Assembly: GCA_964016885.1 (NCBI GenBank)
Contig: OZ024766.1
Span: 14,818,001 to 14,882,000, forward strand
Source: Eledone cirrhosa
Taxonomy: Eukaryota
Length of the DNA stretch: 64,000 nucleotides
Direction of reading: 5' to 3'
This document shows positions 1 through 64,000 of the stretch, in pieces. The notes beneath the pieces are model-generated. The model had not been told where the DNA came from. It did no database searches and worked only from the letters and a program-made list of their open reading frames with translations. The position numbers and the translations under genes are program-made. The stretch's first letter is position 1; each line of letters starts with the position of its first letter.

Positions 1-505
1 TGGCAAATAAAGTTTCTCCCTACGTACAAAAATGTTGGCTGTACAATGCCTGTGTGTAAAGTGCAATACTGCATGGAAGTGAAACATGGGCAGTAACTGC
101 AGAAGACATGCATAAGCTGGAGAGAAATGGAGCAACCATGCTTCGTTGGATGTGCAACGTAAATGGGAGAGGAAGGCAGAGCTGGGATAAAATGAGGAAG
201 AAATTGGACATCAGAGGAAACCGAAGTGGTGTTCAAGAGAGAAGACTGCTTTGGTAGGGATATGTGATATCCATGGATGGTGATCACTGGTTAAAGAAGT
301 GCCACGGAATACCAGAAGAGTGAAGCCATACTAGAGGTAGACCAAGGAAGACCAGGGTAGATGTGGTGAGAGCTGATCTCAAATTGCTGAGACTCACAGA
401 GGAGATAACGAAGGAACAAGCGAGTGGGGAGATGTTCTGCTTAAAAGAACACATCCAACCCATGCCAGGATTGAAAAACGGACGTAAAACTATGATGATG
501 ATGTA
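1..505 (+). mobile_element. RTE-clade LINE 3' fragment
   Basis: Degenerate LHGSETW..MLRWMC..RGRPRKT coding sequence, then the CCCATGC..GGACGTAAA (GAT)n tail. Confidence 0.75.
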
Positions 506-567
506 GATGAAGTATATTAACTCTAAACAGATTTCGACTAAAACGAACAAAACTTCCCTGAAACAAC

Positions 568-882
568 AGGGTACAGCTAAATATAAACTATATTTTATAA
601 TGTAAGGTAGTGAACGAGATAATTAAATAGACGGAGGTAACTTAGATAATAAAAATATCTTTAATTTACTTAAAGCAATAACAAGGTACAGCTAAATATA
701 AACTATATTTTATAATGTAAAGTAGTGAACCACATAATTAAATAGACGGAGGTAATTTAAATAATAAATATATCTTTAATTTACTTAAAGCAATAACAAG
801 GTACAGCTAAATATAAAATATATTTTATAATGTAAGGTAGTGAACAAGATAATTAAATAGACGGAGGTATTTTAAATAATAA
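568..882. repeat. ~116-bp tandem repeat, ~2.7 copies
   Basis: GGTACAGCTAAATATAAA recurs at ~569, 685 and 800. Confidence 0.85.
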
Positions 883-1223
883 AGACAGTCATGATAATAT
901 ATTTTATATCACATGTAACAGTGGAATCGGTTAATTACTGGATCGTTGAAGAGTTCACGTAATTCTATAATTTACACACATTAATATAGACATTAAGTAA
1001 ATCTTTGTCAACTGTACATGGCTTGCACTGCTCTCACAAGCCATTCTTCTACACCTAAAAGCGGAAGAGGAGGCGCTCCATTTGTGTCAGATTTGGGCTG
1101 GGGCAATATTTCCCAATTCCACTTAATTCCATTAAATATTCAATCTTGGTCGAAATAAATATTTTCATCGGTGACGATCTGTACAACCAATAATAGTAGG
1201 AGTCACGTTACATGATATATATA

Positions 1224-1300
1224 CAGGGTGTCCCTAAAATATGTATACACATTTACATAGACTGTAGTTGAAGTGTGTATACATGTTTGGGGAGACCCTG
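1224..1300. mobile_element. 77-bp Tc1/mariner-type MITE
   Basis: TA|CAGGGTGTCCCTAAAATATGTATACAC ... GTGTATACATGTTTGGGGAGACCCTG|TA. Confidence 0.75.
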
Positions 1301-2164
1301 TATATATGTTAAAAGATGATTGATATATATATCTACACTCAAATGTATATTTATATATATATAAATATATGTATATATATATAAAGATATATATACTCTT
1401 ACGTGTATACGTCTGAAAATGTATATATGTATGTAAACACATACCTAAACATACATGTTTACATATAGATGGACAGTTATACATATACAATAACTTATTT
1501 CTATACATACATATACCACAAGTAAGGCATGGTGTTGCCAACTAACCAGAGCTCCCTCATAATGGACCAGCTAGATCCCAAAATACAGGCCTGCTAGCCA
1601 ACACACAGTCCCAATAAGTGTAAACTACAGCGCAGCTATCTGGACAGACTTGTCTTAAGACTACTCATTATCCCACTACATCTTTTGTATACTATATATA
1701 TACTGTGTATATACTGTTTATATATATATACACACACACATATAATTGTGTATTCACACATTATCTTAGTAATGAAATAATAATTTTAGTAAATTGTTCA
1801 AAATTCTTCATTAACCCTTTTGGTAGAAACCCAGCCAAAATAGGTTCTCCTTCTATGGAAATGGTTCCTATCTAAATTAAAGTCTTCCAACGAAATTCTA
1901 TATAACAACCATATGTTAAGTTACTATGTTAGTAATTAACTAACAATTGTGATAAATAGCTCATAATTATTCATAATTAATTGAAATACAAGGTTCATAA
2001 TTATAATAAAATCTTCGAATAGGCTACGAAGCCGGTAAACCTTAAAGGTACGCAACACACACGTCGCTATAGCGTTTCACCAGCCCCCTCCTTCCTCAAT
2101 CATTACATAGATGTGTGTGTATGTAATAATTATTTTGTATTGTGTGTCTATTTATGAATATATA

Positions 2165-4345
2165 TGTGTAGATGTGTGTGTGTGTAACACAGTAGATGTG
2201 TGTGTATGTAACTGAGCAGATGTGTATGTAACACAGTAGATGTGTGTGTGTGTAACACAGTATATGTATGTGTGTGTAACACAGTAGATGTGTGTGTATG
2301 TAACTCAGCAGATGTGTATGTAACACAGTAGATGTGTGTGTGTGTAACACAGTATATGTATGTGTGTGTAACACACTAGATGTGTGTGTATATATGACAC
2401 AGTAGATGAGTATATATAACACGGTAGATGTGTGTATATGTAACACAGTAGATGTGTATATATAACACAGTAGATGTGTATGTAACACAGTAGATGTGTA
2501 TATATAACACAGTAGATGTGTATATATAACACAGTAGATGTGTGTATATATAACACAGTAGATGTGTGTATATGTAACACAGTAGATGTGTATATATAAC
2601 ACAGTAGATGTGTGTATATGTAACACAGTAGATGTGTGTATATAACACAGTAGATGTGTATGTAACACAGTAGATGTGTATATATAACACAGTAGATGTG
2701 TATATATAACACAGTAGATGTGTGTATATATAACACAGTAGATGTGTGTGTATGTAACACAGTAGATCTGTGTGTTTGTAACACAGTACATGTGTGTATG
2801 TAACACAGTAGATGTGTGTATGTAACACAGTAGATGTGTATGTAACGAAAGTGTAACGTACGTTACGAATGGACAACTAAAAGATTTTAAATTGTTTTTT
2901 AACAATTGTTGGTGGAAAAAAATTTTAATTGTCTTAATTCAGACCATAAAGGGCCGCAACACACTTACCGGCTACATAGCCTCGGAGTCTATTTTACTGA
3001 GACCGGCGACATATCTTCTTCCTAAGTAGATGTGTATATATAACACAATAGATGTGTGTATATATAACACAGTAGATGGGTGTGTATGTAACACAGTAGA
3101 TCTGTGTGTATATCACACAGTACATGTGTGTGTATGTAACTCAGTAGATGTGTGTGTATGTAATACAGTAGATGTATGTGTATGTAATACAGTAGATGTG
3201 TGTATGTAACACAGTAGATGTGTGTGTATGTAACACAGTAGATGTGTGTATGTAACCCAGTAGATGTATGTAACACAGTAGATGTGTGTGTATGTAACAC
3301 AGTAGATGTGTGTATGTAATACAGTAGATGTATGTGTATGTAATACAGTAGATGTGTGTGTATGTATCACTAGATGTGTGTATGTAAGACAGTAGATGTG
3401 TGTGTATGTAACACAGTAGATGTGTGTGTATGTAACACAGTAGATGTGAGTATGTAACACAGTAGATGTGAGTATGTAACACAGTAGATGTGCGTATGTA
3501 ACACAGTAGATGTGTGTGTATGTAACACAGTAGATGTGTGTATGTAACACAGTAGATGTGAGTATGTAACACAGTAGATGTGTGTATGTAACACAGTAGA
3601 TGTGTGTGTATGTAACACAGTAGATGTGTGTATGTAACTCAGTAGATGTGTGTGTATGTAACCCAGTAGATGTGTGTATATAACCCAGTAGATGTGTGTA
3701 ACTCAGTAGATGTGTGTGTATATAACACAGTAGATGTGTATGTATGTAACACAGTAGATGTGTATATGTAACACAGTTTATGAGTGTGCATGTAAGTCAG
3801 AAGATGTGTGTGTATGTAACACAGTAGATGGTGTGTACGTAACTCAGTAGATGTGTGTATATAAGACAGTAGATGTGTGTGTATGTAACACAATAGATGT
3901 GCGTGTATATGTAAGACAGTAGATGTGTGTGTATGTAACACAGTAGATGTGTGTATATGTAACACAGCAGATGTGTATGTAACACAGTAGATCTCTGTAT
4001 ATGTAACACAGTAGATGTATGTATGTAACACAGTAGATCTCTGTATATGTAACACAGTAGATGTGTGTATGTAACACAGTAGATGTGTATGTAACACAGT
4101 CGATCTATGTATATGTAACACAATAGATGTGTGTATGTAACACAGTAGATGCGTGTGTATGTAACACAGTAGATCTCTGTATATGTAACACAGTAGATGT
4201 GTGTATGTAACACAGTAGATCTCTGTATATGTAACACAGTAGATGTGTGTATGTAACACAGTAGATGTGTGTGTATGTAACACAGTAGGTGTGTGTGTAT
4301 GTAAGACAGTAGATGTGTGTGTATGTAAGACAGTAGATGTGTGTG
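2165..4345. repeat. 20-26-bp minisatellite (AACACAGTAGATGTGTGTATGT) in two blocks
   Basis: Seen directly. The blocks are followed by a duplicated unique segment (~2850-3023 and ~4378-4563). Confidence 0.95.
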
Positions 4346-5239
4346 TATGTAACATAGTAGATGTAAATATAACTAAAGTGTAACGTAAGTTAAAATGGAC
4401 GACAAAATGACTTTAACTTGTTTTTTAAAAATTGATGGTGGAAAAGATTTTAAATTGTCTTAACTCAGACCATAAAGGGCCGAAACACATGGAGTCTGAC
4501 ACTCTTACCGGCTACTTAGCCAGGGAGTCTATTTTACGGCGTCCGGTTACATAGCTTCTTCCTAAAAGTCTTCCAACATAATTTTATACAAGAACCACAT
4601 GTTAAGTTACTAATAAAATAATTAATAATTAAAAACTTCAGTAAATCCTTCAAATGATATCTCAGTAATGAAATAATTAATAATTGTTATAAATACCTCA
4701 AAATTCCTCATTAATTAAACCCAAGACAGGTAAAAACTCCAGAGTCTTTCAATCGGACATGAAACAAATTAATTTCTAATGGAAGAAGAAAAGATTTTAA
4801 AGTCAGCCAAGGGAGATCACTCTCAGCGACTTATTGTAATTCTCGTTCCTGAATTAATCCGGATTAAAATATTCTGGTGCATTTTGTGTGGAGGAAACCG
4901 GATTTAGGCGGTGATAGCACGCAGTACATGAACGTATGGTTCGTGAGTTCGAATCCCAGACCGGGTGGTCTGTACGTTGGGGCCTTGAACAAGACACTTT
5001 ATTTCTCATTGTTTTATTTCACCCAGCTGGCAAAAATAATAAGTTGTACCAGTAATTATAGGGGACACGTTGTTACATAGAATTGTCACACTGAATCTCC
5101 CTGAGAAGAATGTCAACGGTATACGTGTCAATGAAATGCTCAGACACATTATAATATAAGATGGGTTCTACATGTATTTCAAAGGGAAGCCATGCCATAC
5201 GTCTTGCTGAATCTCCCTGAGAACTACGTATATACTAGT

Positions 5240-5880
5240 GACTATCAGACATAGTGTATCTAGGATTACATTATCTAATGTACAGTACAGTAGTTAGTAT
5301 TAGTGGCTATAAGACATAGTTTATCTAGGACTACGTTATCTAATGTATAGAAATTAGTATTAATGGCTATCTGACATAGTGTACCTAGGACTACATTATA
5401 TAATGTACAGTATAGTGGCTATCAGACATAGTGTACCTAGGACTACATTATATAATGTACAGTATAGTGGCTATCAGACATAGTGTACCTAGGACTATAT
5501 TATCTAATGTACAGTATAGTGTCTATCAGACATAGTGTACCTAGGACTACATTATCTAATGTACAGTATAGTAGCTATCAGACATAGTGTATCTAGGACT
5601 ACATTATCTAATGTACAGTATAGTAGCTATCAGACATAGTGTACCTAGGACATTATCTAATGTACAGTATAGTGGCTATCAGACATAGTGTACCTAGGAC
5701 TACATTGTCTAATGTACAGTATAGTGGCTATCAGACATAGTGTATCTAGGACTACATTATCTAATGTACAGTATAGTGGCTATCAGATATAGTGTACCTA
5801 GGACTACATTATCTAATGTACAGTATAGTAGCTATCAGGCATAGTGTATCTAGGACTACATTATCTAATGTACAGTATAG
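5240..5880. repeat. 52-bp minisatellite
   Basis: Unit CTATCAGACATAGTGTACCTAGGACTACATTATCTAATGTACAGTATAGTGG. Confidence 0.95.
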
Positions 5881-6687
5881 CAGTTAGTATTTGTGGCTAT
5901 CATTATTATAGACTTCAAGTCGGTAGAGGGTCGGACGCCATGCTTTACAGCATAGTTACGTCCCTTTACGATCTGAGTTCAAATCCCGCCGAGGTTGACT
6001 TTGCCTTTCATCCTTACGGGGTCGATAAAATAAAATACCAGTAATGCACTGGGTATTTGCTGGCCTTGTGCCTAAAGCAGAAACAATTATTATAGACTTC
6101 AAGTAAATCTTTGTCAATTTACCTCCTTCACATATAATCAATGTGTTGTGTTGTTAGTTGTTACTAAACAACCAAAGAAATAATCTCTTTGTTATCAAAT
6201 TAGAAGTTTCAAAGATGTTATCAGCTTTATTTCACGACATTAACGTTGGTGTATCTTCTTCATCCTTAGTCATAAATTGATATCTTGTCAGAATGAAGTA
6301 GTGAGGATGACTTTATGTCTTTAGCTACAGATTTGATAGGAAATATATATATATTAGGTTGATATGTGGTCTAAAATATATATATTGTCTATAAATGACT
6401 GATAGCAGATGTTCTGGTGAAATAGTAGTTTTACTACTACAGATTGTAATGGAACTCTTAGTAGACACAATTGTAAAGTAAGAATAGATATGACAGTGTA
6501 TATAATTGTTACACAAGATATAATTAGATTAATTAAAGTTCTAATGAAGGCAGCAGGTACTCGGTGTCATTGACAATGTTTCACCCCTATTACCGGTGTC
6601 ATACGTTCTTATATTTGGACACTTTTACTGTATCTGCTGCGATATTTTGTGCCTGCTTTTACTGCAAGTGCAAGAAGGAGAACAAAA

Positions 6688-6975
6688 AGTACCCAGTGCC
6701 CACTGTAAAGTTGTCATTTTGGTGACATGATAGTACCCAGTGCCCACTGTAAAGTAGTCATGTTGGTGCCATGATAGTACCCAGTCCACACTGTAAAGTA
6801 GTCATGTTGGTGCCATGATAGTATCCAGTCCACACTGTAAAGTTGTCATGTTGGTGCCATGATAGTACCCAGTCCACACTGTAAAGTAGTCATGTTGGTG
6901 CCATGATAGTACCCAGTCCACACTGTAAAGTAGTCATTTTGCTGATACTGCAGAAAGCACCCAGTACACACTGCA
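6688..6975. repeat. 44-bp tandem repeat derived from the RTE 3'UTR motif
   Basis: AGTACCCAGTCCACACTGTAAAGTAGTCATGTTGGTGCCATGAT in ~6 copies, leading into an RTE tail. Confidence 0.9.
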
Positions 6976-7429
6976 AATGTAGTTGGCGTTATGAAGGGCA
7001 TCCACTCATGGAAACCAAGACACGGTCATCTGATCTGAATTGTCTCACAATAGGACAACTCATCTAACCCATGCTAGCATGGAAAAATGGACGTTAAACA
7101 GTGATGATGATGATTATGATGTTGAAAGTCTACGGTGCTGAGACCACAAATCAAGGGAGTAGTCTATGTGAAGAAGTAGAGTGGGTATAGAGGAAGGTAA
7201 AAACATACCTGAGACATGAGTGTGTAACCTAGTAGTTAGTGACTTTATAGTTATGTCTAGAGGAACTCAGAGACAGAGGGCAACCTGGAGAAGAAGAATA
7301 TGGAAGATAAAGGAGCCCTCAGCCAGTAACAAATTTAGAGATATTTTGTTTGACACTTTTCACAGTAAAGAAGAAGATATAGAGACTCAGAAGATAGAGG
7401 AGGTGTTGGTGTTATATATATGTATGCTC

Positions 7430-7700
7430 TGATGGATGAGCAGCATTAGGAAACTGAGGGAATAAGTTGCTATAAGAGAAAGTAGATGTAGTGTGCTAGA
7501 GAGAAGACTACGTTGGTATGGACATGTGATGTGTATGAAAGATAGCAGCTGCATAAAGAAATGGAGAAAAACTGATGTGGTTAGGACCATTGGAAGAGGC
7601 AGACCCAGGAAGACATGGGATGAGTGTGTGAAGACCTTAAAAGATCTCACAACAGAAATGACAAAGGACCACAAGAGCTGGCACTATGTTATGATAGTGA
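7430..7700 (+). mobile_element. RTE LINE 3' ORF fragment
   Basis: RRLRWYGHVM..GRGRPRKTW. Confidence 0.75.
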
Positions 7701-7844
7701 AGACCTGGTCAACAGCATACAGTGGCCTGACCTATCCCCTTATCTTCCCTCTCCCTAGCACACCCGAACAGGTATTTCTCACTACACCACCCCAACTCCT
7801 TATCTGCTGCCCCTTCAAAACCTCTAGAATCCCTCACAGTTCAC

Positions 7845-8035
7845 AATCTAGTAGACACTCCCCTCACTGTTATGTTCTCCATCCATGCCCCCTCCACTAG
7901 TACTCCCTAGCAGCTCCCCTCATCTCCACTAAATACCCTCACTCCATCCATGCCCCCTCCACTAGTACTCCCTAGCAGCTCTCCTCATCTCCACTAAGTA
8001 CCCCCACTCCATCCATGCCACCTCCCTCTAGTATT
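7845..8035. repeat. ~65-bp tandem repeat
   Basis: CTCCATCCATGCC..CTAGTACTCCCTAGCAGCTC in ~3 copies. Confidence 0.8.
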
Positions 8036-8994
8036 TATCCCTTAGCTTCTGTCTCCCCCACTATAAACCCTTAGAACCCTTCACTATCACACCTTAGTAG
8101 CTACCATGCCCCCTTCCCTATCCCTCTGCTATTCTCTCCATCACTACACCTCCCCGTTTCTGACATCGCTGTTCTCATCTTCATGGAGAAAGACAGGAGA
8201 CAGGTGAAGAGGACCCTTCAGTGGTGTCAAAGACAGGACAATGTTCCTAGTGTTGGTGATCTACAAGATAAACACACCCACTACATGCTATAAAGTTGGT
8301 GCTAGGAAGGGTATCCAGCCTTAGAAAGCTTGCCATACAAAGTGCTGGGAGGACCCTTCACTTGTGTTAAAGATATGAAAACCTCTCCTGTGCACTTGAT
8401 AGTATGTGAGATCATACATAAGAGAGATAACAGACTCCTAACCATCCTGGAAGGTCAGCAGCCATGCATCAGTACTGACTTAGTCTATCTATACCCATCT
8501 ATCCCTTACTAGCAAGGTAAGCAGACATTAAAACTATGATGATGATGATAATATATGTATATGTGTGTGTAGTGAAAGAAATGTTTTCCCACAGTCTTCT
8601 CTTATGGACATGGCCACCAAAAAGTGACTTGTGACCTTGCAGAGAAGACAACAGTTCAATTTTCTGGAGGCTAGGTTTACAGCACCATTCCTACAAAGGA
8701 GAACATATTCTGGGGCCATCTGTTATTTATCAAAAATAACTAGCTGTCATTATAAATAGGCTGTCCTGTGGTCCTAACTCAGTCATCTGCCTCTTCATAT
8801 AAACACAGCTCCTTTGCCAGTTCTTACTACTACCTCAACTGGTACATACTGTCTGACTACAACTTGTCAATTTTTAATCAAACATAGCATATTAAACAAA
8901 GATTCTCCAGTACAACACTATATTCATTTGTAAATATACAACACTATATTCATTTGTAAATACTACAATCAAACATTATATTTATGATATGAGG

Positions 8995-9182
8995 GTGGGG
9001 AATTGGCAGTATCGGTAGAGGGTTGGACGACATGCTTTCTAGCATAGTTACGACCCTTTACAGTCTCAGTTCAAATCCCACCGAGGTTAACTTTGCTTTT
9101 CATCCTTACGGGGGTCGATAAAATAAAGTACCAGTAATGTACTGGGAAATTGCTGGCCTTGTGCCTAAAGTAGAAACAATTA
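8995..9182 (+). mobile_element. Second SINE family; relatives at 5920-6090, 34740-34875, 36605-36800(-), 43975-44085(-), 49985-50100(-) and 17885-17975(-)
   Basis: B box GTTCAAATCC and body GAGGTTAACTTTGC..TCATCC..GGTCGATAAAATAAAGTACCAG..GGCCTTGTGCC..AGTAGAAACAATT. Confidence 0.8.
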
Positions 9183-9445
9183 TATTTATGATTTGAAGTA
9201 ATCAGATTTTTTTACCTTTTTGCTGAAGTGAAGTAAAATTATATCTAACCAGAATTATTGTTATTTGTCTTGTTTATCATCCTCTTTCATAACAACCACT
9301 AACTTCCCTTCATGTCTACACACAGCCACATGTCTAATTCTCTTAATTTAAAATGTTTAAAAGTGAGTTGGCTGCTATTTCTAGCACATCGAGTAACAAG
9401 TTAAGAGACTGCTTCGTTGATATGTAATAATTATTTTATTGGTGA

Positions 9446-10560
<1,115 letters not shown>

Positions 10561-10709
10561 TATACACATATATATATATTTGTATGTATATATTTGTGTG
10601 TGTGTATACAGAAATAATATATACACTACTTAATTATATATATATATACAACATATCAAAATAAATCAAATAAATTTAAACAACAACTGAATCTACCAAA
10701 ATAGAATAT

Positions 10710-10719
10710 TTTATTTATT
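10710..10719 (-). promoter_or_regulatory. Candidate polyadenylation signals (overlapping AATAAA) of the ankyrin-Death gene
   Basis: Two TTTATT on the plus strand ~380 bp past the stop, with U/GU-rich sequence downstream on the minus strand. Confidence 0.35.
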
Positions 10720-10796
10720 TATAATTTGGTGATAAACAATATTTTTGGTAAAAGTAATTCTTCTTTTTCACGCTTTCTTTCTTTCCATCCTTTTTC

Positions 10797-10832
<36 letters not shown>

Positions 10833-11093
10833 CATATACACACACACACAAGGGTATAAAGTGGTGGTGTAAAGTGATAGAGTTGTTGCCACAATAAAAT
10901 ACACCTTGTTCACTCTGTAAAGTAGTCATGAGGGTTCCACAATAAAATGCACCCTGTCCACTCTGTAAAGTGGTTGTCATTGAAAACATCATCCAGCAAT
11001 GTCTGGTCTTGTTCCATGACAACACAACCCATCCAGTTAATGCTAGAATGGAACACAGATATAAGATGATGATGATGATGATGATGATAGAGA

Positions 11094-11299
11094 CTAGTTT
11101 TTCTCTGAATCTAGACAACCAAGAGCCTCAAAACAATCTGCTGTCTTTAGGGCTTCTTCCAGAGTGGCTATGGTGCATTCTTCTGGTTTACTAATTTCAC
11201 TCCATTTGAGTAACATTTGAAAAGCCCGTTGGTCAACATCATAAGGATTGTTCTCCTTGATTTTGTAAAGTTCAATAGCTGGAACCTCTAATTGAATAC
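11094..11299 (-). CDS. Ankyrin/RING-like/Death gene, last coding exon (Death domain C-terminal part, stop TAG)
   Basis: TTTTACAG acceptor, phase 1. Encodes GIQLEVPAIELYKIKENNPYDVDQRAFQMLLKWSEISKPEECTIATLEEALKTADCFEALGCLDSEKN*, with death-domain motifs ML..W and T...L..AL. Confidence 0.85.
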
Positions 11300-11767
11300 C
11301 TGTAAAATATAAAACAATAAGAAACCAATACTACAACAACAATAACAACATTAAACAGATTAGTTATATAAAATATGTATACCACAGGTTGCTGTAAATA
11401 ACAAAGTAACTAGCTGTAGAGTAATAGAAATAATTAATATAAAAATTCTAAATTATTGTTGTATGTTTCCAAGGATACCGACAAAAATAAAGAAGTTGAA
11501 GTGAGGAGAAGAAAGAAGAACAAGATTAAAGAAAATAGACTTGAGAAAATTATGGCAAAGAAATGGCAGAAGTTTTTGTATTGACAGAACTGGTTCAGAA
11601 TTTAAATATCCAACATTGATAACCAACATTCACAACATGTCATCCATAGGAAAGGTTTAAAGGATGAGATTGAAGACCCCTCAATAACATCACAAGATCA
11701 GTGTCTGAAATAGTCAGGGTTCTGCCTAAAATCTATCAAGACATCAATGACAAGTGACAAACATTTC

Positions 11768-12965
11768 CTCATCATCATCATCATCATTTTACATCCTCTT
11801 TTCCCTGCTTGCAAGGGTAGAACGGGTCCTATTCATCATCTCTCCATTTGACATGGTCCTTTGTCATCTCCTCTTGTGAGCTTCAGCGATCTGAGGTCTG
11901 CTCTCACCACCTCTCCCCATATTTTTTGTGGTCTTCATCTACTGTGTCTTCCTTCCACTGGGATTTCTTGGCACTTCATTACTCAACAGTCACCCGCCAT
12001 GCATATCACACATCCATACCAACACAGTCTTCTCTCCTGCACACTACATCTTATCCTTCTTATACACAGTTTCTCTCTCAACTGGTCTATGCTGGGTCAT
12101 TCACACACATTGACATTGCACATCCAACGGAGCATGGTTGCTTCATTTCTCTCCAGCCGTCACATTTCCTCCACAGTTGCTGCCCATCCTTATTCTAGAT
12201 ACTATGGCCTCGGAGCACCCTCCTCCTATATTAATCTGATCACCTAGGTATCAGAAGCTATCAACTACCTCTGTAGATCCCACCTGCATTTGAAAAATGT
12301 GTCTATCACTGCGAGTTCTACTGTCAAATTTCCCTGTACATCTACTGCATACGTAGTTTTCCCTACCTGTCAGTTTGCCTGCTATCCCACTACATATCTT
12401 AAGTATACAAGATCTGCATTGCTTACATTTTATACATATCGAACATGGCCATTTCCCTGGTGGAATCAGAGTTTTGTCCTCTTTTCTACTCATCAACACA
12501 TTTGTCTTAGCTAGGTTAACTCTCAGTCTTCTTGGTTCCAACTACTGTTTCTATAGCCAGAATTTATTCTCTAGCTCCTCTACTGATTCTGCTATAAGAA
12601 CCAGATCATCAGCATAGAGAAGTTCCCATGGACAGCAAGTCTTAAACTCCTCTGTTATGGCTTGGAGGACTATAATGAACAAGAGTGGGCTGAGGACCGA
12701 ACCCTGATGTACACCTACACATATCTGGAATTCCTTACTAAACTCCATTCCTACTCTCACTTTACTGACAGCACCCCTGTACATAACTTGGACTGTCCTC
12801 ACAAGCCATTCCCCTACACCTAGTTTCCTTAAGGACCACCAGATGACAGATCGGGGTTCTCTATCAAAGGCCATCTCTAGGTCAACAAAAGCTAAGTATA
12901 GTAGCTTATTCTTCTCTAAGAACCTGTCTTGTAGTTGTCTCACTAAGAAGAGGGCATCCTTGCTG
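11768..12965 (-). mobile_element. RTE-clade LINE fragment (RT and 3' end), intronic
   Basis: YLAFVDLEMAFDR, GVHQGSVLSPLLF, LLYADDL and a (GAT)n tail. Confidence 0.85.
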
Positions 12966-13597
12966 CTAAATTTAATGGACATGTTGAGTAGCACGAAGAT
13001 GACTCTTTTGGAGTACATGATGGCTAGAGGTATGGCTTGAAGGATCAAGACTCCTACAGTTCTGTGGTGTAAGTGACTTCAAGATATCAGCCAATCATTT
13101 GATCAGGTAGACATACAAGCTAGATTAACTTTATTCTCATCAGAAAACAAATAGACAGATGGTTGTGAATATTAAATCTGTTTCCAGAGAAGGAAGCCTT
13201 TGGTAGAGAGTGTGGACAAAGGAAGACCCTAACCTTAACAATAAGACTACACCATCTCATAAGACCAAGATGACTAAAGAATGAAGGAGTAACAATCTCT
13301 AGGAATAATGTAGGGTGGTCACACCTGGAACACCCTCCATTATAAATCTGCAGATCATGGCAGAACCGAGACTAAATAACAATAACAACCTATTTGTAGA
13401 TTGAATATGTTTCAATAAAAACAAAGAAAAACATTCCCATTAACTCACATGTTTACCCCAATACACCAACAGATTTTTATTCCCTGTTTTAGAAGACAAT
13501 ATTAGTTATATTGTGTCTTCTAATTTATTCATTTTTACCAATTCAGTTAAAAGTAAACTTTATAGAAATCAACAAGATACTGTAATCTTATACTCAC

Positions 13598-13669
13598 CAA
13601 CTGGAAACCATTTTCCCACTAACAGTCCTGCTACCTTCCACAGGACTTTCTCATTCGGCTTTTGAGACC
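13598..13669 (-). CDS. Ankyrin/RING-like/Death gene, coding exon 5 (Death domain N-terminal part)
   Basis: TTTTTTCAG acceptor and G|GTGAGT donor, phase 1-1. Encodes RSQKPNEKVLWKVAGLLVGKWFPVG, matching the death-fold L..va..lg..W..lg pattern. Too short for the ORF track. Confidence 0.8.
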
Positions 13670-14710
13670 CTGAAAAAATATTTCCAAGTTTTTTCATTTT
13701 ACTGTAAAGATTTTCTATTCCTGTTTATAATCTATATTTTATATTTTCAGACATTCCTATAATCAGAAGTCAACTAGTGATCACAATGGCTTTAGTCAAT
13801 ATTTTCTCTTCTTGTTATATCAGGTTATCTGAGTATTTAGGCCCATAATAAAATATGTTAAACTTTATAAATATTTTCTATCTATAAAAACATCTTATAT
13901 TACATTATGGTAATTATCTCATTTCACTATCAGCTGATTATACATTTGTTTTTCTCATAGCTTTGTCTTTCACTTATGCCAAATCTACAATATAGCATCA
14001 CTGTCCTCTCATCTCTGTATTTTACTAATAAATATTCTGTTTATTTTCTTCTTAATTCTAATATCAGCCACGCTGGTTATCAAAGACCTAGCCACACATT
14101 CATGATAGCCGACATGAAATAGGAGTAGATACACTGCTTTCCTTGAGAAAGGTTGATGTTGGCACTCTTTAGTTTAAACTGACCACATCTGTGTTCACCA
14201 GAATGTCATCTGATTCATGTAATATTTACAAATATTTACATGTCACGTGTCTTCCATAATGATACAGGAGCTCATTGGTGAGCACTAATTATTCTATACA
14301 GGTGAGAAGGAAAGTGATAACAGGTGTCTTAAAACACTGTACACTTACACAAATCCTCATTAGCTCCCTTTAACAAGTCATCTCTACATTAATGCAGTGA
14401 AAATATCTGAAAAGGATCCATGAAATGACCCCAACATTATAAATTATCTCCTACAGACCCCTTATATAAATAAATCATAGTTTCTCAAATCTTTGCTACT
14501 AAGTGTCTACTATTTCTATAGAACCATCTGGGCAGTTGAAATGAGATAGAATCCAATAGTTCTATAGAAATCATCATCATCAGTCTTACGTCCATTCTTC
14601 CACACTAGCATGGGTTAGACAGATTGTCCTGCTGTGGGTGATGTTAGGTCAGGTGACCTTGTCTTGCTCATACGGGAACTGATTTTGGCTTGATTTCTGA
14701 AGCTGGATGT

Positions 14711-14763
<53 letters not shown>

Positions 14764-14932
14764 TGTATTTTATTAAATGTAATTTAAAATTAAAACCTTC
14801 AATGTACGATTTTTGCCTATGAAAAATAATCTAATAGAAGGGGACACCATTGCCTATGTGACTCAAACTCACATTTGCCTTATACAGGACATCTTTACTT
14901 ACCAGTTGCAATCGACATATATATATATATGC

Positions 14933-14966
<34 letters not shown>

Positions 14967-14989
14967 GCATATATATATATATATATATA

Positions 14990-15132
14990 TGGAGGCACAT
15001 GGCTTAGTGGTTAGAGCATTGGCCTTGCAATCGAAAGGTTGTGAATTCAATTCTCAGACCGGGTGATGTGTTGTTTCCTTGAGCAAGACACTTTATTTCA
15101 GATTGCTCCAGTTTACTCAGCTGTAGAAATGA
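14990..15132 (+). mobile_element. tRNA-derived SINE; relatives at 4930-5150, 27820-28020, 51945-52075 and 17265-17335(-)
   Basis: A box TGGCTTAGTGG, B-box-like GAATTCAATTC and conserved body CCTTGAGCAAGACACTT. Confidence 0.8.
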
Positions 15133-15336
15133 TATGATAGGGACTGGGGTCCATATCATTCCACTGCAAAGTGGTCGTGGAGGTGCCACGGCAAAAAAGC
15201 ACCCAGCACTCACTGTAAATGAGGTTGGTGTTAGGAAGGGCATCCAGAAGTAGAAATCTAGCCAGAATCAGTTCCCGTCCCACCTTTGCAAGCAGGGAAA
15301 ATGCGGACGTAAAATGAAATGATGATGATGAAATGA

Positions 15337-15373
<37 letters not shown>

Positions 15374-15387
15374 CACACACACATACA

Positions 15388-15520
15388 TACAAGGGTGAGT
15401 CAAAATATAATGCAATTTTTGTCATAGAAAACAACATCATACTTCGGGACTGGGCATATCAAAAGATCAAAATAACGGAGGTAAACTTTGTCCCATCATT
15501 ATGCTTTTCTTGTTTTTCTG
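15388..15520 (+). mobile_element. Mariner-like MITE end; other copies at 30680-30800 and ~33060
   Basis: TA CAAGGGTGAGTCAAAATATAATGCAATTTTT is shared with 30680. Confidence 0.55.
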
Positions 15521-15523
15521 TTC

Positions 15524-15582
15524 AAGTTCTGATGAGATCATAGCTGTGGAATAATGGTTATCATCCGAAATATATATAACTG
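15524..15582 (+). ncRNA. Degenerate minimal hammerhead
   Basis: CTGATGA-GATCATAGC..GTTATCATCC-GAAA-TATATA-TA-ACTG. The stem I register is off by one base. Confidence 0.45.
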
Positions 15583-16539
15583 TGACTATGTATAAACGAA
15601 GTTAATTTTAACCTATTGACTTACACTTCTTGTTTATATATATATGGAGGATATATAAAACAGGAAACAAGAAGGTGTAAATAGCAAGGGGCATAAATAT
15701 GAGGGAAGGGAGATAATTCGACAACATAACATAACTAGTATTTAATAGAATTTAATGTTGAAATACTAAGGAGATATTTAAAGAAAAAGGAAGAGAGGTG
15801 TTAGTATTATACTTAATGGTAGAATAAAAAGTGAATATAGGAGTGAAAAGAAATAGCATGCAAAATTAATGGAGAGGGTTAATATAGGAGGAATCATTAA
15901 AATTGAAATAATTAAGGGGAGTGATGTATATTAAGACAATGGAGGAAAGATAAATAAAAGTATATTATAAAATAAAGGGTAAGAAAATGATAGAAGAAAA
16001 GAAAAGTAAGATTATCATATTTAATGTCCAGGCTATGTATACGAGAGTGTAAGAGGTGAAATTATTAGGTAAATGTTCCTCAAGTGATTAATTTAAGTGT
16101 AGAGTTAAGGGGAGGTCTAGGTTGAGGGTCATACATAGGTGTGAAGAAATAGAGTGAAGAAGAAAAGGAAAGACTAAAGAGATGAAAGGAAAATAGGTGT
16201 TAATAAGTTATGCTAAGGTAAAAGGAGATTCAGCAATAGGAATACTAATTATAAAGATAAAAATAAAATATAGATAGAAATTAAAATATTTTAAAAGAAG
16301 GGGTTTATAAAGATATGGTCAAAGAGTATAAAATTAATCACAAAAGGGGAAAAGGCCTAGATAGGGAGGGTTAATACTAATAAGAAATAGGATAGAGGGA
16401 TATTATAGGAAATGTATTATAAATAAATAATTATAATTCTCACAACTAATCTCCTATCTCTCCTCCTTGGTTAGTTGGTACACATAATATTGATATATAT
16501 ATATATAATGCAAGTATACAAACAGCAATAAATGTAAAG

Positions 16540-17120
16540 TAACTGAGAGAGACGCTGGGTATAAGAGGGATCAGATGCAGTATGCTAGAGTGGAGAATGT
16601 GTTGGTTTGGTCATGTGATGTATATGAAGGACAGCAGTTGTATAAAAAGGTATAAAAAGGTACAGGACGGTCAAAATTGATGGAAGCTATGAAATAGGAA
16701 GACCCAGGAAGACCTGGGATAAGGTGATAAAAGCTGACCTTGCACACTTGCACCTCTCAAAGACAATGACACAGGATCGAGATCACTGGTGTTAAGCAGT
16801 AATATACAATACACACTTTGCCATGTCCACAGACTCATACATCTAGTAGGCACCTCTTACTGTACCCACTCCTCTCCACACTACCTGTACACTGTGAATA
16901 AAACATATCCAGCCCACACTGTAAATGGTTGTGTAAGAGCCACAACAAAAAGCACCCAGCACACATTGTAAATGTGGTTGGCATTAGGAGGGACATCCAG
17001 CTGTAGAAACCTAGCCAGAAACAGTTCTATGTGAGTAAAACAGGGTCACCTGATGCTACTTGCATCAAATGGGACAACCCGTCTAGCCCATGCTAGCATG
17101 AAAAATGGACAGTAAACGAT
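16540..17120 (+). mobile_element. RTE LINE 3' fragment
   Basis: Same ORF-end and 3' UTR motifs as the other RTE copies. Confidence 0.7.
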
Positions 17121-17370
17121 AAAAATTTGTTTTTGTACAAGAAAACACAAATATAGGTGAAGATAGAATAAAAGTTCAAATATAAGATTTATGACTATAA
17201 ACCATTTAGACAGGTTTGAATAACAGAACAGCTTACTCATAAAATTAAGGTGCAAAAGATACAATAAGCTCCTGGGAATTGAACTCAGAACCTTATGATC
17301 ATGAGACAAACACACTAACCACTAAGTCATGAATGGAAATATACAGACAGATTATCAAATAATTACTTAC

Positions 17371-17567
17371 TAAATTCATCCACCGTACATACAGTCATTC
17401 CACACTGTGGACAATGTTCAATTGTGGAACAACATTTTTGACATAGAGTGGATATATTGGTGGCTTTAATAATCTGACATGGAGTGGATTTATTGGTGGC
17501 TTCATTAACCTTACATGGAGTGGATGTATTGGTGGCTTTATTAACCTTACATGGGGGACATACAGAC
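17371..17567 (-). CDS. Ankyrin/RING-like/Death gene, coding exon 4 (degenerate RING-like Cys-rich segment)
   Basis: TTTTACAG acceptor in phase 2 and A|GTAAGT donor in phase 1. Encodes SVCPPCKVNKATNTSTPCKVNEATNKSTPCQIIKATNISTLCQKCCSTIEHCPQCGMTVCTVDEF. Confidence 0.8.
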
Positions 17568-17977
17568 CTGTAAAAGAAAATAAAGATACAACCCACCAAC
17601 AACATTAATTTACACCAAATATTACATTGTATACAAGTTTACAGAGATTATATGTGAAGGGTTTCAACAACCTCTCTAGTATTGGTGACATGATAAAATA
17701 CAACCTGTACACTCTGTAATGTGGTTGCTAATAGGAAGGGCTTCCTGTCATACAAAACTTTCCAAACAAGGGTTAGAGAGGATTCTGTAGTGGTTTCAAA
17801 GACATGGCAACATCCCTAGTGCTGGTGCCATGATTAAATCAGCAGTGCCTTTCATGATGATGATGATGATGCTGATTTATAATAAAAGGTGGGATTTGAA
17901 CTCAGAACGTTCAGGGCCATAACTCTATGCTGCAAAGCATGGTGTTTGACGCTCTACTGATACTGCCAATCCATAAT

Positions 17978-18290
17978 CAATAATAATAATGAAAATTATT
18001 GTGTACAATGCTCAGGTGCACTACAACTCATCAAAGGTTCATGTATTGTACATAGAGTAATGTAAAAATATCAGGAAAGTGAACAGTGATTGAGTCATGA
18101 TATACACACACATGCGTGCATGTATGGAGGTGAGGATATCAGGTGTAGTGTTGGAGAATTTCAGGAAGGATGGAGGTGTTAAAGGATGCAGTGTCCTGAC
18201 AGCTAACAACTGATGCAGGTAGTTGGTTCCATGCTTCAGTAACTCTGAGCATGAAAAGATGTTTCTGAAAGTCATGGGGTCTGTACTGTT
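17978..18290 (-). mobile_element. Older CR1 3'-end fragment
   Basis: Homologous to 57580-57845 (AATGAAA..TTATTGTGTA..GCTCAGGTGCACTACAACTC; CAGCTAACAACTGATGCAGG). Confidence 0.8.
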
Positions 18291-18399
18291 TTCCTGCTAT
18301 TTCTTGGCTTAAAGCAGAAATCAGTTGTCAAACTTCCACAACTTCTGTATTGAGGGTCTATTTTTTGTTGTTGTTGTTGATGTTCTTCAACAGGAATGG

Positions 18400-18700
18400 T
18401 AGGGGAAGACATGGTAGTTGGTTTGTGTTGTTGTTCAACAGCAATGGTATAGGAAGACACACAGGCCAGGGACTGAAAGGACCAATTTGGTAGCTGCACC
18501 TTTTCCTAGAATCCATCCATCATCGAAATAGGGTGTCTCTTTTTTTGACCTGGGATCTTTGGAATGTTTATGGCACATTGACGACAGAGAGAAACGTGAC
18601 ATTTACCACATTGAATCTATTTTGGAAATAGTTCTTGGGTTCGGTACATAGATGACAGACGTGATTTTCCTGGCAATCTTCTATTTTGGGACAGAGAACA
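18400..18700 (+). mobile_element. Degenerate Penelope-like RT remnant
   Basis: WVRYIDD at 18636-18656. The surrounding frame is broken. Confidence 0.4.
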
Positions 18701-19004
18701 GTTTTATTACACACCCCTCATCTATGGATGTCACCATAGCAATTATGTTCTGTCTGTCCATCCATACAATACAACAATAGGTAAACAAATAGATATGTCT
18801 AAGTATAACACACTTGTTAAGGAGATCAATAAAATATATTTTCTTTCTGTTTTCCTATTCTACGTGTGTGTGTATATAAAAAGATCTACACATGTATATA
18901 TAATTAAGAGATGTATATAGGCTAGAAATGAAGTCTATGTCCAGTGTTTATAATGTAGGTACGATAGTTACTATAGTTTCTCACACACGAAACAGGATTT
19001 CCTT

Positions 19005-19148
19005 GCACTATGTGTGTATATATATGTGTGTGTGTATGTATATATATATGTGTGTGTGTATGTATATATATATGTGTGTGTATGTATATAGATATGTGTG
19101 TGTATATATATATAGGTGTGTGTGTGTATATATATATATATATGTGTG

Positions 19149-19209
<61 letters not shown>

Positions 19210-19238
19210 ATCTACATATATATGTGTGTGTATCTAGG

Positions 19239-19277
<39 letters not shown>

Positions 19278-19306
19278 ATCTACATATATATGTGTGTGTA
19301 TCTAGG

Positions 19307-19339
<33 letters not shown>

Positions 19340-20756
19340 ATCTACATATATGTGTGTGTGTGTGTGTGTCTGTACATATATATATATATATGTGTGTATA
19401 TACATATATATATATATATATGTACAGACACACACACACACATATATATATACCTAGATACACACACACACACACACACATATATCTACATATATACATA
19501 TATGTGTGTGTGTGTGTGTATCTACATATATGTGTGTGTGTGTGTGTATCTACATATATATACATACATATGTGTGTCTGTGTATCTACATACATATATG
19601 TGTGTGTGTGTGTATCTACATATGTGTGTGTGTGTGTGTATCTACATATGTGTGTGTGTGTATCTACATATATGTGTGTGTGTGTATCCACATGTGTGTG
19701 TATCTACATGTGTGTGTGTGTATCTACATGTGTGTGTGTGTCTACATATGTGTGTGTGTGTGTATCTACGTATATGTGTATATCTACATATATGTGTGTG
19801 TGTATATCTACATATATGTGTGTGTGTGTATCTACATATGTGTGTGTGTGTGTATCTACATATATGTGTGTGTGTGTGTGTGTATCTACATATGTGTGTG
19901 TGTATCTACATATATATATGTGTGTGTGTGTGTGTGTATCTACATATGTGTGTGTGTATCTACATATATATGTGTGTGTGCGTGTATCTACATATATGTG
20001 TGTGTGTATCTACATACATGTGCGTGTGTGTGTATCTACATATGTGTGTGTGTGTATCTACATATATGTGTGTGTGTGTATCTACATATATGTGTGTGTG
20101 TGTATCTACATATATATGTGTGTGTGTGTATCTACATATATGTGTGTGTGTGTATCTACATGTATGTGTGTGTGTGTGTATCTACATATATGTGTGTGTG
20201 TGTATATCTACATATATATGTGTGTGTATGTGTATCTACATATGTGTGTGTGTGTATATCTACATATATATGTGTGTGTGTATCTACATATATGTGTGTG
20301 TGTGTGTATATCTACATATATATGTGTGTGTGTATCTACATATATGTGTGTGTGTATCTACATATGTGTGTGTGTATCTACATATATGTGTGTGTGTGTA
20401 TATCTACATATATATGTGTGTGTGTGTATCTACATATGTGTGTATGTGTATCTACACATATGTGTGTGTGTGTGTATATCTACATATATATGTGTGTGTG
20501 TATCTACATATATATGTGTGTATGTGTGTGTGTCTACATATATGTGTGTGTGTTTGTATCTACATATATGTGTGTGTGTGTATCTACATATGTGTGTGTG
20601 TGTGTATCTACATATGTGTGTGTGTGTATATCTACATATATATGTGTGTGTGTGTATCTACATATATATATGTGTGTGTGTGTATCTACATATATATATG
20701 TGTATATGTGTGTGTATCTACATATATGTGTGTGTGTGTGTGTGTGTATCTACATA

Positions 20757-20788
<32 letters not shown>

Positions 20789-22445
20789 TGTGTGTGTATC
20801 TACATATATATGTGTGTGTGTGTGTGTATCTACATATATATGTGTGTGTGTGTATATCTACATATATGTGTGTATGTGTATCTACATATATGTGTGTGTG
20901 TATCTACATATATATATATGTGTGTATGTGTGTGTATCTACATATGTGTGTGTGTATGTGTATCTACATATGTGTGTGTGTATATCTACATATATATGTT
21001 TGTGTGTGTGTATATCTACATATGTGTGTCTGTGTGTGTATGTGTGTATATCTATATATATCTGTGTGTGTATCTACATATGTGTGTGTGTGTGTATCTA
21101 CACATATGTGTGTGTGTGTATATCTACATATATATGTGTGTGTGTGTGTATCTACATATATGTGTGTGTGTGTGTGTATCTACATATATGTATGTGTGTG
21201 TATCTACATATGTGTGTGTGTGTGTGTGTGTATCTACATATATGTGTGTGTGTATATCTACATATATGTGTGTGTGTGTGTAACTACATATGTGTGTGTG
21301 TGTATCTACATATATGTGTGTGTGTATATCTACATATGTGTGTGTGTGTGTGTATATCTACATATATGTGTGTGTGTGTGTATCTACATATATATATGTG
21401 TGTGTGTGTGTATCTACATATATATGTGTGTGTGTATCTACATATGTGTGTGTGTGTGTGTGTGTATCTACATATATGTGTGTGTGTGTGTGTATCTACA
21501 TATGGGTGTGTGTGTGTATCTACATATCTACATACATATGTGTGTGTGTGTACATATGTGTGTGTGTGTATCTACATACATATATGTGTGTGTGTGTGTG
21601 TATCTACATGTGTGTGTGTGTCTACATACGTGTGTGTGTGTATCTACGTATATATGTGTGTGTGTGTGTGTATCTACATACATATGTGTGTCTGTGTGTA
21701 TCTACATGTGTGTGTATATCTACATATATGTGTGTGCGTGTGTGTATCTACATATATGTGTGTGTGTGTGTATCTACATACATATGTGTGTGTGTGTGTA
21801 TCTACATACATATGTGTGTATATCTACATATGTGTGTGTGTGTATCTACATATGTGTATGTGTGTGTATCTATATATGTGTGTGTGTGTGTATCTACATA
21901 TATGTGTGTGTGTGTGTGTATCTACATATATGTGTGTGTGTATCTACATATATATGTGTGTGTGTGTATATCTACATATATGTGTGTGTATGTGTGTGTG
22001 TGTGTGTATCTACATATGGGTGTGTGTGTGTGTATCTACATACATGTGTGTGCGTGTACATATATGTGTGTGTGTGTGTATGTACACATGTGTGTGTGTG
22101 TGTGTATATCTACATATGTGTGTGTGTGTGTGTGTATCTACACATGTGTGTGTGTGTGTGTATGTACATATGTGTGTGTGTGTGTGTGTGTATCTACATA
22201 TGTGTGTGTGTGTGTGTGTGTATGTACACATGTGTGTGCGTGTGTGTGTATGTACACATGTGTGTGTGTGTGTACACATGTGTGTGTGTGTGTGTATGTA
22301 CATATGTGTGTGTGTGTGTGTGTGTATCTACATATGTGTGTGTGTGTGTGTGTGTATGTACACATGTGTGTGTGTGTGTGTGTATGTACACATGTGTGTG
22401 TGTGTGTGTGTGTATGTACACATGTGTGTGTGTGTGTGTACATGT
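19005..22445. repeat. Compound (TG)n/TATCTACATA satellite, ~3.4 kb, intronic
   Basis: Seen directly. It is the source of the 673, 993 and 1045 aa artefact ORFs. Confidence 0.97.
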
Positions 22446-22615
22446 TGTTGTTTAGACAATACTTACAGCAGTAAGTATATGTATTAAGTCCCATCATTAA
22501 AGAGACAACATAAGGAGGCCCCATGGTGGCATTTTGACATTAATGGCTGAATAAAAACCAGAGATTATTGAGTAAAAGAAAGAAATGTTGATATTCCATA
22601 TCATTGTTAACTTAC

Positions 22616-22962
22616 TGTTCCATTGTTCCTCCTGCAGCTCTGTCACCTGGAACAGGGCTGGCATGAGACCCCAACATCTCTATTATAGCTCGGTGTCCTA
22701 CACGTTTGGCCCATTCTAAAGCTGTCAGACCTTCGTCATTTACAATACTTAAGTCTATTTCTGGCCTTGACAGCAACACCGCCACAACCTCTGTATCTCC
22801 CCAATATACAGCCCTATGTAAAGGCGTATTACCATAACAATCCCTCATATTCAGGTCAGCTCCCCCGGCTATCAATAGCTTTACCATGGCAACACTCCCC
22901 CTCCTCCACCACCCTACAGCCAGATGTAAAGGTGTTGACCCCTTTCTATTTCCTTGATTGAT
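22616..22962 (-). CDS. Ankyrin/RING-like/Death gene, coding exon 3 (ankyrin repeats 3-5 and linker)
   Basis: TTTTCAG acceptor (phase 0) and CA|GTAAG donor (phase 2). Contains GSTPLHLAV, GNTPLHRAV and GLTALEWA ankyrin motifs. Confidence 0.92.
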
Positions 22963-23728
22963 CTGAAAATGTAAAAATATATTAAATATGGTGGGAGTGA
23001 GAGTGAAGGGGAGAGTATGTAGTAAGAGAGGGGGCGAGTGGAGGTGTGGGGAGAGAATTAACAATAGACGAGAGAGAGAGAGAGGGGAAGAGAGAGTGAG
23101 AGCGGTAAATAGAGAGTGAGTAAGACAGAGTAAAAGAGTGAGAGAGAGGGAGAAATAGAGAGCGAGGGGAGAAAAGAGGGAGAGAGAGAGGAAGAAAAGT
23201 GAGAGAGAAAGAGAGAGTGAGAAATTCGTATCTGTAACCCCCCCCCCGTCCTTCTTAGATTTTTGTATTAAATAAATAGATTAATTCACACACACACACA
23301 CACACACGTAGACAGATACACATACACACAGAAATACATAGAAAGATACACATATATACTCACACACAGACACATACATACATACATACACAGACACATT
23401 CGTAGACCGATACACACGTATATACACACAGACAGTAACACACATACACACACAGACAGTCACACACGGACACACAGACAGACACACACATACACACACA
23501 CAGACAGTCACACACACACACACAGACACACACACACGGACACACAGACACAAACAAATCCATACAGAGTGGTAGTAGCAGTAAGAGTAGACAACAGTGA
23601 TAGTAGGAGGAAGGTGTGACGTCATAAGATAGACGCTACAGAAAAAAATGGTGGAAATATGTAAATGTCTCTAATTTGAGTTAAGTTTGACTTATTTCTC
23701 TCATTTAATGACAGAAATATGACAATAA

Positions 23729-24507
23729 TCTATATATATAATTCCCGTTCTGTGTGTGTGTAAAAGAGTTTCACTTGGAAAATATTCCATCCATCTCTGT
23801 CAAATTAAACACATAGCCAAAATAGGCTACGGTCTGTAACATAAAGAAAAAATTATTTCATAATGATTAATTTCGAAGTCACAAACTTCGATTTTATAAT
23901 CTTATAGGCTTTTGCACTAACAAATTCCATGACGGCCATTAAAGAGAGAGAGCGTTCCTTTTACACACTTCTTAACTGTCCCCCTTCCACAACACGACGT
24001 TATGGGATGGTATGTGTATGTGCGTGTGTATATGTGTGTGTATGTGTTTGTGTGTGTATGTGTGCGTGCATGTGTGTGTGTGTGTAATTTCCATAACGGC
24101 CAGAGAGAGAAGGATGTGTGAGAAGGGGATAGAAAGCGAGGAGTGAAAGAGAGAGAGAGAGTAAAATAAAGAAAGAGAGGAGTGTGTGTGACTTAACTCT
24201 CCCCCTTCCACAACGTCACGTCTTGGGATTATGTGTGTGTGTATGTGTGTGTACGTGTGTGTATGTGTTGTGTGTGTGTGTACGTGCGTATGTGTGTGCA
24301 TGTGTGCATGTGTGTATGTGTGTGTGTATGTGTATAAATGTGTTAATCGTAAGAAATAACAGACGATACTTTAGCGATAAATACAGTGTTTATAATTTTA
24401 ACTTATTTATTACACTTAACTCTCCCCCTTCCACAACGTCACGTCTTGGGAGTGTGTGTGTATGTGTGTATGTTTGTGTATGTGTGTGTATGTGTGTATG
24501 TTTGTGT

Positions 24508-24566
<59 letters not shown>

Positions 24567-26697
24567 AATGTGTTAATTGTAAGAAATAACAGACGATACT
24601 TTTTATTCAAAAAATTAAACTCTAAAGCAGTTTTGATGTCATAAATCATATTTTCAAAGTGAAAATCGTCATTTCTTTAATACTTATTCAGAGGTTGAAA
24701 TATATTTACTGTTTGTCTTTTGGTTTTTAATCAAATATTTACACATTGCTCAACCGACACTGCTAAACACGATATTAGCAAAATTATTTTGTAAGTATGA
24801 AAATCTAATCATATTTTCGGTAGAATGCCTCGAAAAAGAAAGAGTAACATTGGAAAAAAAACAAAAAATGCTTTTGCTTTGCGTTCTTTGCGCGCAAGCG
24901 AAACAGAAGAACAATGTGTGCTACGGCGTGCTCGCAATGCTGCTTCTACCTCGATCGCCAGAGCATTACAAACAACTGAACAAGCAGAACTCCAGCGTGC
25001 TCACAATGCTGCTTCTACTTTGAACATCAGAGCATTACAGAAAGCTGAACAAGCAGAACTCCGGCGTGCTCGCAATGCTGCTTCTAATTCCAATAGCCGT
25101 GCTTTAGAGACTGTTGACCAAAGGGCAACAAGGCTTGCGGCTGATTCTCAACGGAAAATGCGTACTTATGTCTTTCCGAGGGATTCTTCCTGTTACTGGT
25201 CTAAGAAAGGTTTTCAATACAACCCCCAAGAGGACTACGCATCCCATCCACATATCATCATTGGTAGTATGTCAACTGTTTGCGTCCATTGTAATGCAAT
25301 GAGGTGGCCAGCGGAATCTACCGGTATATGTTGCTCCAATGGAACGGTTAGATTGCCTTATTTACAAGTCGGTGCCGAACCTTTGAATTCTTTGCTGCTT
25401 GGAGACCACCCTGATTCTAAACACTTTTTCAGAAATATAAGAGCCTACAATTCGGCTTTCCAAATGACAAGCTTTGGTCATACACCAATAAAAGATGCGA
25501 ATTATATGCCCACATTTAAAGTGCAAGGCCAAATTTACCATCAAATAGAATCACTTATTCCACAAGATGGCAAAGAACACAGTTTTCTCCAGATCTACTT
25601 TATGGGCAACGGACCTGAAGAAATTGCACGAAGGGCTTCAGTTGCTAAAGGAACGACACCTTCTCTTCTGCAGCCCCTTCAATATATGCTTCATTCCATA
25701 AACCCGTACATCACCATTTTCAAAACAGCTTTACAACGTAGAGATGCTAACAACAATCAATACAAGGTTGTCATTCGAAATGACCGCGATCCACCAGGGC
25801 AACATCAGGGTTGCTTTAATAGACCCCAAACCGATGAAGTTGCGGTGATTATAACACGTCCTAATCAGAGCGCTTCAAACCGTGATATTGTTATTGAATG
25901 GCAGGACTCGCATCTTCAAAAAATAAATGAACTTCATCCCGCATATGATGCTCTCCAGTATCCATTGCTGTTCCCCTTTGGCGACGATGGCTACCGCATT
26001 GATTTGCAAAAGTGTAATCCTGTAAGTTTAATGCCTCTTACACCAGGGAAAACCATTTCACAAATGGAATTTTATGCATTTGTGAAAAACGACGTCAACA
26101 TTCTGCATAGAACACGGATGCTCCACAATCAATACTGTGTAGACATATTTGCTAAGATTGACACTGAACGCCTCCAATGGATAAGACATCATCAAAAGGA
26201 ACTGCGTTCAGAAGAATACGGCAATCTACGTGACAAAGTAAACCGAAATGATCAGGCTAATGCTTCGGATGTTGGGCTTTCTGTCATTCTCCCATCATCA
26301 TACACTGGAGGCCCCCGTTACATGCATGAAAAAATGCAGGATACTCTGACCTATGTCCGCCATTGTGGCCGTCCTGATCTTTTTATCACCTTTACATGCA
26401 ATCCAAAATGGTTTGACATCCAGTCTCATTTACTGTTTGTCTTTCGGTTATTAATAAAAAAAATTACACATTGTTCAACCGACACGGCTAACGATACATT
26501 TCTCTATGTTCACATTTTAATGACACATATCTGTAAATAAAACTTGCTCTTTTTGAATACCGTCTCATTTTGTTTTATTGAAAGAGTTGTCAGGTAAAAT
26601 TATCCTCCAAGTTAAACATACAACACGGAAATTGACCATTAACATTGCAGCCCTACCAAGAACTGACACCGCCCAATGGACGGGGGTCATTTGCTAG
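23729..26697 (+). mobile_element. Helitron, internally deleted (non-autonomous), intronic
   Basis: 5' A|TCTATATATATAA, subterminal GC hairpin (26664-26689), 3' CTAG|T, no TSD. Contains a truncated RepHel ORF. Confidence 0.85.
24825..26540 (+). CDS. Truncated Helitron Rep/helicase (N-terminal region to Rep motif 1)
   Basis: Motifs C..C.A..W..E....CC..G.V, YNSAFQMTSFG, FKVQGQIYH, YDALQYPLLFPFG, ILPSSYTGGPRYM and PDLFITFTCNPKW. Homology ends near 26420, with no HUH/Tyr or helicase motifs. Confidence 0.9.
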   Translation: MPRKRKSNIGKKTKNAFALRSLRASETEEQCVLRRARNAASTSIARALQTTEQAELQRAHNAASTLNIRALQKAEQAELRRARNAASNSNSRALETVDQRATRLAADSQRKMRTYVFPRDSSCYWSKKGFQYNPQEDYASHPHIIIGSMSTVCVHCNAMRWPAESTGICCSNGTVRLPYLQVGAEPLNSLLLGDHPDSKHFFRNIRAYNSAFQMTSFGHTPIKDANYMPTFKVQGQIYHQIESLIPQDGKEHSFLQIYFMGNGPEEIARRASVAKGTTPSLLQPLQYMLHSINPYITIFKTALQRRDANNNQYKVVIRNDRDPPGQHQGCFNRPQTDEVAVIITRPNQSASNRDIVIEWQDSHLQKINELHPAYDALQYPLLFPFGDDGYRIDLQKCNPVSLMPLTPGKTISQMEFYAFVKNDVNILHRTRMLHNQYCVDIFAKIDTERLQWIRHHQKELRSEEYGNLRDKVNRNDQANASDVGLSVILPSSYTGGPRYMHEKMQDTLTYVRHCGRPDLFITFTCNPKWFDIQSHLLFVFRLLIKKITHCSTDTANDTFLYVHILMTHICK

Positions 26698-27161
26698 TTA
26701 AATATAAATTAACAACATGTTGCCAATGGATTCTCTACATTTTATTTTGTCTCTCTTGGAAAACTATTTCCATGTGAAAAGAAAGGTTTAATTTGTCGTC
26801 TGTTTGACAGGGTCTTTATTGAGGGGGGTGCAAGACAGATGTGGTGGCAGTGTTAGTAGAAAATTACAGAGAGAGTGAGGGAGGTGTTTATTGATAGTGG
26901 CGAAGGTGGAGAACGAGAGGGAAGGCAGGGAGGGGGAGGTAATGAGAGAGAGACAGGGAGAGGGAGGGAACGAGAGAGAGAGAGAAAAAGAGAAAGAGGG
27001 ATGGAAAGAAAGAGAGAGAGGTAAGAAGTTAGAGAGAATGAGGAAAGTGTATCTGTCTGTGTGGATGTCTGTCAGTCTAGCATATAGTTGACAAGGGAGA
27101 TAATCAATTGGACAAACTTGGTGATATTTCGTTTTGAAAGAACATTTTTTGAGAGAGTGAG

Positions 27162-27198
<37 letters not shown>

Positions 27199-27201
27199 AC
27201 A

Positions 27202-27300
<99 letters not shown>

Positions 27301-27325
27301 GAGAGAGGGGGAGAGAGAGAGAACA

Positions 27326-27358
<33 letters not shown>

Positions 27359-27361
27359 ACA

Positions 27362-27410
<49 letters not shown>

Positions 27411-27627
27411 GATAAATATATAAATAGAGTGAGGGTGAGAGATAGATAGCTAGGTAGACAGACAGATAGATAGATAAATTGCCTAGGGTAGATAGGTGGA
27501 TATTATAGATAGATTGATAAATATACAATGATTTGGAAATATTTTCAGTATTTATCAATAGTGATGGTCATATTGAACAATAATCAATAGAATCAGACAA
27601 ATCTACAGAGTGTATATGTTGACCCAC

Positions 27628-27775
27628 CTTAATAGCAGGTGTGTTCATTAACAACTGTGCAATATCTGTACAGTCCTTAATGACGGCCATGTGGAGTGGA
27701 GTATACCCGTCTTCATCCTGACAATTTACATCCACTCCAGAGGACAGCAAGGATTTCACCTTTTTATAGTTTTTT
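27628..27775 (-). CDS. Ankyrin/RING-like/Death gene, coding exon 2 (ankyrin repeats 1-2)
   Basis: TTTCAG acceptor and AAG|GTGGGT donor. Encodes QKNYKKVKSLLSSGVDVNCQDEDGYTPLHMAVIKDCTDIAQLLMNTPAIK with the G-x-TPLH ankyrin consensus. Confidence 0.9.
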
Positions 27776-28064
27776 CTGAAAGTAGTAGAAATAAATACAA
27801 ATACACATATATAGGAAATGAAGGCACATGGCTTAGTGGTTAGTGTGTTCTACTGAAGATCATAAGGTTGTGAGTTTGAGTCCTGGGGATGGCTTGTGTC
27901 CTTGAGCAAGACATTTTATTACATGATGATCCAGTCTACTCAGCTAGCAAAACTGAGTTGTACCAGTAATACAAAGGGTCAGCCTTGTTAATCTGCTTAT
28001 CCTTGAGAACTACAATAAAGGTACACATTCATGTCTGTAAAGTGGTTGGTGATAGGAAGGGCAT

Positions 28065-28975
28065 CCAGACCAGGATACTGGAATAGCCTAGCACCCTCAT
28101 CTAGGAACATCAACTGATACATCAGTAAGGACCAGTGATGGTGAGGCTGAGATGCTGAAAGAGCCAAGCACCTTCACCGAGGAGCATCAAGTGACACATC
28201 AGTAAAGCATGGTGATGGTGAAACTAAGATACTGCAATAGCCAAGTACCCTCACCTATGAGTATCAACTGATATATCAATAAAGCATGGTGATGGTGAGG
28301 CTGAGATACTGGAATAGCCAAGCACCTTTACATAAGAGCACCATGAGATACATCAGTGAAGCCAAGTGATGGTGAGACTGAGATACTGGAATAACCAAGT
28401 TCTCTCACCAGGGAATATCAACTGGTATGACCGTAAGGCCTGGTGATGGTGAGGCTGAGATGCTGGAATAGCCAAGCACCTTTACATAAGAGCACCATGA
28501 GATACATCAGTAAAGCCAGGTGATGGTGAGACTGAGATACTGGAATAACCAAGCTCTCTCACCAGGGAGTATCAACTGGTATGACCGTAAGGCCTGGTGA
28601 TGGTGAGGCTGAGATGCTGGAATAGCCAAGCACCTTTACATAAGAGCACCATGAGATACATCAGTAAAGCCAGGTGATGGTGAGACTGAGATACTGGAAT
28701 AACCAAGCTCTCTCACCAGGGAGTATCAACTGGTATGACCGTAAGGCCTGGTGATGGTGAGGCTGAGATGCTGGAATAGCCAAGCACCTTTACATAAGAG
28801 CACCATGAGATACATCAGTAAAGCCAGGTGATGGTGAGACTGAGATACTGGAATAACCAAGCTCTCTCACCAGGGAGTATCAACTGGTAAGACCGTAAGG
28901 CCTGGTGATGGTGAGGCTGAGATGCTGGAATAGCCAAGCAGCCTCACCACCAGGAACATCACCTGATACATTGGT
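28065..28975. repeat. 77-bp monomer satellite with a 154-bp dimeric higher-order repeat
   Basis: GGTGATGGTGAG recurs every 77 bp (28442, 28519, 28596..), alternating A and B variants. Confidence 0.9.
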
Positions 28976-29083
28976 AAGTGAAGCCACCAACAAGAACAAG
29001 AGCCTAATTGTCAATGGCTACCAACTCCCCCATGAAAGTATGAAATGAATCAAACAGAATAGAAATAATTGTTGTAAACTTAC

Positions 29084-29169
29084 TGTGAAACAGCTTCATG
29101 TAGTGTTATGTTACCAGTTCTGTCATCCTTTAGCTGTAAACTAGCTGCTGCTCCACTTAATTTCTCCAT
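29084..29169 (-). CDS. Ankyrin/RING-like/Death-domain gene, coding exon 1 (MEKLSGAAASLQLKDDRTGNITLHEAVS..)
   Basis: ATG at 29169 is preceded by acceptor TAACAG (exon starts 29174). Donor CA|GTAAGT at 29083, phase 2, joins the next exon in frame. Starts ankyrin repeat 1 (GNITLHEAV). Confidence 0.8.
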
Positions 29170-29384
29170 TTTAGCTGTTAATATATATATATTTATATAT
29201 ATACACACACATGTATGCATATACATATGCGAGTGTGGTTTATTAAACGTAACTTAACGTTAAAAGCTTAAATGTAAGATTTTTGCCTATGAAAATTAAT
29301 CTAAAAAAAGTGGACACCATTGCCTATGTGACTTAAACTCACATTTGCCTTATACAGGACATCTGTGCTTACCAGTTGCAATCA

Positions 29385-29425
<41 letters not shown>

Positions 29426-29949
29426 TACACTCCCGTCCCACTAACCCCACCTCCACCGCCATCTACACCACCCCTTTGATGTAAAGCTATGTTTGTACCA
29501 CAACATCCAGTCCTAAATAAATGAGGTTGTGTAGTTGTCACGACAAAAAAACACAGTCCACACTGTAATGTGGCCGTGTAGGTAACACGGTAAAAACCAC
29601 CCAGTTCCACACTGTAAACGTAGTTGGTGTTAGGAAGGGTACCCAGCCATAGAAAACCCGCCAGACAGTCCTGAGCAAGACAACCAACCTCGCCTCAAGT
29701 GGGACAATTCCCGTCCAGACCCATGCTAGCATGGAAAATGGACGTTAAACGATGATGATGATTATGATATATATATATATGGGTGTGTATGTGTATGTAT
29801 GTGTGTATATATATATGTGTATGTATGTGTATATATATATGTGTATGTATGTATGTTGATATCTGTTTGTATGTAGTATATATGGACTGTAGATATATTT
29901 ACATATAGGGAAGTGAATATGTGAGCCAGCATGTCCCCCCCACCCTTCC

Positions 29950-30200
29950 TGTCCCAAACCAATATCAACAACACATCTTTGACCAAACTTCCCAAACTAT
30001 CCTTCTTTTCTCTTTTACCTGTCATCCCATTCTTATCAAAAGACATGTATCTTACACCTCATTAAAACCCAGACAAGCACCTAAATTCATCTTTGATATA
30101 GAAATTTGTAGAAGATATTCTTTATGGATTTGGAAGAGTTGATTCAGCTATGCCATTATATACTCATCAAAGGTCAGCTAATGAAATAAAACCAGCAGGA
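29950..30200 (+). mobile_element. Degenerate Penelope-like RT thumb-region remnant
   Basis: LLFSFTCHPILIKRHVSY resembles the PLE YL.F.SCHP..K..IPY motif. Confidence 0.4.
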
Positions 30201-31317
30201 GAGTATGTTTACAACTACCTTCTCAAACACCCTTATCTTACAACCTCACCATTTTCTGAGTGTATATATGTGTGTGTATGAGTGTATGTGTGTGTGTGTA
30301 TGCTTTAATTCCTATGGACCTTCATCATCATCAACACTCATTAACACCACATGCCAACCCCAGACACATCCAAATCTCTCTCTTATATATAGTCACACAT
30401 TTCAACACAACCTGATCTCAGTTTGACAATCTCCACAGACAGAAGAATGCGAGAAAGTTCTCCAACCCAAGTTAACCAGGAATCTATAAAATTCTTCCCA
30501 CCAAAGTTAAAGAACTTACTGGATCTATCAACTCATAATATTATAATATTATAAAAATTAAATCAAACATGTTTTAACACTACAAATGAGATCATTCTTT
30601 TCCTTTTTTTCAAATATACCTAACTGTACCAAGGATCTCACACATTTTCCAATATATATATAAATATATATATACACATACAAGGGTGAGTCAAAATATA
30701 ATGCAATTTTTGTCATAGAAAACATACTTCGGCACTGGGCATATCAAAAGATCGAAATAATGGAGGTAAACTTTGTTCCATCATTATCTTTTCCTGCTTA
30801 TTTCAAGATTTAGTTCTATTAAAATGTCCAAATGTCAATACTTCCAGCTACGATATAATGGACGCTATATCACATCGCTTATATTTCCATCACTAATTTT
30901 CTCCTTTTTCGTTTTCATAAAATTTCACCATGATGCAGTTTATATATAATATCATCTTTTTTAAATGTATCATGGATTACTTTACTGATTACAGAAGAAA
31001 GTGTAACACACTCTCTTCAATTTCTGTGGATATTGTCAATTACAATTTTATTTGAGGTATCATATCTACATGTATGTATATTTGTGTATAATATCTATAT
31101 ACACACTACACATGCCAGCAGAAAACCAACCGAAGGGTGTATATAACAGCAACAACAACAAAACAAGACAAAGATTACCAGGTAACTTACTTTTTCGTCT
31201 ATTTTACATTGTTTAGTCTTATATCACTTTCCACATTTTACGTATGTGTGTGTATTTATATATATATATATATGCTGTGGTTATCCCGATCTCACTCGGG
31301 ATCTCTCACACACACAC

Positions 31318-32322
31318 ATGCTAACTTAAAGAATGCCACGGTACTAAAGTACACAGATGACATCAAGCTGTACCTTGAGATAAAAAGGACAGATCCTGAA
31401 CACTATAGATCTTGCTTGCAGTCTGACCTGGACACAATGCAACAATGGATCTCAGACTGGCAACTCAAGCTAGCTGTGGACAAGTGCACCACCATACATT
31501 TTGGGAGTAAAAACCCAGCGTCCACATACTCCCTCCACAGCACTAATATCAAGAAGTCTTCTTGTGAACGTGACCTGGGCATTACGGTCAGCAGCGATTT
31601 GCGTTGGACGAAGCACATCTGTAAAATTGTCAAGAGCGTCAAGGGTGTCTTAGCATCACTCAGCAAGACCTTTGTCAGCCGTTCTCCAGATATCTATTTA
31701 AGGCTGTACATGGCTATGGTGCGGCCACACTTAGAATTTGCATCACCAGTCTGGAACCCCTATCTTGCTCAGAACATTGACCGCCTGGAAACTGTTCAGA
31801 GACGTGCAACCAAGCGAATACCCTCCATCAGGCATCTACCTTACATTGAGCGCCTTGCTTCCCTGGGCATGGATACATTGAAGCTCCGACGCCTGGCAAC
31901 TGACTTGATACACACCCACAAAATTGTTAACCATCTTTCCAACAACAACCCTGAGTACCTTTTTGATTTCCATGTGTCTAACACACGTGGACATGCCCAT
32001 AAAGTCAGAAAACTGCACAGTTCCCAAGACTTTCGGAAACATTTTTTCACGCTCAGAGTTGCTGAAGCATGGAACAAACTACCTGCATCAGTTGTTAGCT
32101 GTCGAGACACTGCAACCTTTAAGGCCTCCATGCTTCCCGAGATCCGCAAACACTACAGCTAATGTTCCCCCTCCATACACATACACACATGTATACCATG
32201 ACTCATACCCTATTCACTTCCCTGACATTTGTGTATTATTCTATGTACTATACATACACCTTTTACGAGTTGTAGTGCACTTGAGCACTTTACACAATAA
32301 TTTCATTATTATTATTATTATT
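31318..32322 (+). mobile_element. CR1-clade LINE 3' fragment, same family as the 57.6-60.0 kb copy
   Basis: ORF 31137-32162 matches from ANLKNATVLKYTDD to PEIRKHYS. Ends in an (ATT)n tail. Confidence 0.9.
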
Positions 32323-32466
32323 TTATATATATGTATGTTTGTTTCATCTCTGACACACACACACATATATATATATATGTATGTTTGTCTCAGGTTCAAT
32401 CAGAGGTAACCACAGTAAGTACGGTGCTCAATACATAGCAGAGTATGAATATTTAATATAGAAATG

Positions 32467-32515
32467 GCTTCTACAGGACTAGAACTGTTTCAGTCAGGAG
32501 AAATCATCAGGAAGC
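32467..32515 (-). ncRNA. Type I hammerhead motif, same family as 53.8 kb
   Basis: GCTTC-CTGATGA-tttctcctgact-GAAA-CAG ttctagtc CTG-TA-GAAGC. Stem I covaries with the 53.8 kb copy; stem II is weak. Confidence 0.6.
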
Positions 32516-32591
32516 TTCCTGGTGATTTCTCCCGAATCAAACAAGTCTAGTCCTGTAGAAGCCATGTCTATATTAAATATAAATATATATA

Positions 32592-32958
32592 TATCATCAT
32601 CATCATTTTACGTCCACTTTTCCCTGCTTGCAAGGGTGGGATGGGTCCTATTCAGCACAGCATCTCTCCACTTGTCACGGTCCTTCGTCATCTCCTCCGT
32701 GAGATTCAGCGATCTGAGGTCTGCTCTCACCACCTCCCCTCATGTTTTTTGTGGTCTTCCTCTACTGTGTCTTCCTTCTATTAGGATCTCTTGGCACTTC
32801 TTTACTCAGCGGTCATCTACCATGAGCATCACATGTCCATACTATCTCAGTCTCTTCTCCTGCACACCACAACTTATCCCTCTTATACTCAGTTTCTCTC
32901 TCAACTCATCTATGCTTGGTCGTTCACGCACATTGACATTGCACATCCAATGGAGCAT
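32592..32958 (-). mobile_element. RTE LINE 3' fragment, same subfamily as 11768-12140
   Basis: Clear match (CAGCGATCTGAGGTCTGCTCTCACCACCTC). Confidence 0.8.
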
Positions 32959-33117
32959 ACATATATATATATATATATATAATATTAATTTGAGTATTTT
33001 TGGGGTAATTAGCGACACTTCAGTATGCAGGGTAGAGCACTATATGCGACCAGTGCTTTGAGAAAACAACACCATACTTCGAGATGGGGCATATCAAAAT
33101 ATCAGAAGTAAGCTTTA

Positions 33118-34720
33118 CTTCATCTAGCTGTCTGGTGTGGTCATCTAGCTGTCTGGTGTGGTCATCTAGCTATCTGGTGTGGTCATCTAGCTGTCTGGTG
33201 TGGTCATCTAGCTGTCTGATGTGGTCATCTAGCTATCTGGTGTGGTCATCTAGCTGTCTGATATGGTCATCTAGCTGTCTGGTGTGGTCATCTAGCTGTC
33301 TGGTGTGGTCATCTAACTGTCTTATGTGGTCATCTAGCTGTCTGATGTGGTCATCTAGCTGTCTGGTGTGGTCATCTAGCTGTCTGATATGGTCATCTAG
33401 CTGTCTGGTGTGGTCATCTAGCTGTCTGGTGTGGTCATCTAGCTGTCTGGTGTGGTCATCTAGCTGTCTGATGTGGTCATCTAGCTGTCTGGTGTGGTCA
33501 TCTAGCTGTCTCATGTGGTCATCTAGCTGTCTGGTGTGGTCATCTAGCTGTCTGGTGTGGTCATCTAACTGTCTGATGTGGTCATCTAGCTGTCTGGTGT
33601 GGTCATCTAGCTGTCTGGTGTGGTCATCTAGCTGTCTGGTGTGGTCATCTAGCTGTCTGGTGTGGTCATTTAGTTGTCTCATGTGGTCATCTAGCTGTCT
33701 GTTGTGGTCATCTAGCTGTCTGGTGTGGTTATCTAGCTGTCTGGTGTGGTCATCTAGCTGTCTGATGTGGTCATCTAGCTGTCTGTTGTGGTCATCTAGC
33801 TGTCTGTTGTGGTCATCTAGCTGTCTGTTGTGGTCATCTAGCTGTCTGGTGTGGTCATCTAGCTGTCTGATGTGGTCACCTAGCCATCTGATGTGGTCAT
33901 CTAGCTGTCTGATGTGGTCATCTAGGTGTCTGATGTGGTCATCTAGGTGTCTGATGTGGTCATCTAGCTGTCTGATGTGGTCATTTAGCTGTCTGGTGTG
34001 GTCATCTAGCTGTCTGTTGTGGTCATCTAGCTGTCTCGTGTGGTCATCTAGCTGTCTGATGTGGTCATCTAGCTGTCTGGTGTGGTCATTTAGCTGTCTG
34101 GTGTGGTCATCTAGCTGTCTCGTGTGGTCATCTAGCTGTCTGATGTGGTCATCTAGCTGTCTGGTGTGGCCATCTAGCTGTCTGATGTGGTCATCTAGCT
34201 GTCTGATGTGGTCATTTAGCTGTCTGATGTGGTCACCTATCTGTCTGATGTGGTCACCTAGCTGTCTGATGTGGTCATCTAGCTGTCTGGTGTGGTCATC
34301 TAGCTGTCTGATGTGGTCACCTATCTGTCTGATGTGGTCATCTAGCTGTCTGATGTGGTCATCTAGCTGTCTGGTGTGGTCATCTAGCTGTCTGATGTGG
34401 TCACCTATCTGTCTGATGTGGTCACCTATCTGTCTGATGTGGTCACCTAGCTGTCTGATGTGGTCATCTAGCTGTCTGGTGTGGTCATCTAACTGTCTGA
34501 TGTGGTCATCTAGCTGTCTGATGTGGTCATCTAGCTGTCTGATGTGGTCATCTAGCTGTCTGGTGTGGTCATCTAGCTGTCTGATGTGGTCATCTAGCTG
34601 TCTGATGTGGTCATCTAGCTGTCTGGTGTGGTCATCTAGCTGTCTGGTGTGGTCATCTAGCTGTCAGATGTGGTCATCTAGCTGTCAGGTGTGGTCATCT
34701 AGCTGTCTGATGTGGTCATT
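33118..34720. repeat. 21-bp minisatellite TGTGGTCATCTAGCTGTCTGR
   Basis: Seen directly. It produces the WSSSCLV artefact ORF. Confidence 0.97.
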
Positions 34721-36986
34721 GTTGTTATATAATCGTTTGCGGTACAGTTACGTCCCTTTACGGACTGAGCTCAAATCCCGCCGAGGTAAACTTTGCCTTA
34801 CGCGGTCGATAAAATAAAGTACCAGTAATACACTGGAATTATTGCAGGCCTTGTGCCAAAAGTAGAAACAATTATATATATAACAGTGAATATGAATAAA
34901 CAAAGTTAATTTTAGCCTGTTGACTTACACTTGTTGTTTTATATATATACTAGACCTCCAGTGACCTGTTGGGTCACGTACACTTAAATATAATTTTTAC
35001 TTAATTAAAATATACACAGACATGTATATATACACAGACATGTATATATATATAGGAAAATGTATGACCCCGACGGCAGAGCTCAAGCCGTTTCGACGGT
35101 TATTTCTGGACTAAATTTAGTCCAGAAATAGACGTTGAAACGGCTTGAGCTCTGCCGTCGGGGTCATACATCTTCCTATTACCCACTCTACTACCCTAAG
35201 TATTGAGTACTCTGGTGCATTATGGTCCATCTGGTTCCTTACTACAACTCCTTCGTTATAAATATATATATGTGTGTATATATAAGTGTGTGTGTGTGTG
35301 GGTGTCTGTGACCTCTATACACTGGTTACAGACAGACACACACACACACATATATATATATATACACACACTTAGAAACTCTTCCTATTCAGCAAGAGAC
35401 AGTAATGTTGTAATTCAATTCTTTGAAGTCTCTGGTTATAAATTCATTCAACAACACCACCAGCTCTCTCTCTTCCATCCTCTGTCTCCTCTCCCTCTCT
35501 CTATGTCTCTCGTTCAATCTACTCTTTCACAACCACTATCTCTTTCTATCTTTCTCACTCTCTATTTATGAAGGTACGCTGAAAAACTCCGTATCTCGGG
35601 AACCTGTGCTCCAATTTATGTGAAACTTGTTTTATTACATTTGTATTCCCATTTCAGGGCCAACTTCCTTTCAAACTATTTTCCCATTATGTGCCCTTTT
35701 GGTTGTATTACATTACACTAGCAGAAAAACCACACTTCAGGTAGTTTTCTGCTAGCATGTGTAGTGTGTATATTGATATTATATGCAGGTATATATATAC
35801 ATGTAGATATGATACATCAAATAAAATCATAATTGACAATATATAATACATAGAAATTGAACGAAGACTGCGTTACACTGTCTTATGTAATAAGTAACGT
35901 AATCCATGATACATTAAAAAAGACGATATTATATATAAACTGCGTTAGGAGAAAATTAGTGACGGAAAATTAGTATGTTTATTTTAGCGATGGCCAACAG
36001 GAAGTGTTGACATTTGAAAATTTTAAAGAAGTGAATCTTTAAATAAACAAAATATATTTAATGAATAGCCACGAAATTTAGTAGATAAATTATGTAATAT
36101 TCATTCATTATTTATTCAAGGTAACCCAACTTATTTTACAAACGGGATAAAACTAAAAAAATCGTACGCAATCCCGCAGGCCTTCCTTATAGTTTAGATT
36201 ACAGATAAGCAAGCAATAACAGAGTTTTAGTAGTAGATAGATAGATAGATAGATATCTTTATCTGCCACAGGGGTGCACAAAAATGGGACATTACAAGAC
36301 GTGACGGCGGGGATTTTACATAAAAATCATATAACTTTAACATTAATAAATAACAATAAACTATATATAATAAAATAACAATTGAAATCCCCAATAGGGG
36401 GGAACGTTACTACAGGGTTGTTTTACACCCCATGGATAGAACAACCCTCAACACCAGGAACACGTTTTGTAGGTGTTCCCGTCTTCCCTCTGTTTATCTT
36501 CCTCAACCTACAGGTTTATATCACTCGGGACATTTTCGCCACATTCACTCATCTTTCAGCGAATTTACTGAGGTGAGATAGATAGACAGATAGATATATA
36601 GATAGATGTATTGTTTCTACTTTTGGCACAAGGCCAGCAATTACCCTAGTGCATTGCTGGTGCTTTATTCTATCGATTCCGTAAGGATGAAAGGCAAAAT
36701 TAACCTTGGCGGGGTTTTAACTCAAACCATAAAGGGTTGTAACTCTATGCCTCACAGCATGGCGTCCGACTCTCTACAAATACTGCCAATCCACTGCCCT
36801 TTTCTATCTACAGGAAGTGTTCCATCCCCAAGCCTTAATAGATTCAGGGTGAACAGCTCTGATTGTTCACCTCTACCAAGGTCTGCCCTCATCTTTGTAG
36901 AGAGTTCAAAGTGTTGAATTTTTTCAAACAGGCTCAGATTTCATCACTTATTTCCTTTTGGAATGACAGGGAGGGTTTGTCTAGAA

Positions 36987-38273
36987 CACAGGTTCTCAAC
37001 CCATTTAGGCCAAACGCCCCCTTTTGTCCCTCGAAACCACGGAACGCCCCCCAACACCATATTGTTTCACTTTTTCAATATACTACTGATTTTTATATCA
37101 GTAGATTACTAAAAAATTGATTAACAATATTCCAAACATGTGTGTATTATCTGATTATGTGTTGTATGTGGTCCTAGATGTATGTATTATCTGATTATGT
37201 GTTGTATGTGGTCCTAGATGTGTGTATTATCTGATTATGTGTTGTATGTGGTCCTAGATGTGTGTATTATCTGATTATGTGTTGTATGTGGTCCTAGATG
37301 TGTGTATTATCTGATATGTTGTATGTGGTCCTAGATGTGTATATTATCTGATTATGTGTTGTTTGTGGTCCTAGATGTGTGTATTATCTGATTATGTGTT
37401 GTATGTGGTCCTAGATGTGTGTATTATCTGATTATGTGTTGTATGTGGTCCTAGATGTGTGTATTATCTGATTATGTGTTGTATGTGGTCCTACATGTGT
37501 GTATTATCTGATTATGTGTTGTATGTGGTCCTAGATGTGTGTATTATCTGATTATGTGTTGTATGTAGTCCTAGATGTGTGTATTATCTGATTATGTGTT
37601 GTATGTGGTCCTAGATGTGTGTATTATCTGATTATGTGTTGTATGTGGTCCTAGATGTGTGTATTATCTGATTATGTGTTGTATGTGGTCCTAGATGTGT
37701 GTATTATCTGATTATGTGTTGTATGTGGTCCTAGATGTGTGTATTATCTGATTATGTGTTGTATGTGGTCCTAGATGTGTGTATTATCTGATTATGTGTT
37801 GTAAGTGGTCCTAGATGTGTGTTCTACTCGCTTCTGTTTTTTTCTTTTCTTTTTTTTTATTTGTAATATTATTTATACAATAGGGAATAAAATGGATCTA
37901 CATAGTGTTAACTCGTTACGGTTGAGTCAATAATTTCAGACAAGATTCTAACTGTCTGCGCTCAAAGTGTCTTTGACCCAGTTGACTGTGGGTTTTTCCA
38001 TTTTTAGGATCTCAATTACCGGTTAACGTCTCAATTACCGGACATGCCTGCACACCTGCTCACAGCTGCAGACAGCATACCTATAGTCTGACCGCAGGTG
38101 TGCAGGCATGTCCGGTAATTGAGACGTTAACCGGTAATTGAGATCCTAAAATTTGGAAAAAACCAACGCCCCCACCCCCCTCCCACACCTACAAACGCCC
38201 CCCCCCCCTCCTAACGCGACCTTGCTCCAAAACGCCCCCCGGGGGTGCATATGCCCCCCGTTGAGAAGCTTTG
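36987..38273. mobile_element. hAT (Charlie-like) non-autonomous element carrying a minisatellite and a palindrome
   Basis: TIRs CACAGGTTCTCAAC / GTTGAGAAGCTTTG and an exact 8-bp TSD GTCTAGAA (36979-36986, 38274-38281). Confidence 0.85.
37138..37823. repeat. 40-bp minisatellite inside the hAT element
   Basis: ATGTGTGTATTATCTGATTATGTGTTGTATGTGGTCCTAG in ~17 copies. Confidence 0.95.
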
Positions 38274-38299
38274 GTCTAGAATGTCCTCCACTTCCTCTT

Positions 38300-38768
38300 C
38301 CCACTACTGCTGCTACTACCATTACTACTACCACTACCATTACTACTACTACTACAACTACTACTACTACTACTGCTACCACTACTACTACCACTACTAC
38401 TACTACCACTACTGCTGCTACCACCATTACTATTACCACTACCATTACTACTACAACTACTACTACTGCTACCACTACTACTACCACTACTACCACTACT
38501 GCTGCTACCACCATTACTACTACTACCACCACCACTACTGCTGCTACTACCACCATTACTACTACAAGTGCTACCACTACCACTACTACTGCTACTACCA
38601 CCATCATTACTACTACTACTACAACTACTACTACTACTACCACTACTACCACTACTGCTGCTACCACCACCATTACTACTACTACCACTACTACTACTAC
38701 TACTAACACCACTACCACCATCGCTACCACTATCACCACTACAACTACTACTACTACCAACACAACTA

Positions 38769-38804
<36 letters not shown>

Positions 38805-39925
38805 ACACCACTACCAGCTAAACTACCCCCACCACCACTACTACTACTAACACCACAACCACCATCGCTACCACTATCACCACTACAACTACTACTACTA
38901 CCAACACCATTACTACCACTATCACCACTACAACTACTACTACTACCAACACAACTACTACTACTACTACTACTACTACTAACACCACTACCAGCTAAAC
39001 TACCCCCACCACCACTACTACTACTAACACCACAACCACCATCGCTACCACTATCACCACTACAACTACTACTACTACCAACACAACTACTACCACTACT
39101 ACCACTATCACCACCACTACCAGCTAAACTACCCCCACCACCACTACTACTACCACTTCTACCAATACTATTACTACTATAAATACTACTACCACCACTA
39201 CCAACACCATGCCCACTGCCACCACCATCACCACCACCAGCTAAACTACCACACCCACCACCACTGCCACCACCACTACCACCACCACTGCCACCACCAC
39301 TACCATTATCACCACCACCACACCCACTACCATCACCACCTTCTACCATTATCACCACCACCACCTCCACTGCCACCACCATCACCACCACCACCACTAC
39401 CATCACCACCACCACCACTGCCACCACCACTACCACCACCACCACACACAACCATCACCACTGCCACCACCACTACCATTATCACCACCACCACACCCAC
39501 TACCATCACCACCTTCTACCATTATCACCACCACCACCTCCACTGCCACCACCATCACCACCACCACCACTACCATCACCACCACCACCACTGCCACCAC
39601 CACTATCACCACCACCTTCTACAATTATCACCACACCACCACTGCCACCACCACTACCATTATCACCACCACCACACCCACAACCATCACCACTATCACC
39701 ACCACCATCACCACCTTTTACCATTATCACCACCACCACACCCACAACCACCACCTCCACTGCCACCAACACTACTATTATCACCACCATCACCACCACC
39801 ACCACCTCCACCACCACTATCACCACCACCACACCCACCACTATCACCACCACCTTCTACCATTACCACCACCACCACCACCACTGCCACCACCACTACC
39901 ATTATCACCACCACCACCTCCACCA
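38300..39925. repeat. Degenerate (ACT)n to (ACC)n trinucleotide tract
   Basis: Seen directly. Confidence 0.95.
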
Positions 39926-41010
39926 GAATTCTGTGTTTGGGTGTGTACTTCCCCACCATCTGTTTATGGAGGGAGAATATACTGACCAATCAAAATCTTG
40001 TAAATTCCATATTATGTGAGATAATTATGTGAGAAAAAGCCTTCACCATGAAAATATAATAGTAATGTAAATGCTAAAGGGTTAATGCTATCGTTAATAT
40101 TAATTATCATTAGAAAATAAAATTACAGATCAAAATTTATAAATTTAAAACTTCAAAAATCTAAAAATTTAAACATTTCAAATTTCAAAAATTAAAAGTC
40201 AGAAAACCATAGCTTTAAATTGTATTCTCCCTTTGCGGTTATTGGTCGGTATATTATCCCGCCATAAATGGGAGGTGGACACACACACACCCAAACACAG
40301 AATTCTGCCGAACACCGAAGCTAGCAGTAAACAACAAATCTGTGGCTGATTTGAACTCTCTGTGACCGTATCATATTGCCAGCTAAGATGGTGGGGGACT
40401 GGTGGCTGAGAGGTTGTCCTACTGGACTCAGGGGCCCTATCCACCCCAGCATTTTACATCATGGACTGGGTGGTTTTATTGTACCACCAGCACTAGAGAG
40501 GTTGTCTTACTGGACTCAGGGGCCCTATCCACCCCACCATTTTACATCATGGACTGGGTGGTTTTATTGTGCCACCAGCACTTGAGAGGTTGTCTTACTG
40601 GACTCAGAGCTCTTCTTCAATCCATAGTTTAGCATGCTTTTTAATAACTGAATGCTACTACAACACACCGAAACACAGAATTCTGCCGAACACCGAAGCT
40701 AGCAGTAAACAACAAATCTGTGGCTGAATTGAACTCTCTGTGACCGTATCATATTGGCAGCTAAGATGGTGTGGGGCTGGTGGCTGGGGTGAATCACCTA
40801 TGGTAGTAGTAATCTGGGTGGTGGTTAAGTGGTCAACTTCCCGCACCTCTGTGTCTATGCTGAGCTGCGGGAAGTCCTGAACTTCACAAGGGAGCTGACA
40901 ACCCCAGCAAAAACAATAATTTTTTTTTAGTCCACTCCCTAGCACCCAGGACTGCCTCTGAAACGTAACATTTTACTCAATTTTGCTTCGTTTGGAACTG
41001 GTAAAATCTT

Positions 41011-41061
<51 letters not shown>

Positions 41062-41459
41062 TACATAGTAAAACCTACTCCAGCCAGTAGGCATCTCTAA
41101 CAAAATACACCCCGTCCCACCACCCCCACCCCCACCCCATCCACACCACCCCGTTTTATGTAAAGTTATGTTGGTGCCGCGCCATCCAGGCCGAAATAAA
41201 TGAGATCGTGTAGGTGTCACGACAAAAAAAACACACAGTCCACGCTGTAATGTGGCCGTGTAGGCAACACGGTAAAAACCTCCCAGACCCACACTGTAAA
41301 TGTGGTTGGTTTTAGGAAGGGCATCGAACTGTAGAAAACCTGCCAGACAGTCCTATGCGAGCAAGACAATCACTCTTGCCTCAAGTGGGACTACCCCCGT
41401 CCAAACCCATGCAAGCGTGGAACACGGACGTTAAACGTTGATGATGATGATGATGATGA

Positions 41460-41527
<68 letters not shown>

Positions 41528-41633
41528 GGAACCAGTAAGACCCCGACAGCTGAGCTCAAGCCGTTTCGACGGCTAATTCTGGAGTACTTTGGTGCGTTAT
41601 GGTCCACCTGGTTCCTTACCACATTTCCTTCGT

Positions 41634-41689
<56 letters not shown>

Positions 41690-41690
<1 letters not shown>

Positions 41691-42168
41691 TAGATGAATT
41701 ACCCGAGCCTTGCTGCATTTCACACATTTTTTTTGTAAGAAAATGATGATTGATTGATTAGTGATATAATTTATGGGGAAAAACTCTGCATTTCAATATT
41801 ACTCAATGTAAAATGTAATGCATGAAAAATTGGAAAACATTATTTTTTGTAATATAACAAATCAAAATTACATTATTAAATCTTATTCTTATTTTGTTTC
41901 TTGTAAATAGTTTTTTTCAAAATATCAATTCAAAGCTTTTGTGAATAGGCATCATATGTTGTCATTTAACTTTGGTTTAAATTTCATATAATTCGAACAG
42001 AAACATTTTTCAGCAGGGGTTTTGTGCCTCTGGGGAACCCTTTGATTAAAATGAAATATACTTATCCAAGTACCCTGGTGAATGTAGTTTCAGAATATAT
42101 AAGGTTATGGGGGTCTATCTCTAAGACCATAGGAGGAGTTCATGAACAAACAAACAAACAGGAATACA

Positions 42169-42180
<12 letters not shown>
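41690..42180 (-). mobile_element. Non-autonomous Helitron
   Basis: CTAG|T end at 41690 with an adjacent GC-rich segment. The other end is (CAAA)n..ACTTTATATATATA, typical of animal non-autonomous Helitrons. Confidence 0.6.
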
Positions 42181-42245
<65 letters not shown>

Positions 42246-42262
42246 CAATATATATATATATT

Positions 42263-42296
<34 letters not shown>

Positions 42297-42513
42297 TATA
42301 TATATATATGAATATATATATATATTTATATATATATAAATATATACTATGAAATATGAGTTGAAAACTCAGGCAGTCCTTTATCAAATATATTAATTTA
42401 TATTAACTTGTATAAATATATATATATATTTTATATATATAAATATATTTATATATATATGTATATATATATATATTTATATATATAAATATATATATAT
42501 ATAAATATATATA

Positions 42514-42550
<37 letters not shown>

Positions 42551-42641
42551 CGAAGGAAATGTGGTAAGGAACCAGGTGGACCATAACGCACCAAAGTACT
42601 CAATACTTGGGGTAGTAGAGTGGGTAATAGGAACCAGTAAG

Positions 42642-42735
42642 ACCCCGACAGCTGAGCTCAAGCCGTTTCGACGGCTAATTCTGGACTAAATGAAAATTTA
42701 TCCTGGTATTTAAATAGCCGATCTTCTCAAGGGGT
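42642..42735 (-). ncRNA. Type I hammerhead with U3-A8 compensatory core and large loop II
   Basis: ACCCC-TTGAGAA-GA(T)CGGCTA..TAGCCGTC-GAAA-CGGCT tgagctc AGCTG-TC-GGGGT, with GUC cleavage after 42647. Confidence 0.72.
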
Positions 42736-44460
42736 AATTCCATATATGGTCAAAGTGATTGTCAAAAATCAGTAGTAATTCTGTGATTGCAAATTAGTAG
42801 GGGAGATGGTGGCTAAACCTGCCAGTAGGATAAAGAGGGGAGGGGGTGGAGTAGACCCAATCAAGCGTTGGTAGTGCCAGCTACAGCTGGGCATGAGGTC
42901 AAAGAAGATACTGGGGAGGGGGGAGTCGGAACGGTAGGTAGAACAATGGGGGGTAAAAATATATATGAAAGAAAAAATACTGAGAGTGAAGAAAAGCGGA
43001 TAAGTGTAAAGAAAAAAGTAAAGCAAGTTCTACGACCTAGGTCTCTAGCTATTGTTAGGCTAGAATAAATAAATAAATAAAGAAAGAAAGAAAGAAAGAA
43101 AGAAAGAAGTAAAGAAAGAAATAAAGAAATAACGAAATAAGTAAATGAACTATGTGGGACGGAATAGGCAAGAACCCTTTTAAGAGGTATAAGTACGTAA
43201 ATGATACGGTGACGGGTCAACAAATGGGGCCAAAATACTAAAGAGACTACCACGAAATAAATAATAAAGGTTTCCATCCCGGGCACAATTCCAGCAACCA
43301 CCCAGTGCAGCAAAGTGAACTAGTACGAGATAATAATTCTGAGTCCCGAAAAAAATATATACTAATGCTAACTCTAAAAGATCTAAAACAAGCTACATGA
43401 AAGTTCGTACGAAGTAAAGGTAGAATACGGAAAAATAAATTCAGAATCCACCCCGCCCAAAAGAAAAGCGAAGAAAGAAATACTGAAACGAGAAAATAAG
43501 GCATAAGTGCCACTAAGAAATATAGAAGGCACGGAGAATAGTGGGAGAGGTCGGAAAAAGGGGGCAAGTATCCGGGGTCTAAACCAACTGCTATAAAAGG
43601 CGGAGTCCGCCAAATCTATCATAGACTAGGGAAGAGGGTGGGGGTACTAAGGCTACAAGGGGCCAAAGGGCAGCCTCGGGTGGGCGAGAAAAGACGCCGA
43701 CAAAGGAGAAGAGCTGGGGTAGAAGGACTAAGGAGGGAAGGGGGGAAGGAAATAAAGGAAGCGATAAAAGAATAAAAAGAAGATCTTACGTCTCCCTTGG
43801 CAAGCAGGGGTTACCCATTGCAAAATCGGCAAGTGGGGTGTTATAGGAGGGGCAGCCAGTTGGCCATGCAAAACCCACATGTTACCACAGTTTTGGGGCC
43901 CATCTCTCTCCAGGCAGATTTCTTCCAGAGAAAGAGAGAAAGTGAGAGAAAGGAAATGAGATGTAGAGGAAGAATCAACTCCAGTATTTGACTGGTACTT
44001 TTTTGTCGACCTTGAAAGGATGAAAGACAAAATTGACCCCAGCAGGATTTGAAACCAGAGACCAGAATGAATACCATAAAGCATACACATATATAAAAAT
44101 GTATATATACATATATAACCAACATTAAATTAAGGGTGCCATAACATCTCTAAAATATGCTCAAAGATTCTAACGGATAGATCCAAGCATTTATAAGCAT
44201 TCAATTAAAAATCGATTGACATATATATATATAAAATAAACATATCAAACAATGACAGGGGATAATTTGTAAAGAGTGTAAGCACACATAGGTAGGTAGG
44301 GAACTAATTAAAATTTAACGAGAACATCAAATATAGAAACCTTTCAATAATGATTAATCTCCTATATACATATATATCTACAATTATATAAAATAATATT
44401 TTCCTTGCTACCGAGAAATCAATATGACAAATTTTGAAGTGAATAAAATTGACATCTTAC

Positions 44461-44518
44461 CTGAAGGACAACAATTTCTTCTATGACAGATTTCTTTAGA
44501 CTTTTAATAATCAGGTGC
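44461..44518 (-). other. Candidate 58-nt upstream (probably 5'UTR) exon of the ankyrin-Death gene
   Basis: Strong ATTACAG acceptor and CAG|GTAAGA donor in unique sequence. Coding exon 1 begins with an acceptor, which implies an upstream exon. Confidence 0.35.
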
Positions 44519-44740
44519 CTGTAATTTAATGAAATGATCTTTATATGACCCTTACATATATATTTCAGAACAGGATGTAAATAATATTTTGTATACATAC
44601 ACACCCATGTATCTATTATATTGATAATACAGCTTCTGTGAATGTTCACTCTGGTGTAATGAATAAGATTGCGTCATTTTAATTTTGATTTGTTATATAT
44701 TTACAAAGCTGTATAGAAATACACACACACACACACATAC

Positions 44741-44844
<104 letters not shown>

Positions 44845-45004
44845 TTCTATATAGCTATTTAAGAAATCAAGATTGGAATGACGAAATCTTATTCATTACA
44901 CCTGAGTGAACATTCACAGAAGTAGTATTATTAATATAATAGATACATGGGTGTATATATATATACATATATTTATATACACCGTAGACAATAGAAACTT
45001 CTAG

Positions 45005-45052
<48 letters not shown>

Positions 45053-45058
45053 CGTGTG

Positions 45059-45096
<38 letters not shown>

Positions 45097-46322
45097 CATA
45101 CGCACATATATATATGTATATATGTATATAAATATATATATATATATTTATATTATGTATGTATATATATATGTGTGTGTGTGTGTACGTGAGTGTGTAT
45201 GTGTGCATGTGTGTGGGCGTGTGTCTGTGTGTATATTTTATCAGTATCAGTAACTAGACATTAGCCATGCTGGAGCAATGCTTCACTTAGTCTATCATAT
45301 CGACCCAAGTTCCTATTGTTTTAAAATCTGGTAAATATTTTCTCAGTCATATATTTGTTGAACTATTGATATATATATATATATAGGTGTGTGTGTGTGT
45401 GAGAGTGTGTGTGTGTGTGTGTCTGTGTATTATTTGTTGTTTTCGTAATTGTTTTGGCATTAATATATGCTGGTTGGATGCCCTTCCTAACACCAGCCCC
45501 ACCATTTTACAGCATGGACTAAGTGGTTTTATTGTGCCACCAGCACTAGAGAGGTTATCTTACTGGACTCAGGGGCCCTATCCACCCCACCATTTTAAAG
45601 CATGGTCTGGGTGGTTTTATTGTGCTACCAGCACTTGAGAGGTTGTCTTACTCGACTCAGAGTTCTTCTTCACTCCATAGTTTAGTATGGTTTTTAATAG
45701 CTGCATGCTACTACCATTACCTCCCTGTTACAGCATGGACTGAGTGCTTTTATTCATGCCACCAGCAGTAGGGAAGTCGTCTTATTAGATTTAAGGGACT
45801 TCTCTACCCAGCACCAATTTATTCGGAGTGGTAGCTCTCCTAGGCGGGTTGCCTACACTACATCTTACGGAGTCTTCATCCGACCCATGACTGCCCTGAG
45901 TGGAACTGGGTTCAAGATGCTATAAACACGAGGAAGTTGCTAGCATACAGTGTCAGGCATTTATAGTGGAGGTGATAGAGGTGGGGTGGGCAGGTGGTTT
46001 GGGAAATGGTGATTTCCTAACACAGGTTTATTGTACAAATACATACACATAAATATTGACATCCTATATAAGAAATTATGTATATATATATATATATATA
46101 GACACACATTCAACACGCATATATACATCTATATATGATCATACACATCAATATATGTGAACATCTAAAGAAATCAGGAAATTGAAAATCAACATTTATC
46201 TGAGCTCTATATCCATCTACACTAATGACCCTTTTTTTAAGTCTCATCTCAGCATCTCTTAACACAGCTTATGGCACAAATACGCATAAATATTGCCATC
46301 CTATCGCAATTTCCTAACACAG

Positions 46323-46398
<76 letters not shown>

Positions 46399-46565
46399 TT
46401 TATACTTATATATACACTATATATAATTATAAACAGGAAAGGTCAGTAATTCATTACTACCTTATTACCAGTAAGAAAAATAGCTCGATGTAAATACATC
46501 AGATGTTTTACAGAGCTGGAATATAATATGCAGAATAATCAAAATTATGTTCAAAACAATTTATT

Positions 46566-46610
46566 GCTGACAATCGTTTCTTCCAAACTTTAGTTTGGAA
46601 TCATCGGAGC
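46566..46610 (-). ncRNA. Minimal type I hammerhead (U4C variant)
   Basis: GCT-CCGATGA-TTCCAAAC taaa GTTTGGAA-GAAA-CGATTG-TC-AGC, with a perfect 8-bp stem II. Confidence 0.62.
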
Positions 46611-47139
46611 TCTAGGAAAGTTTAGACATATTATTAACCTCCTATTCCACAGAACAATTGTAAAGATACATAGATGTTAGTGTTGTCATTAACAGTGTCA
46701 TAATTAAAGAGTGAAGATGATGTGGTCAGTATCAGTAGATGCGACAAAGATTATAAAGGAATAATACGTATTATTCTTTTATAATCTTTTATAATCTCTA
46801 TAATTGTATTATTCTTTTATAATCTTTGTTGCATCCACTGATACTGACCACATCATCTTCACTCTTTAAATATGACACTGTTAATGACAACACTAACATC
46901 TACGTATCTTTACAATTGTTCTGTGGAATAGGAGGTTAATAATTTGTCTGATTTACTCGTTTTATTTACAATCCTTTAAAATTTATAATGGTATTAGAAT
47001 GAAATAGTATGGTAGAATATTAAATGTTAAGTGTTAATTGAACAAGTACTTTCATGCTTTCGCAGTCTTCAGGTTCAAATTCTGTGGTGACAGTCAAGTT
47101 TGCAATTTTCAACTGTATATATATATATATATATATGCT

Positions 47140-47670
47140 ACAAGGGTAAAGGTGATACACTAGACAGGAGAAACCACAGGGGGATACAAATAATGGACCA
47201 AGTTACAGAAAGGGTTTTCACAAAAGGAAGTGCACCACAGATGCCCTGGTTTTAGTAAGACAACTACAAGAGACGTTCTTAGCTAAGAATAAGCCTCTAT
47301 ATCTAGCTTTTGATGATCTAGAAAAGGCCTTTGACAGAGTACTCTGATTGGTCATCTGGTGGTATTTAACCCTTTAGCATTCAAACCGGCCATATCAGGC
47401 CAGAAATGTCTCACCTCTTTCTGTTCAAATCAGCTGTAACTGGCCACTCATACTGATGTTAAGGTATTATTCTCAAGATAAATAACATCAAAATCTCATA
47501 GATTCGATATTATGTGAGATAATTATGTAAGATAAAGTGTTTACTACCAAGATAAAATAGTATATATAGAGTAATGTGAATGCTAAAGGGTTAAGGAAAC
47601 TAAGTGTAGAAGTGTGGGAGCTTTTAAGAGTAGTGCAAGCAATGTACAGAGGAGCTGTCAGTAAAGCTCA
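47140..47670 (+). mobile_element. Degenerate RTE RT fragment interrupted by a piggyBac-like MITE
   Basis: YLAFDDLEKAFDRV..VIWW continues as RKL after the MITE. Confidence 0.7.
47370..47590. mobile_element. piggyBac-type MITE
   Basis: TTAA|CCCTTTAGCATTCA ... TGAATGCTAAAGGG|TTAA. A partial relative ends at ~40081. Confidence 0.85.
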
Positions 47671-48799
47671 AACATGACTAATATTAGCACTGTGTATGCA
47701 ACTAGTGGAAATCTTATTGGTCATGCTTTTAATATTTTGGTTGGTTTCTTTTGGCTGGATGCCTTTCCTATTACCAAACTCTTTACAGTGTGGTCAGGGT
47801 GCATTATTCATGCAATAATCACTAGAGACATCCTCTTCACCCTGTATGAGTGTTTATTTGGATTGTCTACTCTCCTAGATGGGTTGCCATCACTACGGCT
47901 TACAGGGACCACATCTGCCCAGACAGTCATTAAACGGGTCACAGATCAGTGAATTTACATTCATGGTGTAGGAGGATACGTGAGTGTGTGTGAGTAAGCA
48001 AATGGCATAAATGTAAGGTTATATCTGCCAAACAGAAAGGTAGAGGACAGGAGTAGGTGGAAGGGATGTGGTGACAGCTTCTGAGACAGGTAGATAGCTA
48101 TTGTGATAAATAGCAGACAGGTTAGCAATAAATAGATGAAATGTTAAAAAAACTGAGAAATATCGATGGTCTTATCTTTAAGATTTAAATCCTCCATTAC
48201 CGCAGGAAGATTGGATATTTCTATGATTGGGAGAAGGAAAAAGAAACAGAGCACACTGCAGGCTGTGTACTGGTTTAATGGGGATGGAGAGACAACATAA
48301 AGCAGGGTTCGAAAGTTGGATGTCACTTTTTAAAAAAAGCATCATAATGACACAGGTCTATACATAATTGAAAACATATACACAGATATATACATATATG
48401 TCATACACTATATATATATATACACATGTATGTATATAAAATGAATAAAAGAACCAGGGATTAATTACAATGTTTAATAGATCTGTGAATGTTTCTTTCA
48501 AATACAGAAGGACTTAGGGCCACACAACTAGCAACACCAGCCCCAGTAGCAGCTAAACCCCCACCAATAACAACCAAGACAGAACCAACCCAAGGGGAAC
48601 ATGAGGATATCTCCCCCACTCCATCCAAAAACAAATACATATTTAAACCCCCACAGAAATACACAAATACAAACATTTTAGAGTTACACAGGGACCTCGT
48701 CTTCTTGCAGTGAAGACAAGGGACAACCCAAAAGAGCACAAAACACAAATGTGCAAACAAAAGAAAAAAAACTCAAAGATCACATACTAGGGGCTCCCC

Positions 48800-49950
48800 A
48801 TTTTCCAAACCTAACCCTGTCATTACCATTACCAATGGGCTTTACCTGTTTTTGTGGAGAGGTTTTGCTAACTCTTGTCACTGGCCTGAATTGTTGAAGT
48901 AGCCAACAGTTCACCTCCTGTGTCACACACACTTGGCTTACAAACTTGCCCTGTGGCCTCCCAGATGATATCATATAGGTTGGGGTACTAGGCTGCAATG
49001 AGCTGCTGGCATGAGTGGTATATCTACCAATACCAACTCACCACCTGCTGGTCAGGCTCTTAGGTAAGTATATTGGGATTTAAGGTGGCCATTTCTTACA
49101 TTTTGTTTCCAAGTTGTGCCTCCATGTCTGAAATTTATTCTCTAATTCTGTCATAGATTTGGCTAAGAGGGTCAGGTCATTGGCGTATAGAAGTTCCCAA
49201 GGGCAACCAGTCTTAAATTCCTCTGTTATAGCCTGTAGGACAATAATGAAGAGGATGGGGTAAAGGACGGAACCTTGGTGAACCCCTACCTGTCAGCTGC
49301 ATTCCTCCCTGTATTCATTGTTGATATTAACTTTGCTGGTGGCCACTTTGTAAATGGCCTGTACTGCTCTCACAAGCCACTCATCCATGCCTTGTTTTTT
49401 GAGGGCCCACCATATTATGGGTTGAGGAACTCTGTCAGAAGCTTTCTCCAGGTCAACGAAAGCTAGGTTGAGTGACTTGCTTTTTGCCAACTACTTCTCC
49501 TGCATTTGCTTCGCAAGGAAGAGGGCATCGGTGCTGCTTCTTCCCGGCATAAATCCAAACAGCATTTCATCTAGTTATATACGATCTCTAATCAGTTGTG
49601 TGATGACCCTTTCTGTAACTTTCATGACCTGGTCAGTCAGCTTTATGCCCCTTAGTTACTTCTCTCTAGGGCATGTCTTTTACCCTTGTAACAGTTGATG
49701 ATGATGATGCTATTTCAATCACTGGGAATTATACCATTCTCTATTATTTGTTTTCAATGAGGGTGGTTAGGTTGGGCCTTACTGCCCAAGATGCTTTCAA
49801 CATCTCAGCTACGACTCCCGATGCTTTATGCGTCTTCAGCTTCTTAATTGTCTTACTTACAAGGTTGCTGTTTATGTGTATAGTTGGTCCTTCTGTTGGC
49901 TGTGCTTGGGGCATCATCATCATCGTTTAACGTCCATTTTCATGGCTAGC
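48800..49950 (-). mobile_element. Degenerate RTE-clade RT fragment
   Basis: LAFVDLEKA, QGSVL and ELLY motifs with frameshifts. Confidence 0.75.
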
Positions 49951-50661
49951 ATGAGTAAATAAAATATCTATATATATTTATATATAATTGTTTCTACTTT
50001 TGGCACAAGGCCAGCAATTAACCCAGTGTATTACTGGTACTTTATTTTATCGACCCTGTAAGGCAAAGTTAACCTCGGAGGGATTTGAACTCAGACTGCA
50101 TATATTTATATATAATGAACTTGTGTAGATGTATGTCTGTGAGAGTGTAGATGTGTATGTGTGTGCACTTGTATTTATATGTGTGTGAGTGTTTTTCTGT
50201 CCATGTTTGTCTGCGTTTTTATTGATATGACTCAGTGAAAGGAAATTTCTATACATTTCAATGAATACAAGCTAAACATTTTGTCTAGTATATACAAATA
50301 TGTAGGCATGTGTATGTATATACATATATATATTTATTATATATATATATATACATACATATGTGTATGTATATATATATATAGACGTATCAACACAGAC
50401 AAAAGATAGAAATGTATGTAGGTGTGTATAATACAGGAGAAAAAAACAAGTTTCTTTGTAATATACGTATGACCTCATATCTTTTCAAATTACTGTAACT
50501 TATGCAAAATTACAAACTTAATATGGATTTCAACGAAATTTGTGCAATGAAAGAATTAATAAAATTCAGTTTATCAGAGCGTGATGAAATTATATTTGGA
50601 AAATGTAAACAAGATCAGGAAAATGTCTCAAATATAATATATATGCGTGTATATATATATA

Positions 50662-51703
50662 TATCATCATCATCACCGTTTTACGTCCGTTCTTCCACGC
50701 TAGCATGGGTTAGACGGGTTGTCCTGTTGTGGGCAGTGTCTGGTCGGCTGACCATGCCTTGCTCATACAGGAACTGGTCTGGCTTGATTTCTACAGCTGG
50801 ATGCCCTTCCTAACACCAATCTCATTTACAGTGAGTGCTGGGTGCTTTTTCGTGGCGCCTACACGTCCACTTTACAGTGTGGGCTGGGTGCTTTTTTGCC
50901 GTGGCACGTCCACGACCACCTTGCGGTGCGGGTGTGGGGGCATATTGTCTATATGCTTCAGCTTGTACCCATGGGAGGTCGGGTACTCTGTATTACTGCG
51001 TGACGCCAGAAGTCACGGTCGTGTGTCATTTCCTTTGAGAGGTGTAATTGGGTAAGGTCGGCTTTTATCACCTCATCCCAGGTCATCTTGGGTCTCCCCA
51101 CTCCGAGGTTTCCATCAACTTCTAGTGCTCTGCACCTTTTTATGCAGCTGTCATCCTTCATACGCATCACATATCCATACCAGCGCAACCGCCTCTCTTG
51201 CACACAGCATTTGATTCCTCTTTTGCTCAGTCTCTCTCTCAGTTCATTTATGCTTTGTCGTTCACGTATATTACTGTTACACATCCATCGGAGCATGCAG
51301 GCTTCGTTTCTCTCTAATCTACGTAAGTCTTCCACCTTCAGCGCCCAGGTCTCACTACCATGCAACATTGCTGTTCGGATACACGCATCATACAGTCTGC
51401 CTTTCATTCTGAGGGAGAAGCCTTTTGCAGCTAACAATGGCAGTAGCTCCCTGAACTTCTTCCATCCCGTTCTTACCCTAGTTATTGCACTTTCTGAACA
51501 CCCACCTCCGCTGCTAATTTGGTCACCTAGGTAGCAGAAGCTGTCTACTGTTTCTACAGGGCCCTCCCAGAGATTGGTGGTACTTGTTTCCTGTGGCTGT
51601 TTGCTGCTTGCTGTCCCAGCACAGCTGCTGCATGTGAAGCCTACATTCTTAATTAAGCTTCCTGAGATCCCGCTACATCTCTTGTGTACCCATTGTTTGC
51701 ATT

Positions 51704-51705
<2 letters not shown>
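50662..51705 (-). mobile_element. RTE-clade LINE 3' fragment
   Basis: [27 protein letters not shown] and GRPKMTW, plus 3' UTR and (GAT)n tail. Confidence 0.88.
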
Positions 51706-51763
<58 letters not shown>

Positions 51764-51817
51764 ATCCTTTAACGTCCATCCTCCATGCTAGCATGGGTGT
51801 ATATACGTATATATATG

Positions 51818-51848
<31 letters not shown>

Positions 51849-52171
51849 GGATATATATATGTATATACGTGTATATATATAAATACGTGTATATATATAT
51901 ATATATATATATACGTGTGTGTGTATATATATATATATATATAGTGAAGGCGTGTGGCTGAGTGGTTAGAGAATTGGGAGAATTGGATTCGCAATCGTAA
52001 GGTTGTGAGTTCGATTCCTGGACCAGGCGATGCGTTATGTCCTTGAGCAAGACACTTTATTTCATGTTGCTTCTACCTGGAATTGTGACCGATAGATAGT
52101 ATAAGCAATTGGAAAGACCAACGGAAACATTGTTTCCTCGGTCCGATTTGACGAAAGTCGATCGTTAAAAG

Positions 52172-52204
<33 letters not shown>

Positions 52205-52206
52205 TA

Positions 52207-52261
<55 letters not shown>

Positions 52262-52639
52262 ATATATATATGCATCTATATAAAAATGTATATATATATA
52301 TATGTATGTATATATATGCATGTCTATATATATATATGTATCATCATAATCTATAAAGCTCAGTGTGTGGTCATGCTCCTTCGTTATAGAAATCTACGAT
52401 ATAGAATATCTTCAATTGAAATTTACAACTCAACACTCGAAAAAGCTTCGATTGCGTCTCGACGCAGATAATTTTTTCAATTTCATCCACAATTACGCAA
52501 AAAATAGATAAAACTGAATATTTTACGATTTTTCTCTCTCATTTAAACTGCTGAACTCTTTCTACTACCATTCAAAATCTATACAATTTCATACTTTCTG
52601 CTACTTTCTCTTTCCAAGCTTGATGGTGATACTGTCCGT

Positions 52640-52955
52640 TCACACCACTCCCAACTGTCTTAAATTTAGAAAACACATATCCTCTATGAGGTTACTAAAC
52701 CTGCTAGAAACAGCAGCTAACTCTCCCACATATCACCCCCCCCCCTACTGTCATAAATTTAGAAAACATATCTTCTATGATGTCACTAAACCTGCTAGAA
52801 ACAGCAGCTAACTCTCCCCCATATCACACCACTCCCTACTGTCTTAAATTTAGAGAACACATATCCTCTATGAGGTCACTAAACCTGATAGAAACAACAG
52901 CTAACTCTCCCTCATATCACAACCCTCCCTTCTGTCTTAAATTTAGAAAACACAC
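52640..52955. repeat. ~92-bp tandem repeat of a SINE-tail-like unit
   Basis: AAATTTAGAAAACA..AAACCTGCTAGAAACAGCAGCTAACTCTCCC in ~3.5 copies. Confidence 0.8.
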
Positions 52956-53229
52956 AGACAACCATGCAGAACAACTCCATCGCAGCTCTGTTGTTCGGCT
53001 GGCATCGTCTACGCGCGTGTTGCGCAAGTACTGTGAAACAATAAATTTCAACACAGAGATAATATCCATAGGCGAAACTACAATTGTCACTGCTGGCCCA
53101 GCTCATGCTTCCAGGTCTGCAATCCATTCACCCAGTGCCTGGCAGACAAAAAAGTGCTGCCATAAATGGGTGGTGCAACCTAACTTTGGTAACTTAATGA
53201 CCCCAAGCAACGCCGGGCTTTAATGCTAG
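52950..53229 (+). mobile_element. Helitron 3' end fragment
   Basis: Hairpin CCCAAGCAACGCCGGG followed by CTAG|T. Confidence 0.55.
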
Positions 53230-53447
53230 TAATTGATAAGACGTTGTGACAACTCTGCTATGTCTACGCTGTATATATATATGTTTATAGCAGTACACGT
53301 CCATATTTCTGTTACACATTAATAATAATTACGTACATCTATATGACAAGTAGGGAGTGCTGAGAGATTATGTGTGTGTTTGTGTGAGTGTTTGTATGTG
53401 TTAATATATGTGTGACGGTGTGTATATATGTGTATGTGAGTTTGTGC

Positions 53448-53492
<45 letters not shown>

Positions 53493-53663
53493 GAATAATG
53501 ATTCCCAGAATTCAACACTGTTATTAATATACTTGATGACTAATTAGACTGGTTAGACAGGATGTGAATGTATGTGTGTGTGTGTGTAGAATAATGTGTG
53601 TGTGTGTGTGATAATGTATGTGTGAAAATGTGTGTGAATGTATATATATATATATTAAGGTGT

Positions 53664-53699
<36 letters not shown>

Positions 53700-53832
53700 G
53701 TTATTCCGGGTTGAATCGGAGGTAACCACAGTAAGTAAAGTACTCAATACATAGCAGAGTATAAAAGTTTTAATATAGATGAGATTCTACAGGACTAGAA
53801 CTGTTTCATTCATTAGAAATCATCAGGAATCA

Positions 53833-53881
53833 GATTCCTGATGATTTCTAATGAATGAAACAGTTCTAGTCCTGTAGAATC
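53833..53881 (+). ncRNA. Type I hammerhead ribozyme motif, mirrored on the minus strand at 53783-53831
   Basis: GATTC-CTGATGA-tttctaatgaat-GAAA-CAG ttctagtc CTG-TA-GAATC, with a GUA cleavage site after 53876. Confidence 0.7.
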
Positions 53882-53886
53882 TCATC

Positions 53887-53928
<42 letters not shown>

Positions 53929-54022
53929 GAATAATGATTCCCAGAATGCAACACAGTTATTGAAATATTTGATGAAGGGCGTGGTTAGACAGGATGTGAA
54001 TGTATGTGTGTGTGTAGGATAA

Positions 54023-54060
<38 letters not shown>

Positions 54061-54114
54061 ATAACGTATGTGTGAAAATGTGAGTGAATGTATATATATA
54101 TATATTAAGTTGTG

Positions 54115-54154
<40 letters not shown>

Positions 54155-54168
54155 CATTTATACATACC

Positions 54169-54242
<74 letters not shown>

Positions 54243-54658
54243 CTTACATACATATCTAGAAGTCAACAGAACACACCCCAGCAAAATTCTCGGAAAAGAT
54301 TCCACTTTCACAGAATAAGTTTATATTTAAATATATATACATATGAATGTGTGTGTGCGTGTGTGTGTAGGATAATGTATGTGTGTGTGTGTGGGATAAT
54401 GTATGTGTGAAAATGTGTGTGAATGTATATATATATATTAAGGTGTGTTTATATATATATATATATACACACACACACAGAATGATTCCCAGAATACGAC
54501 ACTGTTATTGAAATATTTGAGGAAGGGAGTGGTTAGACAGGATGTGAATGTATGTGTGTGTGTAGGATAATGTATGTGTGTGTGTGTGTGGGATAATGTA
54601 TGTGTGAAATTGTGTGTGAATGTATATATATATTAAGGTGTGTTTTTATATATATATA

Positions 54659-55110
54659 TGGTGGCTGCCAACTCGTTTTCGAGTACGGCCACTACTTTAT
54701 ATCCATGTAGGAGAACCCCTACCGATGCGCTGAACGAGTGTGACTTTTTAGTCCAGCCAGCGACTTGAAAACTCTGGTACAAACACTACACTTGTGACAA
54801 TTACTGACACATAGTGCTGGGCCCATGGTACCATGTGACGACAAGTGCAGAGAGATCTCCAGATATAAAGCAATGCCTGTGCCGTGAAGCTTTTATAGTG
54901 AGCAAAGGCACTGCACAAAGCCAGTCCCACTCTCTTAACCAAGATGATATTTACCAAAAAGAAGAACAAGTCAACATCATTGGATACCATCAGGGTTGCA
55001 GGTGTTATATCAGAGTTTTCCTTCTCCTAGAATTCTGCCTTGACAAAGGCTAAGGGGTCATCTCTCCCGGTGATTTTGGATGGCCATTGACTCTTAAGAG
55101 CTCCTTTGCC
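54659..55110 (-). mobile_element. Bipartite non-autonomous RTE-like element (5'UTR plus 3' end) in a (TA)n tract
   Basis: 5' motif GGCAGAATTCTAGGAGAAGGAAAACTCTGA. The 3' part encodes CSVCTRVFKSLAGLKSHTRSAHR*, followed by the hairpin GTGGCCGTACTCGAAAACGAGTTGGCAGCCAC. Absent from the duplicate copy near 62.1 kb. Confidence 0.65.
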
Positions 55111-55148
<38 letters not shown>

Positions 55149-55167
55149 TTTATACATACCCAGGTGG

Positions 55168-55250
<83 letters not shown>

Positions 55251-56574
55251 GTCAGGTCACTATATATATATATACTTACATACATATCTAGAACAGTCAA
55301 CAGAACACACCCCAGCAAAATTCTCGGAAAAGATTCCACTTTCCCAGAATAAGTTTATATTTAAATATATATACATATGAATGTGTGTGTGTGTGTGTAG
55401 GATAATGTATGTGTGTGTGTGTGGGATAATGTATGTGTGAAAATGTGTGTGAATGTATATATGTATATATTAAGTTGTGTTTTTATATATATATATATAT
55501 ACACACACATACATTTATACATACCCAGGTGGCTCTATATATATATATCATCATCATCATCATCATCAGGTTTAGCGTCCGTGTTCCACGCTTGCATGGG
55601 TTTGGACGGGGGTTTTCCCACTTGAGGCAAGAGTGGTTGTCTTGCTCGCATAGGACTGTCTGGCGGGTTTTCTACAGTTGGATGCCCTTCCTAACACCAA
55701 CCACATTTACAGTGTGGGGCTGGGAGGTTTTTACCGTGTTGCCTGAACTCTGCATCATTCCTCTGGGAACAACCCCTTGTTCCACCCCCCACCCCACCCC
55801 CCGACACTTTTTTTTTTTTTTTTGTACATCCATCCATTCACTCATTCTTTTACTGCCATTCTACCTTCCTCCATGCAGCCCCTTTTCGCTCTCGTTTTCT
55901 GGCACCTCCACAACTTTACAGAGAAACGGTGGTATGGGTGGAAGGATGGTGTAGGGGTAGTGGATTTGGGTGTATATTTGGTTAAGAGGGGGCCTACTGA
56001 TAGTAGGCTAACTTTGTACATAGGCAAGGCGTGTCTTCTGTATTACTATGTGGCCCCAAAGATCTCCGTCCAGTGACATTGTCTTAGAGAGGTGTAAGTG
56101 TGTAAGGTCGGAATTTATCAAATCATCCCAGGTTTTTCTGTCTGACTACTCTGTAACTTCCATCAATTTTGATCACCTCTCTTAGTCTGTCTTTTTAGAT
56201 AGATACATTATGAGAACATTGACTTCGCTACCTGTGTGTGTATATATATATGTATAAATATATATAGTGTGTATGTATATATATATATATATATATATAG
56301 TGTGTATGTATATATATATATAGTGTGTATGTGTGTATATATATATTTATATATATATAGTGTTAGTATCATAAATAAGAGAGTTTAATTTCTACATTTT
56401 ATTACAGCATTCCTTTATACAGACATATATACGTATATATACATACATAAACATGTTATTTACAGTTGTATAAAAAAGAATTATAATTGTTTCTACTTTT
56501 GGCACAAGGCCAGCAATTATGCCAGTATATTACTGGTACTTTATTATATATATTATGACATTCCTCTCTTTAGA

Positions 56575-56915
56575 TAGATACATAGCTATAGCGCCGCACC
56601 CCGGGTATGACAGAACTCATGGCTTAGCAATTACATAGACAACGGTTCGGAAATCACATGCATCACTGACCAGTTTACTCCTTAATCTACCAGTTAGTCT
56701 TAGTGTACTTTGTCCTGCATTTAGGTGATGACCTTGAAGGAAGAGATTCTCCATTGACCGAAATACTACGAAAGCGGCAAGAAAAAGAACATGGCGGGCA
56801 AACGAATCGTCAGTGGAATCTGCAAGGCCGAGGTATTCTGTACTGTTTCAGAAAGGAGGGATAAAGCTGCCAATCTATGTTTAGAATCCCGAGTAACGCC
56901 GGTCCATTCTGCTAG
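56575..56915 (+). mobile_element. Helitron 3' end fragment
   Basis: Hairpin CCGAGTAACGCCGG followed by CTAG|T. Confidence 0.55.
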
Positions 56916-56980
56916 TATATATATATAAATATATATTTATATATCATCATCATTTAACGTCCATCTTCCACACTAGCATG

Positions 56981-57026
<46 letters not shown>

Positions 57027-57196
57027 TCATTTAACATCCATCTTCCACACTAGCATGGAATATATATATGTATATATATATATATCATCATTTAACGTCC
57101 ATCTGCCACGCTAGCATGGAATATATATATATATATATATAAATATATATTTATATATCATCATCATTTAACGTCCATCTTCCACGCTAGCATGGA

Positions 57197-57232
<36 letters not shown>

Positions 57233-57270
57233 CATCATCATTTAACGTCCATCTGCCACGCTAGCATGGA

Positions 57271-57306
<36 letters not shown>

Positions 57307-57342
57307 CATCATCATTTAACGTCCATCTTCCACGCTAGCATG

Positions 57343-57376
<34 letters not shown>

Positions 57377-57407
57377 TCATTTAACATCCATCTTCCACGC
57401 TAGCATG

Positions 57408-57473
<66 letters not shown>

Positions 57474-57579
57474 TCATTTAACATCCATCTTCCACGCTAG
57501 CATGGAATATATATATATATATATATATATATCATCATTTAACATCCATCTTCCACGCTAGCATGGAATATATATATAA

Positions 57580-60046
57580 ATAATAATAATAATAATGAAA
57601 TTATTGTGTAAAGTGCTCAGGTGCACTACAACTCGTCAATATAGTACATAGAATAATACACAAATGCCAGGGAAGTACATGTTTGTATGTGTTAGCTGTA
57701 GTGTTGGCGGATCTCGGGAAGCATGGAGGCCTTAAAGGATGCAGCGTCTCGACAGCTAACAACTGATGCAGGTAGTTTGTTCCATGCTTCAGCAACTCTG
57801 AGCGTGAAAAAATGTTTCCGAAAGTCATGGGAACTGTGCTGTTTTCTTACTTTGTGGGCATGTCCACGTGTGTTAGACACATGGAAATCGAAAAGGCACT
57901 CAGGGTTGTTGTTGGCAACATGGTTAACAATTTTGTGGGTGTTTACCAAGTCAGTTGCCAGGCGTCGGAGCTTCAATGAATCCATGCCCAGGGAAGCAAG
58001 GCGATCAGAGTATGGTAGATGCCTGATGGAGGGTATTCGCTTGGTTGCACGTCTCTGAACAGTTTCCAGGCGGTCAATGTCCTGAGCAAGATAGGGGTTC
58101 CAGACTGGTGATGCAAATTCTAAGTGTGGTCGCACCATAGCTGTATACAGCCTTAAATAGATATCTGGAGAGCGGCTGACAAAGGTCTTGCTGAGTGATG
58201 CTAAGACACCCTCGGCCCTCTTGACAATTTTAGAGACGTGCCTCGTCCAACGCAAATCGCTGCTGACCGTAATGCCCAGGTCACGTTCACAGGAAGACTT
58301 CTTGATATTAGTGCTGTGGAGGGAATATGTGGACGCTGGGTTTTTACTCCCAAAATGCATGGTGGTGCACTTGTCCACAGCTAGCTTGAGTTGCCAGTCT
58401 GAGATCCATTGTTGCATTGTGTCCAGGTCAGACTGCAAGCAAGATCTATAGTGTTCAGGATCTGTCCTTTTTATCTCAAGGTACAGCTTGATGTCGTCTG
58501 CGTACTTTAGTACTGTGGCATTCCTTAAGTTGGCATCTATGTCATTAATATATGCCACAAACAAAAGGGGGCCAAGAACAGATCCCTGAGGTACACCAGA
58601 TGACATCTCATATGGTGAGGAATGCTGTCCCAGAACCGTGACTACCTCTCTTCGACTGAGAATGAAGGACTTCAACCAGTTAAAAAGATCATCCTTCACA
58701 CCCATTGCAGAGAGTTTTGCCATAAGCCTTTTGTGCGGCACAGAATTGAAGGCCTTCGCAAAGTCAAGGTAAACAACATCCACCCATGAGCCGCCATCAG
58801 TGATCCGGGTGATGTCCTCAAGAAACTCTATAAGTTGATCACAGCAGCTGGAGTTGGGGATAAATCCAAATTGCGAAGGCCGGATAAGACTGTGAGAGCT
58901 CCAGAAGTTCCAAAGTGTTTCTCTGACACAGGATTCCATCAGTTTGGCGATGCAACTAGTAAGACTGACTGGACGATAGTTCACAGGTGATGTGCGGTCA
59001 CCCTTTTTGAACAGAGGAATTACACTGGCAGTTTTCCACTGTTCTGGAGTAGCACTGTTGTTCAGACAGAATTGGAAGAAGCGTGATAACTGGCGTAGAA
59101 GGAAGTACCCACCACGTTTAAGAAGCAGGTACGTAACACCATCAAGACCAGGAGAGGCATGGTTGCGTTTATTTTTTAGGTGACGTCGCAGCATTGCAGG
59201 TGTAAATTCCATTGTTGTAATAGAGTCCGGTGTCATAGGTGGTGGAGATGGTACACTCTGGTCTTCAATGGTGAAAATGCCTGCATAGCATTCAGCAATG
59301 AGCTCTGCGCATTCCTTGGGGTCGTCAGTAACCTGGCTTGTGTGGGGATTGCGAAGAGGACCAACTGGAGAGTGAGGCCTCTGCTTTGAGTGAACATACT
59401 TCCAGAACACCTTACTGTCAGGGCTGGTTGCTATGCGCTGCTCAAATTGAAGCACTGCCTTTTTTGTCACCTGTTTGAGGTGGTTGGACGATCTATTTCG
59501 CCTCTTCCTATTAATGTCTGATTTGTGAAGTTTGTACTCACGTTCAGCATTGCGCCGTTCTTTTCTGGCAAGACGGACTGCTGCAGTCTCCCAAATTGCG
59601 CTTTTAGGATGTTTTTTCCGCTTACGTGGCACCGATGCTGCACATGCTGTCCATATTGAGCTCAGGATGTTCTGGAGTACAGTGTTGACATCTCCAGAGT
59701 CATAGAACTCAAGCCAGTTTGGCCGTTGCAACTCGGTGCAGTAACAGTTCCAGTCTGCTCTATTCCAGTCAAAGTGAGCAGTTTGGAGATGGTTGTGGTT
59801 CTTGTTACTGCCCATGAGGGATAGATTGGCAATGATCATAGCATGATCAGAGTCACCTAAAGGTTCCTCAGCAGTAACACTAATGACCGTTTCAGGAGTA
59901 GTGGTGAAGAGTAGGTCCAAAGTGTTGTCACCTCTCGTTGGGGAGGTGACCACCTGGGACCAACTCGAGTCCAGCACCAGCTCAAGGAAGTCATTTGCAC
60001 TTGGCGGCCAACGAAAGGTCTCCCAGTCAATCCCAGTCAATCTCAT
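57580..60046 (-). mobile_element. CR1-clade LINE, 5'-truncated, with (TAT)n tail
   Basis: Uninterrupted ORF from the late APE domain through RT, followed by a 3' UTR and trinucleotide tail. Possible low-complexity TSD ATATATATATAAATA at 57568-57582 and 60052-60066. Confidence 0.9.
57692..60046 (-). CDS. CR1 ORF2, partial endonuclease plus reverse transcriptase
   Basis: PTRGDNTLDLLFT, SDH, NYRPVSLTS, YLDFAKAF, GVPQGSVLGPLLF, YADD, RPHLEFASPVWNP and FFTLRVAEAWNKLP. Confidence 0.92.
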   Translation of the reverse strand: MRLTGIDWETFRWPPSANDFLELVLDSSWSQVVTSPTRGDNTLDLLFTTTPETVISVTAEEPLGDSDHAMIIANLSLMGSNKNHNHLQTAHFDWNRADWNCYCTELQRPNWLEFYDSGDVNTVLQNILSSIWTACAASVPRKRKKHPKSAIWETAAVRLARKERRNAEREYKLHKSDINRKRRNRSSNHLKQVTKKAVLQFEQRIATSPDSKVFWKYVHSKQRPHSPVGPLRNPHTSQVTDDPKECAELIAECYAGIFTIEDQSVPSPPPMTPDSITTMEFTPAMLRRHLKNKRNHASPGLDGVTYLLLKRGGYFLLRQLSRFFQFCLNNSATPEQWKTASVIPLFKKGDRTSPVNYRPVSLTSCIAKLMESCVRETLWNFWSSHSLIRPSQFGFIPNSSCCDQLIEFLEDITRITDGGSWVDVVYLDFAKAFNSVPHKRLMAKLSAMGVKDDLFNWLKSFILSRREVVTVLGQHSSPYEMSSGVPQGSVLGPLLFVAYINDIDANLRNATVLKYADDIKLYLEIKRTDPEHYRSCLQSDLDTMQQWISDWQLKLAVDKCTTMHFGSKNPASTYSLHSTNIKKSSCERDLGITVSSDLRWTRHVSKIVKRAEGVLASLSKTFVSRSPDIYLRLYTAMVRPHLEFASPVWNPYLAQDIDRLETVQRRATKRIPSIRHLPYSDRLASLGMDSLKLRRLATDLVNTHKIVNHVANNNPECLFDFHVSNTRGHAHKVRKQHSSHDFRKHFFTLRVAEAWNKLPASVVSCRDAASFKASMLPEIRQHYS

Positions 60047-60115
60047 GATATATATATATATAAATATATATTTATATATCATCATCATTTAACGTCCATC
60101 TGCCACGCTAGCATG

Positions 60116-60167
<52 letters not shown>

Positions 60168-60295
60168 TCATTTAACATCCATCTTCCACGCTAGCATGGA
60201 ATATATATATATATATATATATATATCATCATTTAACGTCCATCTTCCATGCTAGCATGGAATATATATATATATATATAATAAAACTGATCTGT

Positions 60296-60358
60296 ATTTT
60301 GTCTGATGAAAGCACACCATAATTTAACGTGGTGTCCTTGAAATATGTATAATAAAAT
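60296..60358 (+). ncRNA. Minimal type I hammerhead
   Basis: ATTTTGT-CTGATGA-AAG c ACACCA..TGGTGT c CTT-GAAA-TATGTA-TA-ATAAAAT, with AUA cleavage after 60351. Confidence 0.72.
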
Positions 60359-60501
60359 AAATATGGTTTTATAAATATAGTTTCCATTTGTTAATATCGT
60401 ATGTTTACTGCAAGTACTTGTTGAGTGCTTTATATCAGTTATAAAAATATTTGCTTGTTGTATCCCAACAATTTAAATAGAATATAGCATATATATATAT
60501 A

Positions 60502-60555
<54 letters not shown>

Positions 60556-60594
60556 CATCAACATCATTTAACGTCCATCTACCACACTAACATG

Positions 60595-60632
<38 letters not shown>

Positions 60633-60666
60633 TCAGTTAACGTCCATCTACCACACTAACATGGAG

Positions 60667-60701
<35 letters not shown>

Positions 60702-61292
60702 TATATATAAATGAAAAGTATAGAAATTGTTGTAGCGAGAAGCTAACAGTATTCCATAACATATATGCGACTATAGAGTGAAAATGGGAAAATAGTTAAC
60801 GTAAGATGTGGGGAAAATTATTCAGACTCAATTCAAAGGAATCAGGATATAGATTTATCCAACAGAATTTAGAGAAATCCAGGGAAAAATCAATAGAGCC
60901 TTAACTCATGATAAAACAAACATTATATATATATATACACATTATATATATATATATATATAATATATTTATATATAAATATATACATTTAAATATATAT
61001 ACATTTCTTATAATAATTATATATACATTGTCAAAGATATATACGGCTACACAAAACAATAAAATAAAATTGACATCTTACCTGACAATTCTGACAATTC
61101 TGTTAAGTCTATGTTGGATATATATATGTTTATAGCAGTACACGCCCATATTTCTGTTACACATTAATCATTATTACATACATCTATATGACAAGTAGGG
61201 AGTGCTGAGAGATTATGTGTGTGTTTGTGTGAGTGTTTATATGTGTTAATATATGTGTGACGGTGTGTATACATGTGTATGTGAGTTTGTGC

Positions 61293-61339
<47 letters not shown>

Positions 61340-61517
61340 GAATAATGATTCCCAGAATGCAACACTGTTATTGAAATACTTGTTGAAATATTTGTTGATG
61401 AAGTGGTTAGACAGGATGTGAATGTATGTGTGTGTATAGGATAATGTATGTGTGTGTGTGTGGGATAATGTATGTGTGAAAATGTGTGTGAATGTATATA
61501 TATATATATTAAGGTGT

Positions 61518-61577
<60 letters not shown>

Positions 61578-61595
61578 ATTTATACATACCCAGGT

Positions 61596-61652
<57 letters not shown>

Positions 61653-61896
61653 CATACATACAGTCAGGTCACTATATATATATATACTTACATACATATC
61701 TAGAAGTCAACAGAACACACCCCAGCAAAATTCTCGGAAAAGATTCCACTTTCCCAGAATAAGTTTATATTTAAATATATATACATATGAATGTGTGTGT
61801 GTGTGTGTGTGTAGGATAGTGTATGTGTGTGTGTGTGGGATAATGTATGTGTGAAAATGTGTGTGAATGTATATATATATATATATATTAAGGTGT

Positions 61897-61944
<48 letters not shown>

Positions 61945-62148
61945 GCACACACACAGAATAATGATTCCCAGAATGCAACACTGTTATTGAAATATTTGAC
62001 GAAGGGAGTGGTTAGACAGGATGTGAATGTATGTGTGTGTGTAGGATAATGTATGTGTGTGTGTGTATGTGGGATAACGTATGTGTGAAAATGTGTGTGA
62101 ATGTATATATATATATATTAAGACATACATTTATACATACCCAGGTGG

Positions 62149-62191
<43 letters not shown>

Positions 62192-62861
62192 CACATAGTC
62201 AGGTCACTATATATATATATACTTACATACATATCTAGAACAGTCAACAGAACACACCCCAGCAAAATTCTCGGAAAAGATTCCACTTTCCCAGAATAAG
62301 TTTATATTTAAATATATATACATATGAATGTGTGTGTGTGTGTGTAGGATAATGTATGTGTGTGTGTGTGGGATAATGTATGTGTGAAAATGTGTGTGAA
62401 TGTATATATGTATATATTAAGTTGTGTTTTTATATATATATATATATATATACACACACATACATTTATACATACCCAGGTGGCTCTATATATATATATC
62501 ATCATCATCATCATCATCAGGTTTAGCGTCCGTGTTCCACGCTTGCATGGGTTTGGACGGGGGTTTTCCCACTTGAGGCAAGAGTGGTTGTCTTGCTCGC
62601 ATAGGACTGTCTGGCGGGTTTTCTACAGTTGGATGCCCTTCCTAACACCAACCACATTTACAGTGTGGGGCTGGGAGGTTTTTACCGTGTTGCCTGAACT
62701 CTGCATCATTCCTCTGGGAACAACCCCTTGTTCCACCCCCCACTCCACCCCCCGACACTTTTTTTTTTTTTTTTGTACATCCATCCATTCACTCATTCTT
62801 TTACTGCCATTCTACCTTCCTCCATGCAGCCCCTTTTCGCTCTCGTTTTCTGGCACCTCCA

Positions 62862-63500
62862 TATATATATAGGTGAGACGCCAGCCACCCACCCCTGATG
62901 CCGCTCGGTGGCCCAGTCCCCGGCCCCAACACCTACCCCTCCATATCGACATCTGCAGCACTTGCGGCACCACAAACAAACGGAAGAGAGGCCTGAACTG
63001 TTTGGGGTGCGGCTGCTTCCACCACCTCACTGCGTTGGTTTGACAGCGTGGAGGTGCAGGAGCTGCCTCTTCCCCAATTCTTCCCAGCCACGGCCGTCTG
63101 GCACACCACCAGATGGGACAGCTTGCCTGACGCCCGAGCCTCACTGGTCAACATCGCTGGGCTCAGGCGGCTCCGGAAGATCCCACTTAGGATCCTGAGA
63201 GCGGCAAAGGTGCCGGTAGCCGATGCCCTCGCTTCGTCGATTGAGAGCGCCCTGGACTCCAATCGAGCCAGTGACTGGGAGCGGCTGTTCTATTCCGCCC
63301 CACTCGCCCTCGGCCTCCCGAGCTCTGGCGCTGACCAGGGCGGCCGGTCAACGGCAGCCTTCATCAAGGCCAATATCTCGTCATTTGGGCGAGCGCCCAT
63401 TCCAAGCGTGCCCACGGACGCCACACACCCCACCCTCAGGTACCCCCTATCCTCCACCTAGGTGACTCATTAGTTTGGACAGGATGTTCTGGTACCAACA
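62862..63500 (+). mobile_element. GC-rich fragment of a probable CRE-clade non-LTR retrotransposon, with a PHD finger
   Basis: Present only in the second duplicate copy. Frameshifted PHD CSTC..CLGC..H..C..WRCRSC, then RILRAAKVPVADAL..DWERLF..L, resembling CRE N-terminal regions (from recall). Confidence 0.55.
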
Positions 63501-64000
63501 CAACTTTACAGAGAAACGGTGGTATGGGTGGAAGGATGGTGTAGGGGTAGTGGATTTGGGTGTATATTTGGTTAAGAGGGGGCCTACTGATAGTAGGCTA
63601 ACTTTGTACATAGGCAAGGCGTGTCTTCTGTATTACTATGTGGCCCCAAAGATCTCCGTCCAGTGACATTGTCTTAGAGAGGTGTAAGTGTGTAAGGTCG
63701 GAATTTATCAAATCATCCCAGGTTTTTCTGTCTGACTACTCTGTAACTTCCATCAATTTTGATCACCTCTCTTAGTCTGTCTTTTTAGATAGATACATTA
63801 TGAGAACATTGACTTCGCTACCTGTGTGTGTATATATATATGTATAAATATATATAGTGTGTATGTATATATATATATATATATATATAGTGTGTATGTA
63901 TATATATATATAGTGTGTATGTGTGTATATATATATTTATATATATATAGTGTTAGTATCATAAATAAGAGAGTTTAATTTCTACATTTTATTACAGCAT

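Follow-up and report, generated by a model that had tools for sequence, protein, structure and literature searches.

A multicopy ankyrin-RING-death domain gene family in Eledone cirrhosa with diversifying selection on its ankyrin binding face

Structure and domains of the six-exon gene

The 64,000-nucleotide stretch of Eledone cirrhosa DNA analysed here (the window) contains a minus-strand gene of six exons, whose spliced translation is one ORF of 351 aa with a single stop at its end (Table 1). All exons are flanked by canonical AG acceptors and GT donors and join with phases 2,0,2,1,1, as the first-pass annotation had proposed. This structure goes beyond chance: at six further loci (five on contig C27 and one on C26) the six exons recur with identical splice sites, and the frame is open in all seven ANK-bearing copies tested, i.e., the window copy and these six loci. 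A phase-1 acceptor 6-7 nt 5' of the exon 1 ATG (AG at 29176-29175) is conserved in 12 of 13 exon-1 copies, so that translation may in fact not begin at the ATG at 29169; the 75 kb searched upstream of exon 1 contained no further family exon.

Table 1 Features of the window copy (window positions)
Feature	Position	Strand	Description
Exon 1	29169-29084	-	86 nt, counted from the ATG; first part of ANK repeat 1; internal-type exon (phase-1 acceptor upstream)
Exon 2	27775-27628	-	148 nt; ANK repeats 1-2; Pfam Ank E 1e-9
Exon 3	22962-22616	-	347 nt; ANK repeats 3-5 and linker; Pfam Ank_2 E 3e-24
Exon 4	17567-17371	-	197 nt; derived C3HC4 RING, MIB2 RING1 type
36-bp coding minisatellite in exon 4	17439..17554		3.2 copies, 90%
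Intron 4 deletion junction	14497..14501		second ANK-RING module deleted at this point
Exon 5	13669-13598	-	72 nt, phase 1-1; helix 1 of the death domain and beginning of helix 2
Exon 6	11299-11094	-	206 nt; remainder of death domain and stop
3' UTR	10693..11093	-	AATAAA signals around 10720-10711; processed copy points to a poly(A) site near 10693

A processed, polyadenylated paralogue copy on contig C1 carries exons 3, 4, 5 and 6 joined, with 16-17 of 18 bases matching on each side of the 3-4 and 5-6 joints and 11/18 and 16/18 at the 4-5 joint, and its poly(A) tail begins after the equivalent of window position 10693. The junctions among these four exons, which the first-pass annotation had wanted checked in transcripts, are thereby seen in a paralogue, but joints 1-2 and 2-3 found no transcript-like support, the processed copy included. 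Among the sequencing reads, the single spliced joint leads to the exon 5 acceptor, comes from a run of unrecorded kind (X2) and is of the type of the copy at C27:15.05 Mb, so that no transcript of the window copy itself was detected; runs X1, X3 and X4 showed no exon joints and cover introns as DNA does, and the search listed no RNA data sets containing exon 3.

Five TPLH-type anchors mark the five 33-aa ANK repeats originally read from the sequence, and exons 2 and 3 both score above the Pfam Ank cut-off; a word-indexed protein search with exon 3 returned generic ANK proteins only, at no more than 48% identity among the 120 matches listed. The C-terminal death domain (DD) also held up: exon 6 alone falls below the Pfam Death gathering cut-off (E 5.6e-4) because helix 1 is encoded in exon 5, yet Pfam Death matches 12 of 21 paralogous exons 6 (best E 2e-6), a profile built from Octopus DDs that pass Pfam reaches the spliced window protein with E 3e-31, and the PDB profile matches of exon 6 are the death domains of PIDD, FADD, ankyrin-3 and RIPK1. 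Its best Atlas matches are likewise Death (0.88-0.89), which we treat as a lead only. The AlphaFold model of exon 6 alone, with DD helix 1 left in exon 5, has four helices but is weak (pLDDT 54), that of exon 4 is too weak for use (pLDDT 46), and searches from these exon models with Foldseek and VIA wide gave no meaningful fold match; the word-indexed search with exon 6 and the Atlas search with exon 4 returned no match and no usable match, respectively. Pfam found no NACHT or NB-ARC in the protein, for which 351 aa leave no room, and no RHD, ZU5-UPA or kinase domain in the six exons.

In exon 4, an in-frame 18-nt loss has removed the C-x-H-x3 knuckle of the RING together with its His ligand, and Pfam zf-C3HC4_3 matches paralogues but not the window copy. 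The eight C3HC4 ligands (C-x2-C...C-x-H...C-x2-C...C-x2-C) are present in four of the seven ANK-bearing copies, and the knuckle is lost in three of the six C27 copies. The remodelled RING-like finger noted at the outset is therefore real in the window copy, but it is a recent change in these three copies and not a trait of the family. The number of 36-bp repeat units in exon 4 is 2, 3, 3, 3, 4 and 7 across the six C27 copies and 1 in the C26 copy. Exon 4 is required for the reading frame, since its passage from phase 2 to phase 1 connects exon 3 to the death domain exons without a frameshift.

Copies, relatives and origin of the family

The genome holds 27 death-exon loci, and its copies form one clade in the DD tree (support 93/97), which supports the lineage expansion that had been suspected from a single copy. 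The six intact C27 copies, including the window copy, lie within 2 Mb and are not uniform in orientation, number of modules or deletion junctions; the second ANK-RING module deleted from intron 4 of the window copy is still present at C27:15.05 Mb and in the C26 copy. Furthermore, gene conversion between copies was detected. Many cassettes consist of RING and DD only, many are broken, and several ANK-less ones carry stops or frameshifts; in 15 loci, the 13-27 kb upstream were inspected for another N-terminal domain common to the ANK-less cassettes on C18, and none was found there.

ANK-RING-Death proteins also occur in Octopus vulgaris, O. sinensis and O. bimaculoides (e.g., CAI9744078.1, XP_029652081.1 and XP_014780589) under the automatic names 'MIB1/MIB2-like', and our literature search found no description or study of them. 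These models have the same ANK-C3HC4_3-Death order as the window gene, are the best full-length matches to its spliced protein (about 30% identity, E to 4e-42), and their DDs group with those of the E. cirrhosa family (94/66). They carry varied ANK arrays and mostly keep the MIB2-specific last ANK exons, which the E. cirrhosa copies lack, and their RING ligands are complete in most cases, whereas the RING of the window copy is broken. The architecture is thus, as first suggested, not that of MIB, NF-kB, ankyrin or DAPK, but it is no one-off either, being that of a family of octopod proteins which public protein sets already contain. ANKDD1A/B, NF-kB p105/p100/Relish, ankyrins and DAPK combine ANK and death domains in one chain; they are low-copy conserved genes and, by their generally known domain content, have no RING between the two. 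None of the 20 protein clusters looked up bore the ANKDD1 name.

The domain shuffling proposed for this protein can now be traced to candidate sources. In eight of eight comparisons the family RINGs are closer to MIB2 RING1 than to RING2, with 41% identity to RING1 for the least derived paralogue. The intact MIB2 gene of this genome (C24:25.74-25.82 Mb, catalytic RING at 25.823 Mb) shares with the window gene an ANK array followed by a RING1-type finger, degenerate in the window copy, but it also has MIB/HERC2, ZZ and SH3 repeats, none of which is found in the six window exons; its C-terminal catalytic RING is replaced by a DD in the window gene, and the exon borders differ. No ORF for MIB/HERC2-ZZ-MIB/HERC2 (MZM) or SH3 repeats was noticed by eye in the upstream blocks common to the paralogues. 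Human MIB2 RING1 was reported to be dispensable for ubiquitylating cFLIP (PMC7815719), which fits the decay of the RING in the window copy.

For the DD, a RHIM-DD gene at C24:15.35-15.36 Mb is the best in-genome match for six of seven copies and has the same layout of a small phase 1-1 exon (75 vs 72 nt) and a terminal exon; in the eight other DD loci used, the DD lies mostly within one frame. RHIM-Death adaptors (Imd/RIP-like; e.g., the kinase-less O. bimaculoides 'RIPK1', XP_052833014.1) thus have the closest DD, although the DD tree does not resolve the RHIM-DD gene as sister group of the family DDs (46/80), and the family differs from them in having ANK-RING in place of the RHIM region and in being multicopy and fast-evolving. 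The family may have arisen when the 3' portion (ANK and RING1) of a gene of MIB2 type was joined to the two DD exons of such an adaptor, the putative donor being Imd/RIP-like and kinase-less.

Diversifying selection on the ankyrin exons

Non-coding DNA of the six C27 copies is 98-99.6% alike, with flanks differing by about 1%. Among their ungapped ANK codons, 50 of 190 vary in amino acid and none is synonymous-only (pN 0.069, pS 0.005, pN/pS 14), with minimum changes of 72.5 nonsynonymous against 1.5 synonymous (p 7e-7). The dN/dS test recommended beforehand gave an omega of 29.8 against 1 in a GY94 maximum-likelihood fit (p 1.7e-10; own implementation, log-likelihoods agreeing with IQ-TREE), and site models favoured M2a over M1a (p 3e-19); gene conversion between copies violates such tree-based site models, while the change counts need no tree. 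Four-fold sites do not vary at all (0/70), and 57 of 380 first and second ANK codon positions are variable compared with 78 of 3775 non-coding columns (p 1e-25). Exon 2 shows 20 nonsynonymous and no synonymous minimum changes. Exon 3 is the most variable (pN/pS 10): the G-rich loop of repeat 3 has in-frame indels, and C27 copies diverge by 4.5-7.8% in this exon, compared with 0-1.7% in introns. Every length change in exons 3 and 4 among the seven ANK-bearing copies is a multiple of three.

The predicted binding face was defined as repeat positions 2, 3, 5, 10, 13, 14 and 33, of which position 14 was included as a DARPin position and the other six were taken from PMC4308713. On this face 23 of 34 positions are variable, compared with 27 of 156 elsewhere in the ANK part (Fisher p 2e-8), and, of the 12 columns showing at least three different residues, 11 lie on it; scaffold positions, too, have a pN/pS of 12. 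The ANK binding face is under strong diversifying selection across six recent copies. The positions varied in the family coincide with those randomised in designed DARPin libraries, but unlike DARPins the family is natural, germ-line encoded and diversified by duplication and selection.

Two other sources of these changes were considered and are not supported. RNA editing with retro-conversion would suit A/G changes, which are commonest (24/73), yet these have no direction (12 A>G, 10 G>A), and 40 of the 73 changes are transversions; conversion from older donors would have imported synonymous changes, contrary to the invariant four-fold sites.

The RING and DD exons evolve differently, with pN/pS near 1 (0.9-1.2) and no purifying selection. 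A signalling interface that is fixed would not be expected to evolve in this way, which speaks against a sensor reading; the pattern could reflect relaxed constraint or a mixture.

A candidate variable ankyrin sensor and its alternatives

We consider it probable, at roughly 55%, that the window gene encodes a natural DARPin-like variable cytoplasmic sensor, in which the ANK repeats would recognise a rapidly changing foreign protein and the DD would relay the signal to a death-domain pathway. The concave ANK face would give each copy its own specificity in the manner of a DARPin library, and the phase-1 symmetry of the block from exon 1 to exon 4, together with exchange between copies, may reshuffle ANK, RING and DD alleles. 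Ligand binding would cluster the protein, whose DD would then seed a DD assembly or be recruited into one, possibly with the RHIM-DD adaptor or FADD, with NF-kB or caspase-8 as the presumed output; exon 4 of the window copy would then act mainly as a variable-length spacer and not as an E3 ligase. Fungal NLRs offer a parallel, since their repeat sensors are reported to have a small number of hypervariable positions, to be under diversifying selection and to exchange repeats (PMC13449251); like NLRs (fungal HNWD type with ANK/WD40/TPR, animal types with death folds), the window protein pairs a hypervariable repeat sensor with a death-type effector, but it lacks a NACHT/NB-ARC switch and has its sensor N-terminal and its effector C-terminal. 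Positive selection by itself does not discriminate between sensor and target, or between immune and reproductive conflict.

Less probable, although the most serious of the alternatives, is a brake or decoy on death-domain signalling derived from the RIPK1 role of MIB2, in which the DD caps RHIM-DD or FADD assemblies and pathogens attack or mimic the ANK face (guardee/decoy). MIB2 ubiquitylates RIPK1 and hinders its oligomerisation and FADD association, and it binds RIPK1 via its MZM region (PMC5912950); the fusion sets MIB2 parts onto a RIP/Imd-like DD and the many RING-DD-only cassettes might serve as DD decoys, but the MZM region is absent from the window gene, the RING of this copy is broken, and the many residues per site among paralogues would be more in keeping with a broadening of recognition than with escape from a single attacker. 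Somewhat further behind we place an arms race outside immunity, i.e., germ-line conflict (drive and suppressor, transposon control or quality control of germ cells) or recognition of self and non-self, in which cells failing the test would be killed through the DD. The poly(A)-tailed processed copies on C1 favour it, since they can arise only if at least one paralogue is expressed in the germ line (or early embryo), as does the fact that very young duplicates with extreme omega are also typical of such conflicts; against this, both putative donor genes come from death-receptor/Imd-type signalling, and the family is present with varied ANK arrays in at least three Octopus species.

A TRIM-like restriction factor, in which a target bound by ANK would be ubiquitylated by the RING and so degraded while the DD clusters the protein, appears improbable. 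Although all eight C3HC4 ligands are complete in most paralogues and Octopus relatives and the nearest solved RINGs are those of the E3s XIAP, cIAP and MYLIP, the window copy has no RING by Pfam, two other copies have a RING shortened to 59 nt, the descent is from MIB2 RING1 and not from the catalytic second RING, and the residue after the last Cys pair in this genome's family RINGs is Gly in place of the linchpin Arg/Lys. That the copies now have no function, being segmental duplicates in decay or uncollapsed haplotypes, is very unlikely and already largely refuted by the selection data: the near-identity of non-coding DNA, the pN/pS near 1 of the RING and DD exons and the many broken cassettes would fit, but omega far above 1 is confined to ANK coding positions, six of six frames are open and the copies differ in arrangement, and the selection signal would remain even if some of the six were alleles.

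In conclusion, the natural DARPin-like sensor remains our preferred reading, and we tentatively extend it, with somewhat less confidence, to an octopod-specific class of germ-line variable intracellular receptors built from MIB2 and an Imd/RIP-like adaptor, which may read pathogen proteins by ANK faces that diversify at extreme rates and may signal directly by DD without NACHT/NB-ARC, their architecture and spacer retuned by exon cassettes and the coding minisatellite. To our knowledge, few variable receptors have been identified in cephalopod innate immunity, and public annotation conceals the genes of this family behind 'MIB2-like' names. An omega of about 30 on a defined face, in copies whose introns differ by about 1%, indicates that an arms race is still under way and singles out the residues of interest, and the family would be a concrete case of a sensor-effector protein built from two known regulators of death-domain signalling. 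As a natural counterpart of designed ankyrin libraries, it may offer in the ANK module of each paralogue a ready bait for an octopod arms-race partner.

Gene model, splicing and copy number

The six minus-strand exons proposed by the first-pass annotation are present at those positions, with AG/GT splice sites throughout and junction phases of 2,0,2,1,1 that give a single frame of 351 aa, and the window gene is a real gene (Table). The window itself is G000:C27:14,818,001-14,882,000, in a genome of 3.0 Gb. The same exons, with the same splice sites and open frames, occur at six further loci (seven out of seven tested, the window gene included). On contig C1 (G000:C1:208.684-208.690 Mb), broken intron-less copies have the ANK linker, the RING and both death domain (DD) exons directly contiguous; the 3’ UTR comes next, with a poly(A) tail at the counterpart of window position 10693. 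Transcription of a paralogue, and splicing of its exons in the order 3-4-5-6, must therefore have taken place in cells reaching the germ line. The two processed, poly(A)-tailed, broken mRNA copies here (loci L051 and L052, G000:C1:208,683,900-208,690,200) have their DD part amplified into a 325-bp tandem array of about seven units.

Features of the window gene and neighboring repeats
Feature	Window position	Strand	Observation
Exon 1	29169-29084	minus	AG/GT splice sites
Exon 2	27775-27628	minus	AG/GT; Pfam ankyrin repeats
Exon 3	22962-22616	minus	AG/GT; Pfam ankyrin repeats
Exon 4	17567-17371	minus	AG/GT; no Pfam match
Exon 5	13669-13598	minus	AG/GT
Exon 6	11299-11094	minus	AG/GT; weak Pfam Death match
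Helitron fragment	24801-26540	plus	Intron 2; 579-aa open frame, Pfam Helitron_like_N, E 4e-31
154-bp tandem repeat	28074-28944		Intron 1; in all compared family copies having exons 1-2
21-bp minisatellite	33120-34720	both	Long open frames (476 + 593 aa); also in two C27 copies
LINE-type reverse transcriptase ORFs/fragments	57692-60088; 31092-32162; 11800-13100; 50958-51965	plus; plus; minus; minus	798 aa with RVT_1, E 4e-38
C2H2 zinc-finger fragments	9446-9616	plus	Adjoin the window gene

In the suggested check for reads across the junctions, run X2, of unrecorded kind and with higher coverage in exon bins than in adjoining intron bins, gave one contig in which a RING exon of reduced length is joined to the acceptor of exon 5 (13669). 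The 12 letters bridging this joint are identical to the last ones of the short RING exon in the copy at C27:15.05 Mb, and the joint was not found in runs X1, X3 and X4. No reads supported joints 1|2 and 2|3 or the window allele. A phase-1 acceptor conserved just upstream of the exon 1 ATG in 12 out of 13 copies seen makes a further 5’ exon likely; no family exon was detected in the 75 kb upstream of exon 1.

Exon 6 has 35 matches in the genome: eight belong to the C1 array, and the other 27 are separate loci (six on C27, 14 on C18, seven elsewhere). This count is a lower bound. The lineage expansion suspected earlier is supported, with at least 27 separate loci. The block from exon 1 to exon 4 is bounded by phase 1 on both sides and is therefore repeatable; the copies at C27:15.05 Mb and C26:23.58 Mb carry two ANK-RING modules ahead of the DD, and the window copy has lost the second (junction 14497/14501). 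Fifteen loci examined hold RING and/or DD exons with no common upstream coding domain within 13-27 kb, several with stops or frameshifts, which makes a birth-and-death pattern. Long C2H2 arrays lie upstream of several ANK-less cassettes, in C18 and C28 flanks. Among the six C27 copies exons are mosaic, exon 2 being identical in three and exon 5 in another three, indicating exchange between copies, and the intron 2 Helitron, common to all six at <1% divergence and absent from the C26 copy, dates the C27 expansion. Contig C12 (9,023,898-9,047,690) carries about 24 tandem copies of exon 2 with flanks at a period of about 1 kb, many with a stop codon.

Diversifying selection on the ankyrin exons

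The main new result is selection on the ankyrin exons, surprising in both strength and focus. The six C27 copies diverge by a mean of 0.4-1.7% in non-coding segments, where 78 of 3775 columns vary, and by 4.5-7.8% in exon 3. In exons 1-3, 50 out of 190 ungapped codons (six gapped columns excluded) vary in amino acid and none is synonymous-only (pN 0.069, pS 0.005). The proposed dN/dS analysis gave an omega of 29.8 versus 1 under GY94 (p = 1.7e-10), and M2a fitted better than M1a (p = 3e-19), the models being fitted in our own code, whose M0 log-likelihoods equal those of IQ-TREE. None of the 70 four-fold sites in these exons varies, so the exons share the neutral clock of the introns and the whole excess is replacement.

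The variation is concentrated on the predicted binding face. With the T of TPLH as repeat position 6, positions 2, 3, 5, 10, 13, 14 and 33 are variable in 23 out of 34 cases, as against 27 of the 156 other positions (p = 2e-8). Of the 12 columns with at least three residues, 11 fall on this face; position 14 comes from the DARPin design. Two observations speak against a simple story: scaffold positions also reach a pN/pS of 12, and the RING and DD exons show pN/pS of 0.9-1.2 with a much larger pS, which means that their alleles are older and that purifying selection leaves no net trace in them. The second-module ankyrin exon carries replacements only (5, 12 and 13 codons in three pairs). In a designed ankyrin library, positions 2, 3, 5, 10, 13 and 33 are randomized to give one continuous binding surface (PMC4308713), our numbering being matched by consistency, and a second source confirms that such positions form the paratope (PMC8683736).

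Origin of the RING and death domain

The C3HC4 finger is complete in most paralogues; in the least derived one it matches Pfam zf-C3HC4_3 (E 1e-7) and has XIAP, cIAP and MYLIP as nearest PDB RINGs. Within the C27 clade, a 36-bp unit of the finger is expanded to 2-7 copies, and the C-x-H-x3 knuckle is missing in three copies (18 nt lost, as implied by exon lengths); the remodelled RING-like finger noted earlier thus holds for the window copy, one of the three, but not for most paralogues. Two other copies have the second RING exon shortened in frame to 59 nt (counted by hand). Since skipping exon 4 would shift the frame, we infer that it persists as a linker even as the zinc-finger signature is being lost.

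A profile from 21 exon-6 translations matched 64 representatives with E-values of at most 0.001. Among those domain-scanned (47 of the 64, then 13 full proteins, comprising 11 of the 47 and two cluster members), many have the order ANK-C3HC4_3-Death or a part of it. The 20 clusters looked up comprise 16 from Octopus vulgaris/sinensis/bimaculoides, one each from Argonauta and amphioxus, and two without a name; the Octopus models are mostly named MIB1/MIB2-like, ankyrin-like or PSMD10-like, and one RIPK1. Kinship with Octopus and Argonauta proteins suggests an octopod source for the window. One automatic model (P0121, O. vulgaris CAI9744465.1) has the order RING-DD-LRR-DD and may be a mis-join or a shuffled member. 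Two of the matches are kinase-less proteins with a DD and a stretch that we read, from its motif, as RHIM-like.

The idea of a domain-shuffled protein gains from these comparisons, as the family likely arose by fusion of MIB2 and RHIM-DD sequences. Contig C24 holds an intact MIB2-type gene with MIB_HERC2, ZZ, SH3_15, ANK and two RINGs (25.74-25.82 Mb; L220-L229), to whose first RING the family RINGs are closer than to its second in eight out of eight comparisons, and Octopus family members keep the last ANK exons of MIB2. On the same contig, locus L281 (15,350,278-15,359,300), a candidate Imd/RIP-like adaptor, combines a VQIG-containing ORF with a DD and is kinase-less and RHIM-like; its DD is split exactly as in the window gene (75-nt phase 1-1 exon plus terminal exon) and is the best in-genome match for six out of seven family copies, the seventh giving no BLAST line against it. 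In a tree of 44 DDs, 11 copies from this genome form a clade (support 93/97) inside an Octopus group (94/66) that includes one unrelated long branch, and the RHIM-DD neighbors are only weakly placed (46/80). A fusion of MIB2 and RHIM-DD parts is thus likely but unproven. A DED-DD exon, FADD-like by eye, lies about 100 kb from the MIB2-type gene (L289, C24 25.93 Mb), and a separate small cluster on C2 (233.76-233.83 Mb; L291, L292, L294) has near-identical DD exons with a helical stretch upstream.

Putative role

By their defining domains, Mind bomb ligases, NLRs, NF-kB precursors and ankyrins all exclude the window protein. The architecture is non-canonical as first described, but automatic models in public databases already show it. 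We favor, at a probability of 0.55, a variable sensor-adaptor, for which anatomy and selection are observed and the mechanism is proposed. The ANK face would bind a fast-changing foreign protein, ligand-driven clustering would expose the DD, and this could join a RHIM-DD/FADD-type assembly leading to NF-kB or caspase-8, with the altered RING of the window copy acting as a spacer.

A brake or decoy derived from MIB2’s control of RIPK1 has that control as its precedent, but MIB2 binds RIPK1 via its MIB/HERC2-ZZ-MIB/HERC2 region, which the window gene lacks (PMC5912950), and we consider this reading unlikely. Somewhat less likely still is a germ-line or self/non-self conflict, for which the retrocopies on C1 count. 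A TRIM-like E3 is improbable, given that human MIB2 requires its second RING, not its first, for cFLIP (PMC7815719), and decay or an assembly artefact is very improbable.

The sensor-adaptor reading resembles the fungal HNWD NLRs, repeat sensors with few hypervariable positions under diversifying selection (PMC13449251), although the window protein, unlike them, has no ATPase. In the largely open-access literature searched (including PMC9334734), we found no published account of this family or of the selection acting on it, and supplements of octopus genome papers may list it as expanded. While the proposed function is putative, the strong and focused selection on the ANK face is directly testable.
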